Source of the DNA: Candidatus Poribacteria bacterium
Lineage (GTDB): Bacteria > Poribacteria > WGA-4E > WGA-3G
Reading direction: 5' to 3'
DNA length: 64,000 nucleotides
Assembly: GCA_965198235.1 (NCBI GenBank)
Contig: OZ240248.1
Coordinates: forward strand, 4,672,001 to 4,736,000
Below the pieces are notes generated by a model. It saw only the letters and a list, made by a program, of their open reading frames with translations. It had not been told where the DNA came from and made no database searches. This document shows positions 1 to 64,000 of this stretch, one piece after another. The translations under genes were made by a program, and so were the position numbers. Every line of letters begins with the position of its first letter. The stretch's first letter is position 1.

Positions 1-2
1 CT

Positions 3-1106
3 TCGCGAGGGAGAACACCACACCCCGGCGAAGTTTTAGTGCAAAAGGATTTAGCCAACACATTCCGTCAAGTCGCTGAAGGCGGTGCGGAGACATTTTA
101 TCGCGGCGACATCGCCAAAGAAATTGTCCGTTTTTCCGAAGAAACCGATGGACTGATTACCGAAAAGGATTTAGCTGACTTTGAGGTGGAATGGCAGGAA
201 CCTATCTCCGTTACCTACAAAGATTATGAAGTCTACTGTCCACCGCCGCCGTGTTCAGGCTTTCAGTACTTAGAGACACTGAATATTTTGGAAAACGATG
301 CCCTCGGTGAACTCGGACACAATACCCCGGAATACCTGCATCTGCTGATTGAAGCAATTAAGTTAGCGAGTACGGATAGAGCCGAGTATGCTCCACGCCC
401 GAACCCGCCGATTGAACGCTTGTTATCTAAAGACTACGCACGTGCACAACGCGAACGCATTGGCGAACAAGCCGCAGTCAGCGGTGGTGAACGTTGGTCA
501 AAGGACAAACTCCCCGGTGAAATTATCGCTGATGACTGGACAACCGAATGCACAACCCATTTTGACACCGCTGATGCAGAGGGCAATATTGTCGCCGTGA
601 CACAGAGCCTTGGACAACCTTTTGGCTCAGGGGTGATTCTCGGTTCAACGGGGATGTTTCTCAACAATTTCATGAACTGGTTCGACAGAATTCCAGAGAG
701 CCCGAACGCCGTTGGACCGCATAAACGGATAGAGATGTGCATGTCGCCGTGCCAAGTTTGGAAGGATGGAAATCCGTTCGCTGCGATTGGCACACCGGGC
801 AGCCACGGCATCCTTCAAACGACACTACAGATGGTGTTGAATCTGATTGAACACGGGATGAATGTTCAGGCGGCGATTGAAGCACCGCGCGTTCGCGTGG
901 TAAATCCGGGAACGCATGTCAGTATGGAGGGACGTATTCCTGCTGCTGTCCGTGCAGCGTTAGAGGCGCGCGGACATGAGGTAGAGGTGTTGCCTGACTG
1001 GACAGCCGCCGTGGGTGGAGGTCAAGGTATTGCCTTTGATTCCGAAGAAGGCAGTTTCATGGGGGGTGCTGATCCGCGGCGCGATGGGTATGCAATAGGT
1101 GTGTAA
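3..1106 (+). CDS. ggt: Gamma-glutamyltransferase family protein (5' end outside window)
   Basis: Frame open from position 3; CTTHF nucleophile Thr, LNNFM, GTPGS and C-terminal GGADPRRDG motifs. Confidence 0.92.
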   Translation, partial: SRGRTPHPGEVLVQKDLANTFRQVAEGGAETFYRGDIAKEIVRFSEETDGLITEKDLADFEVEWQEPISVTYKDYEVYCPPPPCSGFQYLETLNILENDALGELGHNTPEYLHLLIEAIKLASTDRAEYAPRPNPPIERLLSKDYARAQRERIGEQAAVSGGERWSKDKLPGEIIADDWTTECTTHFDTADAEGNIVAVTQSLGQPFGSGVILGSTGMFLNNFMNWFDRIPESPNAVGPHKRIEMCMSPCQVWKDGNPFAAIGTPGSHGILQTTLQMVLNLIEHGMNVQAAIEAPRVRVVNPGTHVSMEGRIPAAVRAALEARGHEVEVLPDWTAAVGGGQGIAFDSEEGSFMGGADPRRDGYAIGV

Positions 1107-1175
1107 CCTGTAGCAATGCTACTTTCGTTTGGGAAATGTAAATTATTATGGATCTGCGCAAAAGTGAGGGTTTAA

Positions 1176-1625
1176 GTGGCTCATCCGAAACACATTGTTG
1201 CTGCCTCTGGATTGATAAGCCATCCCGACGGTAAAATTTTGGTCATACGGGGTCCGCGCCGTGGATGGGAATTTCCGGGTGGTCAGGTCGAAGAAGGTGA
1301 AAACCTTATTGAGGCGTTACAACGCGAAGTTCAAGAAGAGACCGGAGTCACTGCATCAATTGGACCGTTGGCTGGTGTCTACTCAAACATCAAGTCTCCT
1401 ACTAAAGTGGCGTTTGGTTTCTTAGGAAATTACGTCTGTGGTGAATTAAGTACGAGCGATGAAAGTTTAGAAACCGAGTGGGTTGCACGTGGTTCAGTTT
1501 TGCGACGTATATCACATCCTGTTATTTATGACAGAATGAAAGATATGCTCGATTTTTCGGGACGTGTCATTTATCGCGTTTACACCAATGACCCTTATCA
1601 GATTTGTGAGCAGTGTTTCCTGTGA
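1176..1625 (+). CDS. NUDIX hydrolase
   Basis: Nudix box GGQVEEGENLIEALQREVQEETG. Confidence 0.92.
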   Translation: MAHPKHIVAASGLISHPDGKILVIRGPRRGWEFPGGQVEEGENLIEALQREVQEETGVTASIGPLAGVYSNIKSPTKVAFGFLGNYVCGELSTSDESLETEWVARGSVLRRISHPVIYDRMKDMLDFSGRVIYRVYTNDPYQICEQCFL

Positions 1626-1712
1626 AATCAAGGCAGATTGGCTACTGAAATGTCCTTAACAAAATAATTTTTTGAATTTCATACCCATGATAAAGTTCTT
1701 TAAGGAGGAATT

Positions 1713-2762
1713 GTGAAAAGTTTTAATACCTTGAACAAATCCGTTTTTTTGGCATTGGGACTACTTGTAATCTGTGGTTGTGACGCGATTCAGGACGTAA
1801 TCCTTTCTGACCCATCAACTGAAACAGAGGTTACACCACTTCGCGTAACCATGATATACCCAAGCGATTGCATTGGCTCCGCGGCTTACTGTGATGCCTT
1901 CCATATTGGTGTAAAGGCTGCAGCGGAAGAACTTGGAATTGCGCTGACTGAAGTAAGCGGTATGGAAAACGATCCCGTAGCCACAGAGATGCTCCTAAGA
2001 GATGCAGCACAAAATTCAGAACTTGTTTTGACAGCAGGTTATCAAATGGGAGATGTGCTTGCTCGTGTAGCACCAGAATTTCCTGATGTCAAATTTGCGA
2101 TCTTTGATGTTGTGCTTGATATTCCAAACGTGGCTTCTGTGAACTATAAATCCAACGAAGGATCGTTTCTGGTCGGGGCAATTGCGGCTTTAAAATCGGA
2201 AAGTAACAAAATCGGCTATATCGGAGGTGCGGATGTCCCTCTATTACAAGAATTTGAAGCAGGCTATGTTGCTGGGGTTCACGCAGTCAATCCAGACGCG
2301 GAAGTTACTGTAGAATATATTAGCAAAGATGCAACAGGTTTCGGTCAACCTGAAAAAGCAAAAGAATTGGCTTTAGCACAATATGAACGCGGAATAGATG
2401 TGATTTACGTTGCTGCTGGCGGATCCGGCCAAGGAGTGCTCGAAGCCGCTCAAGAACAACAAAAGTTCATCATTTGGGTTGATTCCAATGGTAACCATCT
2501 TGCCCCTGGAATTGTCTTGACGAGTATGACAAAAGAGATTCCGGCTTCTGTGCAGCGCATCATCCGAGAAACCGCTGGGGGCAATTTTATGGCAGGTGTC
2601 CGATACTTCGGACTCGAAGATGGCGGTGTCAGTTATGCCATTGATGAACATAACCAATCCTTGCTTGCAGACAACCTCATAATGACCGTTGAATCGTTGA
2701 AGGCAAAGATCATTGCTGGCGAGATTGTCGTTCCCAACACAGTTTCGCTTCCGCGTGAATAG
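1713..2762 (+). CDS. BMP/PnrA family substrate-binding lipoprotein (nucleoside-binding type)
   Basis: Lipobox ICGC; NEGSFLVG, IGYIGG, DVIYVAAGGSGQG and WVDSN motifs; RBS AAGGAGG. Confidence 0.88.
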   Translation: MKSFNTLNKSVFLALGLLVICGCDAIQDVILSDPSTETEVTPLRVTMIYPSDCIGSAAYCDAFHIGVKAAAEELGIALTEVSGMENDPVATEMLLRDAAQNSELVLTAGYQMGDVLARVAPEFPDVKFAIFDVVLDIPNVASVNYKSNEGSFLVGAIAALKSESNKIGYIGGADVPLLQEFEAGYVAGVHAVNPDAEVTVEYISKDATGFGQPEKAKELALAQYERGIDVIYVAAGGSGQGVLEAAQEQQKFIIWVDSNGNHLAPGIVLTSMTKEIPASVQRIIRETAGGNFMAGVRYFGLEDGGVSYAIDEHNQSLLADNLIMTVESLKAKIIAGEIVVPNTVSLPRE

Positions 2763-2812
2763 TCCTTGTGGTGACATTCTGTCTTTGTATTCCTACAAAA
2801 TTGGAGAATTTT

Positions 2813-3193
2813 ATGCTTAATCAATACCCGTACCCGGAGTCCGAAGGTAGACGGGGTATCGTGATTGGAATTTTGGTCAGCTTGATTACTTGTGGTATCT
2901 ATGGACTTTACTGGCAATACAAGCAGATGGCAACACTTAATGCTTGGTTGAAGCGGGATGAGTACTCTTTTTGGCTCTGGTTTTTTCTTTCGATTATTAC
3001 TTTCGGCATCTTCGGTATCTATTATGAGTACAAGATGGCAAATGGTATCAATAAAGTTCAGGCTGATAATGATTTGGTATTTGATTCAAACTTGCCTATC
3101 ATCTGTGTTGTGTTAGCAATTGTCGGTATTGGTGTTGCTTCACTCGCTATTCAACAGCACCAGATTAACAGACTCTACGGACGAACTCCTTAA
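2813..3193 (+). CDS. DUF4234-like membrane protein
   Basis: Repeated LITCGIYGLYW / IITFGIFGIYY segments; ATG at 2813 follows GGAG. Confidence 0.75.
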   Translation: MLNQYPYPESEGRRGIVIGILVSLITCGIYGLYWQYKQMATLNAWLKRDEYSFWLWFFLSIITFGIFGIYYEYKMANGINKVQADNDLVFDSNLPIICVVLAIVGIGVASLAIQQHQINRLYGRTP

Positions 3194-3567
3194 TGTTTAA
3201 CCATGTATTTCTCGCCCGTCTCTTTCTTATCGGATTGGGTGTAGTAGGGGTTTACACTACAATTTCAGAAATACCACCAGCAGAGGTTTCATTGATTCCG
3301 TGTATACTTCATTTAGTAACCGATATTCCATGTCCTGGGTGTGGAATGACGCGGGCGTGCCTTGCTTTAACACACGGACATTTCGCAGACGCTTGGCGTT
3401 ACCATCCGTTTTCTTATTTAATTATTGGATTGGCTATCGGGTCGGCATTCTTTCCGATGTGGTTAAAAAACGCTTGGACCCGTTATTCACCGGTCACTCA
3501 AAATACGATTGCCATCGGTGGAATTGCGCTATGTCTCTCCATTTGGGTTTATAAATTGTGGGCATAA
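3193..3567 (+). CDS. DUF2752-like membrane protein
   Basis: PC...PCPGCGMTRA...HP motif; TAATG coupling to upstream gene. Confidence 0.85.
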   Translation: MFNHVFLARLFLIGLGVVGVYTTISEIPPAEVSLIPCILHLVTDIPCPGCGMTRACLALTHGHFADAWRYHPFSYLIIGLAIGSAFFPMWLKNAWTRYSPVTQNTIAIGGIALCLSIWVYKLWA

Positions 3568-3698
3568 AAGCGAAGTCCCTCCACTACCAGTCACAAGCGG
3601 TTCTGTAGTAGCAGATGAATCTCTTCAGTTCCGCAAATGTACATAGCGACGAAGGTCTATGGAAAACTGTGGTAGATCGAATTATAAAGAGCGAAGTC

Positions 3699-4640
3699 TT
3701 AGTGCCCCCTCAGGATAGTCCCCTTCGCACCGACAATCCACCCCGCATTTTTCTGGAGATAGATATCCTGCAAGTTGTGTTGAGCCGGGGTAGGATAACG
3801 GTTCCATGTGTTGCCACTATCGGTTGTGTGAAGGATTAACCCTTTTTCGCCGACTGCCCACCCGCGTTTTTCGTCACGAAATGCCACGTCCCGTAGGTTT
3901 AGATTTACAGGCGTTTTTTGCCGAATCCACGTTATTCCACCATCAGTGGTATGGAGAATCAAGCCGTTTGTCCCGACAATCCATCCATACGTCAGATTTG
4001 CGAAATGGACAGCGAATAAAGGCTGCTCGGCGTTACTTCTCTGTTGAACCCACCGTTTTCCGCCATCTTGGGTATGCAGGACTTCACCCTCTTCCCCAAC
4101 AATCCATCCGTGTGCTGGATCGACAAAATACACACCCCATAAATGTTTATCTGACAGACCTCTTTGGCTCTCCCAACGACCCCCACCATTCTCTGTTTTG
4201 AGCACTGTCCCTTTTCCGCCAACTGCCCAGCCTTCTGTCGTACTAACGAAATGCAGGTCCAAGATTCCTGGTGATGTCTTGCTCTCACCGCGTGCTTGGT
4301 GTTGCAAGTTCCATGAAGCACCACCGCTGCCCGTATAGTGCACCTGTCCAATGCTGACGGTCCAGCCGTTGTTTGGGGTCGCGAAATTAACTTGCGTCAG
4401 TGTGTCTTTCGAGATCAAAGTCGCTTTCCAAGAGGCTCCACTGTCAACCGTAGATAGTACTGTTCCACCCGTACCGACTGCCCATCCGCGTTTCGTATCT
4501 ATAAAATGGATGCCGTAAAGATGTTCACCCGTCCCGCTTTCAAGTTGTCGCCACTCAAATTGCACCGTATCTTGGGAGCAACCGAGGCACACAAGACTTC
4601 CACACAAAATCATGAGCGCGATGTAGTTTTTATTCTGCAT
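3699..4640 (-). CDS. Ycf48/Hcf136-like BNR-repeat beta-propeller lipoprotein
   Basis: Repeats of GWxVGxxGxILHTxDGGxxW; lipobox CLGC. Confidence 0.88.
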   Translation of the reverse strand: MQNKNYIALMILCGSLVCLGCSQDTVQFEWRQLESGTGEHLYGIHFIDTKRGWAVGTGGTVLSTVDSGASWKATLISKDTLTQVNFATPNNGWTVSIGQVHYTGSGGASWNLQHQARGESKTSPGILDLHFVSTTEGWAVGGKGTVLKTENGGGRWESQRGLSDKHLWGVYFVDPAHGWIVGEEGEVLHTQDGGKRWVQQRSNAEQPLFAVHFANLTYGWIVGTNGLILHTTDGGITWIRQKTPVNLNLRDVAFRDEKRGWAVGEKGLILHTTDSGNTWNRYPTPAQHNLQDIYLQKNAGWIVGAKGTILRGH

Positions 4641-4923
4641 TTCAGGTCCCCTTTTCCGAACAAAATTTTATTGCATCTGTTTTTTGAATCGTGGTAGACT
4701 ATACTATTATAAGGAATCTGTGGCGAGTTGTCAAGCTCTTACAGAAGTACCACTTTTAGACTTGAACCCATGATTTGACAAAAAGTAAAAAATATATAAT
4801 GACTCTGGCAGTTATGGAGGTTCGACTTAGCACCCGCGACACCTTGTCGCAGTACCACACTATTCTCTGTGACAAACGAATCAAGACTGGCATAACTGGC
4901 AAACAACTAAAGGAAATACGAAA

Positions 4924-5118
4924 ATGAATCAAGACAAATTTGAAGAAATGGTGGTGTCCACATTAGAGAGCGTACGCGCCGACCTTTCCAATATCAAGTC
5001 CGACATCTCATGGGTCAAAGGGAAGCTAGAGGGCCGAGCGGAGACACGTCATGTTATCCTAACAGCGATTTCTATTATCGTTGCTATCTGCGCTGTTGTC
5101 ATCGCTATTTTGAAATAA
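4924..5118 (+). CDS. Small coiled-coil protein with C-terminal TM helix
   Basis: 64 aa; AAGGA RBS; amphipathic helix then hydrophobic VILTAISIIVAICAVVIAIL. Confidence 0.7.
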   Translation: MNQDKFEEMVVSTLESVRADLSNIKSDISWVKGKLEGRAETRHVILTAISIIVAICAVVIAILK

Positions 5119-5161
5119 GAGCGAAGGCGGCAAGTGGAGATCCGAAAGACCTTAGCATATT

Positions 5162-6067
5162 ATGTACATCATCGGAATTGATGGCGGCGGAACGAAAACA
5201 ATTGGTATTCTGGCAACAGGAACGGGGCAACACCTTGCACAAGTGCAATCGGGACCCGCAAACTACCACGTCGTTGGCGAGGCAAGAACGCAGGCAGTTT
5301 TAGAAGACATCGTCGGGGAGCTCTATGAAAAAGCAGGCGTTCCATCAGGAAATTCTGTCCGGTTCTGCTTGGGTATGGCTGGTTTGGGACGCTCCGCAGA
5401 CCGAGAAGTGATTGGACGAATTTGTGATGAACTCGGCATCTGCCAAAATCGGGTCTTGACCCACGATGCACATATCGCTCTCGTTGGTGGCACGGAGAAA
5501 CAGGAAGGTGTAATTGTCATCTCTGGAACCGGTGCGATTGTCTACGGCATCAATGCCGATGGCAGAGAAGCACGCGCGAGCGGATGGGGATACCTACTTG
5601 GAGACGAAGGGAGCGGTTACGATATTGCTATAAAAGGACTCCAAGCCGTTACTCGTGCTGCTGATGGCAGAGGCGATCGAACCGAATTGACAGATCGAAT
5701 CCTCAATAGACTTGAACTCAACGAACCACCTGAACTGATTCGCTGGGCGCACGCCGCGAGTCGAGATACGATTGCCCAGTTGACAGAGGTAGTGTTTGAT
5801 ACTGCCCGAACAACAGACGCGGTCGCAGGATGCATTGTTGATGAGGCGACTGATGAACTCGCTTGTGCCGCAGTCAGCGTAATTGAACAGTTGAAATTCA
5901 CAGAGCCGTTTGATATTGTTCTCAGTGGTGGCAATCTCATCCATCAAACGATGTTCGCCGACAAACTCCGCCACCGGTTTGCAAGGATTCAACCAGAGGC
6001 ATCGGTGCAACTTCCAAAACATGAGCCCGCGTATGGTGCTGTGTTGTTAGCACAAGCGAGTTTGTAG
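5162..6067 (+). CDS. BadF-type N-acetylglucosamine/N-acetylmuramic acid kinase
   Basis: GIDGGGTKT, HDAHIAL, ISGTG and GWGYLLGDEGSG motifs; adjacent to murQ. Confidence 0.88.
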   Translation: MYIIGIDGGGTKTIGILATGTGQHLAQVQSGPANYHVVGEARTQAVLEDIVGELYEKAGVPSGNSVRFCLGMAGLGRSADREVIGRICDELGICQNRVLTHDAHIALVGGTEKQEGVIVISGTGAIVYGINADGREARASGWGYLLGDEGSGYDIAIKGLQAVTRAADGRGDRTELTDRILNRLELNEPPELIRWAHAASRDTIAQLTEVVFDTARTTDAVAGCIVDEATDELACAAVSVIEQLKFTEPFDIVLSGGNLIHQTMFADKLRHRFARIQPEASVQLPKHEPAYGAVLLAQASL

Positions 6068-6073
6068 ACGGAA

Positions 6074-6979
6074 ATGATCACCAGCAAAGGATGCATGCAG
6101 TCCACAACGGAACAGCAAAATCTGACTTCTGTTGACATCGATCTGAAGTCAACATCAGAAATCGTCCGGATTTTTCACGAAGAAGATCGGAAAGCGATTA
6201 AGGCAGTAGAAGCAGAATCCGAAGCGATTGCACACGCTATTGAATTATGCGTTGCTGCATTTCGCGCCGGTGGCAGACTGTTTTATGTCGGCGCGGGTAC
6301 GAGTGGTAGACTTGGGGTGTTGGATGCCTCCGAATGTCCACCGACTTTTAGTACGTCCCCAGAGATGGTCCAAGGGATAATTGCTGGTGGGGACGTTGCC
6401 TTACGTCGCTCGGTGGAAGGTGAAGAGGATAAGCTTGAAAGTGGTGCGCTCGCTGTCCGGGAGCGACAACTCACATCACAAGATGTGCTCGTCGGCATCG
6501 CAAGCAGTGGACGGACGCCTTATGTTATAGGGGCTTTGAGGGAGGCGCGTGCTATTGGTGCGACAACAATATTTCTCTGCTGCGTTCCACCTCCTGAGCA
6601 ATTAAAAGGATGGGTGACGCATTTCATCACACCCATTGTCGGACCGGAGATTATCACCGGCTCAACCCGATTGAAAGCGGGAACAGCCACAAAGTTGGTT
6701 CTGAACATGTTGACGACTGCTTCTATGATCAAACTGGGTAAGGTCTACAATAATCTGATGGTAGACGTACACGCCTCTAACACGAAACTGGTCGCGCGGA
6801 GCATCCGAATTGTCCAAGCCGTCACTGGGGTTGATGCTGTGGTGGCTGAGGAAGCGTTAGCACGGGCAGGCGGTCGTGCTAAACTCGCTATTGTAATGCT
6901 CGCGAAAGGACTGAATCCGACGGACGCGAATACACTATTAGATGAACATGAGGGATTTCTAAGGCAAATTCTTCAGTAA
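6074..6979 (+). CDS. murQ: N-acetylmuramic acid 6-phosphate etherase
   Basis: GAGTSGRLGVLDASECPPTF and GPEIITGSTRLKAGTA motifs; true start may be ATG 6095. Confidence 0.95.
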   Translation: MITSKGCMQSTTEQQNLTSVDIDLKSTSEIVRIFHEEDRKAIKAVEAESEAIAHAIELCVAAFRAGGRLFYVGAGTSGRLGVLDASECPPTFSTSPEMVQGIIAGGDVALRRSVEGEEDKLESGALAVRERQLTSQDVLVGIASSGRTPYVIGALREARAIGATTIFLCCVPPPEQLKGWVTHFITPIVGPEIITGSTRLKAGTATKLVLNMLTTASMIKLGKVYNNLMVDVHASNTKLVARSIRIVQAVTGVDAVVAEEALARAGGRAKLAIVMLAKGLNPTDANTLLDEHEGFLRQILQ

Positions 6980-7175
6980 CTCCACGCTAAAGCGTGGAGA
7001 TTGTAGAATATCCCGAGCCAACGGGGGACCCTGCAACGCGAGATGCTGAATACACGCACATATCGCGGACCTTGTGGTGGCACACAACAAGACGGTACTA
7101 GGTGCTCCCCAAGCCTGTATCCTCTCTGGTTCCGTGATGTGGATGGGGCAACATACAACCCGAAAGGGGATTTAC
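6972..7175 (+). ncRNA. omegaRNA scaffold (HEARO-like) of the IsrB element
   Basis: Starts TCAGTAAC-TCCACGC-TAAA-GCGTGGAG-ATTG, the typical IscB/IsrB 5' hairpin; contains GGTGCTCCCCAAGCC...CTCT...GATGGGG; directly upstream of isrB. Confidence 0.8.
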
Positions 7176-7180
7176 TAACT

Positions 7181-8245
7181 ATGTTAGTTCCAGTAAAAAC
7201 GAAAGACAGTGAAAAGTTAATGCCAACCACTCCTGAAAGGGCGGCTATGATGATTAAGTGTGGCGATGCTACGCCTTACTGGAGTAATGGTATATTTTGT
7301 ATAAGACTCAATGTAGAACCCTCTGGAAGATACAAACAGGATATAGCAGTAGGCGTAGATCCTGGCAGTAAGAAGGAAGGTTTTACAGTTAAGAGTGAGT
7401 CTCATACTTACCTGAATGTGCAAGTAGATGCCCACAACAAAATCGGTAAGAAAATCAAGAATAGGCGGGAACTACGCAGAGGTAGAAGGGCGCGTAAGTG
7501 TCCTAATAGAAAGAACCGCATGAACCGCTTAGCCAACAAGCATCGTATACCAGCAGGCACACGCGCAAGATGGGATTGGAAACTACGCATATTAGATTGG
7601 TTGGCTAAGATATATCCAGTCACGCATGTATGTGTAGAAAATATCAAGGCACACACTAAGCAGTATCAAAAGCGTTGGAATCAATCGTTTAGCCCGCTAG
7701 AAGTCGGTAAAGAGTGGTTCTATAGCGAAATCTGCAAAAAGTGGAAATTGTTCACGCTGCAAGGGCACGAGACCAAAGAACTGCGCGATAGATTAGGTCT
7801 CAAAAAGTCATCTAACAAAGTCGCAGAGACGTTTGACGCACATTGTGTAGATAGTTGGGTGTTGGCATATCATACTATTGGCGGTGATCCTATAGTAGAC
7901 AACACCGATATATTTTGTATTTTACCATTCCAAGTAAAGCGTCGTACGTTGCATAGACAACTGCCACAGAAAGGTGGTAAGAGACCAAGATTTGGTGGAA
8001 CAAGATGCCTTGGACTGAGTAAAAACACATTGGTTAAACATCTTAAACACGGATTAGCAGTGATATGCGGACACCAACAAGGTGGATTTTCCTTGCAACC
8101 TATTCAAGGTGGAAAACGTGTTGCATTAACAGCAAAACGCACTGATTTTAAGGTATTAAAGAAACTGAATTTCCGATACAAAACTGTAAGTCAAGTAATA
8201 TCTATACAACAGAAAGATATTGCGTTACAGCTAACATTATTTTAG
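7181..8245 (+). CDS. isrB: IsrB RNA-guided nickase (RRXRR family, IS200/IS605 OMEGA)
   Basis: 354 aa from ATG 7181; KLMP (PLMP) motif, RuvC-I GVDPG, Arg-rich helix RRELRRGRR, RuvC-II VENI, RuvC-III AHCVDS; no HNH domain. Confidence 0.88.
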   Translation: MLVPVKTKDSEKLMPTTPERAAMMIKCGDATPYWSNGIFCIRLNVEPSGRYKQDIAVGVDPGSKKEGFTVKSESHTYLNVQVDAHNKIGKKIKNRRELRRGRRARKCPNRKNRMNRLANKHRIPAGTRARWDWKLRILDWLAKIYPVTHVCVENIKAHTKQYQKRWNQSFSPLEVGKEWFYSEICKKWKLFTLQGHETKELRDRLGLKKSSNKVAETFDAHCVDSWVLAYHTIGGDPIVDNTDIFCILPFQVKRRTLHRQLPQKGGKRPRFGGTRCLGLSKNTLVKHLKHGLAVICGHQQGGFSLQPIQGGKRVALTAKRTDFKVLKKLNFRYKTVSQVISIQQKDIALQLTLF

Positions 8246-8383
8246 AGGAAAAACTAAAGAACGTGTTGATTTTCTTTAACAATTGGGTTTCCGTCCCGAT
8301 TTTTCCGTTGTCAAAATTGGGTTTTCGATTTGGTGAAGAACATCGGGGGATTAGGGCACTAACAATAAGGTCAGGAGGAACCG

Positions 8384-9334
8384 ATGGGTACAAAAGTTGG
8401 GCTTGCCAAGACCGGCAGGCGACGTTCTAACGTTTTTGAAGCGTTGGACAACATACGCGAGGATCTCACACCGAAAGTCCGTGAGCAGGTACTGTTAAAA
8501 CCGAATTTTCTCTCCAGTACGAATCAACTCGCTTCGTCGCACGTCGATGCGATGCGAGGCGCGCTTGATTTTCTGCTGAGTACACCACATCCGCCGAAAG
8601 AGGTGATTATTGCCGAAGGCGCAAATGAAGCGTTCTCCGGTGAGGCATTCCAAGTTTTTGGTTATGAGGCACTTCAAGCCGAGTACGATCTCCCGATCCG
8701 GCTCGTGGATTTGCATCAGGAAACCGAATGGGTGAAAACCACGGTCTTTCTTGCTGAGCGCAATGAAGATACCGTGCGGATGCCGAAGATAGTATTGGAT
8801 TGCCCCTGCACTATTTCTGTTGCTATCGCTAAAACACATGATGCCGGGGTCGTAACACTCGCAATGAAGAATATGATTATGGGTACTCTGCACAAGGAAG
8901 ACCGGATTAAAATGCACGGCTATCACAGTCACGCAGACCGGGTACTCCCGCGCGAAGCGCAGACGCTCAATATCAACTTGCTTCGTCTCTCACGCCACCT
9001 TAAGCCCGACATCGCTATTGTTGATGGCACCGTTGGGTTACAAGGCAACGGACCTGGTGGCACCGACTCTGTTCCACTCGGGATCGCGATTGCGAGCGGA
9101 GATGTGTTCGCAGCTGATGCAGTCACGACAAAAGCGATGGGATTTGAGCCATTAGAGATTGGGCTTTTTCATTACGCCAATGCGTTAGGATACGGCACCG
9201 CAGATCTTGACAAGATTGGCATCGTCGGGCCCGCCGTAGAGACAATCGTGACATCGTTTAAGCCCCATGAAACCGCTGAACTCCAGTTCCAGTGGCAAGA
9301 AGCGAGTCCGGCAGAATATCTGGCAGCAGACTAA
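8384..9334 (+). CDS. DUF362 domain protein
   Basis: VLLKPN, IIAEG, KTHD...VTLAMKN and IVDG...GNGP motifs. Confidence 0.85.
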   Translation: MGTKVGLAKTGRRRSNVFEALDNIREDLTPKVREQVLLKPNFLSSTNQLASSHVDAMRGALDFLLSTPHPPKEVIIAEGANEAFSGEAFQVFGYEALQAEYDLPIRLVDLHQETEWVKTTVFLAERNEDTVRMPKIVLDCPCTISVAIAKTHDAGVVTLAMKNMIMGTLHKEDRIKMHGYHSHADRVLPREAQTLNINLLRLSRHLKPDIAIVDGTVGLQGNGPGGTDSVPLGIAIASGDVFAADAVTTKAMGFEPLEIGLFHYANALGYGTADLDKIGIVGPAVETIVTSFKPHETAELQFQWQEASPAEYLAAD

Positions 9335-9347
9335 CAAAAGGAGCATT

Positions 9348-10244
9348 ATGAAACGTTTCTGTAATACGTTGATTCTATTTTCGATACTCCTCACCACGCC
9401 GGCGTGGGCATGGTGGGGAGGTGGACATGATATCCTCACGCAGGCAGCCGTCAAAGCACTTCCCGAAGAGATGCCTGAATTTTTTCGATCCGCCGAAAAA
9501 ATGGTCGCTCACTGTGCCTACGATCCAGACATATCGAAGGAGCGTGGCACACCGCACGCACGACAGGCTGAATACGGTGAACATTACATTGATGTAGAAT
9601 TGCTAAAAGGTCATCCGATCCCAGAGGGGCGCGACGCACACATTAAGTTGTGTGCAGAGTTAGGGCTTGCACCGCGAGCCGTCGGCACACTGCCCTATGC
9701 GCTCGCGGAGTGGACAGAACGGCTCGCTGTTGCTTTCGCAGAGCATCGCAAATGGCCCGATAATCCGATGATTCAGAACAAATGCTTTCTCTACGCGGGC
9801 TTCCTTGCACACTACGCACAGGATATGTGTCAACCTTTACACCTAACCATCAATTTTGATGGGATTAAGCAAGAGGACGGAACACGCCTGCATGCCGGTA
9901 TCCATGAGAAAGTCGATTCGGCAATTGAGATGTTGAAGCTGAATCCAGCAGAACTCGCGAAGGCACAACAGATTGAACCCGTTGGCGATTTAATGCCAGC
10001 AATAGTGAAACAGGTTAAAGTGGGGTTCAGTTTGGTTGATAGTGTTTACGCACTCGCGGAAGATTGGAAAAACCTGAAAGATCCAACACCTGCTTTGGTT
10101 GTTTTTACAAATGATCGGGCGCGTGAATCCGTGCGTTGGACGGCTTCACTCTATTTGACTGCATGGAAGTTATCTGAGGGCATCAGGTTGCCCGGTTGGC
10201 TTGACCGCGCACAAAACGATGCAGACGCATCGCACTCACACTAA
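9348..10244 (+). CDS. Secreted S1/P1 nuclease / Zn-dependent phospholipase C-like protein
   Basis: Signal peptide ending AWA then WWGGGH; HYID; HYAQDMCQPLH; IHE; ATG 9348 after AAGGAG. Confidence 0.75.
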   Translation: MKRFCNTLILFSILLTTPAWAWWGGGHDILTQAAVKALPEEMPEFFRSAEKMVAHCAYDPDISKERGTPHARQAEYGEHYIDVELLKGHPIPEGRDAHIKLCAELGLAPRAVGTLPYALAEWTERLAVAFAEHRKWPDNPMIQNKCFLYAGFLAHYAQDMCQPLHLTINFDGIKQEDGTRLHAGIHEKVDSAIEMLKLNPAELAKAQQIEPVGDLMPAIVKQVKVGFSLVDSVYALAEDWKNLKDPTPALVVFTNDRARESVRWTASLYLTAWKLSEGIRLPGWLDRAQNDADASHSH

Positions 10245-10257
10245 AAGGAGAATAAAC

Positions 10258-11646
10258 TTGTTACAACAGTGGAAACCTGACCCAACTTTTTATCCGTCCC
10301 CAAAGATGGCGATTGAGGCTCCTATTGAAGATGTCGCTTATGTCGCTGCACCGAGAGATGACGGCAACCCCGACACTATGTGTGTGGTTGACCTCAACAA
10401 AGCATCTGACACCTACGGCGAGATTGTTCATAGGTTGGAACTCGGCGTTCGTGACGAGATCCACCACTTCGGCTGGAACGCTTGTAGTGCAGCACTCTGC
10501 CCCTATGCCCCACACCCTTATGTAGAACGGCGTTACCTCGTTGTGCCAGCACTGCGGGGTTCTAGTATCTATATCCTTGATGTGAAGGAGAACCCGAAGG
10601 CACCAAAACTCATTAAAACTTTGAATGTCAATGAAGTTGAAGAGCGTTCGGGATATACCCGTCCGCATACAGTGCATTGTGGTCCTGAAGGCATCTATGT
10701 CAGTGCTTTGGCTTCAGCAGGTTCGGAAGAAGGACCTGGTGGTATTTTCCTCATGGATCACTACAACTTCAATATTCTGGGGCAATGGGAAGTTGAACGT
10801 GGCTCTCAATCCCTCTCTTACGATTTCTGGTGGCACTTGGGCTACGATATCGCCGTCACCAGTGAATGGGGCACCCCGGCAATGATTGAAAACGGCGTGA
10901 GCCTTGAAGATTTAGGCGAGCGCAAATTTGGGCATAAAATCCATATTTGGGACATCCGACACCGTAAGAACATCCAGACCTTGGATTTGGGCGATGACTA
11001 TCAGATGATTTTGGAGTTGCGTCCAGCACATGACCCCACCAAGGCGTATGGGTTCGTCAATGCCGTGCTTAATATGAACGATTTGTCGAGTTCCATTTGG
11101 ACGTGGTATAAAGACGGAGACGATTGGGGAATTCAAAAGATTATTGATATTCCCGCACAGGCACCTGAAAATCCAGATGACTTGCCGCCGGCATTGAAGG
11201 ATATCGGAATGATACCGCCGCTCGTTACCGATCACATCCTCTCGTTGGATGACCGATTCCTGTATGTTTCTTGTTGGGGAACTGGGGAGATGCTGCAATA
11301 CGATGTATCTGACCCGTTTAATCCCAAGCATACTGGGACTCTTGAAATAGGTGGAATTACAAAATCGCATCCACACCCGGGTGCCGGTCCTGTAGGTGGC
11401 GGTCCTCAGATGGTTGAATTGAGTCGAGATGGCAAACGCCTCTACTTTACCAACTCCCTCTACGTCGCGTGGGATAACCAGTTCTATCCGGATAGCGCAA
11501 ACGGATGGATGGTGAAGGCTGATGTGAACCCTGATGGCGGTGTCGAATTGGATCCTGACTTCTTCGTGGACTTTGGTGATAGCCGTGCCCATCAGATTCG
11601 GTTGCAAGGTGGCGATAGTTCTTCCGATACTTTTTGCTACCCATAG
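10258..11646 (+). CDS. Selenium-binding protein SBP56 / SELENBP1 (methanethiol oxidase-like)
   Basis: DEIHHFGWNACS, PHTVHC, YDFWW, GGPQMVELSRDGKRLY and C-terminal GGDSSSD; TTG start after AAGGAG. Confidence 0.92.
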   Translation: MLQQWKPDPTFYPSPKMAIEAPIEDVAYVAAPRDDGNPDTMCVVDLNKASDTYGEIVHRLELGVRDEIHHFGWNACSAALCPYAPHPYVERRYLVVPALRGSSIYILDVKENPKAPKLIKTLNVNEVEERSGYTRPHTVHCGPEGIYVSALASAGSEEGPGGIFLMDHYNFNILGQWEVERGSQSLSYDFWWHLGYDIAVTSEWGTPAMIENGVSLEDLGERKFGHKIHIWDIRHRKNIQTLDLGDDYQMILELRPAHDPTKAYGFVNAVLNMNDLSSSIWTWYKDGDDWGIQKIIDIPAQAPENPDDLPPALKDIGMIPPLVTDHILSLDDRFLYVSCWGTGEMLQYDVSDPFNPKHTGTLEIGGITKSHPHPGAGPVGGGPQMVELSRDGKRLYFTNSLYVAWDNQFYPDSANGWMVKADVNPDGGVELDPDFFVDFGDSRAHQIRLQGGDSSSDTFCYP

Positions 11647-11664
11647 GAATACAAGTGGCGCGCA

Positions 11665-11746
11665 GTTGGCGAGGTTCTTAGGGAAATCCACAGGGAAACA
11701 CCCTATCAAAAACCCCAAGCAAAGACCCCAAGCAAAAACACCTCGC
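11665..11746 (+). repeat. REP-like palindrome (GGCGAGG...CCTCGC) with nested GGGAAACACCC/CCAAGCAAAAA inserts
   Basis: Arms GCGAGG/CCTCGC; loop holds tandem CCCCAAGCAAA copies; same insert at 50408 and 54860. Confidence 0.65.
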
Positions 11747-11856
11747 TTTTTAAGCCCATATATCATTACAACGTGGTTTAAATCACAACTTTTTTAGAAG
11801 AGGGTGTGCAAGTTCTCTTGCAGCACCCTCATACTATCAGTAGAAAGATATTTTTT

Positions 11857-12498
11857 ATGGATACTGTCTCATGGTTAAGCTATACCCTCCTCGGTGTATT
11901 TCACGGAATTAATCCGGGGATGGGATGGCTTTTTGCGGTCGCGTTGGGGATGCAGGAAAAACGGAGACGCGCGGTTATTGGTGCCCTTTTTCCAATGGCA
12001 CTTGGACACGCGCTATCCATCGCAGTCGTGGTTTTCGTCATCGCCTTGGCGCAGCAACAGTTACCGGACGGAGTACTTCGTATCGCCTGTGCAACTGTGT
12101 TGTTCGGTTTTGGCGCGTACAAGTTTTTCCGAGCGCGACATCCGAAGTGGGTCGGGATGCGTGTTAACTTCAAAGACTTAACGATTTGGTCATTCCTGAT
12201 GGCATCCGCACACGGGGCAGGTTTGATGCTGGCACCCCTTCTGTTACGAATGCCCGCTGCTGAGGCATCAGCACACATGCACCACGCTCCCGCAAGCATG
12301 GCACATAACGCGACGATGTTATTATCCGCAGTTGGGGTGCACACTCTCAGCTTTTTCGTCGTGACAGGGATCGTGGCAGTTATCGTTTACGAGGTCGTAG
12401 GGCTTGCGTTGCTTCGCAAGGCGTGGTTTAATTTGGATCTGTTGTGGTCTATTGCTTTGATGATTGCCGGTGTTGTCACTCTTTTCTGGAAGCATTAG
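11857..12498 (+). CDS. SBP56-associated polytopic membrane protein with His motifs
   Basis: About six TM segments; FHGINPGMGW, LGH, AHGAG and His-rich loop HMHH. Confidence 0.75.
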   Translation: MDTVSWLSYTLLGVFHGINPGMGWLFAVALGMQEKRRRAVIGALFPMALGHALSIAVVVFVIALAQQQLPDGVLRIACATVLFGFGAYKFFRARHPKWVGMRVNFKDLTIWSFLMASAHGAGLMLAPLLLRMPAAEASAHMHHAPASMAHNATMLLSAVGVHTLSFFVVTGIVAVIVYEVVGLALLRKAWFNLDLLWSIALMIAGVVTLFWKH

Positions 12499-12594
12499 AA
12501 AAGAGTGAGTCTCCTACCTTAAAACTCTGAACGTTTCAGCTCCTGTGGGCGAAGTTTCTAACCCCAATTTCTCTTACGAAGATCCTCTACCCCG

Positions 12595-12620
12595 GTAGGC
12601 GAGGTTTCCTAACCTCGTCT
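12595..12620 (+). repeat. GTAG-type REP-like palindrome
   Basis: GTAG-GCGAGGTT-TCCT-AACCTCGT; degenerate copy near 12545. Confidence 0.6.
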
Positions 12621-12693
12621 CTTCCAGTAACCCCTGTCTACCAACAGATGTGGACCCTACACGTACTAATTTAAGTCGAACTCACGTGTGTTA

Positions 12694-13322
<629 letters not shown>

Positions 13323-13339
<17 letters not shown>

Positions 13340-13538
13340 CAGCAACCTCTAACGTCATCTTCAAGTATGCGACAGCTTGTTCTTGAGATACCGTTGGAAA
13401 GTCATCAAGGAACTTGTTGAGTGAGTCACCTGCCGTTAGATGCTGAATTAATATCTCTACTGGCACACGGGTCCCGGTGAAAACTAATGCACCATTCATC
13501 ACTTTTGGGTTGCGCGAAACAATCTGTTCTTTTTTCAT
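13323..13538 (-). CDS. DUF433 antitoxin-like protein
   Basis: NPKVMNGALVFTGTRVPV...GDSLNKFLDDFP motif. Confidence 0.9.
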
Positions 13539-13577
13539 GGGTGAAACCTCCTTGAAAAGGGTTATCTGAGATCTACG

Positions 13578-14141
13578 TCAGAGGATTCTCAACGCGGCTT
13601 CGTATGTATCTCTGACTAAGTCTTGAATGTCCTTGCGCAGTTTCCGCCAACTCCGTTGTAGTTTTTCTTTGACCCATAGCCTACCTTCATCGATTCCCAT
13701 TCCGTGATGAACGTAGGCTAAGTATAAAAGCGAGGGTACTTGTTTAATATGAGACATCGCATCGGCATTAGCCAGACATTCTCCTTCTGCGCTCCGATGT
13801 TCCATTATTACACTTGCTCGATGTGTTGCGATAGCATCTTTAACAGCTTCCGTTTTTTCTTCTGGATAGTCGAAACGCTTCAGGAGTTTCTCCGCTTCAA
13901 TTGGACCATGAATATGATGATCCGCATAGAGTGCTTTGTCCTTTATGCTGGCATAATCATGGAGTAATGCCGCAAGATCCACAATTTCGGGGTCAGCATC
14001 AAAGCGTGGGGCGAGTTGTTTTGCGTTTTGAATGACTTGTAGGATGTGATGGGTCCAAATATCATAACCGAAGATGTTGGTATCCGCTGCACAAGCTTGT
14101 TCGACAATCTGCTCAATTTCGTTTCTCGTAGTTTCAATCAT
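13578..14141 (-). CDS. HD domain phosphohydrolase
   Basis: HH...ALLHD...HH...HR...LANAD. Confidence 0.88.
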   Translation of the reverse strand: MIETTRNEIEQIVEQACAADTNIFGYDIWTHHILQVIQNAKQLAPRFDADPEIVDLAALLHDYASIKDKALYADHHIHGPIEAEKLLKRFDYPEEKTEAVKDAIATHRASVIMEHRSAEGECLANADAMSHIKQVPSLLYLAYVHHGMGIDEGRLWVKEKLQRSWRKLRKDIQDLVRDTYEAALRIL

Positions 14142-14168
14142 GGAAAGATTTCTTTCTAAGATATGGGT

Positions 14169-14387
14169 TCACAACTCGTCAATTCCCATTTTCTTGATAC
14201 GACCAGCTTTGATGTCGTTCCGGACTTTGTGGGCAAGTTGGGCGAGTTTATCTTGCGATTCGGCAAAAGCCTTGTCCCATAGCCGCTCATCTTCTAATTC
14301 TTCAAGAATTACTGTAGCAATGGCATCCTGTTTTTCTGGAGGTAGTTTATAAACCTCGGTGCGTACTTTCTCAAGAAGCCGTGTCAT
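14169..14387 (-). CDS. Small antitoxin-like protein (orphan)
   Basis: LPPEKQDAIA...LEDERLWDKAFAESQDKL pattern seen in antitoxins preceding RelE/ParE-like toxins; RBS AAAGGA. Confidence 0.6.
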   Translation of the reverse strand: MTRLLEKVRTEVYKLPPEKQDAIATVILEELEDERLWDKAFAESQDKLAQLAHKVRNDIKAGRIKKMGIDEL

Positions 14388-14756
14388 AATTGTTCCTTTC
14401 TTTGTGAATTCCCGCGCTTAAATTACGCGCAGATCGACATCAACATTGCGCGAGAGCGTATTCGTCACAGGTGAAGCAGCCAGCATCTCGTCCCAAGGCA
14501 GGAGTTTCGTTCATTAGCATTAAGAGTATCACAAAACTGGCTTCAGGACAATTAAAAATGGCAGTGAACAGAGGTCAACATCGTGTGATTGCTCGTCCTG
14601 ATGCTGAAACGAAAAACTTGTTTTTTTTCCCCGTGCATGCTACAATTTCTTTTCAGTAACGGAATACAGAAATTTGATCCATCTTCTTAATATAGGCTTG
14701 AAGGCAACGCCCTTGAATCGAAACTATCAAGCTGCACCAAAAAGGGGAACCTTAAT

Positions 14757-15845
14757 TTGATAAACTTATATGGAGCAACGTATGATAGAATGCAACTGCT
14801 TCGCCACGTCGGAGATGTATCGCAAATTGCCCATGCCAAGATGTACCAACTAATGGACGGCAACGAAAAGGGCGTTGACGCTATTGACTTCCGAACCGGT
14901 AGTGGTCTTAATTTTACCGTGCTGCCCAGTCGTGGTTTGGATGTCTCTTATGCAGAATATCAGGGTATCCCTCTTTGCTGGCGTTCGAGTACGGGCGATG
15001 TTAGCCCTGCGCATTATGAACCCGATGGTCTCGGCTGGTTACGGGGCTTCTACGGGGGCTTGCTGACAACCTGCGGTATGCGACAAGTCGGCGTACCGGG
15101 CGAAGATGCCGATGAGGCATTAGGGCTTCACGGCAGAGTCTCGTATATCCCCGCCAAAAACGTTTGGGTCGACAGTCGGTGGGAAGGGCAGCGCTATATG
15201 CTATGGGCACAGGGCAAGGTGAAAGAAACCGCCGCTTTGGGCGAAAACCTCTCTCGGACCCGTAGAATTTGGACCGAGTTAGGCTCACGTACGTTGCACG
15301 TTGAGGATATTGTCGAAAACTTGGGATACCAAGATTCACCACACATGTACCTCTTCCATATTAATGTTGGATTTCCAATCCTTACCCAAGACAGCGAATT
15401 GATTGCCCCTTCCTCACAGGTCACCCCGCGTGACGAACAGGCTGCCGCAAACTTGAACAATTATAATCTCTGCGAACCGCCAACCATCGATTTCCAAGAA
15501 GAGGTTTTCTATCACGAAATGGAGCCAGATGTTGATAATCACATCCACGTTGCACTTGTAAACCGCAATTTTAACGGTGGACAAGGTATAGGCGTATCGG
15601 TGCGTTACCACAAAACGCAATTTCCGCACTTTGTTCAGTGGAAAATGTGTGGTGAAGGAAGCTATGTATTCGGTTTAGAACCATCGAATTGCGGAGTAGA
15701 AGGCAGGGCAAAGGAACGTGAACGTGGTGCCCTACAATATATTGAATCCGGCGGTCGTAGGCATTATGAGGTCGAAATCGGTGTGTTGTCCTCCAATGCA
15801 GAGATTGACACCCTGCAAGAAAAAATATCAAAAACCCAAAATTAA
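14757..15845 (+). CDS. Aldose 1-epimerase-like protein (DUF4432)
   Basis: VLPSRGLD, GGLLTTCG, LHGR, HINVGFP and GLEP motifs. Confidence 0.85.
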   Translation: MINLYGATYDRMQLLRHVGDVSQIAHAKMYQLMDGNEKGVDAIDFRTGSGLNFTVLPSRGLDVSYAEYQGIPLCWRSSTGDVSPAHYEPDGLGWLRGFYGGLLTTCGMRQVGVPGEDADEALGLHGRVSYIPAKNVWVDSRWEGQRYMLWAQGKVKETAALGENLSRTRRIWTELGSRTLHVEDIVENLGYQDSPHMYLFHINVGFPILTQDSELIAPSSQVTPRDEQAAANLNNYNLCEPPTIDFQEEVFYHEMEPDVDNHIHVALVNRNFNGGQGIGVSVRYHKTQFPHFVQWKMCGEGSYVFGLEPSNCGVEGRAKERERGALQYIESGGRRHYEVEIGVLSSNAEIDTLQEKISKTQN

Positions 15846-15899
15846 TACTATAAATCTAGTGAGGATACGCCGATAGGCTGTCCTACACCTCAGGAGAAA

Positions 15900-17933
15900 T
15901 TGATGATGAAGAGATGTTTGTCTTTACCCCTTATCGCCTTAGCATTACTGGCAACGTTTATATTCACTGGTTGCAGCGCGAAAGAGACCCCTCCAGTTCC
16001 AATTACCACTGACGCACCTATAGCACAACAAGAATCAGAGGAAAAACATGAAGAATCACAGGCAATAGAGCGCGATCTTGATGAACACCACGAATCGTCG
16101 GAGGAAGCACACGAAGAACCACACGCGGCTGAAGAGGAAACGCATCATGAAGTTGAATCTGAAGAAGCAATGCCAATGGTGGAGCTCCCGGGCAGCAGTG
16201 TGCTACATCTGATACCGCAACAAACAGCCGGGATTATTTATTGTCCGAGTTTGAATGAGTTAAACAATCGAGTTGACATGTTAGCGATGGACTTGATGCC
16301 GACCGCTGAAAATCCGGAGATAATCGCCAAAATTTTAGCAAATACTTTTGGTGCTGGTTTTGAGAGTCTTAGTGAATTGGAGGAAATTGGGCTGGATTTG
16401 AATCAAGATTTTGCAATCTTTATGACCTCTTTGAAGCCACCAGATCTCTCCGCAACCGTACATCTCATAAACCCTGCAGCTATGAAACAGGTGATTGCAG
16501 CCGAAAGTGAGGGGAGTGCTCCGATAGAATATAACGGCGTAACCTATTGGAACGCGGCTGGAGGGGGCGGTAGTTTCGCTATCATAGATAACACCCTCGT
16601 TTTTTCTCAGTCCGCTGAAGTCTGCGAAAGCGTCATCGACACCTATAACAAAACCAAACCGGCTGTCACAACCAATCCAGATTATGGGACCTTCCTTGCC
16701 GATGTTTCAGCTGGGACTTCACAGCTCGCTGTACACTTTGACCTTGAATCAATCGCCCCTATCTTGAGTGCATCCCTCGAAGCAGAATCGGAGTCAATGC
16801 AAGACAGCCTTGAAAGCGATCCTGCAGCTATGGCAGCAGCACCTCTCTTTAAAAGTATATTTGTTGGCGTGATAGATTTGCTTGAGCAGCTAAAATCTCT
16901 GAGCGCGACACTTGAAGTGGAAGGAACCGATGTGAAACTCTCTCCATTTCTGAGGTTCAAGAGCAATGGCGGAATTCAGAACGCTTTAAAAGGGATGGCT
17001 CCCGACGAGTTGACCCTTCTTGGCGAACTCCCAAGTCCGGCGTTTATGAATGGTGCTTTTCAGGGTAAACCCGAATTGATGATTGAGATGAACCTGTTCT
17101 GGCTGAAGTTGCTTTCACAGGACTCTAACCCGGAACAGACTGAACTACTCGCGTCCCTTAGCAAACAAATGGAAGACTTTTATGGAGCCCTTGCCGAAGA
17201 ATGGTCTTTCTCTGCCAATTTTAAGGATAGCGTCCTTCCAGATTATTTGGTTGTCTATGGACTGAAAGATGAACAAAAGGCGAAGACCTATATGGAAGAG
17301 GCGTTGATTAAACAGCTCCAAGATTCGATGAAAGTTGCTCAAAACATGATGGGCGGTGCTGTTCCCAACCTTGATATGTACCGAGATGCGCATCACGGTG
17401 AATCCACAATGTACAACGGTGTTGAGATTAAGAGTTACGTCTTTCCTAATTTTAGTGCCGCTTTCGGAGAGATGCCACCTCAAGCTGCTGGGTTGATGCC
17501 CAGCGAATGGCACTGGTACTATGCTTTTACCGACGGTTATTTGCTTATGGCGATAGGCAGTCAAGAATTGATGAAAACAGCTTTGGACAACAGAGCGGGA
17601 GTCGGTACCGCGCATGGTTTCTCTGGGGAACCGAGTTATGAAAAATTGGTCACGACTTTAGGCGTGGAAAGTAACCTGTTTTTTGCTATTTCTCCAATGA
17701 CCATGGTTAAAAGTCTCTTACCGATTATTGCGAAGGCGGCGGATCCGAATGGTGCTGCCGCATTGCAAATGATGTCAGGAATGTTTATGAATTTGCCAGA
17801 GAACTATAGCATCGGTTTTTCCGCGAAAGTCCAAGACCATGGAATCGGCGCGAAACTTCTGCTGACCCTCGGTGATTTCAGGCAGCTTATCCAAACTTTT
17901 GCAATGATGCAGAGTATGGGACAGATGCAATAA
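15900..17933 (+). CDS. Large hypothetical lipoprotein with Glu/His-rich N-terminal linker
   Basis: Lipobox FTGC; low-complexity E/H tract; 677 aa open frame. Confidence 0.75.
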   Translation: MMMKRCLSLPLIALALLATFIFTGCSAKETPPVPITTDAPIAQQESEEKHEESQAIERDLDEHHESSEEAHEEPHAAEEETHHEVESEEAMPMVELPGSSVLHLIPQQTAGIIYCPSLNELNNRVDMLAMDLMPTAENPEIIAKILANTFGAGFESLSELEEIGLDLNQDFAIFMTSLKPPDLSATVHLINPAAMKQVIAAESEGSAPIEYNGVTYWNAAGGGGSFAIIDNTLVFSQSAEVCESVIDTYNKTKPAVTTNPDYGTFLADVSAGTSQLAVHFDLESIAPILSASLEAESESMQDSLESDPAAMAAAPLFKSIFVGVIDLLEQLKSLSATLEVEGTDVKLSPFLRFKSNGGIQNALKGMAPDELTLLGELPSPAFMNGAFQGKPELMIEMNLFWLKLLSQDSNPEQTELLASLSKQMEDFYGALAEEWSFSANFKDSVLPDYLVVYGLKDEQKAKTYMEEALIKQLQDSMKVAQNMMGGAVPNLDMYRDAHHGESTMYNGVEIKSYVFPNFSAAFGEMPPQAAGLMPSEWHWYYAFTDGYLLMAIGSQELMKTALDNRAGVGTAHGFSGEPSYEKLVTTLGVESNLFFAISPMTMVKSLLPIIAKAADPNGAAALQMMSGMFMNLPENYSIGFSAKVQDHGIGAKLLLTLGDFRQLIQTFAMMQSMGQMQ

Positions 17934-17942
17934 GTGTTTTCT

Positions 17943-17977
17943 AACTCGCCCACAATCAAATTGTGGGCGAGTTTTTT
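17943..17977 (+). terminator. Rho-independent terminator
   Basis: AACTCGCCCACAAT-CAA-ATTGTGGGCGAGTT followed by a T run. Confidence 0.85.
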
Positions 17978-18113
17978 GTCCTTTATCACAGTTAGATGCT
18001 ATTACCTAACTGACGGATCATAAATCAGAGTTTCAATTCAAAACTGCACCTATACACCAAAGTTCTTAAAAAGCATAAAATGTGTAGTATGGTGCATTTT
18101 TTGCATGTTTGGC

Positions 18114-18142
18114 TTGCCTAATTAATTAAATATGCATACAAT
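18114..18142 (+). promoter_or_regulatory. Putative sigma70 promoter overlapped by TATGCATA palindromes
   Basis: TTGCCT-17 nt-TACAAT; TATGCATA at 18131 and 18152. Confidence 0.45.
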
Positions 18143-18488
18143 CATATAGAATATGCATATGAAAGTCTTTATGGTTAAGATTAACCGTATTAGTTATGAC
18201 TTACGCAAATCCCATATTTGCTAGTGCGGTTCCAAACCTTTCCAGCGATACATCGGTGAACATCGTAATTTTTCGCAATTTCTGTTAATATTGTTTTATA
18301 TTATTGTTAATGGTTTAATAACGGAGGTTCATAAATCGAAGTTTTGAGATATAAGAGGCGCAGGAATGGCAATCAGCTGTTGGTTGACGACCAGTAAGAG
18401 AGTTTCAGATTTCCGAAAAGTCCGATGGACCTACGGTGTCACGCCAAACGATTATATCCCACCCTCACCTAACTAAGGAGGAGAGCAG

Positions 18489-19805
18489 GTGTATAACTAT
18501 AGAAATTTCATGAATTCCTTTTTTCTGAAAAATCGGAAATATCAATACTTCTTCGGTGTCGGTATTGCCTTCTTGCTAATCGCTACTTCTTTCGCGATGG
18601 CTGATACAACCGAAGAGACGACGGAAACCGTTGAGGCTCCAGCACCGAAGAAGAGTCCGATTAAGATCGGCGGAGCAATGCGTGTAAATTACGTCTATGG
18701 TGGCTATGGCGATGAGGAGAATCCACATCCCCGAGGCGAAAAAATCGGGGATGTTGACCTTGAGATATTCCGCCTCAATGCTGACTTGGACTATAACAAT
18801 ATCATTAGTAGACTTGAATACCGATGGTATGATGGCTACAGCATGATACACACCGCATGGTTAGGGTATAAGCTTGGTGATTCTGGCACAGTTAAAGCGG
18901 GTATTGTGCGGGTGCCCTTCGGTCCGACCGCCTACGGCGTTTCTACGAGTTGGTTTTTTGACCAACATTTTTATGTCGGACTCGCCGACGATATGGATTT
19001 AGGGGTCACATGGAATGATACCTTCGACAAGCTGACGCTTGATGTAGGCTACTACCCTATGAGCGATCCTCAACTGGTAAAGTATAGCAGTCTGGCGAGT
19101 TCGCGATACAGCTATGACGTTGTCAAATGGGAAGAAAAAGCCGATGCGAAGGGAAAGGTCGAATGGGGTGCCGGTGAAAACGGATTTGATGAGCAACATC
19201 AATTTAACGTCCGTGCAATCTATGCAATTGAGAACATCGCAGATCTCGGTGTATCCCTTCAATACGGATTGCTGAAGGGAACGAATGTGGGGAAAGATGA
19301 TAGTGGTAACCACTATGCCCTTTCCGCACATGCGAAAAACACCTTCGCCGACTTCACCCTCTTTTCGCAATTCTCTTATTACGCACATAATATCACGGAG
19401 AAAACCCCTTGGGGCACCGGCGACCTAATTCCAATGGGTGCTTACAATTTCGCATGGCCCATCGCATCTAAAGGATTAATCCCCGCACTATCGCTGCGAT
19501 ACGGTGGCATAGATACCGCAGGTATTTCGTGGATTGACAGCGTTACGCCCTATGCGGAGTGGAGTACTATCCTCAAAACTGTAGATGACTACAACGCCAG
19601 CACGCTCGTGACGATCGGCGCAAGTTGGACAGTCCTGGGCGCACTGTATGTCTATACTGATATTGCACTTTCCGACGGCAACTTTTTTGTCGGTAACACG
19701 GGAGATGACTACGGAAATATCCTTACAGGGGTTAATCACGTTGGTGCTAACGGCAATAACGTATGGCATTGGCGACTTAACTTTAATTTTGGTTATTATT
19801 TCTAA
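18489..19805 (+). CDS. Outer-membrane beta-barrel porin-like protein (BCCT-associated)
   Basis: Signal peptide; amphipathic beta strands; C-terminal LNFNFGYYF Bam signal. Confidence 0.75.
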   Translation: MYNYRNFMNSFFLKNRKYQYFFGVGIAFLLIATSFAMADTTEETTETVEAPAPKKSPIKIGGAMRVNYVYGGYGDEENPHPRGEKIGDVDLEIFRLNADLDYNNIISRLEYRWYDGYSMIHTAWLGYKLGDSGTVKAGIVRVPFGPTAYGVSTSWFFDQHFYVGLADDMDLGVTWNDTFDKLTLDVGYYPMSDPQLVKYSSLASSRYSYDVVKWEEKADAKGKVEWGAGENGFDEQHQFNVRAIYAIENIADLGVSLQYGLLKGTNVGKDDSGNHYALSAHAKNTFADFTLFSQFSYYAHNITEKTPWGTGDLIPMGAYNFAWPIASKGLIPALSLRYGGIDTAGISWIDSVTPYAEWSTILKTVDDYNASTLVTIGASWTVLGALYVYTDIALSDGNFFVGNTGDDYGNILTGVNHVGANGNNVWHWRLNFNFGYYF

Positions 19806-19900
19806 TCGGTTACGTGACCTTCCACCGTAGGCGCGTTTTGTAAGTGCGTCTCGCTCCGTGCGCGGTTCAAAACCGCTGAATCAATTCTAAAAGGAGAATT

Positions 19901-21520
19901 TTGAAAATGCACGAAGAAGGAAAACAACCACAGTATATGCAGGAAAGGGAGTACAAGAAGTTATTCGGTTTAGAGATTTACTTGACCCCTGTATTCGTGA
20001 TTTCCAGTATCGCCATCGTCGTCTTTATCATCGGATCGCTCATTTTCCAGGAGGGTGCGACAAAACTCTTTGGAGATCTCCGCGTCTGGCTCACTACAAA
20101 CCTCGACTGGCTGTTCATGATCTCTACCAACCTTGTCTTTCTTTTTTGCCTGTTTGCTGCATTCTCTCCACTTGGAAAGGTGCGTCTCGGGGGAGCGGAT
20201 GCGAAGCCTGAATATTCATACATAACATGGCTTGCTATGATCTTTTCGGCAGGCGTAGGCATTGGGCTTTTATTTTTTGGTGTGTTGGAACCGGTTACCT
20301 ACTTTCAGAGTCCGCCGCTCGGAGTAGAAACGGCTTATAACACGGAGACGGTCTACACCGCTGAAAATGTTCCCAATATTTCAGATGCCAAGGTTCAAGC
20401 GGCGGGTAATTTGGGTATAGCTGCGACGGTTTTTCATTGGGGACTACAAGGATGGGCAATCTACGGTGTCGTTGGGCTTGCCCTCGCATTTTTCGCCTAC
20501 AATCGGGGTTTGCCTTTGCTCATCCGATCCGCCTTTTACCCCATACTTGGTGATCGGATATGGGGCTGGCCCGGACACATCATCGATACCTTCGCCATAT
20601 TTGCAGGTATCTTTGGACTTGCTACCTCCCTCGGTTTGGGGGTGCAACAGGTAACCTCCGGGCTTGACTACCTGTTTGGGATTCCGGCGAACGGTCTCAC
20701 TATGGTGGTGCTGATTGTAATAATTACGGCGATCGCTTTGGCATCGGTAATGACAGGGATTAATGTCGGTATTAAGCGTCTCAGCCAATTCAATATAATT
20801 CTCGCGTTTTTGCTATTGTTGGCTGTTATTGTCCTCGGCCCAACGCTCTACATTTTCCGCAGCATTTTTACTAGCCTTGGCACCTATGTTATGAAAATTG
20901 TCCCACTCAGTAACTGGATCGGGCGCGAGGACACCGCCTTCTTTCACGGGTGGACGACGTTCTACTGGGCGTGGTGGATCGCTTGGGCACCGTTCATCGG
21001 CACGTTTATCGCTCGCATTTCAAAAGGACGCACGGTGCGCGAGTTCATAATTTTTGTGCTTCTTCTACCGACGCTGGTGTGTTTGCTCTGGTTTAATGCC
21101 TTTGGCGGCACTGCCCTCCACCAATTTCTCACTGGGGGTTACACCGGTGTCACCGAGATCGTTGAGGCATATAAGCCGGAACTCGCACTTTTCAAAATGT
21201 TTGAAGGACTCCCGTGGACAACGCTGCTCTCCTGTGTCGGTATGACGCTGACAATCATCTTTTTCGTTACCTCATCTGACTCCGGATCCCTGATTATTGA
21301 CATCATCGCGGCAGGCGGTAAGGTTGACGCACCGATACCACAACGTGTATTCTGGTGTACTGCGGAAGGCTTAGTTGCCATTGCCCTGCTACTTGGCGGA
21401 GGCCTAAAGTCACTACAGGCTGCCTCCCTCGCGACGGGTTTTCCGTTCGCGATTGTGCTATTAGGCATGGGTGCCTGTGTCTGGATTGGGCTTCATAAGG
21501 AAGTACGTCAATCTCAATAG
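19901..21520 (+). CDS. BCCT family betaine/choline/carnitine transporter
   Basis: FSAGVGIGLLFFG, HWG, WTTFYWAWWIAWAPFIG and FFVTSSDSG. Confidence 0.95.
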   Translation: MKMHEEGKQPQYMQEREYKKLFGLEIYLTPVFVISSIAIVVFIIGSLIFQEGATKLFGDLRVWLTTNLDWLFMISTNLVFLFCLFAAFSPLGKVRLGGADAKPEYSYITWLAMIFSAGVGIGLLFFGVLEPVTYFQSPPLGVETAYNTETVYTAENVPNISDAKVQAAGNLGIAATVFHWGLQGWAIYGVVGLALAFFAYNRGLPLLIRSAFYPILGDRIWGWPGHIIDTFAIFAGIFGLATSLGLGVQQVTSGLDYLFGIPANGLTMVVLIVIITAIALASVMTGINVGIKRLSQFNIILAFLLLLAVIVLGPTLYIFRSIFTSLGTYVMKIVPLSNWIGREDTAFFHGWTTFYWAWWIAWAPFIGTFIARISKGRTVREFIIFVLLLPTLVCLLWFNAFGGTALHQFLTGGYTGVTEIVEAYKPELALFKMFEGLPWTTLLSCVGMTLTIIFFVTSSDSGSLIIDIIAAGGKVDAPIPQRVFWCTAEGLVAIALLLGGGLKSLQAASLATGFPFAIVLLGMGACVWIGLHKEVRQSQ

Positions 21521-21522
21521 TA

Positions 21523-21640
21523 ATTGGCTGTCAGCAGTTGGCTTTCGGTATCCTGTTGACGACGTTGATTCTTCCTATACGGAGAGGATTCACGACTCGA
21601 TAGTTTCCTGATTGCTGACTGCTGATAACCGATAGCCAAT
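21523..21640. repeat. Inverted arrays of degenerate heptamers forming a long imperfect hairpin
   Basis: ATTGGCTGTCAGCAGTTGGCTTTCGG faces CTGATTGCTGACTGCTGATAACCGATAGCCAAT. Confidence 0.55.
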
Positions 21641-21660
21641 AATGTAATGGAATCAAAAAT

Positions 21661-22632
21661 ATGAACGCAACAGAGCTGGAATTTGAAAAGCCATTCATTG
21701 AATTGGAACGTCATCTCGCCCAACTGAATGCCTTCTCGGAAACGCATCCTGAATTAGATCTCACGGAGGGTATTGCGGCTCTAAAGCAGAATGCAAATAC
21801 CCTCACAAAACAGACATTCCAGAATTTAAGTCGCTGGGATAAAGTCCGGTTAGCGCGGCATGCGCAACGTCCGCAAGCCCCATTCTATATTAGTTCACTT
21901 TTCGATGAACATGTTGAACTCCACAGCGATAAATTATACGGCGATGACCGTGCACTCGTTGGTGGTTTCGCTTGGTTCGATGGACAACCGCTTGTTTACC
22001 TGGCACAACAGAAAGGCACGAACCTCGAAGAACGACAGGAGATGAATTTCGGTTACACGCATCCAGAGGGCTACCGCAAGGCAAGACGATTGATGCAGTT
22101 AGCAGATAAATTCAACCGTCCCTTAATCTGTTTTGTTGATACGCCAGGGGCGCACTTTGATCTTCGTTCCGAGGAGTATGGACAAGCAATGGCGATCGCT
22201 GAGAACCTCGCAGAGATGATGACCCTGCGTGTTCCGATCCTTGTTGTTATTATCGGCGAAGGTGGAAGTGGCGGTGCTTTGGCAATCGCAGTTGGAAATC
22301 GCGTTTTGATGATGGAGTACGCCATTTACTGTGTCGCACCCCCTGAAGCCTGCAGCGGCATCGTGTGGAAGGATAAAGGCGAACACGCACCTGAAGCAAC
22401 CGAAGGCTATAAACCGACTGCTCCCGATCTGCTTAAGTTGGAGATCATTGACCAAGTTATCCGTGAACCGCTTGGCGGTGCCCACAGAGATGCGGAAGCC
22501 GCCGCACGCAACGTCAAACGTGCAGTCCGTAAGCACCTCACTGAATTAATGCAGATGACACCGCAACAACTGATTCAACAAAGATATGAACGTTATCGGC
22601 ACATCGGCCTTTATGGCGAAGATCTTGCGTGA
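21661..22632 (+). CDS. accA: Acetyl-CoA carboxylase carboxyltransferase alpha subunit
   Basis: LEFEKP, PEGYRKA, VDTPGA, GEGGSGGAL and EPLGGAHRD. Confidence 0.95.
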   Translation: MNATELEFEKPFIELERHLAQLNAFSETHPELDLTEGIAALKQNANTLTKQTFQNLSRWDKVRLARHAQRPQAPFYISSLFDEHVELHSDKLYGDDRALVGGFAWFDGQPLVYLAQQKGTNLEERQEMNFGYTHPEGYRKARRLMQLADKFNRPLICFVDTPGAHFDLRSEEYGQAMAIAENLAEMMTLRVPILVVIIGEGGSGGALAIAVGNRVLMMEYAIYCVAPPEACSGIVWKDKGEHAPEATEGYKPTAPDLLKLEIIDQVIREPLGGAHRDAEAAARNVKRAVRKHLTELMQMTPQQLIQQRYERYRHIGLYGEDLA

Positions 22633-22650
22633 TAGGTTAATACGAGCGAC

Positions 22651-23781
22651 ATGAAAATCCGAACGATTACCACAGGCATTCCGCTCCCTTTTTCGCCATA
22701 CCAACTTCAGCGTGCGGCAAAATTTAACGATGCCTGTCAAACCTATTTTGAGGCGAACGGTTACGACGTACAAACAACACGTGTAAGTTGTCAAATTTGG
22801 GACGAGAATCGGGATATAGATACAATCCTAAGGTTGGAATCCGATGCACGAGCATTAGGAATTGAGTTTCTTAACTTAGGAACGATTCTACCCGGAAAAC
22901 GGCATACCCAAGCTCATATTGCTCGCATCGCTGATGTAATTATTCAGAGTGAGATAATTTTCGCTACTGCCACCCTTACGACGCAGTCTGGACGTGTAGC
23001 ATCGGAGATAGCGGAAAGCACTGCTAAGGTCATTCAGCAGATAGCGCATCGAACTGATGCTGGTTACGGGAACCTTCGTTTTGCAGCGTTGATGAACTGT
23101 CCGTCAAATACGCCCTTTTTCCCAGCTGCATTCTGGCACGACACCAGAACTAACTTTGGTATCGGATGGCAAGCGGCAGATCTTGTGCAACAGGCTTTCA
23201 CAGATGCCCCTAATTTGGAAATTGCATTGCAAAATCTGAAGACCATCATGGAAGCGGAAGGACAGAAGATTGTCGCGCTCGCAGAAACCTTTGCGCAGAA
23301 GTGGGGGGTGAAGTTTGTCGGCATAGATGTGTCACCCGCACCAATGGGTGATGAGAGCATCGCTTATGCGATGGAACAGCAACTGCCCGGTCTTTTTGGT
23401 GAGCGCGGGACGCTAACAGTTGCCGCTGGTTTGACACAGACGCTTCGAACACTCGCACTCCCTTTATGTGGGTATTCAGGGTTAATGCTCCCTGTACTCG
23501 AAGATGTTGGGCTGGGAAAGCGCAGTGAAGCCGGCTATTTTAACCTTGATAGCCTTCTCCTCTATTCCTCTGTCTGTGGAACAGGTTTAGACACAATTCC
23601 CCTACCCGGCGATGTTTCCACGTCTCAACTTGCCGCTATTCTTATTGACGTTGCTGCTCTCTCCATCCGGCTCACGAAGCCGTTATCTGTGCGTCTTTTT
23701 CCCGTCCCCGGAGGCAGTGCAGGCGACATGACTCAGTTTGATTCACCGTATTTGACAAATACCAAAGTGATGCACGTATAA
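22651..23781 (+). CDS. DUF711 family protein
   Basis: PFFP, GIDVSPAP, GYSGLMLPVLED and YSSVCGTGLDTIP. Confidence 0.88.
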   Translation: MKIRTITTGIPLPFSPYQLQRAAKFNDACQTYFEANGYDVQTTRVSCQIWDENRDIDTILRLESDARALGIEFLNLGTILPGKRHTQAHIARIADVIIQSEIIFATATLTTQSGRVASEIAESTAKVIQQIAHRTDAGYGNLRFAALMNCPSNTPFFPAAFWHDTRTNFGIGWQAADLVQQAFTDAPNLEIALQNLKTIMEAEGQKIVALAETFAQKWGVKFVGIDVSPAPMGDESIAYAMEQQLPGLFGERGTLTVAAGLTQTLRTLALPLCGYSGLMLPVLEDVGLGKRSEAGYFNLDSLLLYSSVCGTGLDTIPLPGDVSTSQLAAILIDVAALSIRLTKPLSVRLFPVPGGSAGDMTQFDSPYLTNTKVMHV

Positions 23782-23914
23782 TCGAGGAATTTTCAGATCG
23801 AGGTTGATTGTGAACTTTTTCACTTGTCAATTGTCATAACTTCTGATAAGATGATGCGAGTGAAATTTGACGAGCAGTGTTTACCCAATTGATATACATC
23901 GGAGGCATTTCACA

Positions 23915-24643
23915 ATGTATATGCGACATTGGTTACAGAGCCCTTCAAGTCTAACGCACGGCAACATCATTAAACGCGAGATCTTTAGCAAAAAGACAGA
24001 GGATTCCACAGATAAAGAGGGGGCAATTCTAAGGTACGTTGACAGTTTCTCCCGATGTTACCTCGAACCGAAGATCGCTTCAGTTCCCACAGCACTGGAC
24101 GATCGGCAGCTTATTTTTTACATCGTTGACGGTTCCGGTATATTTGAGGCAGGAAATTTGAAACAGCAGGTTGGGGAAGGAGATGCAATTTTAGTGCCTC
24201 CCGGACTCACCCACGTCTTGGAAAATCCGGATGGTGCACCATTGGAATTCCTGATGTTGGAAGAGGTGCTTTCTGATGGTGTGAAGGCACCCCGGAAGGA
24301 TGCACTCATAAGAAACTACCGCGAACGACCGTTAGGACAGGGGCATTGGACGCATCTGGTACATGCGATTTTCAGTCCGGAAGATGGTTTGGTGACGCTG
24401 CATTCAGTACTCGTGGTGCGGATTGAAGCGATGCAAACACCTGATACACACGGCCACGGTCCCGATATGGACGAGGTTTGGTATATGCTTGAAGGCAACG
24501 GTATCCACGTTGTTAGCAGGAATGTTTATCGGCAGATGCCGGGTGATGCTGTTTCTGTGGCTTCGTCAAATCCAGGACATAGCCTCATCAATGACACAAA
24601 TGAACCGCTCATAACCTTTTACTTTGCGCGCTATGACCGGTAA
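23915..24643 (+). CDS. Double cupin domain protein
   Basis: Two cupin motifs (GEGDAILVPPGLTH; HGH...EVWY...PGD...H); ATG 23915 after GGAGG. Confidence 0.8.
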   Translation: MYMRHWLQSPSSLTHGNIIKREIFSKKTEDSTDKEGAILRYVDSFSRCYLEPKIASVPTALDDRQLIFYIVDGSGIFEAGNLKQQVGEGDAILVPPGLTHVLENPDGAPLEFLMLEEVLSDGVKAPRKDALIRNYRERPLGQGHWTHLVHAIFSPEDGLVTLHSVLVVRIEAMQTPDTHGHGPDMDEVWYMLEGNGIHVVSRNVYRQMPGDAVSVASSNPGHSLINDTNEPLITFYFARYDR

Positions 24644-24655
24644 AAAAGGATAACC

Positions 24656-26113
24656 ATGAGTGACAAACCGCATGTTCTTTTGATTTCGACAGATCATTGG
24701 CCCAACTCGTTATTAGGAGTCAACGGGCATCCTGCTATCCAAACACCGACACTGGATACACTCGCTCGTGCCGGCACCCGTTTCACGCGAGGTTACAGCG
24801 AATGTCCTGTCTGTGTTCCGGCGCGAAAAACGTTGATGACCGGTACAACAACACGAACCCACAAAGATAGGGTTTTCAACGATCGGCAAGGATTAAATGG
24901 GCTCCCAACAATCGCACAGACCTTTCGGAATGCGGGGTATCAAGCCTATGCGGTCGGCAAATTGCATATCCATCCCCAGCGTGACCGCATCGGTTTCGAT
25001 GATGTGCTGTTGGGTGAGGAAGGCAGACTCCAGCACGGCGTGGTTGATGACTATGAGCTTTTCCTCGGCGATAGAGGCTATGCAGGTCAACAATTCGCGC
25101 ACGGGATGTGCAACAACGATTATCTCAACCGTCCTTGGCATCTTCCTGAAGACTGTCATGTCACAAACTGGAGCTCGCAGCAGATGGTACGGATGATTAA
25201 ACGCCGCGACCCAACTCGTCCCGGATTCTGGTATCTCTCCTATTGCCATCCACATCCACCCTTGGCACCCCTTCAGTGCTACATGGACATGTATCGCGAT
25301 ATTGACGTGGACATGCCATACTGTGGTGACTGGGCGAAACAAAACGAACGGCTACCGTTACCGCTAAAAGCGCGACAGAAACAGGACGAGCATTTTACAG
25401 AAGATCAGATTCGTTCGGCACGCCAAGCATTTTATGCCCTCTGCACGCATATCGATCATCAATTGCGGGTTGTTATCGGTACTTTACGGGAGGAAGGGTT
25501 ACTGAACAATACGATTTTGTTGTTTACCTCGGACCACGGCGACATGCTCGGAAATCATCAGATGTGGGCGAAACGGCTCTATTATGAGGATTCTACCAAC
25601 GTTCCTATGCTTCTCGTCGGCACCGCAGACGATGAACGGGTAGGACATCACAGAGTAGACGACCGACTCGTCGGATGGCAGGATGTAATGCCTACACTCC
25701 TTCATCTCGCAGGAATTGACATTCCAGATACGGTAGATGGGATACCGATGGTGGGCGACGAAAAGCGCGATTGGTTGTACGGCGAAATTGGTGAAGGCGG
25801 CAGTGCGACTCGGATGATTCATGAAGGACGCTTCAAGCTTATTTACTACGCCACTGGAAACTACCGTCAACTCTTTGATCTGGAAGAGGATCCGAGGGAA
25901 TTGAACGACCTCGCCGATTCACCGGCGCATGCTGATATACTTGAACGACTGACGAACCACCTCATAGGTGAACTGTACGGAGATGATGAAGACTGGGTAC
26001 AAGATGGTAAACTTGTCGGTCTGCCTGATCGAGCGTATCGTCCGTCTCCCAACCGCGCCTTATCAGGTCAACGCGGACTTCACTGGCCACCGTCACCATC
26101 CGCCGGGCGTTGA
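24656..26113 (+). CDS. Formylglycine-dependent sulfatase
   Basis: CVPARKTLMTG (CxPxR), GKLH, HPHPP and SDHG. Confidence 0.95.
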   Translation: MSDKPHVLLISTDHWPNSLLGVNGHPAIQTPTLDTLARAGTRFTRGYSECPVCVPARKTLMTGTTTRTHKDRVFNDRQGLNGLPTIAQTFRNAGYQAYAVGKLHIHPQRDRIGFDDVLLGEEGRLQHGVVDDYELFLGDRGYAGQQFAHGMCNNDYLNRPWHLPEDCHVTNWSSQQMVRMIKRRDPTRPGFWYLSYCHPHPPLAPLQCYMDMYRDIDVDMPYCGDWAKQNERLPLPLKARQKQDEHFTEDQIRSARQAFYALCTHIDHQLRVVIGTLREEGLLNNTILLFTSDHGDMLGNHQMWAKRLYYEDSTNVPMLLVGTADDERVGHHRVDDRLVGWQDVMPTLLHLAGIDIPDTVDGIPMVGDEKRDWLYGEIGEGGSATRMIHEGRFKLIYYATGNYRQLFDLEEDPRELNDLADSPAHADILERLTNHLIGELYGDDEDWVQDGKLVGLPDRAYRPSPNRALSGQRGLHWPPSPSAGR

Positions 26114-26131
26114 ATGACATCTCCAAATGTG

Positions 26132-26155
26132 GTAGGTGCGGTTTCCAACCGCACC
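26132..26155 (+). repeat. GTAG-type REP-like palindrome
   Basis: GTA-GGTGCGGTT-TCC-AACCGCACC. Confidence 0.65.
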
Positions 26156-26291
26156 ACTCGATCCACTTTCTCTCCGCCATCCGCGCAAATCCATAATTCA
26201 GACAATCAACGCCTATATTCCTCAATTAAAACCGTTGAATTTCTATGCCAAATGTAGTATTATCTTAACAACCATCGATTACCGAGTGGAC

Positions 26292-26393
26292 GTAGGGTGG
26301 GTTGAGTGGTTAATGACCGAGGTCCCTCAATTTATACGGAGAACACCGGCTTCCGATGATGCATTCGTATAGATATATATAACGAAACCCAAC
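26292..26393 (+). repeat. Extended GTAG REP/MITE-like element
   Basis: GTAGGGTGGGTTGAG...CGAAACCCAAC arms around an ~75 nt spacer, just upstream of hsdM. Confidence 0.4.
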
Positions 26394-26411
26394 AATCCAA
26401 TTAAAAAAGTT

Positions 26412-28022
26412 ATGGCAAAAAAGAAATCAGGCACAAACACCAATAAAAGCGGTGCAACGCTCGGCTTTGAAGCGACTTTATACCAAGCAGCCGATAAGCT
26501 CCGCAACAACATGGATGCTGCTGAATACAAGCATGTGGTGTTAGGGTTAATTTTTCTCAAATACATATCAGATTCTTTTGAGGAAAAGTACAATTTTCTG
26601 CTTCAAGAATTTGCGAATTCCGACAGTGAATTCTATATTAAAGAGGAAATCGACCGTTTCGAGTATGCAGAGGATAGGGACGAATACTTGGCAGAAAATA
26701 TCTTTTATGTCCCAGAGGAAGCGCGCTGGTCATATTTACAGGCAAACGCCAAGCAACCAGAAATTGGCACCCTGATTGATAACGCAATGCTTGCAATTGA
26801 GCAGGAAAACCCACGGCTCAAAGGTGTTCTGCCCAAAAACTACGCACGCCCAGGACTTGACAAGCAACGCCTCGGTGAACTTGTTGATCTCATCGGCACA
26901 ATCGGTTTAGGTGAAGAAGAGAATCGCTCAAAGGATATACTGGGCAGGGTTTACGAATACTTCCTTGCACAATTTGCCAGTGCCGAAGGCAAAAGAGGCG
27001 GGCAATTCTACACACCTCGCTGTGTTGTGCAGCTCCTCGTTGAGATGCTCGCGCCATATCAAGGACGGATTTACGACCCGTGCTGCGGTTCAGGCGGGAT
27101 GTTTGTTCAGAGCGAAGCGTTCGTCGAAGCACACGGTGGGCAGCGCGATGATATCTCTATCTATGGGCAGGAGTCTAACCCAACCACGCGGCAATTAGCA
27201 CTGATGAACCTCGCTATTCGAGGCATTGAGGCAAATCTCGGACAGGAACACGCCGACAGTTTCCATGACGATATGCACCCAGACTTGAAAGTCGATTACA
27301 TTCTCGCCAATCCGCCCTTCAACAGTAGCGATTGGGGCGGTGACAGGTTACGTGAAGATAGACGTTGGGTTTACGGCACTCCGCCACCCGGCAACGCTAA
27401 CTTTGCGTGGGTGCAACACTTTATCTATCACCTTGTTCCAAACGGCATCGCTGGATTCGTGTTAGCAAACGGTTCAATGAGCAGCAATACTGCTAACGAA
27501 GGCGAAATTCGCAAGAAAATTATCGAAGCCGACTTGGTGGACTGTATGGTTGCATTGCCCGGTCAGCTTTTCTATTCTACATCAATTCCTGTCTGTCTCT
27601 GGTTTATTGCAAAGAGCAAACAACACCATCATTTTCGCACGCGAACCGGCGAAACGCTATTCATAGACGCTCGCAGCTTAGGAACCATGATTGATCGGAG
27701 GCACCGAGAGCTCACTAATGCAGAGATCACGCGCATTGCCGAAACCTATCACACATGGCGAGGCGATGTGGATGCAAGCGAATATACCGACGTGCCCGGT
27801 TTCTGCAAAAGCACAACCCTCGCAGAGGTAAAAGAGCAGGGTAACGTCCTAACTCCTGGACGTTACGTCGGTGCAGAAGTGCAAGAAGAAAATAGCGAAC
27901 CCTTTGAGGACACGATAGCACACTTGACTAAGAAATTGACCGAGCAGATGACAGAGGCAAGGCGATTGGATGATGCTATTGCTAAAAATTTGGATATACT
28001 CGGATTTGGAGAGGATTCATGA
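26412..28022 (+). CDS. hsdM: Type I R-M methyltransferase subunit
   Basis: [21 protein letters not shown] (motif I), NPPF (motif IV, m6A). Confidence 0.97.
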
Positions 28023-29812
28023 ATTTCAGTGATGAGAAAATCAAACGCCAAATGCGCTTAGGCGAGGACAGTCACTGGGAATTCAAGGAAATCGTGTTCG
28101 CAGGAGACGTTCCGAAAAGTCCCAGTCGTCACGATCTGGCGGATGAACTCGCCGCTTTTGCTAACACGGATGGCGGGGTGGTCTTGTGTGGTGTAACCGA
28201 CGGCGGCGATGCCCATGGCATGTCACGCAAGCAGATGGATGCGCTCGAGCAACTCTTGACCGAAATTTGCACCGATATGGTTAAACCGCCAATTCGACCT
28301 ACCATCCTTCGTAAGGAAATAGAGGAGGATAAGTCGTTCCTCTTGGTTGAGGTCGGTCAGGGACATACGCAGCATGATAGTCCCGGTGGCAGTTATCACC
28401 GAGTTGGTAGCTCAAAACGCAAAATGACGAGTGATGAACGATTGCGTCTGGCACAGCGGCGTGGGCAGGCACGCTTCCTATGGTTTGACAAACAGCCGGT
28501 CCCGGGAACAGGTTTTGGAGCGTTGGATGAATCCCTTTGGAAACCTTTGTTGAGTGCTGAAGGTGCCGCTGCGCCTGAATTGGCATTGGAGAAGATGGGA
28601 CTCCTGACCAGTGACGAGAACGGGACTCTGCGCGCTACCGTGGCAGGTGTTCTATTGGGCACCCGTTCCCCCGAGGAGTGGCTCCCCAACGCCTGCATCT
28701 CTGCAACCTGTTACCGTGGCAAAGACCGCGCCTCTGGACAAATAGACACTCAGACAATTACCGGTCCCTTGAACCGACAAATTGCTGAGGCGGTTGCCTT
28801 TGCTGTACGTAACATGCGTGTCGGTGCCTACAAAAACCCTGCGCGCACCGACTTGCCCCAATACAGCGAAAAAGCACTGTTTGAAGCGATTGTCAACGCT
28901 GTTGTCCACCGCGATTATGCAATTCGCAGCAGTCAGATTCGGATATCAATGTTCGCTGACCGGATTGAAATAAACTCCCCCGGTGGTTTACCAAACAACC
29001 TTACGATTGATAGCATGGATGTCCGACAATCAACGCGGAACGAAGCACTTGCTTCGAGACTCAGACAAATACCTGTTGGAGATATCCATGGCTCCGGCGA
29101 GCGGCAATTCTTCATGGAGCAGCGTGGGGACGGTGTGCCAACGATCTTTCGTGAAACGAGGGGTTTGAGTGGGAAATCCCCCAAGTACCGCCTCATTGAT
29201 AATTCAGATCTGTTTCTTACTATTCCAGCCGCTGAAACAGAATCTACACCTGCAACCACTGGTATTCTTGTCCATTACAATAGCAGTCCGCTGCCCGGAG
29301 TTGAACTATTGGTCTTGTTTCCGAATAAGACATGGAAACGCGCAACCACCGACGAAAATGGCAAAGCACAAGTCGATTTGCACATGACGCACCTTCCGAT
29401 GACGGTGTTCGCGTCCGCCCCCGGTTTTGCTGCACACCTTGAACACGATTGGGTGCCAGAACAGGCGGAACTTGAAATTAAAATACAAAGCCTCCCAGAT
29501 GGCGGGTCGGTAATTTTCCCCGAAGCAACAGGTAACATTCCAGGGTTATCTGGACGTTTGAATCCTACTCGCGATACCCAGGACCGGACCTATCTCTACG
29601 CCTCAAATATCGCTATTAACGAAGGACAACAGCAGCCTGTTACTTTTATTCCTGGAGACGATTTACACCTAACGGATGCCAATGGAAGAGAATTGATGGT
29701 GCGCATCGTTGCTATCATCGGCAGGTCGGCATTGGTCGAATATCGTGCTGATACCAAAGGAGATGAAAATGACAGTGAAAGAATTAGTAAAATTTCTCGA
29801 AAAATATCCTGA
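28019..29812 (+). CDS. Schlafen/AlbA_2 + HATPase_c_4-like protein with beta-rich C-terminal domains
   Basis: [21 protein letters not shown]; [22 protein letters not shown]; ATGA overlap with hsdM. Confidence 0.85.
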
Positions 29813-30011
29813 TGATTTGCGCGTTGTTGTCAACGGTTATGAGGACGGTTTCGACGACATCTCACCGGAACGGATTTCCACCACAAAACTACAGTTAGAT
29901 GTTGGAGCCCACGATTGGGAAGGCCAACACAACGTTCCACCCAATGTTGGCAAATCAACGGATGATGCCAAGATTGTAGAGGCATTGGTTTTCCGCCGCG
30001 CGTCCTACTAA
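29769..30011 (+). CDS. Small hypothetical protein (phage-like MTVKEL..YPDD family)
   Basis: AAAGGAG RBS 6 nt before ATG 29769; 80 aa. Confidence 0.7.
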   Translation: MTVKELVKFLEKYPDDLRVVVNGYEDGFDDISPERISTTKLQLDVGAHDWEGQHNVPPNVGKSTDDAKIVEALVFRRASY

Positions 30012-30039
30012 TGCAGTAGTTTGAAAACAATTCACAGAG

Positions 30040-31347
30040 ATGGTTATGATGTTTGATTTTCCCGATGGATGGCAGCTTGGATCTGTTGAGGATAGCATGA
30101 AAGCAATTATTGACTATCGCGGTAAAACACCGCGCAAAACACTCTCTGGTATTCCGTTAATTACGGCAAGAATTGTCAAAGATGGTCGGATAATGACTCC
30201 TACTGAATTCATCGCTTCCGAGGGTTATGATTCATGGATGAATCGGGGTCTACCGGAACCAGGTGATGTCGTCATGACGACGGAAGCTCCTTTGGGCGAA
30301 ATTGCACAGATTAATAGTTGTAAAGTTGCTCTTGGTCAACGCCTTATCACTTTGAGAGGCAAACCAGATTTGTTAAACAATACTTATCTCAAGTTTGCAA
30401 TGCAGACAACGTTTGTGCAAAACCAGTTGAAGGCAAGAGCCACAGGCACAACGGTTCTGGGCATTTCTCAGCGCGAACTTAGAAAGGTTGAAATACCTCT
30501 CCCGCCTCTTCAAGAACAACACCGCATTGCTCACATCCTCGGCACGCTTGACGACAAAATTGAACTCAACCGACAGGTGAATGAAACCCTGGAAGCAACA
30601 GCACGGGCAATTTTCAAATCGTGGTTTATAGACTTTGACCCTGTGAAAGCAAAGATAGAGGGACACAAACCCGTAGGTATGGACACTAAAACAGCCTCTT
30701 TATTTTCATCTGCGTTCCAAGATTCTCCACTGGGGAAGATCCCGAAGGGATGGCAGGTTGGAACGATTGATGAAGATTTCAATCTTACAATGGGACAATC
30801 GCCGCCTGGATCCACGTACAACGAAGATGAAAAAGGGTTGCCATTTTATCAAGGTCGAAAGGATTTTAGTTTTCGGTACCCAACGCGGAGGGTTTATTGC
30901 ACCTCACCAAAACGATTTGCTAAAAAAGGCGATACGCTTGTCAGTGTTCGTGCGCCTGTAGGCGATGTTAATATGGCGAATGAAAAGTGCTGTGTCGGTC
31001 GCGGTTTAGCATCGCTACGACATAAAACTGGGAGTCGATCTTATACCTACTACGCCATGCAATTTTTGCAGGAAATTTTTTCTCGTTACGAAGCAGAGGG
31101 AACAGTTTTTGGATCAATCAACAAGACAGACTTTCAAACACTTTCTCAACTCAGACCATTCAATGAAATCATTGAAGTATTTGAGCGTCTCATTCATCCT
31201 TTGGATCAATCTATTGAGAATAACGAACATGAATCCGACACCCTTTCCCAAATCCGAGACATGCTGCTGCCGAAGTTGTTGTCTGGAGAAATTCGTGTGG
31301 ATGATGCCAATGAGATATTGGAGGTAAAAGATGGCGGAAAATCCTAA
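30040..31347 (+). CDS. hsdS: Type I R-M specificity subunit
   Basis: Two TRDs with conserved PPLQEQHRIAHILGTLDDKI and RDMLLPKLLSGEI regions. Confidence 0.95.
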   Translation: MVMMFDFPDGWQLGSVEDSMKAIIDYRGKTPRKTLSGIPLITARIVKDGRIMTPTEFIASEGYDSWMNRGLPEPGDVVMTTEAPLGEIAQINSCKVALGQRLITLRGKPDLLNNTYLKFAMQTTFVQNQLKARATGTTVLGISQRELRKVEIPLPPLQEQHRIAHILGTLDDKIELNRQVNETLEATARAIFKSWFIDFDPVKAKIEGHKPVGMDTKTASLFSSAFQDSPLGKIPKGWQVGTIDEDFNLTMGQSPPGSTYNEDEKGLPFYQGRKDFSFRYPTRRVYCTSPKRFAKKGDTLVSVRAPVGDVNMANEKCCVGRGLASLRHKTGSRSYTYYAMQFLQEIFSRYEAEGTVFGSINKTDFQTLSQLRPFNEIIEVFERLIHPLDQSIENNEHESDTLSQIRDMLLPKLLSGEIRVDDANEILEVKDGGKS

Positions 31348-32842
31348 AGTGTTCATCTCATATTCTCACGATTCCCCAGAGCATAAACGGTGGGTATCTG
31401 AACTTGCTGCGCGACTTCGCCACAACGGAATTGATGCAATACTCGATCAATGGGACCTCGGACTGGGCGATGATATAACGCGATTCATGGAACGCGGCAT
31501 CGTGGACGCTGATAGGGTGCTGGTCATTTGCACGGATCAGTACGTAAAAAAAGCGAACGCTGACGAAGGCGGGGTCGGCTATGAACGGATGATCGTAAAC
31601 GCCGAACTTGTTCAGAATTTAGGAACAGACAAATTTATTCCTATCATCCGTCAGGCATCAGGAAGGAAAAAAACACCGATATTCTTAGGAACCCGATTCT
31701 ATGCTGACTTTAGAAATGACAATCAATTTAATGCGGAATGTGAAAAATTAATTCGTGAGCTTCACGAAATGCCTATTGTAGAGAAACCACCTTTAGGAAA
31801 AAGTCCATTCCGTTCTGTGGAACCTGACACACAACCGACTGAGATACCAGAGGAGGTTAAATCTGCATCAGTAGCTTACAAAACAGCGTCTAAACTCGTT
31901 CGTGCTGGCGATACACTTGGATGGCGGCAACTCATCAAGAAAATTCGAGAACCTATATTCAAATCTTTGGTCCAATGGCGACAAGATGAATTAGATGGAC
32001 AAGAACCTGAAGACAAAAAACAATTAGTTCAAGTTGTGGATAAAGCGGTTGAAATTGTTTCACCCTTAATGGCTATTGCTTTAGTAGGTGTTGAATCCGG
32101 TAGGGAAGAATTTAGAGACCAAAAATCTTTGCTTGATGATCTGCTAAATATTACTGGATGGAATCGTAGTGGGTACGAAGCTTGGGTAGACATTCCCAGC
32201 GCGTTAGGGTATGTGTACCATGGTCTGCACGGGAGTATTAGTCTAAGTACAAATCAGATGGATATTGCCCTGAATCTTTCGCGAGTGAAAATCCCTAATC
32301 CATATATAACAAAACCTCCTCAGGTCTGGGAAAGAAGTGATCTTATGGGGTGGGCGGACTCGTTTGGTCCAAGTTGCATAGAAGGTTGGAATTATTTAGC
32401 CAATGCTTATGAAAGAGAAGGATGGGAGTGGTTGCCTCTAATATTCGAGAATGATCAGAAATATCGAACTACGCTGGTAGCATATTACATGGCATTGAAC
32501 ATCCATGAATTAGCCTCTATAATTGCTTCAGGCCAACAGGATACGTTAAACAGAAATTTCAACTCAATGTCTCCATTTGGTTTTAATGTCCCATTGACTT
32601 TTATGTCTGAAGAACAAGGCATAAACCAACGTGCGACTTCTGTATTACTTCGTAATCCAGAAGCACTTGCAGAATTATGGACTAGCTTAAATGTGAGACG
32701 TGAACAAATTGAAATTTCATGGAGAAATTGGGTTAGTCTATTTGGAGTTTGGTTAAGGAATGTCTATGGATTCGTATCTCATGGAGAAGAAATTCGTGCT
32801 CGAAATATTGTGCATCATAAGGATTTTTTTCAGCAGTTGTAA
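31331..32842 (+). CDS. TIR/SEFIR domain protein with unknown helical C-terminal domain
   Basis: KVFISYSHD, LDQWDL, GVGYE (putative catalytic Glu85), FIPI. Confidence 0.85.
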   Translation: MAENPKVFISYSHDSPEHKRWVSELAARLRHNGIDAILDQWDLGLGDDITRFMERGIVDADRVLVICTDQYVKKANADEGGVGYERMIVNAELVQNLGTDKFIPIIRQASGRKKTPIFLGTRFYADFRNDNQFNAECEKLIRELHEMPIVEKPPLGKSPFRSVEPDTQPTEIPEEVKSASVAYKTASKLVRAGDTLGWRQLIKKIREPIFKSLVQWRQDELDGQEPEDKKQLVQVVDKAVEIVSPLMAIALVGVESGREEFRDQKSLLDDLLNITGWNRSGYEAWVDIPSALGYVYHGLHGSISLSTNQMDIALNLSRVKIPNPYITKPPQVWERSDLMGWADSFGPSCIEGWNYLANAYEREGWEWLPLIFENDQKYRTTLVAYYMALNIHELASIIASGQQDTLNRNFNSMSPFGFNVPLTFMSEEQGINQRATSVLLRNPEALAELWTSLNVRREQIEISWRNWVSLFGVWLRNVYGFVSHGEEIRARNIVHHKDFFQQL

Positions 32843-32964
32843 CCTTATCTTTTGTTTTGTTAAACTTCTTGAACAATCCTTGACTTGCCAAATTCGACAT
32901 GGATTTACGAAAATAGATGTCGAAAACAATTGGTTTTAGGGATCGGAAAATAGCAGGGATAAAG

Positions 32965-34635
32965 ATGTCAGAAAATCCCAAGGTTTTCATCTCATATTCA
33001 CACGATTCTCCGGAACATAAACAGTGGGTATCTGAACTCGCTGTAAAACTCCGTCACAATGGCATTGATATGACACTTGACCAATGGGATATTCGACCGG
33101 GTGATGATATAACCCGATTCATGGAACGCGGCATCGTAGACGCTGATAGGATTTTGGTTGTTTGCACAGATAATTACGTGAGCAAGGCGAACACAGGCGA
33201 GGGCAGTGTAGGCTATGAGCGAATGATTATAACAAAAGAAATTGTTGAAAATCAGGGAAATAACAAATTTATTCCTATAATTCGTCAGACGGAATGGGAG
33301 GATAAAACTCCAGAATTTTTGAAAAATCGAGTTTATATTGATTTTACGGACGACAGCCAATTTGATGAGAAATTTGCGGAATTGCTTCATGAACGTTTGT
33401 TAGTCCTGCCCTTACAAAGACCATCGGTTCCACATATTGAGGCATTGCGTGTGAGGAACTACCGAGCATTACAGGATATAGAATTGAAACAACTTAAATC
33501 GTTAACTGTCTTTTTAGGTCCAAACGGCAGTGGAAAATCAACGCTTTTTGATGTGTTTGCGTTTCTTGCTGAATGTTTCACGGACGGGCTGCGCCGTGCT
33601 TTGGAGAAAAGAGAAGGTTTCAATGAACTGAGGACACGCGGCTGTGATGGACCAATTGCATTTGAGTTAAAATATCGCGAGGAACCCGGAACACCAATTA
33701 TTACCTATCATCTTTCCATCAATGAAAACCCAGAAGGTCCCTTTGTTGAAACCGAGTGGCTGCAATGGCGACGCGGGAGTCGCGGAAAACATGTGCGTTT
33801 CCTCAATTTTCATCACGGAAAAGGCAGTATAATTCCTGGCGAAACACCCGATAAAACAGATAAACCCATTGATGAGCAACTGGATGATCCCACAACGATC
33901 GCAGCAAGTATGTTTGGTCAATCCACGCATCACCCGCGCCTCGGTGCCTTTCGACGCTTTATTACAGATTGGTATCTCTCCGACCTTTCTACCGATGCCA
34001 CGCGCCAAGCAACCAACGATGGACCGCAAAAGCGATTATCTCCAACAGGGGACAACTTGCCCAATGTTATCCAGTACTTGCAGGAAAGATACCCAGAACG
34101 TTTGGAAAAAATTATATCTTCTCTGTCAAATCAAGTGCCTCGCTTAGAAAAGGTTGACACAGAATTAATGATGAGTGGTCGCCGCCTGCTAAAGATTAAA
34201 GATGCCCCGTTTGAACAACCCATCTTGGCAAAGTTCGCCTCCGATGGCACATTGAAGCTGCTGTCATACCTGACACTGTTTCATGACCCACAACCGCCTC
34301 AATTGATCGGTATTGAAGAACCGGAGAATTACCTGCACCCACGCCTGCTGACAGGTTTAGTCGGCGAGTGCCTTGAGGCCCTAATGTTCTCTCAACTCAT
34401 AATTACCACACATTCACCGCGGTTCGTCAATGAACTTCGTGCTGAGGAAGTGTGGGTACTGTATCGGGATGAGCAAGGTTTCACAGTTTGCAAACGCGCC
34501 TCGGAGATGTTGGGAATAGAGCAGCTTTTGGATGCAGGTGCGAAGTTGGGACAACTCTGGATGGAAGGTCACTTTGAATTTGGTGATCCCTTAACCAATG
34601 CAGGCGGCCCAAAGCGAGGTGTGCGTGCACATTAA
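32965..34635 (+). CDS. TIR/SEFIR - ABC (AAA_21-type) ATPase fusion
   Basis: N-terminal KVFISYSHD...SVGYE; Walker A GPNGSGKS, signature ASDGT, Walker B IEEPEN, H-loop TTHSP. Confidence 0.88.
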   Translation: MSENPKVFISYSHDSPEHKQWVSELAVKLRHNGIDMTLDQWDIRPGDDITRFMERGIVDADRILVVCTDNYVSKANTGEGSVGYERMIITKEIVENQGNNKFIPIIRQTEWEDKTPEFLKNRVYIDFTDDSQFDEKFAELLHERLLVLPLQRPSVPHIEALRVRNYRALQDIELKQLKSLTVFLGPNGSGKSTLFDVFAFLAECFTDGLRRALEKREGFNELRTRGCDGPIAFELKYREEPGTPIITYHLSINENPEGPFVETEWLQWRRGSRGKHVRFLNFHHGKGSIIPGETPDKTDKPIDEQLDDPTTIAASMFGQSTHHPRLGAFRRFITDWYLSDLSTDATRQATNDGPQKRLSPTGDNLPNVIQYLQERYPERLEKIISSLSNQVPRLEKVDTELMMSGRRLLKIKDAPFEQPILAKFASDGTLKLLSYLTLFHDPQPPQLIGIEEPENYLHPRLLTGLVGECLEALMFSQLIITTHSPRFVNELRAEEVWVLYRDEQGFTVCKRASEMLGIEQLLDAGAKLGQLWMEGHFEFGDPLTNAGGPKRGVRAH

Positions 34636-35248
34636 ATTCTTCTTGGAGGAGCCCTCTGCTGAAGAAGCATTAAAGCACCTCTTACCCAAGATTTTATTAA
34701 AAGATGTCAGTTATGAATTTCATACTTTTCAAGGAAGAGACGAGATGCTCAAAGAATTGCCAAAGCGTTTGAAAGGAGAACAATGGATACCTAACGACTG
34801 GCGAATTGTTGTACTTATTGATGAGGACCGTGAAGACTGCCACCAACTGAAAGAAAAATTAGAGACGGCAGCACACGAAGCAGGTTTTGTGACAAAATCC
34901 AGCGCGTTTCCAAACGCAGATTTTCAGGTCGTCAACCGATTGGCAGTTGAAGAATTAGAAGCATGGTTTTTTGGAGATGTTGAAGCTTTGCACGCAGCTT
35001 ATCCCAGAGTCTCAATAAATCTCCAATATCAGGCAAGATATCGAAACCCTGATGCAATCCCTGGCGGCACGTATGAAGCATTAGAAGACTTGCTCATGCA
35101 GAAAAACTACTATAAGGGACGGATATCCAAACCTACGGTGGCACAGAACATTGCACAACACATGGAACCGAGTCAGAACAGATCGAAAAGTTTTCAGGTA
35201 TTTGTTGAGGGACTCAAGGCATGCGTAGGAGAGGAATCGTTGGTATAA
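34625..35248 (+). CDS. DUF4276 / TOPRIM-like putative nuclease
   Basis: FLEEPS, LIDED (DxD), EELEAWFFGD and NRSKSF; overlaps ATPase stop. Confidence 0.82.
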   Translation: MHIKFFLEEPSAEEALKHLLPKILLKDVSYEFHTFQGRDEMLKELPKRLKGEQWIPNDWRIVVLIDEDREDCHQLKEKLETAAHEAGFVTKSSAFPNADFQVVNRLAVEELEAWFFGDVEALHAAYPRVSINLQYQARYRNPDAIPGGTYEALEDLLMQKNYYKGRISKPTVAQNIAQHMEPSQNRSKSFQVFVEGLKACVGEESLV

Positions 35249-35266
35249 GAACATTGGGGCAATAAC

Positions 35267-38200
35267 ATGAATCTCAATACAATTTACGAATCCGATATCG
35301 AAGAAGCCTCGCTTGACTGGTTAGCTGATTTGGGTTATACCGTTTTACACGGTCCTGACATCGCCCCGGACATGCCCAATGCTGAACGTTCCACTTACAA
35401 CGAAGTAATTTTGACAACCCGCTTACGAGATGCAATTGCCCACCTAAACCCACAAATACCTGCCGATGCACAGGAAGAAGCAATCCGTAAAGTGCTTAAT
35501 CCAGATTCGCCTGCTTTGGTTCAGAACAACCGTGCATTTCATCTGATGCTGGTGGACGGAATAGAGGTTGAATATCAGCAGCCAGACGGGACAATACGTA
35601 GTGGACAAGTGAGGTTAGTCGATTTTGATACGCCGAAAAACAACAACTGGCTGGCAGTTAACCAGTTCACAGTAGTGGAAAAAAGCGATCGCCGCCCGGA
35701 CCTCGTCCTGTTTATCAACGGACTCCCTTTAGCCGTAATTGAGCTCAAAAACCCAACCGATGAGAAAGCCAGCGTCCTAACCGCCTTCCGCCAAATCCAG
35801 ACCTACAAACAAGAAATCCCTACCTTATTCACCTACAACGAAGCGATCCTCATTTCTGACGGATTGGAAGCTCGCATCGGATCTTTAACCGCTGATACGG
35901 AATGGTTTCTGCCGTGGCGGACAATCGAAGGGGAGGACGAAGCACCATCAACTGATTTAGAACTGGAGGTATTGATTAAAGGTGCCTTTGAGAAGCACCG
36001 ATTTCTGCGTTATCTCAAACACTTCATCGTTTTTGAAGAAACCGAGGGTGGGGCGATTGGGAAAAAAATCGCTGGTTATCACCAATTCCACGCAGTCAAA
36101 ACAGCAGTTGATACCACTGTCCAAGCCTCGCGCCCGGAAGGAGAACAACAGTGTGGTGTTGTCTGGCACACACAAGGTTCAGGCAAAAGCTTAACGATGG
36201 CGTTTTATGCCGGTAGCATCATCCAGCACCCGCAGATGGAAAATCCAACTCTCGTCGTTATCACCGATATGAATGATTTAGACGATCAACTCTTCGGCAC
36301 ATTTGCTCGGTGTCAGCAGCTCCTGCGGCAAACCCCCGTACAGGCAAAAAACAGGAAGCATTTGCGTGAACTCCTGAAGGTCGCCTCTGGTGGTGTAGTC
36401 TTTACTACGGTTCAAAAATTTTTTCCTGCAGGTGAGGAAACTCGTTTTCCGCAACTGTCCAATCGGCGTAACACCGTACTTATCGCGGACGAAGCGCACC
36501 GTAGCCAATACGGTTTTATTGACGGGTTTGCCCGTCATATACGCGATGCACTTCCCAACGCCTCTTTCATCGGTTTTACCGGCACGCCGATTGAACTCAC
36601 AGATCGCAATACCCGTGCGGTTTTTGGGGATTACATTAGCATCTATGACATCCAACGGGCGGTTGATGACGGTGCCACCGTTCCAATCTTCTACGAAAGT
36701 CGCCTTGCCACAATTGAACTTGACGAGGATGAAAAGCCTCACATTGATCCCGAATTTGAGGACGTTACCGAAACTGAGGAGGTAGCACAGAAAGAAAAAC
36801 TCAAAACCAAATGGGCACAACTTGAAGCGTTGGTCGGAACGGAAAAACGGTTGGGACTTATTGCTGATGATATAATTGCCCACTTTGAAGAACGGTTGGA
36901 GACGATAGACGGTAAGGGGATGATTGTTTGTATGAGCCGTCGCATCTGCGTTGACCTCTACAACGCGATTGTCAAACGCCGTCCAGAATGGCATGACAGC
37001 GATGACAAAAAAGGCGTAATAAAAGTTGTGATGACAGGTTCTGCTTCTGATGATGTATCGTGGCAGCCGCATATCCGAAACAAGGCGCGGCGCGAGGAAA
37101 TGGCAGTTCGATTCAAAAATCCCAATGACTCGCTGAAACTTGTCATTGTCCGTGATATGTGGTTAACCGGATTTGACGCGCCGAGTCTTCACACCATGTA
37201 TGTAGACAAGCCGATGCGTGGACACGGACTGATGCAAGCGATTGCCCGCGTCAATCGCGTATACCGCGACAAACCCGGCGGTTTGATTGTAGACTACATA
37301 GGGATTGCTTACCATCTAAAACAGGCATTACAGAATTACACTGGAAGCGGTGGAAAAGGAAATGCTACCCTTAATAAAGCCGAAGCAGTCGCCGTAATGT
37401 TGGAGAAATACGAGATCTGTTGTGGACTCTTTCATGGATTTGACTGGTCGCCTTGGGTTACTGGGAACGCTGAAGATCGAATAAGATTACTACCACCAGC
37501 ACAAGAACATATATTGGCACAAAAGGATGGCAAAGAGCGTTTGCTGGGAGTGGTTACTGAGCTCTCTAAAGCGTTTGCATTGGCTGTCCCAGACGCAAAA
37601 ATAACTGAGATTCGCGACGATGTCGCCTTTTTTCAGGCGGTAAGAGGCGTTTTAGCAAAACCCTCAACTGCTGAAGAAACACAGTATGAAACTACAGAAC
37701 AAGCGATTAAGCAGTTGGTATCCAAAGCAGTCGTTTCCGAGGGAGTGGTTGACATCTTTACCGCCGCGGGATTGGAAAAGCCCGATGTCTCAATTCTCTC
37801 CGACGAATTCCTCGCAGAAGTCCGGGATTTACCCCATAAAAACGTGGCGATTGAACTCTTAGAGAAACTGCTTAATGATGAAATTAGAACTCGCTCACAG
37901 AAAAATGTTGTACAAGGACGTTCATTTGCAAGTATGCTGGAACGCTCAATTCGCACCTACCAGAACCGGGCAATTGAAGCGGCACAAGTAATTGAAGAAC
38001 TCATCGAAATCGCAAAAGAGATACGTCAAGCGCAAGAACGAGGTGACGACTTAGGGCTTTCAGATGAAGAATTAGCATTTTATGACGCACTTGAAGTTAA
38101 CGATAGCGCGGTCAAGGTGTTGGGTGATGAAACCTTGCGAACCATCGCCGTTGAACTTGTAGAAACCGTTCGACAGAACGTGAGTATTGACTGGACAATG

Positions 38201-38341
38201 AAGGAGAGTGCCCGCGCGAAGATACGAGTAATGGTGAAGCGCACCCTTCGCAAACACCGCTACCCAAGCGACAAACAAGCGAAAGCTACCGAAACCGTTT
38301 TGGAGCAGGCCGAAGTGTTGTGTAAGGATTGGGCAGCGTAG
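35267..38341 (+). CDS. hsdR: Type I R-M restriction subunit
   Basis: PD...IELK nuclease motif, [18 protein letters not shown] and QAIARVNR. Confidence 0.97.
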
Positions 38342-38450
38342 AAGAGTGAAAACAATTCATTCTGAGATCTAAGGCACTCCTTTTTTCTTCTATTCAGCAG
38401 ATATCGCATGTTCCAAAAACTGGATAGTTCCTAAAAAGGCACTAAAAACC

Positions 38451-38479
38451 TTGACAAAATTTTGGAAATTAACTATATT
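38451..38479 (+). promoter_or_regulatory. Putative sigma70 promoter of the STAS gene
   Basis: TTGACA-17 nt-TATATT. Confidence 0.6.
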
Positions 38480-38562
38480 AACCTATTGAAAATCTCTTTG
38501 TTAGGGCATAACTTGTAAGCCCGTATTCGCTCCTAATGTGAGCAATTAAGAAAGGAAAATAG

Positions 38563-38916
38563 ATGTTAGCAGAAATTCGTCAAAGAGAAGGGGTCATCGT
38601 TATTCGACCCACCGGCCGCATGATTGGTGCGGCAAATGCTGAAATTAGAGAGCAAATTAATGAGGAACTGGAGGAGCATTTTGACTCCCCAAAGGTTATC
38701 TTTAACCTCGAGAATGTTACCCGTATGGACAGTAGCGGCCTCGGCACGCTGGTATCTGTGAACGTGACGGTTTCCCGCAAAGGCGGACGGACGGCACTCG
38801 TCAACGCAGGCGCACATATCCGCAACCTTCTCATTCTCGGACGCTTAATGAGCGTCTTTGAGAACTACAATAGCGAAGAAGAGGGAATTCTCGCCCTAAC
38901 CTCTGAGGAGAGCTAA
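38563..38916 (+). CDS. STAS domain anti-sigma factor antagonist
   Basis: FNLENVTRMDSSGLGTL. Confidence 0.92.
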   Translation: MLAEIRQREGVIVIRPTGRMIGAANAEIREQINEELEEHFDSPKVIFNLENVTRMDSSGLGTLVSVNVTVSRKGGRTALVNAGAHIRNLLILGRLMSVFENYNSEEEGILALTSEES

Positions 38917-39060
38917 TCAACAGGGTAAAGTCCTTTAGTTCCTCCTTTAAACAACTATAGCCACACCTAAAATTTGTATGGCTCTGACAAGCAGGGTAAT
39001 TAGCCCCTTCGCTACTTAGGAAAATTTCTGAAAGGAACCAAGATACGAAGAAGGAGATTT

Positions 39061-40212
39061 ATGTCAAATCAGAATCTTCCGACGTTTACTGTCAATGCTG
39101 GTTTTCACAATCGGGATGGGTGCCCTGTTAGCGTTAACGTCAACCATCCCGGCGTGAGCCAACTCCACGATCATGCCGTTATCTTAACAGATGTCGCATC
39201 CGGTGATACCATTTCAGCACAGTGCTACGCTGACGAGGATGGTACTACCTTAACTTGGATACTCAATGGACTTGCCGCTGGTGAATCGCGGACCTACACC
39301 GTATCGGAAGGAAGTGTTGCTGGCGAGACAGGCGTTCAGTTAAAAGAAGAAGCCGAAACTATAACTGTAACACTCAATGACCGGCATTTTACAACATTTC
39401 GCTACGCAAAAGCGCAGTTTCGTCCTTATTTTTTTCCGGTTCTCGGTCCAAACGGACGCGAAGTGACACGCGGTGAAACAAGCGACATCTCGAAGGACCA
39501 CGTCCATCACCGTTCCCTCTACGTCGCCTACGGCGAAGTCAACGATGTTGACCTATGGGGTGAAGGAAGTAATTCTGGAAGGGTTGTGCATCAAGACTTC
39601 ACAGAAAAACAGGGTGGGGCTGTCGTCGGTAGACTTTATACGCATAATAGTTGGCAGACACAGGTAGGAGAGGCTTTGATGACCGACGTGCAGAATTACC
39701 GCATCTACAACCTACCTGAAGATACCGCAATCCTTGATCTCGATCTCAGTTTTATCGCTTCCGTGGGGGATGTACATTTCGGAGATACCAAGGAGGGCGG
39801 TATTATCTCAATTCGAGTCCAGCCGTCGATGAACGCTTCAGATGGTGGGAAGATAGAGAACGCTTTTGGCGGTGTCAATGAGACAGAAACTTGGGGTAAG
39901 CGTGCTAACTGGTGCGATTATTCTGGTGTTGTTGATGGAACGCCTGTTGGTATTGCTGTGTTCGATCATATTGTCAACCCACGCTATCCGACGTATTGGC
40001 ATGTGCGTAACTACGGGCTAATGGGAAGCAATATATTCGGAGGCGGCACTTTTGAAAGTGATCCTTCTAAAGATGGTTCCTATACACTCAAACAAGGTGA
40101 AGAGATGCACTTCCGGTTCCGCGTCCTTATCCATGCCGGCGATGCAAACGTTGGAAAGGTAGCGGAGAAATATCACGATTTCATCAACCCACCTGTCGTT
40201 GAGGTAGCCTAA
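39061..40212 (+). CDS. DUF6807 / 'PmoA-like' soluble beta-sandwich protein
   Basis: RPYFFP, DHVHHRS, DTKEGG, WGKRANWCDYSG and WHVRNYG. Confidence 0.75.
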   Translation: MSNQNLPTFTVNAGFHNRDGCPVSVNVNHPGVSQLHDHAVILTDVASGDTISAQCYADEDGTTLTWILNGLAAGESRTYTVSEGSVAGETGVQLKEEAETITVTLNDRHFTTFRYAKAQFRPYFFPVLGPNGREVTRGETSDISKDHVHHRSLYVAYGEVNDVDLWGEGSNSGRVVHQDFTEKQGGAVVGRLYTHNSWQTQVGEALMTDVQNYRIYNLPEDTAILDLDLSFIASVGDVHFGDTKEGGIISIRVQPSMNASDGGKIENAFGGVNETETWGKRANWCDYSGVVDGTPVGIAVFDHIVNPRYPTYWHVRNYGLMGSNIFGGGTFESDPSKDGSYTLKQGEEMHFRFRVLIHAGDANVGKVAEKYHDFINPPVVEVA

Positions 40213-40341
40213 GCGCGAACTTATATCAAATCGACTAAAATCTATAGACAAACCGGGTTTTCAACTCCCGATTTTATTATGCAGCTTTCGTGGCTAATTC
40301 TGATAAGGTCGATTCGGTATTATATCAAAGGAGATTTGTAA

Positions 40342-41412
40342 ATGCCGATTCCTACGATTCATGTCGGATGCACCCATTTCGCGCACGGTCGCCTACAAGC
40401 GCAAATCAATTCCAAAGGGCTTAACCCCGTTGCCTGTGTGGACATTAATCTCCCTGCAGCTCGCGAAGCTGTAGCAAGTTTAGAAGGGGATGTCCCTGAC
40501 TACCTTGCCGATCGCATCTACACGACAATAACCGAGGCGAAGGAGAAACACGGCGCGCAGGCATGTCTTATCTATGCCTCAACGACTGTCCATGCCAAAT
40601 TAATTGTTGAAAGCCTGAACCTCGGCATGCATACCCTCTGTGTCAAACCAATCGCAACAACCCAGTCAGAATTTCACGACATTATAGGCGCACATAAAGC
40701 GAATCCTGGCTTGATGCTCGTCCAAGGGCAGAATAAGCGGTGGAACCCTGCCGCCGCGAAAATGCGGGAGTGGCTTCGAGAAGAGGGTGGCATCGGTGAA
40801 ATGTTAGCGGGAGAGTGTCGATTCTGGATTCGCCAAAACTTATACACAGGTCCGGATTCTCGGCAACCCGATGCCTATGTTGATGGGCTTTTCTTCCACG
40901 CTGGCACGAGCCACCAGCTCGATCAGCTTGTTGCCGCAAAAGGGATCCCGAAGTATGTCACAGCACACGTTCACAACCGTCGAGATCCGGAGCTTGGGCA
41001 GATCGAAGCCTGGGGAACTGCTGGTGGCAACGCGCTCATGGAGTACGCAAACCGTGCCCCTTTCTCTTATGCAGGAACGCGGGCAGCGCATACAGCTCCG
41101 TTCGGGTGGAGTGGGCACTGGACTTTTCACGGCGAGGACGGAGATCTCCGACGAGATGCAGGACACCTGCAACTCTTCCGACTCGGCAAAACCATTGAAG
41201 ATGTATCCCTTCAAGATTTGCACGCCGGTCTAATAGAAGACGACCGCCTCCAGTTTGATGCGTTTGCGCAGGCGATTGCCAACGGAACGGATCGGGACTG
41301 GATGCAGAACACAACGCTCGGCACATGGATACTGATGGAAGCATGCAACGAGTCCGCTCGAACGCACGAAAAAGTTGATGTTGAAGTGTTCGCCAAGAAG
41401 ATGCTTGCTTAA
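40342..41412 (+). CDS. Gfo/Idh/MocA family oxidoreductase
   Basis: HTLCVKP (EKP variant), GQNKRW and HQLD. Confidence 0.8.
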   Translation: MPIPTIHVGCTHFAHGRLQAQINSKGLNPVACVDINLPAAREAVASLEGDVPDYLADRIYTTITEAKEKHGAQACLIYASTTVHAKLIVESLNLGMHTLCVKPIATTQSEFHDIIGAHKANPGLMLVQGQNKRWNPAAAKMREWLREEGGIGEMLAGECRFWIRQNLYTGPDSRQPDAYVDGLFFHAGTSHQLDQLVAAKGIPKYVTAHVHNRRDPELGQIEAWGTAGGNALMEYANRAPFSYAGTRAAHTAPFGWSGHWTFHGEDGDLRRDAGHLQLFRLGKTIEDVSLQDLHAGLIEDDRLQFDAFAQAIANGTDRDWMQNTTLGTWILMEACNESARTHEKVDVEVFAKKMLA

Positions 41413-41433
41413 GTTTCAACAGAGGTTCTGGTA

Positions 41434-42567
41434 ATGAAGTTTTTTAAGATACTTTTTCTCGCAGCACTCAGTGCGATAATACTTACTGGATGCGAGAGGC
41501 AGCTTATATCACCGGTAGATCCTACTGGTCCCTCGCCAACCACTGCACAATTTGCGCAAAAGGCACTGTCGGACCTTGATGACACTGCAACTAAACACGG
41601 ACTCGTAGGTCTCGCAAACGCAGCAAGCGGAGTCGCAGAAATACTCGCAATTGAAGATGGTACTTCAGTGTACTCGACTTACTCAAGAATTGTTAGGCTT
41701 GCTCGGTCAGCAACTGTCTTGGCGCAAGAATTCGTTAAAGCAGGATGCGAAGTAGAATTGCAAGAATTTGCTGAAGCGTCCGTAAACGCAGTAAAAGCCT
41801 ATACAATAAGGGATGCAGATGACATGGAACAAGCATTGCAAAACCTTGCACAAGAGGCAGTAACAGCGAAAAAGCTATTGCAGCAGTTGCCAACTAATGA
41901 CACCTTCATTCCCTTCGCCTTCGGGTACGATTCTACCCCTTATGGAACCAACTTCCCCTATATCTCCAATGAAATATTGGTAGAGTATAACGATACAATT
42001 CGACCGGTGACCGAAACACGTACAGCTGTAATAGAGTTTCTGACCCTTAAAGGCTACATAGTGAAAGTAAGGACACACCTTAGGTTTGATCAGATATCTT
42101 TAGATGTGGGTGTCGATCCTCTTTTTCTTGGAGAAGGATTGATCAAAAAAATTCCCGGCGTTGGGTTTGTGCAGCCCAATTATCTTTACGAAACAACTGA
42201 GGTTAGACCCCGGCCTCCTAACGTTGTAATAACAAGTCGAATAATACATCAGGTGAGGACCAGATACAATAAAGCTTGGTGTCAGGGCAACTTTGACGTT
42301 ATAGACAGTATTTTAATTGAAGAAAGTGAGTTGGATTTCTTTGATTATTCTTTCGTTCGTAACCTTGCAGACATCTATGCAGAAGAAATTCCCGAAGCTG
42401 CTGAACGTATTCAAACAAATAGATTCTCCCCCCGTCTAATCGCAATAAAATTCTTAGAGATCTACTTCCGAGATTCGGAGAAAACTCTCGACGAAATTAT
42501 TGAACGCTTCCGGCAATCTGTCAGGATCGGAGGGGTGTGGGTATCGGATGTGTTATCGTACTTATGA
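41434..42567 (+). CDS. Hypothetical lipoprotein
   Basis: Lipobox LTGC; 377 aa; central segment resembles a subtilase pro-domain. Confidence 0.65.
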   Translation: MKFFKILFLAALSAIILTGCERQLISPVDPTGPSPTTAQFAQKALSDLDDTATKHGLVGLANAASGVAEILAIEDGTSVYSTYSRIVRLARSATVLAQEFVKAGCEVELQEFAEASVNAVKAYTIRDADDMEQALQNLAQEAVTAKKLLQQLPTNDTFIPFAFGYDSTPYGTNFPYISNEILVEYNDTIRPVTETRTAVIEFLTLKGYIVKVRTHLRFDQISLDVGVDPLFLGEGLIKKIPGVGFVQPNYLYETTEVRPRPPNVVITSRIIHQVRTRYNKAWCQGNFDVIDSILIEESELDFFDYSFVRNLADIYAEEIPEAAERIQTNRFSPRLIAIKFLEIYFRDSEKTLDEIIERFRQSVRIGGVWVSDVLSYL

Positions 42568-42628
42568 CGTTTTACCCCAATTACCGTATCACTGATTATT
42601 GGGATTAAAAAATTATGGAGGCTTCATA

Positions 42629-44266
42629 ATGCAATCTCCACACGGTATTACTGCTTCAGCGTTTCGTCCCTCTGTGATGGGAAGAAACGGCATGGTTACA
42701 TCTGGACAGGTCCTTGCCTCGCAAGCAGGCATTCAGACAATGATGGCGGGAGGCAATGCTGTTGATGCGGCTGTTGCAACTGCTGCCGCACTCGGTATGG
42801 TTGAACCTGCTGGCTCTGGGGTCGGTGGCGACGGCTTTATTCTCATCTATTGGGCGGAAACCGGGAAGGTCGAGGCGGTGAATGGAACTGGACCCGCACC
42901 GCGTGCCGCAACCCGGGAAACTTACATTAAAGACGGTGGAATCCCAATGAAAGGGATGCGAAGTGTTTCGGTGCCAGGGATCGTTGACGCATGGCTCCTC
43001 GCACACGAACGCTACGGGGCACTCAAATTAGAGGATGTTTTCTCACCAGCAATTTCGCTCTGCGAGGAAGGGTTTCCGGTGAGTCATAGACTTGCGGGTG
43101 GGCTTAAAGGCGAGAACGCTCGCTTTGCCGCCGAACCAGATTCGCGCGCTGTCTTTACAAACAATGGGGAACCGATCGCCGCAGGTCAATTCCTTGCGAA
43201 TCCCAATCTCAGCACCACACTCCGAAAGATCGCAAAACACGGCAGAGACGCGTTATATAAAGGCGAGATCGCTAAAACCATCGGTGAATTCAGCCGCGCA
43301 TACGATGGACTCTTAACAGCCGAGGATCTCGCGAACTATCACGCACACTGGGCTGAGCCGATACACGTCAACTACCGTGGGTACGAGGTTTATGAGATGC
43401 CTCCCAACTCAAGCGGGCATATCTTACTTCAAGAATTAAACATGGTTGAGTTATTTGATTTGCAAACCTTAGGGTGTAATACCGCCGAAAGTGTGCATCT
43501 GATGGTTGAGGCGAAAAAACTCGCCTTCGCTGATCGGGAAAAGTATATGGCGGATCCAGAGTGGGTGGATGTTCCTATGGAAGGAATGTTATCTAAATCC
43601 TATGCCGCTGAACAAGCAGAACGTATCGACTTAGATAAGGCGGCTTTTGATGTTCCAGCAGGCGGTCCAGAGGCACACGAAGATACAACCTGTTTCTGCA
43701 CCGCGGACCGGGCAGGAAATCTCGTTTGTATCCTGCAGAGTATCCAGTCAGGGTTCGGCTCCAGCCTCATTGCGGGTGACACAGGTATCCTCTTGAACAA
43801 TCGCATGACTTATTGGCATTTGGAAGAGGGACATCCGAACTGTTTGATGCCGGGTAAACGCGTTCGCCACACCATGAACCCCGTCATTGCTACAAAGGAT
43901 GGTCGACCGTTCTTAGCGTGTGGCACTCCTGGAGCAGATACACAGGTCCAAACGAATCTACAGCTTGTTACCCATATGCTTGATTTCGGAATGACACCGC
44001 AGGAAGCGGTCTCTGCTCCGCGCTGGCGGAGTTTACAGAACCCGATGGAATCCACTATCCCACACACTTGCTCCAATGATCTCCAGTTAGAAACCCGATT
44101 CCCTTCAGATACCAAGGAGGGTTTGGAGAAGAGAGGACATGAACTTCAAATCGTCGGAGATTGGGGTGGTCCGGGGAGTGCTCAGGCTATCATGGTTCAT
44201 CCGGAATCTGGAGCACTCATCGGGGGTTCTGATCCGAGAACAGATGGGTATGCCGTCACTTTTTAG
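42629..44266 (+). CDS. ggt: Gamma-glutamyltransferase family protein
   Basis: GGNAVDAA, SGVGGDGF, DTT nucleophile, LNNRM and GGSDPRTDG. Confidence 0.95.
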   Translation: MQSPHGITASAFRPSVMGRNGMVTSGQVLASQAGIQTMMAGGNAVDAAVATAAALGMVEPAGSGVGGDGFILIYWAETGKVEAVNGTGPAPRAATRETYIKDGGIPMKGMRSVSVPGIVDAWLLAHERYGALKLEDVFSPAISLCEEGFPVSHRLAGGLKGENARFAAEPDSRAVFTNNGEPIAAGQFLANPNLSTTLRKIAKHGRDALYKGEIAKTIGEFSRAYDGLLTAEDLANYHAHWAEPIHVNYRGYEVYEMPPNSSGHILLQELNMVELFDLQTLGCNTAESVHLMVEAKKLAFADREKYMADPEWVDVPMEGMLSKSYAAEQAERIDLDKAAFDVPAGGPEAHEDTTCFCTADRAGNLVCILQSIQSGFGSSLIAGDTGILLNNRMTYWHLEEGHPNCLMPGKRVRHTMNPVIATKDGRPFLACGTPGADTQVQTNLQLVTHMLDFGMTPQEAVSAPRWRSLQNPMESTIPHTCSNDLQLETRFPSDTKEGLEKRGHELQIVGDWGGPGSAQAIMVHPESGALIGGSDPRTDGYAVTF

Positions 44267-44307
44267 CCTATCTTTGGAGAGTTCATAGCGAGGACACAAT
44301 TAAAAAA

Positions 44308-45360
44308 ATGAAAATATTAGTTACAGGCGGTACGGGCCGCATCGGATCCAATCTCGTCAACAAATTATTGGAAAAGGGACACGATATCCGCAGTTTTGTC
44401 TATCCGGGGGATGTCAATCGTGTCGGACGATGGGATGGCACTGAACGCGTAGAGACCGTCCTTGGTGACTTGCGGGAATACGAGGATGTCAAAAAAGCCG
44501 TTGAGGGGGTAGATGCCATCTATCACATCGCTGCAGCATTCGGCGGTCCGTTTGATAATCGTCAGTACTTGGCAATCAACGGCATGGGGACGCTTAATAT
44601 ATTGGAGTGCATCCGCGAATTCAATCCGAACATTCATCGCCTTGTTTATGCCTGTACCGAAGCGATTTATTGGGAACTCACTGAAAAAGGTAGATTTTTC
44701 AATGAACTGATTACCGAGGACATGGTTGCCAAATACCATCACATGCCCTATTTCCTTACCAAATGGATTGGCGAGGAGCTGTGCATGAGCTATCATCACC
44801 AATATGGTGTGCCTTCAACAGTTTTTCGTTTCACAACGGTTATTGAACCGAGTGAATATCTCAACGAAGATGGCTTACCGAAGCAATTCGTCTTTAGTAA
44901 TATCTATAATCGATACAAGAATTATACCGGCGATGATCCTGCTGAGTTAGAGGCGGCAAATGCCGTTAAACGTCTCTGGGATGGGCAGGAGAAATTCATA
45001 CTCAAACGCAATCCTGACGGACGCCCCTACAAGGAGCATTTCACTGATGTCCGGGATATTGTACAAGGGTTGGTTTTAGGGATCGAAAAGGATGCTGCTG
45101 TTGGTGAAGAATTCACACTCGGCGGAAATGGTATCTTCAAGCATGAAGAAGTTATCCCATACCTATGTGAACGTTACCAGATGGACTTTGTTGATGTGAA
45201 ACTCCCACAATCCCTCTATTTTGAATTTGATTTAAGCAAAATCAAAACGCTGTTAGACTTTGAACCACAACACAATTTAGCGAGTATCCTTGATGCTGCT
45301 GAAGCGATGCACCGTGGTGAAGATGCAGGCATCATTCCGACAGGCGTTCGGTGGACTTAA
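44308..45360 (+). CDS. NAD-dependent epimerase/dehydratase
   Basis: VTGGTGRIG; YFLTK (YxxxK). Confidence 0.9.
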   Translation: MKILVTGGTGRIGSNLVNKLLEKGHDIRSFVYPGDVNRVGRWDGTERVETVLGDLREYEDVKKAVEGVDAIYHIAAAFGGPFDNRQYLAINGMGTLNILECIREFNPNIHRLVYACTEAIYWELTEKGRFFNELITEDMVAKYHHMPYFLTKWIGEELCMSYHHQYGVPSTVFRFTTVIEPSEYLNEDGLPKQFVFSNIYNRYKNYTGDDPAELEAANAVKRLWDGQEKFILKRNPDGRPYKEHFTDVRDIVQGLVLGIEKDAAVGEEFTLGGNGIFKHEEVIPYLCERYQMDFVDVKLPQSLYFEFDLSKIKTLLDFEPQHNLASILDAAEAMHRGEDAGIIPTGVRWT

Positions 45361-45559
45361 TATCTGCTTTTCAGCAATTCTTGTATAGGAACAATCTCCG
45401 AATCACTGTTTCATGGCTCTGCAGATTTCCTTGATGTCTTGTAAATAATGGGTTAAACTTAAATTGCTTAGAAGTTAGGCGCATTAATTTCCGGTAGATG
45501 TGCTTTGTAAGTCTGACGGTTGAACCTAATCAAACCTGAGGTTCGGAGATTTATTTATC

Positions 45560-47203
45560 GTGAAAACCTCTCTTGGCATATCCTTACTTTTCTTATTCGC
45601 TTTTGCCTGCTTGATGCTCAGTTGCACGAAGACTACGGTCGCGCCGACACGGCAGGTTTCATCAAGCACGAAACACCTTGATCGGTATATTAACGCCGTG
45701 CTTAAGAGGAAAGGTATTCAATCCTCAAAGATGTCAGAAGATACAGAGTTTTTGCGCCGGGTCCATCTTGATCTGACCGGTAAAATTCCAACTCCTGAAG
45801 AGGTCTCGGATTTTCTCAAAGACGGTTCTTCAAGCAAACGCCAGAAGAAGATTAATCAGTTGCTGGCGAGTGACACCTACTTGAACTATTGGACTGGGTT
45901 ATGGGTGAACTGGTTAATCGGTAGACGTGAAGATGGTGATGATCGACGCATCGGATTAACGTTTTGGGTGCGGGATGCCTTGATGAAAAATATGCCGTAC
46001 AATCAGTTCGTTCAGGAACTCATCGCGGCTGATGGCGAATTACGGGACAACGGCGCAGGAAACTATATCATGCGTTACGAACGTTCGCCGGTCTTTCTAA
46101 CTTCACATACCTCGCGTCTTTTCTTGGGACTCTCTATGCAGTGTGCGGAATGCCACGATCATAAAACAGAGGTGTGGAGCCAAGAGGATTTCTACGGTAT
46201 TGCTGCCTTTTTTGCTGGTATTGATAGTCAGCGGAAGGGAGACATCCAGACAATGGATATAGTAGGTAATGAGAGAAGGATGGATAATTTTCTCATTACT
46301 AACAAACCGGAAAGTTCGATTTGGGTGAAAAGGCTTGAAAAACAGGTCTGGCCTCACTTCTTAGATGGGACGGAATACAAAGGTCCGCTCCTCAAAAAGC
46401 GAGAGGCACTCGCGCAGTGGATGACTGATAAATCAAACTCCTATTTTAGTCAAGCAATCGTAAATCGCATCTGGAAACGCTTTATGGGACGTGCTTTTGT
46501 CGAACCGGTTGATGGATTCGGAGAAGAAAACCAGCCTACGAATCCTGAACTCTTGAAATGGCTCGCAAATGATTTCGTCATTCACGGCTACGATTTACAA
46601 CATTTGATGCGGACAATCCTGAACTCAGAGACATATCAACGCACATCACAGACGAATGAAAGCAACAAAGATGATCAACTCTATTATTCGCACGCGTATG
46701 TGAAACCCTTAAGTGCTGAGCAGTTCTTTTATTCCCTGCTGCAAGCCACTGGTTTTGAGAGACTTCAACAGGTCAGAATGAAAGGTATCAAGAAGCGGGG
46801 CGGCGAAGACAGGAAGGGTATGCTGCGTCAACTTGAGCGGATGAAACGTGAGCATCTCAAAAAGTTCCTCTTTCTCCTCGATAATGGCGAGATGGAAGAA
46901 ATTGAGGCGTTTAATGGAACAATCCCGCAAGCACTCATGATGATTAATGGGGATATGGTAAACGATAGCGCGAGTCATGAAGAACGCGGGAGTTTTGTAA
47001 ATTACGTATTAGGAAAATGGCGCGAGCCTATTGAACGGATGGAGCATATCTATCTCAATGTGCTATCTCGGTTGCCAACAGCTAAAGAAAAAACCTACTT
47101 TAGACGCTATTTAGAGCGTAGTCTTTATCGAAACAAGGACTTGGCTTACGAAGACCTCTATTGGGTCTTATTGAATTCAGCCGAGTTCTCACTCAACCAT
47201 TAA
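45560..47203 (+). CDS. DUF1549/DUF1553 planctomycete-type cytochrome c-like lipoprotein
   Basis: FLRRVHLDLTG, CAECH heme motif, VNRIW and LLNSAEF. Confidence 0.9.
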   Translation: MKTSLGISLLFLFAFACLMLSCTKTTVAPTRQVSSSTKHLDRYINAVLKRKGIQSSKMSEDTEFLRRVHLDLTGKIPTPEEVSDFLKDGSSSKRQKKINQLLASDTYLNYWTGLWVNWLIGRREDGDDRRIGLTFWVRDALMKNMPYNQFVQELIAADGELRDNGAGNYIMRYERSPVFLTSHTSRLFLGLSMQCAECHDHKTEVWSQEDFYGIAAFFAGIDSQRKGDIQTMDIVGNERRMDNFLITNKPESSIWVKRLEKQVWPHFLDGTEYKGPLLKKREALAQWMTDKSNSYFSQAIVNRIWKRFMGRAFVEPVDGFGEENQPTNPELLKWLANDFVIHGYDLQHLMRTILNSETYQRTSQTNESNKDDQLYYSHAYVKPLSAEQFFYSLLQATGFERLQQVRMKGIKKRGGEDRKGMLRQLERMKREHLKKFLFLLDNGEMEEIEAFNGTIPQALMMINGDMVNDSASHEERGSFVNYVLGKWREPIERMEHIYLNVLSRLPTAKEKTYFRRYLERSLYRNKDLAYEDLYWVLLNSAEFSLNH

Positions 47204-47267
47204 CTCGTTAACTGTGTACTTCGAGGCTACGTCCCAAGCAGGTACACACTAAAAGGAGAATTTTATT

Positions 47268-47990
47268 ATGAACAGCCGTAACCTGTTCATTGCTATTTGT
47301 ATAATTACGTTTGGCATCGCTGCGCTTGCGATGTCGCAAACCTATTTTGAGGATAATTTCGATGATCCGAAAGAATCTGAAAAAAAATGGGTCGCCCTCT
47401 TCGGGGAATGGGAGCTCAAGGACGATGAATACCACCAGCTCCAAAATACCCCTAACTGCATGAGTGTCGTCGCTGATGAATTCTGGGAGGACGACTGGAG
47501 CGATTACACCTTTGAGGTCCGAGGGAGCAAAGTCAGTGGTGCCGAGGGGTTCCTGATTATGTTTCGGTGCCAAGGATTGATGCAAGCCCGCGGGCAAGCT
47601 CTTGAAGACCCTCCGCCACGTATGGAGAAACTCAAACCTTCATTGGAGTACTGGTGGAACCTTGGCGGCTGGGGAAACTCACGCTCACAGGTTGAATCGT
47701 GGGGTGGCAAAGCCGGTGCGAATAGTGCTCACACCATTGATGAGAAGGATTGGTATAACATCAAGATTGTCAATACGCCCGATAGTTACACAGTCATTCT
47801 CAACGATGAAGAAGTCGCAGAGGTGGACGATGATACCGAGGGCGGTGTCGGGCGAATTGGCTTGGCAACCTGGAGGACGGTTGCGAAGTATGACGATGTT
47901 GTTGTTTACGGACCTGATGGTCCCTCGCTACCAGTTGATGCGAAGAGCAAACTCGCGACGACTTGGGGACATCTTAAATCCGTAAAGTAG
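47268..47990 (+). CDS. Secreted lectin-like (DUF1080/LamG-like) protein with KLATTW C-terminal tail
   Basis: Signal peptide; DWSDYTFE, WYNIKI, GRIGL; ends PVDAKSKLATTWGHLK. Confidence 0.7.
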   Translation: MNSRNLFIAICIITFGIAALAMSQTYFEDNFDDPKESEKKWVALFGEWELKDDEYHQLQNTPNCMSVVADEFWEDDWSDYTFEVRGSKVSGAEGFLIMFRCQGLMQARGQALEDPPPRMEKLKPSLEYWWNLGGWGNSRSQVESWGGKAGANSAHTIDEKDWYNIKIVNTPDSYTVILNDEEVAEVDDDTEGGVGRIGLATWRTVAKYDDVVVYGPDGPSLPVDAKSKLATTWGHLKSVK

Positions 47991-48013
47991 TTTTTGAACA
48001 CTGTTATGAATTA

Positions 48014-48046
48014 GAGCGCGGGGTTTTGCTGCCTCGCGTTCCTTTT
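48014..48046 (+). terminator. Putative terminator hairpin
   Basis: GAGCGCGGGG/CCTCGCGTTC stem followed by TTTT. Confidence 0.45.
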
Positions 48047-48108
48047 ATTGGGATAGTTGTAAATCTTTTATAGGGGATTTTGAAAACCTGAAGGTTACGC
48101 TGAAAAGT

Positions 48109-50052
48109 ATGCCAAGGCACTCCCAGACCGAACTCTCCATACCCACCTACCATACTGTCGTCTCAACCCCTCATGGACGGATAGGTGAACTCAGGCTGAG
48201 TACCAACAATAGAAAGCTTGAAACGCCAGTGCTATATCCTGTCATTAACTTTCTGACGGGGACGAGTACGCGTGGGGGGGGTGTTTGGAAATATATTCTA
48301 AAGATTCTGATGCAGCGCCAGACACCTATGCTGTCTCAGATCTTACATTTTCTCGATTTCCCACTCACTGGACGCTATCTTGAAAATTGGCGTGGAAAGT
48401 CGATGCGCGAGCATTATCGTGAACAGAATGGTGTGTATGAAGGTACTCTCTTCTTAGATTCCGGTGGCTTCAAACTCCTCTACAACACCGGTATGGATCT
48501 GCAAGAATTTGGAATTCACAAGGAAACAGAGGCAGAGGACATTCTCAATCTCCAATTAGGCTTTGAAGGCGATATAGTCGCCTCTTTGGACTACCCGCTC
48601 CCACCCAACTTGGCGCGTCCTGAAGCTGAAGCACGGATGAAACAGAGTCGCGCAAACGCGGTCCGGGTGGCAGAACGCTTGGCAACAAACACGAGCGAGA
48701 TGCGGACGGTGCCTTATCTTTACACCTGCTGTCACGGGCAATCTGGAGAGGACATCTCGGATTATGTGAGGCAACTCTTTGCCCAAATAGATGGCACATT
48801 ACCCTCATTCGGGTTGGCCGTCGGATCACTTGTGCCTTTACGTGGTAAAGACGATTCGGAAGTGATGGAACTGGTTAACGGTGTCGTCCAAGCAATCCCA
48901 GACGATCAGCGGGATACGACCCCTATTCACGCATTCGGTGTTTCAGGTGTTCTCACGCCACTCCTCGCTTATATCGGTGTTGACACGTTTGACAGTTCCG
49001 GCTACATACATACGTCTCGGAGTCTCACATATTCACAACCGCACACCCAGAAGAAACTCAGAATTATGGAGATGGATGAGACAGACTGCAACTGTTACAT
49101 CTGCGAAGCATACCCACTTCAGGAAATTCAGCAGGCGTTTATGGATAAACAGAGTTATAGAGCCACCTCAACAGGTAAGTTTAAGAGCGAGTACTATGCC
49201 GCTATTGGGCTTCATAACTTCCAGACAGAAGCCGATATTCTCGATGAGATGCGCACCGCAATTGCAGCAGACGATGCGCTTGAAGGTTTAGTCCGACACC
49301 TTGCTAAATACCAGAACTTCCGCGGTTTACGGCGGGCAACAGCATGGCTTTCCGAAAACGACAGGACGCTTGCAGCCCGATTGGCTCGAACGTTAACTCA
49401 GATGCCCACACCTATGAAAGCGAAGCACACGCGGCAGAACCTGAATCAGTTAGAACTCTTTCCATCTGATTACGGAAGAAAACCTGAGAACAAGATCCAA
49501 ACTGTCCAAGGAGATAGAGAGCCTCAAACGATCTCACTGGCATATACTCCTGATGATTTTCGAGTCCCTTGTGATTATAAACCGCCAGATGGAAAAGAAA
49601 TTCTCCTTGTGATTCCGTGTGCTGGAAAGAAACCTTACTCACTGTCTCGTACACACACGATGATCGCAAACAGACTTCAAACTGCTTTTGGGGAAAGACA
49701 GGAGCGTATTCACACAATAACGCTCTCTGGACTTTACGGTCCCGTTCCTGAAGAATTTGAGACAGAGGACGCTGTCACCCGCTACGATTTTCAGCTCTCT
49801 CATAAGAACACCGCCCAAATTGAACAGTGTGCAACGCGTCTGGTCGACTACCTACAGAAATATAGCGATAGTTATACGCTTAAAATAGGATACGCGACAA
49901 GTAGGGCGTACAGGAAGGTCTTTGGACTCGCAGAGGAGCGTTTTCCGACATTCATATTGTTGCCGAAAGAACTTAGACAGAAACGCTTAGCCGAATTCTT
50001 CAGACATACGAACTTAGATGCTTTGGTTGAGGTAATACGAGACAAATTATAG
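48109..50052 (+). CDS. tRNA-guanine transglycosylase-like domain fused to ArcS/DUF5591 domain
   Basis: LDSGGF, LDYP, HG, HAFG, DTFDSS, CNCYIC...HN; C-terminal PCAGKKPYSLSRTH and GPVPEE. Confidence 0.8.
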   Translation: MPRHSQTELSIPTYHTVVSTPHGRIGELRLSTNNRKLETPVLYPVINFLTGTSTRGGGVWKYILKILMQRQTPMLSQILHFLDFPLTGRYLENWRGKSMREHYREQNGVYEGTLFLDSGGFKLLYNTGMDLQEFGIHKETEAEDILNLQLGFEGDIVASLDYPLPPNLARPEAEARMKQSRANAVRVAERLATNTSEMRTVPYLYTCCHGQSGEDISDYVRQLFAQIDGTLPSFGLAVGSLVPLRGKDDSEVMELVNGVVQAIPDDQRDTTPIHAFGVSGVLTPLLAYIGVDTFDSSGYIHTSRSLTYSQPHTQKKLRIMEMDETDCNCYICEAYPLQEIQQAFMDKQSYRATSTGKFKSEYYAAIGLHNFQTEADILDEMRTAIAADDALEGLVRHLAKYQNFRGLRRATAWLSENDRTLAARLARTLTQMPTPMKAKHTRQNLNQLELFPSDYGRKPENKIQTVQGDREPQTISLAYTPDDFRVPCDYKPPDGKEILLVIPCAGKKPYSLSRTHTMIANRLQTAFGERQERIHTITLSGLYGPVPEEFETEDAVTRYDFQLSHKNTAQIEQCATRLVDYLQKYSDSYTLKIGYATSRAYRKVFGLAEERFPTFILLPKELRQKRLAEFFRHTNLDALVEVIRDKL

Positions 50053-50065
50053 GAACTGACAACAG

Positions 50066-51265
50066 ATGTTAAACTATTTTTTACCCCCACAAATTGAATT
50101 TGGCGACGGTGCAATCCAAAACTTAGGCGAACATGTCAAGGCATTTGATGGCAAAAAACCGTTCTTAGTGAGCGATGCCGGTGTCATCAATGCGGGTATC
50201 CTCGCGAAAGCGGCAGATGCCTTGGAGGCAAGCGGGTTATCGTCCGCTACGTATTCGGATATCGAACCGAATCCCACGGACATCAGTGTTACACACGGTA
50301 TAGAAGTTTACAAAGCTGAGGCGTGTGATGTCGTCATCGCTGTCGGGGGCGGAAGTGTGATGGATGCCGCCAAAGCCATCCGTCTCTTGACGACCCATGA
50401 ACCACCCGCTGGCGAGGGAACACCCAAGCAAAAACACCTCGCTCCATATTACGCTGATGTTGGTGGAGTCGAGCGAATCCGAGGCGATATGCCACCGCTA
50501 ATATGTGTACCAACGACTGCCGGCACGGGCAGTGAGGTGTCACAAGGCTCAATCATTACGGATACATCCCTACAGACAACCGATCGATGGCGGAAGCGTG
50601 CAATCGTTACGCCCTTCAACATGGCGAACATAGCACTCCTTGATCCGGGAATAACCCTCGGCATGCCACCTGCCCTTACTGCCGCGACCGGTATGGATGC
50701 GATTACACACGGTATCGAGGCGTATGCGGCGACGAAGTACCACCCTATTGCCGAGGGGGTTGCATTGCAGGCACTCAGAATGTTGAGTGCGAATATCCAA
50801 CAGGTTTATCACAATGGGGAAGATGTAACTGCACGAGGGGAAATGCTTCTCGGATCATGCATGGCGGCATTTTCGTTCCAGAAGGGGCTCGGTGCGGTCC
50901 ATTCGCTGGCGCACCAACTCTCTACAGATGCCCCCATTCCGCATGGTGTAGCGAACGCTATTCTCCTCCCTCCTGTCATGGAATTCAACTTTTCTCATGC
51001 GAGCGAGAAATACGCGGAAATCGCGCGTGCCTTAGGCATAGATACCAGTAACATGGATATCGACGAGGCAGGGCATGCTGCTATTGATAAAATCAGGGCG
51101 TACAACACGGAGTTGAATATGCCCGCGGGTCTCGGAGATGCTGGTTTAGACCGGGGAAAGATTCCAAAACTCGGAGCGGATGCCATGCTCGATCATTGTC
51201 ACAAATTCAATCCGAGGGTGTGTACAGAAGAGGATATGGTGACTTTATTTGAGGCGGCGTTCTAA
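50066..51265 (+). CDS. Iron-containing alcohol dehydrogenase
   Basis: GGGSVMD, PTTAGTGSE, DAITHGIE, HSLAH and HGVANA. Confidence 0.95.
   Translation: MLNYFLPPQIEFGDGAIQNLGEHVKAFDGKKPFLVSDAGVINAGILAKAADALEASGLSSATYSDIEPNPTDISVTHGIEVYKAEACDVVIAVGGGSVMDAAKAIRLLTTHEPPAGEGTPKQKHLAPYYADVGGVERIRGDMPPLICVPTTAGTGSEVSQGSIITDTSLQTTDRWRKRAIVTPFNMANIALLDPGITLGMPPALTAATGMDAITHGIEAYAATKYHPIAEGVALQALRMLSANIQQVYHNGEDVTARGEMLLGSCMAAFSFQKGLGAVHSLAHQLSTDAPIPHGVANAILLPPVMEFNFSHASEKYAEIARALGIDTSNMDIDEAGHAAIDKIRAYNTELNMPAGLGDAGLDRGKIPKLGADAMLDHCHKFNPRVCTEEDMVTLFEAAF
50408..50443 (+). repeat. REP-like element inside the ADH reading frame
   Basis: GCTGGCGAG-GGAACACCCAAGCAAAAAC-ACCTCGCT matches intergenic copies at 11665 and 54860. 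Confidence 0.7.
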
Positions 51266-53541
51266 GGAATATCAATAGGCACAATCCAACCTTTCGTTAA
51301 CGCCGGTTTATAAGCATTATCGCGCAAATAATCCGAGGTCTGCCACAGGCAGAGATGCTTACCGTCTGGCATCCAGACGACCGATGTCAGCTTCATCGGA
51401 ATGCGAGCAATAGGAAATTTCTTACCGCTCTCAAGGTCATAAACCCAGACCTTCCAGCGGATGCCCGCACAGTCTTCACGTTCCATATATGCTAACTGTT
51501 TACCTGTTGGCGACCATGCGGGTGAGGTGTGTTTCAAAATCTGACTCTGCGTCAAAGTGGACACCGTCTCTGATACGTGCAGCTGCTTATCGAGCAGCTG
51601 CCCCGGACGGTTACTGCCGGACAAGACATAAGCCAGCTGGGTTCCATCTGCCGACCAGTTCACTTGATGAACCTGTTGATGCTGCGTCAGGATCCCTTTT
51701 ATGTGCTGCCCTTCTATGTCTTGGATGCGGATGCCAACATATTTTGAATTGTTTACACCGAAAGCAACACGGGTGCCATCAGGTGCCCAAGATGGTGCAG
51801 ACAGATAGGTATAGGTACGCTGCCGGCGTTCAATTGGTACACGGGCAATAGCACCTAAACCGCTACCATCACTATTGATTCGGTAGACGATGTCCAGTCT
51901 CCCAGTTTGAGAAAAGGCGCGTCTTCTGAACACCAAACGGTTCGATGTCGGTGAAAAGGCAGGTCCATCTCCACGAACTAACTGTTTGATCCGTCCGAAT
52001 TTCCAATCGACTGTGTAAATAAAGCGTTCACCCTTTTCGTCAACTTCAAAAGCAACAAGCCTACTGTCAAGCGACCAAGAGACATGCGGATTGTAAAAGT
52101 CTCCGGTGTAGAACTTTCGTGCCCGTTCCCCCTTCCGATCCATAATCCACAGTTCATTTGCACGCCAATATCTGCCACCCAAATCTTCTCTCTTTAAAAA
52201 TGCGATGAGCTCCCCGTCCGGACTCCAGCGCGGAAACTCAGCACCTTCAATTAATTGCACCCTATACGGATCCGTAATCGAGTGATCTTCCTTACGACAG
52301 AAAGCCGTATTGAACATGATACCGTCTATCTCTTTGAACTCACCGAAGGCGAACTTGTTCATCCACCCTTGTACACCGTTGGGGAGTTCAACTTCATACC
52401 ATCCGTCCGAAACTCGTACAATCGGCAAATGCACTCCATCGTTGAGTTGTAACAACACGGATGTCCCTTCGCTGATGGCGGTTGTACCCCCGTCCTTTCT
52501 TGTATAAACCGGTGCCGCGTCATGTGCCACAGTCCCTTGTCGTCGAGTCTCCGTCGCGCGATTCCTGCTGGCGAGGTTTGCAACCTCGCTTGCGTTTGTA
52601 AAGGCGTAGACGTTGCCATCACCAGATGCAGCATAGAGAACGCCATCGGAGATTGCAGGGGCAGCGTCCACAAAACCACCGAGTTGATATGTCCAAGTTT
52701 CAGTCTTGGATGCTACATCAAACGCGTGGAGTTGTCCATCACGGGCACCGATATAGACGATGCCATTCGCCGTCACAGGATAACTCTCGCTTCCACCTGT
52801 GTAACCTCGCCACAAGTCGGCGTTGTGTTCTGGAAAGATAGGACGGAACACCCCATTAGCACATCCATATTCAATACCGTGGATGCGAATTTTCCGCTCA
52901 CGCATTGCTTCAAGAGTGCCTGTCCGCGCATTCAGCAGATAGATTTTTGAAGGAAACGCACCGATGTAAACCCTATTGTCCAAAACAATCGGCGGCGCGT
53001 CCATCCAACTTTTCGATTTGAACTCCCACAGTTTTTCACCTGTTTTTGCATCTAACGCGTAAACTTTGTTGTTCCTCGCGCTAAAGTAGACGCTATCTGC
53101 CAGGACCGTCGCAGAGTAACGGATAGCGTCCCCGGCATCAAAAACCCACCTGATACCCCACTGCTTCGCATCCAGTGCATACAACTTGCCATCGGTCGAT
53201 CCGATATACAAAATCCCATTCGCAATCACTGGTGAAGCATGGAGCGGTCCACCGGTTTTGAATTTCCACAGCAGTTCCAACGGTGGTGTAACGCTTTTGT
53301 CAGGACTCACCCCAGAAAAGCCAAGATTGTGCATGAACATGTGCCAATCTTCAGCACGAGGAGGCGGGACAGGTTCTGTTGCTTCAGGGGCTGCTGGCTG
53401 CTGTGCTGTCGGTTGCTGCGTCTGCTTTTTCTGTTGTGAATCGCATCCCCACACAAGGAGGAGTACAAGTAGGACTAAGAACTTTTTGGCACAGTTCGCA
53501 AGCGAAAATTTATTATAGAAAAGTCTATTCCAGAGATACAC
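51262..53541 (-). CDS. Lipoprotein: PQQ/BamB-like propeller + SH3-like + TolB/PD40 propeller
   Basis: Lipobox VWGC; repeats LYIGSTDGKLYALD; DGWYEVELPNGVQGW; WSPDG/WAPDG repeats. Confidence 0.85.
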   Translation of the reverse strand: MYLWNRLFYNKFSLANCAKKFLVLLVLLLVWGCDSQQKKQTQQPTAQQPAAPEATEPVPPPRAEDWHMFMHNLGFSGVSPDKSVTPPLELLWKFKTGGPLHASPVIANGILYIGSTDGKLYALDAKQWGIRWVFDAGDAIRYSATVLADSVYFSARNNKVYALDAKTGEKLWEFKSKSWMDAPPIVLDNRVYIGAFPSKIYLLNARTGTLEAMRERKIRIHGIEYGCANGVFRPIFPEHNADLWRGYTGGSESYPVTANGIVYIGARDGQLHAFDVASKTETWTYQLGGFVDAAPAISDGVLYAASGDGNVYAFTNASEVANLASRNRATETRRQGTVAHDAAPVYTRKDGGTTAISEGTSVLLQLNDGVHLPIVRVSDGWYEVELPNGVQGWMNKFAFGEFKEIDGIMFNTAFCRKEDHSITDPYRVQLIEGAEFPRWSPDGELIAFLKREDLGGRYWRANELWIMDRKGERARKFYTGDFYNPHVSWSLDSRLVAFEVDEKGERFIYTVDWKFGRIKQLVRGDGPAFSPTSNRLVFRRRAFSQTGRLDIVYRINSDGSGLGAIARVPIERRQRTYTYLSAPSWAPDGTRVAFGVNNSKYVGIRIQDIEGQHIKGILTQHQQVHQVNWSADGTQLAYVLSGSNRPGQLLDKQLHVSETVSTLTQSQILKHTSPAWSPTGKQLAYMEREDCAGIRWKVWVYDLESGKKFPIARIPMKLTSVVWMPDGKHLCLWQTSDYLRDNAYKPALTKGWIVPIDIP
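52567..52590 (+). repeat. REP-like palindrome inside the PQQ/TolB gene linker
   Basis: GCTG-GCGAGGTT-TGC-AACCTCGC, the same arms as the intergenic copy at 12595. Confidence 0.65.
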
Positions 53542-53606
53542 ATCGACCCTTTCGTTAAGACCTTAGATTAGGGATTGAGGCTATGGGAAAACCATTGAGA
53601 CATTTC

Positions 53607-53635
53607 ATTATCTATTAAGTTAGCATATTAGTCAA
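53607..53635 (-). promoter_or_regulatory. Hybrid promoter formed at the IS right end
   Basis: Minus strand TTGACT (TTGAC from element end)-17 nt-GATAAT, upstream of the PQQ/TolB gene. Confidence 0.55.
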
Positions 53636-53645
53636 CTACCCAAGC

Positions 53646-54500
53646 CTAAAGACTTGGGAAACCTGCGATAGCACTAAACAGTGTTAGCTGTGTTGCTTTC
53701 TGCAAGTCCAAGTTTTCTGCTTCGTTCTTGTTTCTCGTTTCACAGAGGGTGGCAACCCACCGCTCTCCACGAAGGGCCGTAGCAGCCCTAATAAGTATAT
53801 TTAGCGCAGCGTTCTGATCCCGGTCAAGAGAGAATCCACAATAACCGCAGTTAAAGGTCCGTATCGCCAGCGAAAGTTTCTTTGGCGACTTTAAACCACA
53901 ACAGGAACAGGTTTGCGAGGTATCTTTGGGATTCACTTGATGGAAGTGCAAACCGTCTCTTTCGGCTATGTCTGCACACCACTTAAAGAATTTGCCCCAA
54001 GACGCATCGCTGATGCTCTTGCTGAGGTGTGTGTTCTGAACCATATTGGATATGCCCAAATCTTCAGCGACAAGGACATTGTTTTTCAGGTGATGATAGA
54101 GTTTGTAAACGAGTTTGCCGATAAAGTCTTTGCGTTTGTGGGTTGTCCGTTCCTGGTGTAGTGCCGTTGCATGCACGGCTTTCTGCCAGCGATGACTCCC
54201 TTTTTTCGCGTCTCCGTTCTTACATCGTCTACGGAAGTTACCAAATGCTTTATCCACGCGGGCTAAAATATGATTCTGAAAGTCTTGGGGCACTTCGCGA
54301 TAGTCGGCATATTTACGACGCGCTTGGGTCAACAACTTCTGCTGCTCCTTGCGAGAGACAAAGACACCTTCTTCTTCGTAAGCACGGACACGGTTGAAAC
54401 GTGCTGAATTCTGAAGATCGCAAAGATGGTCAAACCACATCAAAAAAGTTTGTGCTTCTGCTTGCGTCGGAGATAACCGATATTTATATGTGAGATTCAT
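53646..54500 (-). pseudogene. tnpB: TnpB with in-frame internal deletion (lacks RuvC-I)
   Basis: TYKYRLSP HTH, AEDL, TSQTCSCC...CGYC, DRDQNAALNI; no GIDxG; GDAKKG joined directly to SHRWQK. Confidence 0.85.
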
Positions 54501-54596
54501 GGTATATCAGGTATCAGGTGTTTATCCCCTAATGAGTGGGAGGCAAGCACGCCACCAAGGGGTAACGCTCATTATGCTTGCCAACCTGATACTTTA

Positions 54597-54625
54597 ATTA
54601 TACGACAATTTCAGACAAAAATCAA
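54597..54625 (-). promoter_or_regulatory. sigma70 promoter of tnpB
   Basis: Minus strand TTGATT-17 nt-TATAAT. Confidence 0.7.
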
Positions 54626-54859
54626 GTTCATTTTTCAAATAACGCTTTGGCAAAACATACAAGAGCGGTTTTTCCTCCCAAACCTAAAGGATTGGGATTC
54701 CAAAACCGACTATACCCTTGAAGCGTGTGCAACTGAAATACGGTCTGCCTGATAGCCCTTCTGCGGTTTGAAGAAGACAGAATGCTGAAAACTATAGAAT
54801 TATCAAAGTATGTAGACGGGTGGAAGGGCATCTGTTGTAGGTGTCCATAAACGCCCATT

Positions 54860-54902
54860 GCTGGTGAGGTCTCCTCGGGAAACACTTAAGCAAAACACCT
54901 CG
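54860..54902 (+). repeat. REP-like element with GGGAAACAC..AAGCAAAA insert
   Basis: GCTGGTGAGGTCTCCTC-GGGAAACACTTAAGCAAAAC-ACCTCG. Confidence 0.6.
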
Positions 54903-55244
54903 TCCTCCGCTTCGTATAGATAATTGTAGGTTTTACCATAAATAACTTTACCGAATTTTTATAACCTTCGTATTTCCTGAAGAAAATCGAATCGGTTTGC
55001 AACAAAAAATAAAAAGATGAAGCGTACATCTCCCAACTTTTATATCTTTTCGTGAAACTTTTCGTGAAACGAAATTACATCAGGTTCTAATGAAAAGCGG
55101 ATGCTTGAAGACTACAAAGAATCAGTTTTTCTCAAACGCTACGAAAGTTAGAAAAATTTGAATTTGCGGTAAAACTGTGTTAAAATTATACTTCTACAGT
55201 ACAACACCATTTTATTTTATTTATATTGTAAGCGGTGAAGGAAA

Positions 55245-56531
55245 ATGAACACGTCAAAGTCTCGCAATCCGAGAATTGCTTTCAAGTTAGGTGAAGTCGA
55301 CCCACAGATTGTTGAAATCACCGCCAAAGACCTGAAACGTCAGCAAGATTCTCTCATGCTGATCCCATCCGAGAACTACGCCAGTCGTGCCGTTATGGAA
55401 ATCCAGAGCAGCATTCTCGCCAATAAATACGCCGAGGGCTATCCGGGTGAGCGTTACTATAACGGATGCCAGTTTATGGACGCTGTTGAATCGCTCGCGA
55501 TTGAACGCGCGAAAGCACTCTTCGGCGTTGAACATGTCAACGTCCAACCTCACGCTGGCAGCCAAGCCAATATGGCAGTTTACCATGCGTTGCTTGAGCC
55601 TGGGGACACTATTTTATCCATGTCTCTCAGCCACGGTGGGCATCTCAGCCACGGCGATGCTGTCAACTTTTCTGGACGTTATTATAATATCGTTACATAC
55701 GGGGTGAATGCCGAAACTGAGCGAATCGACATGGAAGGGATCGCACGCCTCGCCGCGGAGCATCGTCCGAGACTCATCGTTGTCGGCGCGACAGCCTATC
55801 CTCGGCACTTCGACTTTGCCGCATGGCGACAGGTTGCTGATTCCGTAGGTGCCTATCTGCTCGCAGATATAGCCCATATTGCCGGGCTTATCGCCGGTGG
55901 TGCACACCCGGATCCTGTTCCGTACAGTGATGTGATAACGACGACAACACACAAGACCTTACGGGGTCCCCGCGGTGCGATGATTATGTGTAGAGCCGAA
56001 TATGCAGACAAGATTGACCGCGCCGTGTTTCCGGGCTTACAAGGTGGTCCCTTCCTTCATACAATCGCTGCCAGAGCTGTTGCGTTCAAGGAGGCAAGTG
56101 AACCCGCTTTTAAGACATATCAGGCACAGATTGTTAAAAATGCTAAGGCACTCGCTGCACGATTAATTGAAAACGGTTTCCGATTGGTGAGCGGTGGCAC
56201 CGACAATCATCTGATGCTGATAGATATCACCTCCAAATATGAGAAACTTAGTGGACGACAAGCCGCCGATCATTTGGAAGATGCCGGAATTATTGTAAAT
56301 AAAAATACCATTCCTTTCGACAAGCGGAAACCGAGAACGACAAGTGGTCTACGCCTCGGGACACCGATGATTACGACGCGCGGGATGACAGAGGATGAGA
56401 TGGTCCTCGTCGCCGATTTCATCGCAGAAACGCTTGAAAATAGGCAGAAAGCCTCTATCAAACGGCAAATCCGAGGGAAAGTTAAGGAACTCTGTACGCA
56501 ATTCCCAATTTATGAATACCTAAATTCGTAA
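55245..56531 (+). CDS. glyA: Serine hydroxymethyltransferase
   Basis: [16 protein letters not shown] and [12 protein letters not shown]. Confidence 0.98.
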
Positions 56532-56540
56532 GCGGACATC

Positions 56541-57962
56541 GTGTGTCTGAACGGGAGCAGCAGCGAAAAATTGGATTACAAAGCGGCACTCGCCTATATT
56601 GAAGGGTTTATTGACTATGAAAGAAGTCCTGATTTTTCACGGCAGGCGCGGCTCTATAATTTGGACAGGATCTCCTTATTGCTGGAGCTGCTCGGTAATC
56701 CACACGATAGACTGCAGGTTGTCCATATCGCAGGGAGCAAAGGGAAAGGCTCCACTGCTGCCCTTATAGCATCGGTGCTTACGCATGCCGGCTATAAAAC
56801 CGGTTTGTTTACATCTCCGCATCTCATTACACCGCGAGAACGGTGTCGTATTGATGGAGATTTAATCTCAGAAGCAGATGTTGCTATTTATGTTGAGAAA
56901 CTCAAGCCGGCAATTGAGGCTGTTTCCGCTTCTGAGTTCGGACGTGTCTCATTTTTTGAAATATACACCGCGCTTGCTTTTTTCTATTTTGCCGACAACG
57001 GAACAGACTTTGCTGTTATCGAGGTCGGCTTGGGTGGTAGGCTCGATGCGACGAACGTTGTTACACCAGTCGTGACTGTTATTACACCGATCGGCTTAGA
57101 ACATACCGCGATATTGGGGGAAACATATACCGAAATAGCGGGCGAGAAAGCCGAAATCATTAAACAGGAATGTCCCGTGGCACTTGCACCACAGCACCCG
57201 GAAGCGCGAGCAGTGTTTGAGAAAGTGGCGAGCGAGCGCAAGGCACCGATTGTTGAACTCAAAGTCCTTGACGCAGCTTGCAAGCCAATCTCTCGAGGGG
57301 CAGGACAAGACTCGTGTGTATCAGACCCGCGTCTCATTCAAAATGTCGATGGTTTACCTATAGCACAGCGATTTGACGTGGAAACGGATTCGGAGAGTTA
57401 TCCGCAGCTCACTATGCCGCTCCTTGGACACCATCAGTTTATAAACGCGACAACTGCTGTTGCAGCGATTGAGTGCCTGAAACAAGAAGGATACATAGTT
57501 CCGAAAGTTAGTGTTTATGCCGGATTTAAGAACGTGCAGTGGCACGGTCGGATCCAACGAATTAGGTCCTCGCCAATCGTTGTCCTTGATGGCGCGCACT
57601 CCTCTGCCTCAATGGAGGTACTCTGCTGCACTCTCCGTCAGAGTTTTCGTTACAGTCGGGTGATTTTTATCGTTAGTTTAATGAAAGATAAGAATCTTAC
57701 AGCAATTGGCAATGTTATTTCACAAACAGCAGATTTCGTGATTGCTACACAAGTTCTTAACAATCCGCGTGTGATGCCCGCTGAGGAGTTACAAAGTGCT
57801 TGGGAGAAGATGTGTAGGAAAATTACCGCGTGTCCAACGCCGGAAGAAGCAATCACAAAGGCGTTATCCGACGCATCACCGACAGATTTAATCTGTGTTA
57901 CAGGTTCGCTCTATCTCGTCGGTCAGGCGTTGGAATGTTTTTCGGTTCTCGATAGCCAATAG
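56541..57962 (+). CDS. folC: Folylpolyglutamate synthase/dihydrofolate synthase
   Basis: HIAGSKGKGST, TSPHL, EVGLGGRLDATN, LDGAH and TGSLY. Confidence 0.95.
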   Translation: MCLNGSSSEKLDYKAALAYIEGFIDYERSPDFSRQARLYNLDRISLLLELLGNPHDRLQVVHIAGSKGKGSTAALIASVLTHAGYKTGLFTSPHLITPRERCRIDGDLISEADVAIYVEKLKPAIEAVSASEFGRVSFFEIYTALAFFYFADNGTDFAVIEVGLGGRLDATNVVTPVVTVITPIGLEHTAILGETYTEIAGEKAEIIKQECPVALAPQHPEARAVFEKVASERKAPIVELKVLDAACKPISRGAGQDSCVSDPRLIQNVDGLPIAQRFDVETDSESYPQLTMPLLGHHQFINATTAVAAIECLKQEGYIVPKVSVYAGFKNVQWHGRIQRIRSSPIVVLDGAHSSASMEVLCCTLRQSFRYSRVIFIVSLMKDKNLTAIGNVISQTADFVIATQVLNNPRVMPAEELQSAWEKMCRKITACPTPEEAITKALSDASPTDLICVTGSLYLVGQALECFSVLDSQ

Positions 57963-58150
57963 GAAATCATTTCTTGTTGGGACTGTGATATAGTGCCAAT
58001 CGTTAAAATAACGTAATTGACTCAGATAACGGTATAAAATGTAACAAAAACCGGTTTTGGACAGAGGTCCCCACCTGTTACTGTGGACAGATTCGACAAA
58101 ACCGAGCAGAAACCCAATCGTTAAAAAAATAAAAAAAAGAGAGGTTTTTA

Positions 58151-60508
58151 ATGCGTGATATTGCTTGCAAGCGACGGTGGCTAAATTGGAAGACATTTCT
58201 GATATCTCTGCCCGTTCTAAATTTAGCCACCGTGGCTTTTGCCCAAACAGACTCCGCTCCGACTGTGCCGCCGGTGTGGTGGATTGCCCCGGTTGGTGCC
58301 CTCATCGCTTTAGGTTTTGCGTACCACTTCTACCGCGGTGTGATGAAGCAGGACGAGGGCAACGAAACAATGCGCGACATCGCACAATCCGTGCGTGAAG
58401 GCGCGATGGCATATCTCAGGCAACAGTACAAAGTGGTGGGCATCGTTTTTGCCGTGCTCTGTCTCATCTTTATATTCATGGCTTTCGTCCTTAATGCCCA
58501 AAACAGAGTTGTCCCGTTTGCCTTTCTCACAGGGGGCTTTTTCTCAGGACTCTGCGGTTTCCTCGGTATGAAGACGGCAACCAACGCCTCCGCTCGCACT
58601 ACAAGTGCCGCTATGCAAGGCCTCAATGCAGGCTTGAAGGTCGCGTTCCGTGCCGGTGCAGTCATGGGATTGATAGTTGTCGGATTCGCACTCCTTGATA
58701 TTACCGGATGGTTTCTCATCCTTTATTACCTTTTTCCCAAGATATTGCCCGGATTTTTAGAAGTAAACCCACTTCCACAGATTACTGTGATTATGCTTAG
58801 TTTCGGCATGGGTGCCTCAACGCAGGCACTCTTCGCTCGTGTGGGGGGTGGTATCTATACCAAAGCGGCGGATGTTGGCGCGGATCTGGTTGGAAAAGTT
58901 GAAGCCGGACTTTCAGAGGATGACCCGCGTAACCCTGCAGTCATCGCAGATAATGTCGGTGATAACGTCGGCGATGTCGCAGGCATGGGAGCGGATCTTT
59001 ACGAATCCTATGCAGGGTCAATCCTCGCAACGGCTGCCCTCGGTGTCGCAGCTATTGCTGCCAGAGATCACAATGATCTTGCCCTCCAGCTTAAATATCT
59101 TTCAGCACCTATGATTATCGCTGGTATCGGTGTCATTCTTTCCATTTTAGGTATCTATATGGTGCGGACAAAAGAAGGCGCGACAATGAAACAGTTGATG
59201 GGTTCCCTGAACTTCGGCATCAACGGAAGTGCTGTAGGTATCGCGATTGTCTCACTCCCTGTCCTTGTCTATTTGGGACTTCCTAACATGTGGCAGATTT
59301 GGGGGGCAATTATCGCCGGGCTTGTGGCAGGTTTGATTATTGGGAAGGTCACTGAGGTCTTTACCTCTCACGATTATGCGCCGACCCGTGCCATCGCGAA
59401 GCAGGCGCAAACCGGACCCGCAACAGTCATTATTGAAGGCATTGCTGTCGGCATGGAATCAACGGCAATTCCGGTCATAACCATTGTCGTTGCAGTTGCC
59501 ATTAGTTACTACCTCCCCGGCGGGGCAGCCGAGCCGCTGATGGGGCTTTATGGAGTCGGCATTGCCGCTGTCGGTATGCTGGCGACGCTTGGTATTACTC
59601 TCGCCACAGATGCATACGGACCCATCGCAGACAACGCGGGTGGAAACGCCGAAATGGCAAAACTTGATAAAAGTGTCCGAGAAAGGACCGATCAGTTAGA
59701 TGCACTCGGCAACACAACAGCCGCAACCGGCAAAGGGTTTGCTATCGGATCGGCAGCACTGACAGCCCTCGCTCTTTTGGCTGCCTATTTGGAAGAAATT
59801 CGGTACGGATTAATCCACTTAGCACACAAGGACACACTCGTCATACCCGGTGAGGGTAGTATTGATACACTCAAAGTTTCGGTCAGTCAATTTATGGATT
59901 ACTACGATGTTACCCTGATGAACCCAAAAGTCCTCATCGGATTGTTCATCGGGGCAGTGATGGCGTTCTACTTCTGTGCGTTGACGATGAAAGCAGTTGG
60001 ACGTGCCGCGGGGGCTATGGTAGAGGAGGTCCGCCGCCAATTTCGAGAGAAACCCGGTATTATGACAGGCGAAGAGAAACCAGATTACGCGCGATGTGTT
60101 GAAATCTCAACGGTTGGTGCACAACGCGAGATGATCTTTCCATCACTTATCGCTATTGTTGTACCCGTCGCAGTCGGTTTGATTTTTGATGTTGCGGGTG
60201 TATTAGGTTTGCTGGCAGGTGGCTTAGCGACCGGTTTCGTGCTCGCAATTATGATGGCTAACGCTGGTGGCGCGTGGGATAATGCCAAGAAGTTCATTGA
60301 GGAAGGCAAACACAAAGACGAATACGGTGAAAAAGGCTCAGAACCGCATAAAGCCACCGTTGTTGGTGATACTGTCGGAGATCCATTCAAGGACACTTCC
60401 GGTCCGTCGCTTAACATTTTGATTAAGTTGATGTCCATGGTTTCTGTCGTGTTCGCCGGTCTCATTGCGAAATATGGCGGCGTGTTTAGCAGTTGGTTGG
60501 GCATATAA
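58151..60508 (+). CDS. hppA: Membrane pyrophosphatase, K+-dependent type (probably Na+-translocating)
   Basis: DVGADLVGKVE, DNVGDNVGD, GNTTAA (Ala = K+-dependent) and GDTVGDPFKD. Confidence 0.95.
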   Translation: MRDIACKRRWLNWKTFLISLPVLNLATVAFAQTDSAPTVPPVWWIAPVGALIALGFAYHFYRGVMKQDEGNETMRDIAQSVREGAMAYLRQQYKVVGIVFAVLCLIFIFMAFVLNAQNRVVPFAFLTGGFFSGLCGFLGMKTATNASARTTSAAMQGLNAGLKVAFRAGAVMGLIVVGFALLDITGWFLILYYLFPKILPGFLEVNPLPQITVIMLSFGMGASTQALFARVGGGIYTKAADVGADLVGKVEAGLSEDDPRNPAVIADNVGDNVGDVAGMGADLYESYAGSILATAALGVAAIAARDHNDLALQLKYLSAPMIIAGIGVILSILGIYMVRTKEGATMKQLMGSLNFGINGSAVGIAIVSLPVLVYLGLPNMWQIWGAIIAGLVAGLIIGKVTEVFTSHDYAPTRAIAKQAQTGPATVIIEGIAVGMESTAIPVITIVVAVAISYYLPGGAAEPLMGLYGVGIAAVGMLATLGITLATDAYGPIADNAGGNAEMAKLDKSVRERTDQLDALGNTTAATGKGFAIGSAALTALALLAAYLEEIRYGLIHLAHKDTLVIPGEGSIDTLKVSVSQFMDYYDVTLMNPKVLIGLFIGAVMAFYFCALTMKAVGRAAGAMVEEVRRQFREKPGIMTGEEKPDYARCVEISTVGAQREMIFPSLIAIVVPVAVGLIFDVAGVLGLLAGGLATGFVLAIMMANAGGAWDNAKKFIEEGKHKDEYGEKGSEPHKATVVGDTVGDPFKDTSGPSLNILIKLMSMVSVVFAGLIAKYGGVFSSWLGI

Positions 60509-60606
60509 TCATACTGGCGCGACACCAAGTGAATGTCAATAGACTTTGTGCACCAATTGACTTTTGTAGGCTCGCTTTGTGAACGCTATCGAAAAGGAAC
60601 GTAAAT

Positions 60607-61128
60607 GTGAAGTTAAAAAACTCCATCGGATTCACCTTGGTGATTCTCATCTTCTTCGCGATGGGGTGTGAAAAGGCACTAAACGAGATTGTAACGAAAT
60701 CCGACGATGCGACCTCACCCGCTTCTGCTATTGATGGTGAAACAGGCAAAAAACCGGGATCGGAAAGTGTTGTCATTAGCGGTAGTACCGAGAAATTCGG
60801 AGCCGATAGATATGTCCTGAACGGTGCCAGAATAACAGACGATACACTGACCATCAACGTATCCTATGGCGGTGGATGTGAAACCCATCAACTCACCCTT
60901 ATTGCCTCGGACTCGTTTCTTGAGTCATTTCCAGTACAATTACGCATGACCCTTGCCCACGACGCAAACAACGACTTGTGCAGGGCGTGGTTGACTGAGG
61001 ATTATCACTTCGATCTTACGCCGATCAAGACAATGTATCAGAAGGCTTATCGACAAGCAGCGGGCACCATCATTTTACGACTCAAAGATGCTCCGGATGG
61101 AGAACTCGTCTACGAATTTGCAATGTAG
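60607..61128 (+). CDS. Hypothetical lipoprotein
   Basis: Lipobox AMGC; SYGGGC...ESFPVQ...HDANND.C. Confidence 0.7.
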   Translation: MKLKNSIGFTLVILIFFAMGCEKALNEIVTKSDDATSPASAIDGETGKKPGSESVVISGSTEKFGADRYVLNGARITDDTLTINVSYGGGCETHQLTLIASDSFLESFPVQLRMTLAHDANNDLCRAWLTEDYHFDLTPIKTMYQKAYRQAAGTIILRLKDAPDGELVYEFAM

Positions 61129-61220
61129 TTGCCAATTCTAAATTTCGGCGTTGTAGGGAAATCAATTTACCTTGCGGCTGCCTTCTGCTCGTTTATCAAT
61201 TTGTAGGAGAACACAGACAG

Positions 61221-62900
61221 ATGTCCAATAAGCTGAAACCCCGAAGTTATGCGATTACCGACGGACCCGACCGCGCCGCCGCACGCACTATGCTCATGTT
61301 CGGCGATGGTGGGTTATCACCCGAAGATCTTGACAAACCGATTATCGGGGTTGCCAATACTTGGATCGAAATAGGTCCTTGTAACTTTCACCTGAGACGG
61401 CTTGCTGCTAAGGTCAAAGAAGGTATCCGCGAGGCAGGTGGGACACCGCTTGAATTCAATACCGTCAGCATCTCTGACGGCATCACCATGGGCACCGAGG
61501 GCATGAAAACTTCGCTTATCAGTCGGGAAATCATCGCCGACTCAATCGAGTTAGTTTCCATCGGTAACATGTTTGATGCTGTCGTTGCCCTCTGTGGATG
61601 CGATAAGACCGTCCCCGGCACTGTCATGGCACTCGCACGGTTAGATATTCCATCGCTCACCCTCTATGGTGGATCAATCATGCCGGGCAAATTTCAGGGA
61701 CGAGATGTCACCATCCAAGACGTATTTGAAGCGGTCGGGCAGCATGCAGAGGGTACAATAACCGTCGAAGAACTGGATGATTTGATTCGTAAAGGGTGTC
61801 CCGGTCCCGGTGCATGCGGAGGTCAATTTACTGCCAATACGATGGCAACAGCCGTTGAAATGTTAGGCATTGCTCCGATGGGAAGTGGGAGTGTCCCAGC
61901 TGTCGCAGGGGACAAGGACCAAGAAGCATACAGAACTGGACAACTCGTTATGGACATGCTCGCCGCTGATCGGAGACCGAGTCAAATTATCACCCGCAAG
62001 TCGCTTGAGAATGCGATTACCTCTGTCGCCGCGACCGGTGGCTCTACCAACGGTGTTCTCCATCTACTCGCCATCGCGCACGAGGCACAGATTCCGTTGA
62101 CACTTGAGGATTTTCACGCCATTAGTCAAAAAACACCCGTATTGGCAGACCTGAAGCCCGGCGGGCAGTTTGTCGCGACCGATCTTTATGAGGCGGGTGG
62201 CATTCCGTTCTTGGCGAAACGCTTGACAGAGGCAGGCTTGCTCCACGCTGACGAACTCACTGTCACGGGGAAATCCATTGGTGAAGAGGCAGGCGCAGCC
62301 ACCGAAACTGAGGGACAGCAAGTGGTCAGACCTGTCAATGCACCACTCAAACCGACTGGCGGCTTTGCCATTTTGAGAGGTAACCTTGCGCCAGATGGGT
62401 GTGTTATCAAATTAGCCGGTCAGGATAAAACGCTCCATCGCGGTCCCGCCCGTATTTTTGACCGTGAAGAAGACACTTTTGCCGCCATCAAAGGTGGACA
62501 GATCCAGCCCGGGGATGTCGTCGTTATCCGCTATGAGGGACCTACCGGTGGTCCCGGTATGCGTGAGATGTTAGGCGTAACGGCAGCCCTTGTAGGGGCA
62601 GGCTTGAGTGAAGATGTCGCTCTCTTAACCGACGGTAGATTCTCTGGTGCGACACACGGTTTCATGATCTGCCATGTCGCCCCTGAAGCCGCAAAAGGCG
62701 GTCCCATCGCTATCCTCGAAGAAGGGGACGAAATCGTGATTGATGCAAAGGAACGACGACTTGACGTTCAACTCTCCGACGCTGAAATCCAGGCACGCTT
62801 TGAGCAGTGGACTCCACCAGAGCCGCGCTATGCCCGCGGTGTCATGGCGAAATATGCAAACTCGGTCTCTTCTGCCTCTGAAGGTGCTGTGACGGGATAG
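61221..62900 (+). CDS. ilvD: Dihydroxy-acid dehydratase
   Basis: [36 protein letters not shown] and TDGRFSG. Confidence 0.97.
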
Positions 62901-62993
62901 AAACCCGTTTACCACCCAACACAAAACTTACTGATTCATGCGTTGTCTCTCTTGTAGGGGCAACCAAGAAGAAAGGGAAATTAGGGAAAACTG

Positions 62994-64000
62994 ATGAATA
63001 GAAAACAGATAGTTACCACGCTCTCCTTCGGCCTGATGGGCCTGATTTTACTCATGTCCGCCGGTTGTGATAGGTTTGACCTTGGCATGATTGATAACAA
63101 CCGAGACGAGCTCGACGCTGTGGAGCCGAATCTCGTTAGAGCCAATACGATGTTCGGATTTAAGTTGCTCAACGAACTCCGACAGACCCAGCAGCCTAAC
63201 AATACACTCATCTCGCCCTTCAGTCTCTCTGTTGCGTTAGCGATGGCACGCAACGGAGCAGCAGGCGAAACTGAACAGGCGATAGTAAATGCTCTACAAC
63301 TGCAAGCATTAGATCCCGAGTCGATCAATGCCAACTATGTATATTTGCAAAGGGCACTTCAAGCACCTGATTCAAAGGTGACACTGGAGATCGCAAACGC
63401 GCTTTGGGCTGCCGAAGATATTGAATTCGATCCCGGTTTTTTGAATCGAAATAATCAATTCTTGGATACAGAAATCGCAACACTCGATTTCACGGAGCCT
63501 GCTAATGTTTCAACCATCAACGATAGCGTGAATACCAACACCAACGGAGCGATTCCAAGTGTTGTTGCGGCAATCGATCCGCAAACGATAACGTGCCTGA
63601 TTAGTGGGATTTATTTCAAGGGGAATTGGCAGGAAGAATTTGACACATCGGAGACACGGGACGAACCCTTCTTTCTCGCGAACGGTGACAAAAAACAGAC
63701 CCCGATGATGCACAGAACAGACTGGTACCCATATTATGCAGACGGACACTTTCAAGCCATCAGTCTCCCTTACGACGACGGTCAAATGGGGATGTATATT
63801 TTCTTGCCGAATCGTGACACCGATCTCAACACCTTCTTAGACCGTTTGAATGTTGAAAATTGGGAGCGTTGGATGTCGCAATTCTCCCAAAGGGAGGTGT
63901 CGCTCGTCATGCCCACATTCGAACTGCAATATTCAGTAGAGTTGAAGAATGCATTAGAGCAGCTCGCCATGGGTATCGCATTTGACGAAGGTCGCGCAAA
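62994..64000 (+). CDS. Serpin family lipoprotein (3' end outside window; absent from ORF track)
   Basis: Hand translation from ATG 62994: lipobox SAGC, NTLISPFSLSVALAMARNGAAGET, IANALW and IYFKGNW..FD..T. Confidence 0.9.
   Translation, partial: MNRKQIVTTLSFGLMGLILLMSAGCDRFDLGMIDNNRDELDAVEPNLVRANTMFGFKLLNELRQTQQPNNTLISPFSLSVALAMARNGAAGETEQAIVNALQLQALDPESINANYVYLQRALQAPDSKVTLEIANALWAAEDIEFDPGFLNRNNQFLDTEIATLDFTEPANVSTINDSVNTNTNGAIPSVVAAIDPQTITCLISGIYFKGNWQEEFDTSETRDEPFFLANGDKKQTPMMHRTDWYPYYADGHFQAISLPYDDGQMGMYIFLPNRDTDLNTFLDRLNVENWERWMSQFSQREVSLVMPTFELQYSVELKNALEQLAMGIAFDEGRA

Follow-up and report, generated by a model that had tools for sequence, protein, structure and literature searches.

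A SEFIR–ATPase fusion inside a type I restriction-modification locus

The DNA analysed here (the window) is a 64 000-nucleotide stretch of a genome of Candidatus Poribacteria, which are sponge symbionts. It contains a three-gene cassette: a stand-alone bSEFIR gene (503 aa), a SEFIR::HEC-01A fusion (556 aa) and a HEC-01B/DUF4276 gene. The features of the locus, with E-values for profile matches, are:

26412–28022 (+): hsdM, type I restriction-modification (R-M), a 536-aa ORF named from our own reading of its sequence
28019–29812 (+): gene with SLFN_AlbA_2 (Pfam, 4.5e-19) and HATPase_c_4 (Pfam, 3.6e-19) domains
30040–31347 (+): hsdS, specificity subunit, an ORF whose last 17 nt overlap the start of bSEFIR
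31331–32842 (+): stand-alone bSEFIR, 503 aa (PADLOC bSEFIR, 1.3e-78; Pfam TIR_2, 7.4e-24)
31334–33408 (+): cassette inserted by comparison with unfused alleles (four unfused loci aligned locally; GC content)
32965–33408 (+): fused SEFIR domain (SEFIR2), fusion residues 1–148, 68% identical to the SEFIR domain of bSEFIR (SEFIR1)
33409–34635 (+): HEC-01A ABC ATPase part, fusion residues 149–556 (HEC-01A, 4e-153)
34598–35248 (+): HEC-01B/DUF4276 Toprim-type partner (DUF4276, 4.8e-32; HEC-01B, 1.7e-84)
35267–38341 (+): hsdR, type I R-M, a 1024-aa ORF

The fusion and DUF4276 are placed between hsdS and hsdR, here and in most related loci, an embedding that the earlier note on this DNA had overlooked. 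Counterparts of hsdM (76–93% identical) occupy the equal position in Poribacteria loci and full-length counterparts of hsdR (82–90% identical) lie directly 3′ of DUF4276 in related loci, while the R-M genes are missing from four of 18 fused loci. The SLFN_AlbA_2/HATPase_c_4 gene, embedded between hsdM and hsdS, is separate from the fusion. Scans of positions 26000–38800 returned 20 promoter and 13 terminator sites, against 19.9 and 13.7 in shuffled sequences, which gives no basis for placing an operon boundary.

The longest frame of the fusion gene opens at 32917. We took 32965 as the start, which is backed by alignment with the upstream paralogue and with orthologues that open M-x-x-N-P-K-V-F-I-S-Y-S; the stop codon is 34633–34635. 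As first read from the sequence, this gene joins a SEFIR/TIR_2 domain in frame to an AAA_21 ATPase. Pfam places TIR_2 at residues 7–141 (4.5e-27), SEFIR at 5–139 (6.3e-15) and AAA_21 at 180–489 (3.2e-30), and PADLOC assigns residues 1–143 to bSEFIR (1.3e-70) and 156–541 to HEC-01A. The latter match covers positions 2–404 of 406 in model PDLC04182, whereas only positions 35–179 of 412 in the bSEFIR model are covered, after which the ABC ATPase replaces the C-terminal domain. Against the PDB, the fused domain matched BcSEFIR (5y8e; 7e-28, approx. 40% identity) far better than any TIR chain (best 6e-5).

The suggestion that the ATPase retains its natural N-terminus at the junction was borne out: unfused Poribacteria relatives begin M-P-Q-Q-T-V-P-H-I-E-S-L-R-V-K-N-Y-R-A-L, and DNA homology to them restarts at approximately 33409, codon 149 of the fusion. 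The SEFIR glutamate and the Walker A, signature and Walker B-region motifs of the ATPase are likewise present. Among 121 sequences (the window protein and 120 cluster representatives), Glu85 is found in 119, Walker A K191, the signature S426-D427-G428 and E451 in all, and E452 in 120; Walker A spans residues 185–193, the signature 426–428 and the Walker B region 447–454. Glu85 is also nearly invariant among bSEFIR relatives, down to 37% identity, and aligns to a Glu in BcSEFIR. A catalytic role for the conserved Glu is known from TIR enzymes, and by analogy we infer one for SEFIR Glu85. Alphafold2 (AF2) modelled most of the ATPase part with pLDDT above 90 and a Rad50/SMC-head/PtuA-like fold (Z-scores 20–22), while the Glu85 loop (residues 80–86) has pLDDT below 50 in the models of both the fusion and bSEFIR. 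In these models the layout of the fusion mirrors that of bSEFIR, with the SEFIR domain first, a low-confidence linker (148–153 in the fusion, 148–167 in bSEFIR) and a large C-terminal module.

The Toprim-like partner overlaps the ATPase stop, as already noticed in the initial reading. With ATG 34598 as its start the overlap measures 38 nt; with GTG 34625, the counterpart of the ATG in most orthologues, it measures 11 nt. It was identified by HEC-01B model PDLC04202. DUF4276 has been described as a Toprim domain with catalytic-type residues, here E17/E18 and D75-x-D77, which do not vary among the 30 loci (of 37) whose match is uninterrupted. The identity of the cassette's parts is close to certain: these are known defence parts in a new combination, and not a new kind of system.

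The fusion is real and conserved

The possibility, raised by the earlier note, that the fusion is an assembly chimera is ruled out. All of the best 120 protein clusters, drawn from many assemblies, are full-length SEFIR/TIR_2 + AAA_21 fusions (538–645 aa, 76–100% identity), and a near-full-length match (70–100% identity) occurs in 30 of 176 Poribacteria genomes, belonging to genera g1, g6, g11 and g15 in two families of one order. None of the 30 full-length genome matches is interrupted or has an internal stop listed, and several of these genomes are single-contig chromosomes. Three runs, each from a different study, supplied contigs that span the junction at 33409 with more than 31 nt on either side: an RNA-library contig (X3; 985 nt, 32841–33825, one mismatch) and contigs of runs X1, possibly the source sample, and X5. 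The RNA-library contigs leave two of 30 bins (33846–34113) uncovered, a gap to which we attach no meaning. On this evidence it is scarcely conceivable that the frame was mis-called and that the two domains reside on separate molecules.

SEFIR2 has a pairwise omega of 0.19, SEFIR1 of 0.076 and the ATPase of 0.12 (105 pairs of 15 loci each, dS about 1), indicating at the sequence level that the fused SEFIR evolves under purifying selection. No block anywhere in the protein is less conserved than the BB-loop region of SEFIR2 (residues 41–50; mean 0.52), and residues 36–60 have an omega of 0.26, with indels in some loci. In SEFIR1, by contrast, the BB-loop region is nearly invariant.

Relation to known defence systems

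By its profile matches the module is HEC-01, a PADLOC candidate, and not PARIS. HEC-01 (Hma-embedded candidate 01, PADLOC-DB v2; Payne et al. 2024 preprint, doi 10.1101/2024.01.29.577857) shares with it the order of an ABC ATPase followed by a Toprim-like DUF4276 protein and the nesting in another multi-gene defence system, here type I R-M. It differs in that the window gene adds an N-terminal SEFIR and an upstream bSEFIR. The passages on HEC-01 in the preprint make no mention of a TIR or SEFIR fusion. In the sole published test (doi 10.1101/2024.01.29.577857), HEC-01 lacking a SEFIR gave no defence in E. coli against the phages tried; the earlier description of the SEFIR as a second effector on a PARIS-like module thus assumes that the module is active.

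PARIS, which pairs the AriA ABC ATPase with the DUF4435 Toprim protein AriB (Burman et al. 2024, PMC11464382), has the same two-gene logic, in which an ABC ATPase is combined with a Toprim-class nuclease. A PARIS-like identity was not upheld: the partner here is DUF4276, and AriA models match the ATPase at 5.6e-29 and 2.9e-21, far weaker than HEC-01A. No AriA chain was returned by the PDB sequence search (E ≤ 0.01) or was among the fold matches listed (Foldseek, VIA), which were dominated by SMC, Rad50 and PtuA, so that some similarity to AriA may have gone unlisted. AriB is absent from the 14 PADLOC families that were listed as matching the partner (E ≤ 0.01). In PARIS the nuclease, once released, cleaves tRNA. 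PARIS is also often found on satellites or phages, whereas a viral-contig scan with the fusion, whose reach is limited to close relatives, found no relative.

bSEFIR defends as a single gene by depleting NAD+ (Millman et al. 2022 preprint, doi 10.1101/2022.05.11.491447; Osterman et al. 2024 preprint, doi 10.1101/2024.02.11.579819), and depletion runs through the N-terminal SEFIR domain. It protects against phi29, and the SEFIR-interface mutant D40A loses defence. The fusion has an N-terminal SEFIR of the same family and the same order of effector first and larger module second, but where bSEFIR has an alpha-helical C-terminal domain the fusion has an ABC ATPase with its own nuclease partner. 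In Foldseek, the ATPase part matches PtuA of Septu and retron PtuA–PtuB best (E 6e-15), tied with SMC and Rad50 heads. Septu was rejected as an identification: its partner PtuB is an HNH protein instead of a Toprim-type DUF4276, identity is 12–17%, and PtuA models score weakly (5.7e-17 and worse).

Origin of the fusion

Just upstream of the fusion lies a complete bSEFIR gene, which had escaped notice and whose SEFIR domain is 68% identical to the fused one. It comprises a SEFIR domain (residues 1–147), a disordered linker (148–167) and an all-alpha C-terminal domain (179–503); the PADLOC match spans model positions 35–285 and so includes the C-terminal feature of bSEFIR. The AF2 model (pLDDT 81.9) matched 5y8e in Foldseek (TMt 0.80). 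For the C-terminal domain, Foldseek against the PDB returned only SEFIR/TIR chains, none matching this domain, and the ESM Atlas yielded unnamed clusters alone (0.89–0.92).

Homology to unfused loci continues through the 3′ end of hsdS to position 31333 before it restarts at the ATPase. The intervening segment of approximately 2.1 kb contains bSEFIR from codon 2 to its stop, a 122-nt spacer and the second SEFIR with its own start and linker; it is inserted exactly at the ATPase start codon and ends with the second SEFIR. Its GC content is 0.38–0.43, compared with 0.45–0.53 in the flanks. bSEFIR and the fused SEFIR therefore came as one cassette, a joint arrival not recognized before.

SEFIR1 and SEFIR2 are separated by a single branch (support 100/99), a split that fits one old duplication retained as a pair. 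SEFIR2 of the window and of four related loci (L013, L025, L005 and L031) is 65–72% identical to the window's SEFIR1, compared with 50–63% for other SEFIR2 copies, and gene conversion between SEFIR1 and SEFIR2 in this subclade was considered as a possible contributor. We infer that a second copy of bSEFIR, made by duplication, shed its alpha-helical C-terminal domain and was joined, at the ATPase's start codon, to a resident HEC-01 ATPase, which would now occupy the place of bSEFIR's presumed sensor domain.

Possible control of the SEFIR domain by the ATPase

The best-supported mechanism, judged from sequence comparison, is one in which the ATPase takes the place of the presumed bSEFIR sensor and controls an NADase together with the Toprim nuclease; we advance it tentatively, at a little less than even confidence. 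An ABC ATPase dimer or oligomer would sense a phage cue, possibly an attack on restriction, given that the module sits inside an R-M operon. Ocr, an anti-restriction protein, triggers PARIS (PMC11464382), which makes the site of the module within an R-M operon suggestive. ATP-dependent engagement of the heads, or oligomerization, would then gather the N-terminal SEFIR domains into an NAD+-cleaving assembly, and the same switch would free or activate the Toprim-type DUF4276 nuclease. The stand-alone bSEFIR upstream could act in parallel or co-assemble.

Conservation of the fusion, purifying selection on SEFIR2, retention of the motifs of the fusion and of DUF4276, the defence activity of bSEFIR, the cassette boundary at the start codon, the layout parallel to bSEFIR and the separate TIR_2 + AAA_21 fusion in Magnetococcus all point towards gating by the ATPase. 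On the other side stand the inactivity in E. coli of HEC-01 lacking a SEFIR against the phages tried, the apparently accidental REC-like::ATPase fusion described below, the derivation of Glu85 catalysis from TIR enzymes together with the low pLDDT of its loop, and the variable BB-loop of SEFIR2, which is unexpected if SEFIR2 requires the same self-assembly surface as SEFIR1. HEC-01 is a widespread candidate system, and a natural bSEFIR/HEC-01 fusion offers a handle on both; with the fused SEFIR, NAD+ loss would serve as an easily measured read-out of the cue that the HEC-01 ATPase senses.

The arrival of bSEFIR and the fused SEFIR as one cassette raises another reading, less likely but a serious competitor: that the fused SEFIR serves chiefly for docking, coupling two systems by heterotypic SEFIR–SEFIR contacts. 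Either ATPase sensing would nucleate the bSEFIR NADase, or the bSEFIR sensor would signal to the ATPase and on to the DUF4276 nuclease. SEFIR domains serve in animal IL-17 signalling, where the IL-17 receptor and Act1 couple through SEFIR–SEFIR contacts. An intact bSEFIR lies directly upstream in 15 of 18 fused loci and in none of 15 unfused Poribacteria loci, 14 of which lack the gene while one has a broken copy. This association is inseparable from kinship and physical linkage, and as such is no evidence of functional dependence; in five independent pairs, two to three pointed in the same direction and none in the opposite (sign test p ≥ 0.25). The old SEFIR1/SEFIR2 duplication, kept paired, fits a docking role, as do the loss of defence in the D40A interface mutant of bSEFIR and the freedom of the BB-loop face of SEFIR2 to vary while other blocks are conserved, which is expected if one docking face matters. 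The near-universal retention of Glu85, on the other hand, is unneeded by a pure adaptor.

Variant loci also bear on docking. In a recurrent variant (L006, L007), a SEFIR-less protein consisting of the C-terminal domain adjoins the fusion, so that the ATPase bears the locus's only SEFIR, as if sensor and SEFIR were divided over two proteins. Such proteins form 10 clusters (345–357 aa, mutual identity 63–88%), intact and with a common N-terminus, but the L006 gene is broken into two ORFs. One fusion (L008) lacks any bSEFIR, although DUF4276 is missing there too and Asp takes the place of the Glu. In three related loci, a GHKL/HATPase_c/REC-like set precedes the ATPase, and in one (L039) a REC-like, signal-receiving domain is fused to the ATPase at the equal position, although its Pfam match falls short of the gathering score (27.4 versus 30.2 bits). 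A complex prediction for bSEFIR (503 aa, alignment A3) with the fused SEFIR domain (residues 1–150 of A2), run without controls, scored 0.01 against a mark of 0.32 and counts neither for nor against binding. A more specific proposal, less probable still, is that bSEFIR and SEFIR::HEC-01A form a signalling pair in which one phage cue fires both NAD+ depletion and the Toprim nuclease, the C-terminal-domain-only variant being a split bSEFIR with its sensor in trans. If the docking reading is true, the locus would provide a bacterial example of SEFIR–SEFIR signalling between proteins.

A rearrangement hot spot between hsdS and hsdR

The gap between hsdS and hsdR is a rearrangement hot spot, holding, in different genomes, one to three tandem bSEFIR copies, the REC-like::ATPase fusion, an 854-aa open frame that joins hsdS to the ATPase, and broken genes. 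The REC-like::ATPase fusion looks, from its sequence context, like a one-off deletion between neighbour genes, so the ATPase N-terminus may just tolerate such accidents. The SEFIR fusion could then be a by-product of deletion or recombination in a crowded site, persisting by linkage, with SEFIR2 adding nothing. Such frequent rearrangement would favour this reading, as would the at least five changes between fused and unfused states required on the ATPase tree and the abundance of unfused alleles, which are at least as common as fused ones (at least 48 places among the matches listed, compared with 30 fused genomes). We nevertheless consider it improbable, as SEFIR2 has kept an omega of 0.19 over a dS of about 1, the frame is uninterrupted throughout the best 120 clusters and the 30 genomes, Glu85 persists in all but two sequences, and two families of the order carry the fusion, with identity as low as 70%.

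Gating by the ATPase stays the preferred account of the fusion, and the site itself is informative. Over 176 genomes of one phylum, it shows defence genes rebuilt within an R-M operon in two ways, through the exchange of a cassette at a start codon and through deletions by which neighbour genes become fused. Sister species hold matched unfused alleles at the same chromosomal site, ready controls for the fused ones.

Occurrence beyond the Poribacteria fusions

The claim that the ATPase/DUF4276 pair is usually seen without a TIR held when the 150 best representatives (50% identity) were compared: apart from the Poribacteria fusions, relatives are approximately 400 aa and unfused, save one from Magnetococcus sp. 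DMHC-1 (P0199, 630 aa). We found no description of a SEFIR/TIR–HEC-01A or TIR–AAA_21–DUF4276 fusion in the literature, where supplementary tables or Krishnan et al. 2020 may hold one. P0199 resembles the window protein in carrying an N-terminal TIR_2/TIR domain on an AAA_21 ATPase (33% identity), but its domain is a classical TIR and not of SEFIR type, and its linker is longer. It is a singleton, with one of the best 120 clusters around it fused. As this fusion is unrelated to that of Poribacteria, the combination of TIR_2 and AAA_21 arose at least twice.

Gene content and domain assignments

The fused gene lies in a co-directional row running from hsdM to hsdR in the window, and the whole island is flanked by two further genes named by sequence resemblance:

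24656-26113, sulfatase-like gene, flanking the island
26412-28022, +, hsdM ORF
28019-29812, +, SLFN_AlbA_2 + HATPase_c_4 gene, 597 aa (Pfam 4.5e-19 and 3.6e-19)
29769-30011, +, small conserved ORF, ~80 aa, between the SLFN gene and hsdS
30040-31347, +, hsdS ORF
31331-32842, +, bSEFIR, 503 aa (PADLOC bSEFIR 1.3e-78, model positions 35-285 of 412)
32965-34635, +, SEFIR::HEC-01A fusion (longest frame from 32917)
34598-35248, +, DUF4276 gene (Pfam DUF4276 4.8e-32; PADLOC HEC-01B 1.7e-84)
35267-38341, +, hsdR ORF
38563-38916, STAS-domain gene, flanking the island

Residues 5-141 of the fusion match Pfam TIR_2 (4.5e-27) and SEFIR (6.3e-15), and residues 180-489 match AAA_21 (3.2e-30); the top PADLOC families are bSEFIR on residues 1-143 (1.3e-70) and HEC-01A on 156-541 (4e-153). 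These assignments agree with the earlier note, which had described the ORF as a TIR/SEFIR domain joined to an AAA_21 ATPase; it had overlooked both the restriction-modification (R-M) frame and the adjoining paralogue, as the gene directly upstream is, by its PADLOC match, a complete bSEFIR.

HEC-01 was originally described as an ABC ATPase that pairs with a Toprim protein and lies nested in Hma and other systems; it gave no protection from the phages tested, and its authors regard its ATPase as differing in structure from the PARIS one (doi 10.1101/2024.01.29.577857). The pair had previously been likened to PARIS. However, the PARIS partner AriB is DUF4435, and the PARIS paper names DUF4276 solely in the legend of a tree, as a family of its own (PMC11464382), whereas the partner of the window ATPase is DUF4276, and both genes match HEC-01 models; PARIS membership was therefore rejected. 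DUF4276 is described as a Toprim member and a homologue of Mad4 in the methylation-associated defence system. For bSEFIR, protection of B. subtilis against phi29 is reported, abolished by D40A, a mutation in the predicted SEFIR-SEFIR interface. The fusion combines two known kinds, HEC-01 and bSEFIR, and forms no new category. No SEFIR- or TIR-fused HEC-01 was found described in the literature listings and main-text passages searched.

The fusion is real and lineage-restricted

The junction is bridged by contigs from three runs of three studies (one of which, X1, may be the source sample) with the fusion intact, and an assembly chimera, the outcome that the earlier note saw as fatal to it, is in practice excluded. 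Sponge metatranscriptome contigs, which are no proof of transcription, include one of 985 nt that spans 32841-33825 with one mismatch and another (34398-35257) that crosses the ATPase/DUF4276 overlap.

The best 120 of 8000 scored proteins all measure 538-645 aa, with both sets of domains present and 76-100% identity to the query. A one-genome-per-species scan yielded 36 loci: 31 from named Poribacteria, one from an 'uncultured bacterium', one from Desulfuromonadales and three from Elusimicrobia. Across the phylum, 118 of 176 genomes gave a match at E <= 1e-30, and 30 a near-full-length fused match at 70-100% identity (genus g1, 11; g6, 13; g11, 1; g15, 5; two families). Unfused ATPases, 62-85% identical and starting at query residue ~118-154, occupy 48 places among the matches listed, four being second copies in genomes that also carry the fusion. 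The window's own genome has no SEFIR copies beyond the two of the locus. We conclude that the fusion is real, conserved and lineage-restricted.

Outside Poribacteria, the best 150 representatives of ATPase relatives are unfused save one Magnetococcus protein (P0199), which carries a classical TIR; its relatives are in turn all unfused, with one fused cluster among the best 120 around it. This bears out the expectation that an AAA_21 + DUF4276 pair usually lacks a TIR. Another search entry, P0202 (880 aa), is a TPR + pentapeptide-repeat protein whose internal SEFIR (359-499) is 70% identical to the fused one, so the fused-SEFIR type is also combined with other partners.

A two-SEFIR cassette inserted at the ATPase start

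The domains of the stand-alone bSEFIR (SEFIR1) and of the fusion (SEFIR2) share 102/150 residues (68%). Their DNA likeness starts at the ribosome-binding region and ATG, which places the fusion start at 32965, and fades near codon 147. Unfused relatives open with M-P-Q-Q-T-V-P-H-I-E-S-L-R-V-K-N-Y-R-A-L, the very sequence that the earlier note had taken for the natural ATPase N-terminus, which confirms that reading. In local alignments with four unfused loci, homology runs through the end of hsdS up to 31333, the bSEFIR ATG, which corresponds to the unfused ATPase ATG, and restarts at ~33409, fusion codon 149. Compared with unfused alleles, the window therefore holds ~2.1 kb of inserted sequence (31334-33408), made up of all bSEFIR codons from the second to the stop, 122 nt of spacer, and another SEFIR that has a start of its own and whose frame stays open into ATPase codon 2. 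The GC content of this insert (0.38-0.43) is the lowest of the region (surroundings 0.45-0.53).

A low-depth contig (3.46) of run X1 joins window 33370 via 39 other letters back to 31776, linking a fused-type SEFIR end to the point where the bSEFIR C-terminal region begins; this contig may represent a co-occurring strain with a SEFIR2-type domain heading a full bSEFIR.

Comparative anatomy of the locus

Window proteins were mapped onto the 36 loci plus the window. The Poribacteria-type loci (n = 33) divide into 18 fused and 15 unfused. An intact bSEFIR lies directly upstream of the fusion in 15 of the 18; in two (L006 and L007) that place is taken by a bSEFIR C-terminal domain without SEFIR, broken into two ORFs in L006 (6789-7873) and intact in L007 (6828-7880, 350 aa). 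This SEFIR-less family forms ten clusters (345-357 aa, mutual identity 63-88%) with a common N-terminus and is therefore a stable gene form, for which decay is not the sole explanation. Fused locus L008 has neither bSEFIR nor DUF4276, and has Asp at the position of Glu85. DUF4276 is uninterrupted in 16/18 fused loci. R-M genes are absent from four (L005, L007, L010 and L012), where the three-gene module is on its own between the flanking sulfatase-like and STAS genes, which shows it to be separable from R-M. Among unfused loci, 14/15 have no bSEFIR, the ATPase following hsdS or the flanking sulfatase-like gene directly, and L029 has a broken one. Several sister species carry, between the same flanks, the module without R-M or R-M without the module, which marks the site as a chromosomal defence hot spot.

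Further arrangements occupy the hsdS-hsdR gap. Locus L044 (2096-6740) lacks the ATPase and has bSEFIR in three tandem copies; L041 has two copies, then GHKL, REC-X and an unfused ATPase; L042 has one in an otherwise L041-like layout; L040 has a broken bSEFIR and an unfused ATPase; and L043 (family f3) is identical in layout to the window. From tandem arrays such as those of L041 and L044, the bSEFIR + SEFIR::ATPase cassette could plausibly have arisen. In three related species (L039, 4470-8333; L041; L042) the gap holds a GHKL-type HATPase_c_3 protein, a HATPase_c protein and a REC-like domain. The L039 copy of this domain matches Pfam Response_reg at 4e-6 (27.4 bits, under the cut-off of 30.2) and is joined to the HEC-01A ATPase as a 556-aa protein, apparently by a comparable event that involved another neighbouring gene; in L041 and L042 the domain sits in a separate 315-362-aa gene. 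In L024 (6684-9245) and in genome G155, hsdS and the ATPase form one 853-854-aa open frame, a third fusion kind at the ATPase N-terminus.

Evolution and selection

In a DNA tree of 34 SEFIR domains, one branch (support 100/99) splits the 16 upstream from the 18 fused copies, which fits one old duplication. In the ATPase tree, fused and unfused alleles are intermixed, and well-supported branches force at least five state changes. A single origin with this scatter points either to spread of the cassette in whole alleles, exchanged by recombination within conserved flanking sequence of hsdS and the ATPase, or to its repeated loss; repeated invention is not indicated.

Nei-Gojobori estimates (15 loci, 105 pairs each) gave ω of 0.076 for SEFIR1, 0.19 for SEFIR2 and 0.12 for the ATPase in fused and unfused sets alike. 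SEFIR2 is clearly constrained, yet looser than SEFIR1. Its loosest stretch is residues 36-60 (ω 0.26); no block of the entire fusion is less conserved than residues 41-50 (0.52), which have indels in some loci. That the fusion is a neutral by-product without SEFIR2 function is improbable, being hard to square with this ω and with frames that stay uninterrupted in 30 genomes from two families.

Motifs and predicted structure

Among 121 sequences (the window protein plus 120 cluster representatives), Glu85 is retained in 119, K191, S426-D427-G428 and E451 in all 121, and E452 in 120. TIR NADases have a catalytic Glu, and by analogy Glu85 is the putative catalytic residue of the fused SEFIR. The AF2 model of the fusion (pLDDT 88.8, pTM 0.76) has a flavodoxin-like SEFIR/TIR fold (1-147), connected by a linker of low confidence (148-153) to an ABC ATPase that is modelled confidently; the Glu85 loop (80-86) falls below pLDDT 50, as it does in the bSEFIR model. 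In a sequence search the fused SEFIR matched the Bacillus cereus SEFIR crystal structures 5y8e/5y8f (7e-28), a Glu of which aligns with Glu85, while TIR chains match weakly. By Foldseek, the ATPase part is similar to PtuA from Septu and retron systems (E 6e-15, TM about 0.4); with VIA-align, SMC heads, Rad50 heads and PtuA tie at Z 20-22 over ~280-320 residues. The bSEFIR C-terminal domain (179-503) is modelled as all-alpha and matched neither a PDB fold nor a named Atlas cluster.

The DUF4276 gene starts at ATG 34598 or at GTG 34625, the ATG position of most orthologues; with either, it overlaps the ATPase stop, as had been noted. Of 37 loci, 30 have an uninterrupted match to it, and in all of these, outgroup phyla included, the Toprim-type residues E17/E18 and D75-x-D77 are unchanged. 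A sequence search for a solved structure of a DUF4276 relative found none.

Possible roles of the fused SEFIR domain

We favour a sensor swap, to which we give slightly less than an even chance and in which the ABC ATPase sits where the bSEFIR C-terminal domain sat and governs the SEFIR domain. A phage cue would drive ATP-dependent head engagement or higher-order assembly, clustering SEFIR domains that would then cleave NAD+, and this switch would also turn on the DUF4276 nuclease, giving a two-effector abortive response. Architecture, conservation, selection and motifs are observed; the biochemical steps are all inferred.

The main rival, which we consider rather unlikely, is that SEFIR2 is chiefly an adaptor linking the ATPase to bSEFIR. 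The inheritance of SEFIR1 and SEFIR2 as one block speaks for it; against this, their linkage is physical and a test of independent pairs was powerless. The diverged, intact SEFIR-less family beside fusions, the freedom of the BB-loop face of SEFIR2 to vary and the ability of a REC-like receiver domain to take the same position on the ATPase also favour an adaptor; near-universal retention of Glu85 speaks against it. Sensor swap and adaptor are not fully exclusive, and co-assembly of both SEFIRs in one NADase filament would satisfy both. The locus offers a natural series of fused and unfused alleles and a possible case of SEFIR-SEFIR coupling between defence proteins.

Other genes of the island

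The small ORF at 29769-30011 has no Pfam match; counterparts occur in many related loci (60-81% identity), with an apparent one ahead of hsdS in Elusimicrobia locus L035. The SLFN_AlbA_2 + HATPase_c_4 gene, which looks like another embedded defence candidate, is likewise found between hsdM and hsdS in many loci of Poribacteria and at a different place of the island in some.

Follow-up and report, generated by a model that had tools for sequence, protein, structure and literature searches.

Can a single bacterial polypeptide both insert a 7-deazaguanine into DNA and tailor the inserted base, and might the sliding clamp bring it to that DNA? The question is raised by a gene on the forward strand of contig OZ240248.1 (Candidatus Poribacteria), within a 64,000-nucleotide stretch of DNA that was analysed as a whole and is referred to here as the window. 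An initial annotation, made from the sequence without database searches, described the gene as a TGT-ArcS fusion that may insert preQ0 and convert it toward archaeosine, possibly on newly replicated DNA. We read the gene as encoding a single-polypeptide 7-deazaguanine modifier of DNA with a clamp-tethering linker, and assign this reading a probability of roughly 0.55.

The source of the sequence is a Poribacteria metagenome-assembled genome, and the host is a sponge symbiont. Positions 48109-50052 (+) hold one open reading frame of 647 amino acids that joins a TGT domain to a DUF5591 domain, as seen in the ORF list and the translation (Table 1). The AlphaFold2 model of the protein (mean pLDDT 89.1, pTM 0.89) comprises two domains and a linker. 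The TGT aspartate motifs, the zinc site, PCAGKKPYSLSRTH and QLELF, all listed in the initial annotation, are present in the translation, and the coordinates that the annotation gives are correct.

Table 1 Features of the fusion gene, in window coordinates.
Feature	Residues	Coordinates	Strand	Basis
Whole gene, TGT + DUF5591 fusion		48109..50052	+	ORF list and translation; stop codon included
TGT (guanine-exchange) barrel	23-399	48175..49305	+	Pfam PF01702, E 1.4e-18
DSGG	117-120	48457..48468	+	D117 aligns with arcTGT Asp95 (phmmer against 1iq8)
LDYP	160-163	48586..48597	+	D161 at the base-recognition Asp position; pairs with LDIP of 1iq8
FDSS	294-297	48988..48999	+	D295 aligns with arcTGT Asp249, the nucleophile position (1iq8 alignment)
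Zinc site	C327, C329, C332, H369	49087..49215	+	C-x-C-x-x-C pairs with the zinc cysteines of 1iq8
Disordered interdomain linker	438-469	49420..49515	+	Sole internal segment with pLDDT <50
QLELF, candidate beta-clamp-binding motif	447-451	49447..49461	+	Inside the disordered linker
ArcS-core (DUF5591) domain	470-647	49516..50049	+	Pfam PF17884 at 485-587, E 8.9e-14
PCAGKKPYSLSRTH	503-516	49615..49656	+	Exact ArcS signature PC-x3-KPY-x2-S-x2-H, from translation
GLYGPVP strand-loop	541-547	49729..49749	+	Second conserved block of the C-domain

A Foldseek search with the model of the fusion returned arcTGT (1iq8, E 1.2e-19) as the best match. Among solved structures, the family profile likewise matches 1iq8 with an E value of 1.5e-34, bacterial and eukaryotic TGTs with values of about 1e-11 to 1e-13, and the DpdA structure 7ui4 with 0.0019. 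The catalytic aspartates and the zinc site of arcTGT all have counterparts in the fusion (D117, D161, D295, C327, C329, C332 and H369). Across 33 diverse full-length family members, D117, S118, G120, D161, P163, D295, C329, C332, H369, N370, P509 and Y510 are invariant, and C327, C504, K508 and S513 are conserved in at least 90%.

The C-terminal domain scores 74 bits with the NCBIfam ArcS model NF040592, and the family profile matches PDB 2q07 (AF0587) with an E value of 5.1e-13. Its PC-x3-KPY-x2-S-x2-H string is given as the ArcS core motif in passages of PMC10516641 and PMC5699537. Six residues of the string, P503, C504, K508, P509, Y510 and S513 (P34, C35, K39, P40, Y41 and S44 of the domain alignment), are invariant in 15 C-domains, as are S71, G72, Y74, G75, P76, V77 and P78 in the same domain-alignment numbering; G544 and P547 are invariant in the 33 sequences. 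Judged by its residues, the protein combines a catalytically complete TGT with an ArcS-type core, as originally proposed.

The PUA domain, noted as missing in the initial annotation, was also absent from a Pfam scan, in which one weak PriA_C match was the sole family at E<=1 beyond TGT and DUF5591. More broadly, the C-terminal tRNA-binding domains of arcTGT, PUA included, are absent from the fusion by both Pfam and the structure model. The earlier statement that archaea use separate arcTGT and ArcS proteins is true, but ArcS is itself described, in passages of PMC10516641 and PMC5699537, with a TGT-like N-terminal domain, and for this reason the architecture is ArcS-like minus the PUA domain rather than an unprecedented join.

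The fusion was then compared with curated families. The housekeeping Tgt (TIGR00430) was rejected as an identity, the fusion scoring 31.3 bits against a cut-off of 306.75. A separate canonical tgt, for which the initial annotation had advised a search, lies elsewhere in the genome (C1:1330875-1331927, 533.3 bits), and the same genome codes for QueC (252 bits), QueF (107 bits) and tandem QueD domains. Since canonical tgt, queC, queD and queF are supplied separately by the genome, the fusion is not the housekeeping enzyme. Its best curated matches are two tRNA enzymes, both far under their cut-offs: arcTGT (TIGR00432) with 78.4 bits against 350, and ArcS (NF040592) with 74.2 bits against 440. 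The PADLOC DpdA and DpdC models gave no match to the fusion at E<=1. Among the 120 matches listed in a search with the region, all belong to the TGT-DUF5591 fusion family.

In Poribacteria the gene stands alone, as an accessory gene of patchy distribution. The initial annotation saw no que or dpd genes nearby, and the ten flanking ORFs scanned (41434-57962) indeed contain none; they likewise hold no dpdB (ParB-like ATPase), no dpdC, no ATPase partner and no radical-SAM gene. Poribacteria copies adjoin housekeeping-type genes and occur in about 12 of 65 genomes within one genus, while some sister-genus genomes appear, from a pattern of split matches, to hold only a paralog of ~615 amino acids. 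No restriction partner was found in the genome itself: the DpdJ model yielded only a generic helicase (45.8 bits, with a model that matches 12 of 14 control genomes), and the DpdH model yielded nothing, an uninformative blank since it matched no control either. A phage origin was rejected, as the phage collection returned no family match and the viral contigs a single weak match to the TGT alone. A sponge metatranscriptome library contains near-identical contigs that span 47250-48538 and 48725-51300, which is only a weak hint that the fusion gene is transcribed because all the matches were contigs and RNA libraries can hold DNA. The uncovered parts, e.g. 48570-48706 in X1, are uninformative on transcription.

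Several of these observations would suit an RNA enzyme, namely a bacterial ArcS/arcTGT-like protein that places preQ0 in tRNA, or in some other structured RNA, and turns it into an archaeosine-type base. The best curated matches and the best solved-structure match (1iq8) both point that way, as do the housekeeping-type neighbours of the Poribacteria copies, and the Dpd-like neighbourhoods of distant relatives (see below) would then be irrelevant to the Poribacteria clade. Furthermore, passages of PMC11298593 describe ArcS as acting even on the preQ0 nucleoside, which implies a loose substrate range of the core domain. We nevertheless regard an RNA role as unlikely, given curated scores that all fall far under the family cut-offs, the lack of PUA or any other arcTGT/ArcS C-terminal RNA-binding domain, and a tRNA pool already served by the canonical tgt. 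The patchy distribution is ill-suited to a core tRNA function, and the conserved clamp-type peptide in the linker has no RNA role.

The distant relatives of the fusion, haloarchaeal megaplasmid copies included, are found in Dpd-like defence islands that contain a DpdC-like gene, a second TGT, a GHKL ATPase, queC, a queE-like gene, queD and DpdJ/DpdH-like genes; annotated Haladaptatus and Natrinema megaplasmid loci resemble such an island. A module of a DUF6884-like gene, a second TGT and a GHKL ATPase adjoins the fusion in 33-36 of 68 loci, and queC, a radical-SAM gene or queD is additionally present in 9-13 of the 68. PADLOC models applied to the relatives' neighbours matched DpdJ (4.9e-54), DpdH (7.7e-13), PDC-M57A (8.7e-11), DpdC (5.3e-7) and DpdA (1.1e-5). 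In a profile-profile comparison, the C-domain resembles the DpdC-like neighbours only weakly (probability 25%, E 7.7e-4). Because the relatives sit in Dpd-like neighbourhoods, DNA, which the initial annotation had put forward alongside RNA, is probably the target of the fusion.

The defence setting of the relatives could also be taken to mean the reverse action, in which a clamp-riding surveillance enzyme uses base exchange to remove or rewrite foreign 7-deazaguanine, such as that of invading phage DNA. TGT exchange is reversible in principle, and passages of PMC11298593 report that arcTGT can exchange preQ0. The preQ0 synthesis genes in 9-13 of the 68 loci fit writing and not erasing, however, and a nitrile-tailoring C-domain has no obvious role in erasure, so that we hold this explanation to be very improbable.

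As a writer of DNA marks, the enzyme would act in two steps. The N-terminal TGT barrel would swap guanine for preQ0, supplied by the cell's own QueC, QueD and related enzymes. The ArcS-core domain would then act on the nitrile that the new base carries. The attack would probably be made by the conserved Cys504 together with Lys508, as thioimide chemistry suggests by analogy, and an amidine-type (archaeosine-like) or related base would result. The QLELF motif in the flexible linker is proposed to tether the enzyme to DnaN, and the action would therefore fall on clamp-loaded, newly replicated DNA. The Poribacteria copy is possibly an orphan marking enzyme.

The case for such a tether begins with the linker itself. 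QLELF fits the clamp-motif consensus and is placed in an accessible disordered segment. Of 118 close relatives, 112 keep the pattern QL[^P]LF in the linker while its middle residue varies (E93, D11, K4, T2, R1, Q1), and the column identities across QLELF are.84/.81/.61/.81/.77, compared with 0.36-0.39 in the flanking linker. Across about 3,988 ORFs of this genome QL[^P]LF is not enriched (18 observed, about 21 expected from composition). As a single string QLELF is thus no more than chance, while its conservation is far above the linker background. A Y-family polymerase, a known type of clamp client, was not found in this genome with the PF00817 profile.

Of 75 de-replicated linkers, 10 contain CBM-type strings (shuffle mean 0.28, maximum 4 in 2000 shuffles) and 14 contain PIP-type strings (shuffle mean 1.6, maximum 6), figures that overstate the case because related sequences are not independent, and in which two of the CBM-type and PIP-regex matches share sequences and a few are doubtful. 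Clamp-type motifs are missing in most of the 75 members. Clamp motifs in the C-terminal tail were counted in 3 further members of the 75 (shuffle mean 0.30, with 3 of 2000 shuffles reaching 3), a count of little weight because the pattern was picked after the data were seen. The second Poribacteria paralog, of about 615 amino acids, has a short linker that lacks a clamp motif, and the linker of another clade conserves a different string, PGPIDL..Y.PG.PPW. The family tree used is a quick tree.

A model of DnaN in complex with linker residues 425-480 reached a score of 0.67 compared with 0.00 for the best of three controls, a pass that may reflect memory because clamp-peptide complexes have already been solved. 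Of 80 solved complexes 58 attain that score mark, as do 2 of 110 mismatched pairs, calibration counts that hold only roughly because self-made alignments went in. Agreement between runs extends to at least 68% of the contacts, with a pLDDT of at least 45 for the partner, whose own fold in the complex is uncertain. The contacts involve linker residues 444 and 446-451 and DnaN residues 150-153, 171-176, 241-246, 319, 343-345 and 359-366, and are predicted to lie in the clamp cleft and on the C-terminal residues of the clamp. According to this model, QLELF may dock in the DnaN cleft.

The archaeal members of the family extend the comparison to a second type of clamp. At the linker position where bacterial members have QLxLF, a PCNA-type string, Q-x-x-L-x-x-[F/W], is found in the archaeal clade. 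Among 20 linkers of the haloarchaeal-like clade the Q is invariant and the L(+3) is conserved in at least 90%. In the model of this clade QAKLSEW lies within the disordered segment 454-481, where residues 460-464 form a helical turn. The string of one haloarchaeal subclade, Q-x-R-L-D-V-D-I-P-V, lacks an aromatic residue. The archaeal/eukaryotic PIP box is given as QxxI/L/MxxFF/Y, with the second aromatic lost in haloarchaea, in passages of PMC2737543 and PMC3504372. At the level of these strings the motif type tracks the clamp type of the host: bacterial members have QLxLF, haloarchaeal-like members Q-x-x-L-x-x-[F/W]. The clamp idea of the initial annotation appears strengthened by this agreement and by the conservation of QLxLF.

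The same string could instead serve a DNA modifier as a docking site for some other partner or as an intramolecular latch between the two domains. Its absence from many family members, the different string conserved in another clade, the lack of proteome-wide enrichment and the possibility that the docking recalls solved complexes would all be in keeping with such a role. Against it stand a motif that matches the host clamp type at the same linker position, in predicted disordered segments of both the bacterial and the archaeal proteins, and docking contacts in the clamp cleft and on its C-terminal residues, with all three controls scoring 0.00. We therefore judge a function of the string apart from the clamp to be rather unlikely.

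A more tentative extension of the clamp-tethered reading, which we put forward with some doubt, is that a family of one-protein 7-deazaguanine DNA writers rides the sliding clamp in Bacteria, on DnaN through QLxLF, and equally in Archaea, on PCNA through the PIP-like string. Its members would be maintenance modifiers of newly replicated DNA. In haloarchaea a second TGT, a GHKL ATPase and a DpdC-like protein would then form a distinct module that operates alongside the fusion, and the Poribacteria copy would persist as an orphan epigenetic or protective mark.

Phages and the bacterial Dpd system are already known to carry 7-deazaguanine marks in DNA, and in Dpd the insertion into a duplex depends on a separate ATPase. 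A clamp-recruited fusion of writer and tailor, if real, would be a different solution, with base exchange coupled to replication. Archaeosine-type DNA chemistry would thereby reach the cellular genomes of bacteria and archaea, and the clamp would gain a new class of client. For locating modified sites, a natural comparison is offered by Poribacteria genomes that have the gene and those that lack it, many of the Poribacteria MAGs being complete long-read assemblies.

Among known systems, one close parallel is the pair DpdA2 and ArcS2 of Vibrio phage nt-1, which passages of PMC10516641 describe as turning G in DNA first into dPreQ0 and next into dG+. As in the fusion, a TGT-family enzyme, in nt-1 a DNA transglycosylase, is combined with a DUF5591 ArcS core that lacks PUA and in nt-1 stands alone. 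The nt-1 enzymes are two phage proteins, whereas the fusion is one polypeptide encoded on a cellular chromosome, and the passages on the nt-1 pair describe no clamp motif.

In bacterial Dpd, according to passages of PMC10164549 and PMC12235509, DpdA and DpdB insert preQ0, DpdC makes dADG and DpdD-K restrict. The relatives of the fusion resemble this system in adjoining DpdC-like (DUF6884), DpdA-like, DpdJ-like, DpdH-like and queC/D/E-type genes. In contrast to the DpdA of Dpd, the fusion is missed by the PADLOC DpdA and DpdC models and is far closer in profile to arcTGT (1.5e-34) than to 7ui4 (0.0019); its tailoring domain is ArcS-type and not DpdC-type, and there is no ParB-like DpdB, the archaeal module of the relatives having a GHKL ATPase. 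DpdA acts on duplex DNA only with the DpdB ATPase, as stated in passages of PMC10164549; the Poribacteria gene has no adjoining ATPase partner, which counts against the main reading.

ArcS (with RaSEA) and arcTGT share with the fusion a TGT-like N-domain and, after it, a Rossmann-like core bearing the exact PC-x3-KPY-x2-S-x2-H motif, as described in passages of PMC11298593 and PMC5699537, and the fold of the fusion matches 1iq8 and 2q07. It differs from archaeal ArcS in lacking PUA and in its score (74 bits against the 440-bit cut-off). Its transglycosylase residues and zinc site are fully intact, and its family occurs in bacteria and, in defence contexts, on archaeal plasmids. Unlike the ArcS-RaSEA pair, the Poribacteria fusion has no radical-SAM gene beside it.

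Clamp clients use the QL[S/D]LF motif in bacteria and the PIP box in archaea and eukaryotes, according to passages of PMC3504372 and PMC2737543. The fusion resembles them in its short linear motif of host-matched type within a disordered segment, predicted to dock in the clamp cleft; it departs from clients with a terminal motif in that its own is internal, between two catalytic domains. No deazaguanine enzyme was reported as a clamp client in the literature searched. DNMT1 with PCNA is a functional analogy, and under the more tentative extension above the fusion family would be the prokaryotic counterpart of a clamp-tethered maintenance methyltransferase.

The gene encodes an intact protein in which Pfam recognizes a TGT domain followed by the ArcS-core domain DUF5591, and translation placed every motif named in the initial annotation at its proposed position. 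In a phmmer alignment with arcTGT (1iq8), D117 and D295 fall on Asp95 and Asp249, and C327, C329 and C332 pair with the zinc cysteines. Beyond TGT and DUF5591, Pfam shows only a weak PriA_C match and detects no PUA domain; the fusion is thus taken to lack one, as had been proposed. The AlphaFold2 model, computed with 33 diverse homologues as input (mean pLDDT 89.1, pTM 0.89), comprises two folded domains joined by the sole internal disordered stretch (residues 438-469), which includes QLELF. Among solved structures, Foldseek ranks arcTGT at the top (1.2e-19), followed by bacterial TGTs. With the family profile, E is 1.5e-34 for arcTGT, about 1e-11 to 1e-13 for bacterial and eukaryotic TGTs, 5.1e-13 for the ArcS-core protein AF0587 (2q07) and only 0.0019 for the DpdA structure 7ui4. 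The curated models closest to the fusion are tRNA enzymes, which counts against a DNA target.

Features of the fusion, its genome and its relatives (C1, contig of the window's own genome; G, related genomes; L, genome, plasmid and metagenome loci; P, proteins)
Feature	Location	Strand	Basis
Intact ORF, 647 aa	window 48109-50052	+	translation
TGT domain	residues 23-399		Pfam, E 1.4e-18
DUF5591 domain	residues 485-587		Pfam, E 8.9e-14
DSGG	residues 117-120		translation
LDYP	residues 160-163		translation
FDSS	residues 294-297		translation
Zinc site	C327-x-C329-x-x-C332 with H369		translation
QLELF	residues 447-451		translation
PCAGKKPYSLSRTH	residues 503-516		translation
Flanking ORFs (10 scanned): gamma-glutamyltranspeptidase, epimerase, PSCyt2/PSD1 protein, 3-keto-disaccharide-hydrolase-like protein, Fe-alcohol dehydrogenase, PQQ/WD40 protein, TnpB fragment, SHMT, Mur ligase, one without family			
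QL[^P]LF carrier	window 7043-8245	+	
QL[^P]LF carrier	window 53646-54500	-	
QL[^P]LF carriers	C1:2490054-2490857, C1:1469412-1471436, C1:78210-79490, C1:1321517-1322953		
dnaN match	C1:2318788-2319885	-	
dnaN match	C1:4351275-4352375	+	
dnaN match	C1:1738754-1739098	+	
Tandem PTPS/QueD frame	C1:730842-732160	-	
DpdC-family protein	C1:968794-969498 (= L126:1273-1977)	-	
Broken fusion copies	G156:C1:3513587-3515511, G048:C1:1273197-1275072, G083:C4:13359-15246		
Second Poribacteria paralog	L136:9032-10879, L137:9196-11043, L138:9690-11534		
L-P-x-G-P-I-D-L string carriers (P0124, P0134)	L036:10001-11926, L037:3527-5440		
Four-gene module	L039, L041, L047, L054, L075, L079, L086, about 30 further metagenome loci; L122 (Haladaptatus plasmid)		

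Close relatives of the fusion occur in Poribacteria MAGs. A word-indexed search returned 349 proteins, of which the best 120 are all at least 56% identical to the fusion and, two short fragments excepted, combine TGT with DUF5591. An exhaustive search of 50%-identity representatives gave 513 matches at E ≤ 0.001, of which 100 reach E ≤ 1e-30; full-length members extend down to about 28-30% identity. Atlas holds TGT plus DUF5591 clusters in both Bacteria and Archaea; a 'DpdA' cluster uniting TGT and DUF6884 is a lead only. The family is absent from the phage collection and nearly absent from viral contigs. Across 33 diverse full-length members, D117, S118, G120, D161, P163, H274, G277, D295, C329, C332, H369, N370, P509, Y510, G544, P547, R602 and P619 are invariant, and C327, C504, K508 and S513 are conserved at 90% or more. 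Both active sites are thus under selection family-wide.

Of 176 genomes of the phylum, 68 gave some match to the fusion, but many of these are weak hits to ordinary Tgt. A strong full-length match is present in about 12 of the 65 genomes belonging to the window's own genus, and some sister genera have one in most of their genomes. The few gene copies that carry interrupting stop codons fit a dispensable gene. This patchy distribution, together with the interrupted copies, therefore marks the fusion gene as accessory. In three related genomes the copy is broken by a TAG/TGA stop or split. Poribacteria also have a second paralog, about 615 aa long and 55% identical, whose short linker lacks any clamp-type motif; some genomes carry both proteins, and some appear to carry the shorter form alone. 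Judged solely by BLAST to the labelled neighbour set, this paralog has no Dpd-like neighbours.

As a lone string QLELF carries no meaning: QL[^P]LF was observed 18 times in about 3,988 ORFs of the window's genome, against about 21 expected. Among the best 120 of the 349 relatives, this pattern lies in the linker of 112 of 118 parsed full-length proteins, with a free middle residue (E in 93, D in 11, K in 4, T in 2, R and Q in 1 each); the other six are one deletion, one short-linker form and the near-misses QLQPF, QLDFF, QFELF and QRFLI. In 31 sequences de-replicated at 85%, identity over the motif columns is 0.84/0.81/0.61/0.81/0.77 versus 0.36-0.39 for the linker on both sides, so that the clamp-binding-like motif noted initially is borne out as a conserved element. 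Distant bacterial members have QLALF, QLSLF, QLPLPL or QLTFL at this position, and a haloarchaeal-like clade has QAKLSEW, QTKLSSFY, QSKLSKF, QAKLTEF and similar strings. The PCNA-binding PIP box is described (PMC2737543, PMC3504372) as QxxI/L/MxxFF/Y with the second aromatic relaxed in Haloferax PCNA partners; the haloarchaeal-like strings are putative PIP boxes of this relaxed type. All 20 sequences compared from that clade keep the linker Q, L at +3 is conserved at 90% or more, and the aromatic is also present in 16-17 of 27 de-replicated sequences; one subclade instead has Q-x-R-L-D-V-D-I-P-V. In a model of a haloarchaeal-like protein (mean pLDDT 79.9), QAKLSEW lies within disordered residues 454-481, of which 460-464 form a short helical turn.

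Among 75 linkers remaining after de-replication at 70%, 10 have the bacterial clamp-binding motif (CBM) pattern (mean of 0.28 and maximum of 4 over 2000 shuffles) and 14 have the PIP pattern (mean of 1.6 and maximum of 6), figures that overstate the case because related sequences are not independent. CBM density is about 45 times higher in linkers than in folded domains. Most de-replicated family members have neither motif, which limits the clamp reading; the argument rests mainly on two clades from two domains of life, each with the motif type that suits its own clamp. Another bacterial clade has a different conserved linker string, L-P-x-G-P-I-D-L-x-x-Y-x-P-G-x-P-P-W, and beside its genes lie those for a DpdH-like ATPase and for a 259-275-aa protein that belongs to no known family.

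Two full-length dnaN genes with 74% identity and one dnaN fragment are present in the window's genome. Genus relatives have 2-6 dnaN matches each, and since some of them lie in open frames of about 580 aa, clamp paralogs may be fused or extended there. For docking, the DnaN encoded beside a 428-aa ORF was folded with fusion residues 425-480, using alignments of 15 Poribacteria DnaN sequences and of 23 clade members picked for having the motif. The complex scored 0.67 and the best of three controls 0.00; 58 of 80 solved complexes reach the 0.67 mark, as do 2 of 110 mismatched pairs, counts that are only rough because custom alignments were used. At least 68% of contacts recur between runs, with partner pLDDT of at least 45. 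Linker residues 444 and 446-451 contact DnaN 150-153, 171-176, 241-246, 319, 343-345 and 359-366, which, going by the E. coli clamp, we take to be the canonical peptide cleft. The model supports binding of the QLELF linker to DnaN, with the proviso that the pass may derive from clamp-peptide complexes already solved.

Eleven of the 18 QL[^P]LF carriers of the genome were identified, and most of these act on DNA. Among them, an RRXRR protein ends in QLTLF, two TnpB proteins carry the motif in their C-terminal tails, and a 267-aa N6/N4 DNA methylase has QLYLF 16 residues before its end. Further carriers are two Type ISP restriction-modification enzymes, a 674-aa DNA methylase, an SNF2/PLD helicase and an AbiEii-type ATPase. 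Mobile-element and DNA-modification proteins may be clamp-tethered in this lineage.

Elsewhere, the 5.17-Mb genome has a separate canonical tgt (533 bits) and genes for QueC (252 bits), QueF (107 bits) and tandem QueD domains, so that preQ0 is available in the cell. The two PTPS/QueD domains lie in a single 294-aa frame, adjoined by a weak QueF-like match. A housekeeping Tgt identity for the fusion was rejected, since it scores 31 bits with the Tgt model, whose cut-off is 306.75. The genome has a single DUF5591 match. None of the 10 scanned flanking ORFs is deazaguanine-related, in agreement with the earlier remark that no que or dpd genes lie nearby. Searching the genome with DpdJ and DpdH models identified no restriction partner, which counts against or limits the DNA reading; DpdJ gave a generic helicase match, and the DpdH model was silent, as was its control. 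At a distance from the fusion gene, a sigma-54 activator and SecF flank a stand-alone 234-aa DUF6884/YaaA-like (DpdC-family) protein. Sponge metatranscriptome contigs near-identical to the window span 47250-48538 and 48725-51300 (a 2,683-nt contig shows 4 differences across 2,576 bases), a weak hint of transcription only, because RNA libraries may hold DNA.

The context of relatives was drawn from 9 genome and 80 metagenome loci, of which 68 of 89 were analysed; the 21 left out were mostly contigs lacking room for neighbours, or a duplicate. Clustering of flanking ORFs revealed three recurrent neighbours (36, 35 and 33 of 68 loci) and rarer ones (13, 10, 10, 9, 6 and 6 loci). By Pfam, the former are a second TGT of about 414 aa, in which the catalytic and zinc residues of the fusion are retained, a GHKL-type ATPase of about 518 aa and a ~155-aa protein matching DUF6884 (7.9e-14), YaaA (1.8e-7) and DUF5591 (9.4e-6); the rarer ones are QueD, a DEAD helicase, QueC, a radical-SAM protein, an AAA/NACHT-like ATPase and a GIY-YIG nuclease. 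In Pfam, DpdC belongs to DUF6884 (PMC12235509). PADLOC links the neighbours to DpdJ (4.9e-54), DpdH (7.7e-13), PDC-M57A (8.7e-11), DpdC (5.3e-7) and, weakly, DpdA (1.1e-5). A tblastn search of plasmids located full-length homologues on Haladaptatus and Natrinema megaplasmids: the annotated Haladaptatus locus holds a DEAD helicase, a PLD-like protein, DUF6884, TGT, an ATP-binding protein, a large AAA protein and two fusion copies, and DEAD/DEAH helicases and ATPases surround the Natrinema copy. Other bacterial clades adjoin HerA-type ATPases or a PglZ-like phosphodiesterase protein.

A haloarchaeal-type module of four genes, encoding the DpdC-like DUF6884 protein, the intact second TGT, the GHKL ATPase and the fusion, is conserved and often adjoins queC, a radical-SAM gene, queD, a GIY-YIG nuclease and DpdJ-like helicases. 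This arrangement has the look of a so far undescribed Dpd-like system with the GHKL ATPase replacing DpdB. Homology between the fusion C-domain and the DpdC-like neighbours is weakly supported (probability 25%), the alignment pairing LLiiPCS..KPY with LLvQSCSktK and LSGLYGPVP with LSAkhGli. In a quick maximum-likelihood tree of 64 rows, a 37-row clade holds the Dpd-like module and Poribacteria form one 9-row clade without Dpd-like neighbours. The clade nearest Poribacteria (loci L021/L024) is likewise solitary, since its neighbours are an ABC transporter, a sigma-70 factor and Lon.

Thus, the observation in the initial annotation stands and its interpretation is partly supported. Slightly better than even (roughly 0.55) is the probability that the fusion is a sliding-clamp-recruited writer-plus-tailor of DNA 7-deazaguanine, encoded by a solitary accessory gene in Poribacteria. 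Literature searches found nothing linking 7-deazaguanine to the sliding clamp, one paper that names both treating them apart, and nothing joining transglycosylase, DpdA and PCNA.

ArcS is laid out as Nt (TGT-like), C1, C2 and PUA (PMC10516641, PMC5699537). The fusion has this ArcS-like architecture without PUA, but with a fully intact transglycosylase site. TGT and ArcS core do share one protein, as annotated, although this is not the first such join; because the ArcS Nt is already TGT-like, the fusion is best called an ArcS-like architecture minus PUA. ArcS transfers lysine and requires RaSEA in Thermococcus (PMC11298593), phage ArcS2 with DpdA2 yields dG+ in E. coli (PMC10516641), DpdC yields dADG (PMC10164549, PMC12235509), and DpdA requires the DpdB ATPase on duplex DNA (PMC10164549). 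In contrast to this reliance of DpdA on DpdB, the Poribacteria fusion gene has no adjoining ATPase, a point that counts against or limits the DNA reading. The nearest functional precedent of the fusion is the DpdA2 and ArcS2 pair of phage nt-1, and in genomic terms the nearest is the Dpd system.
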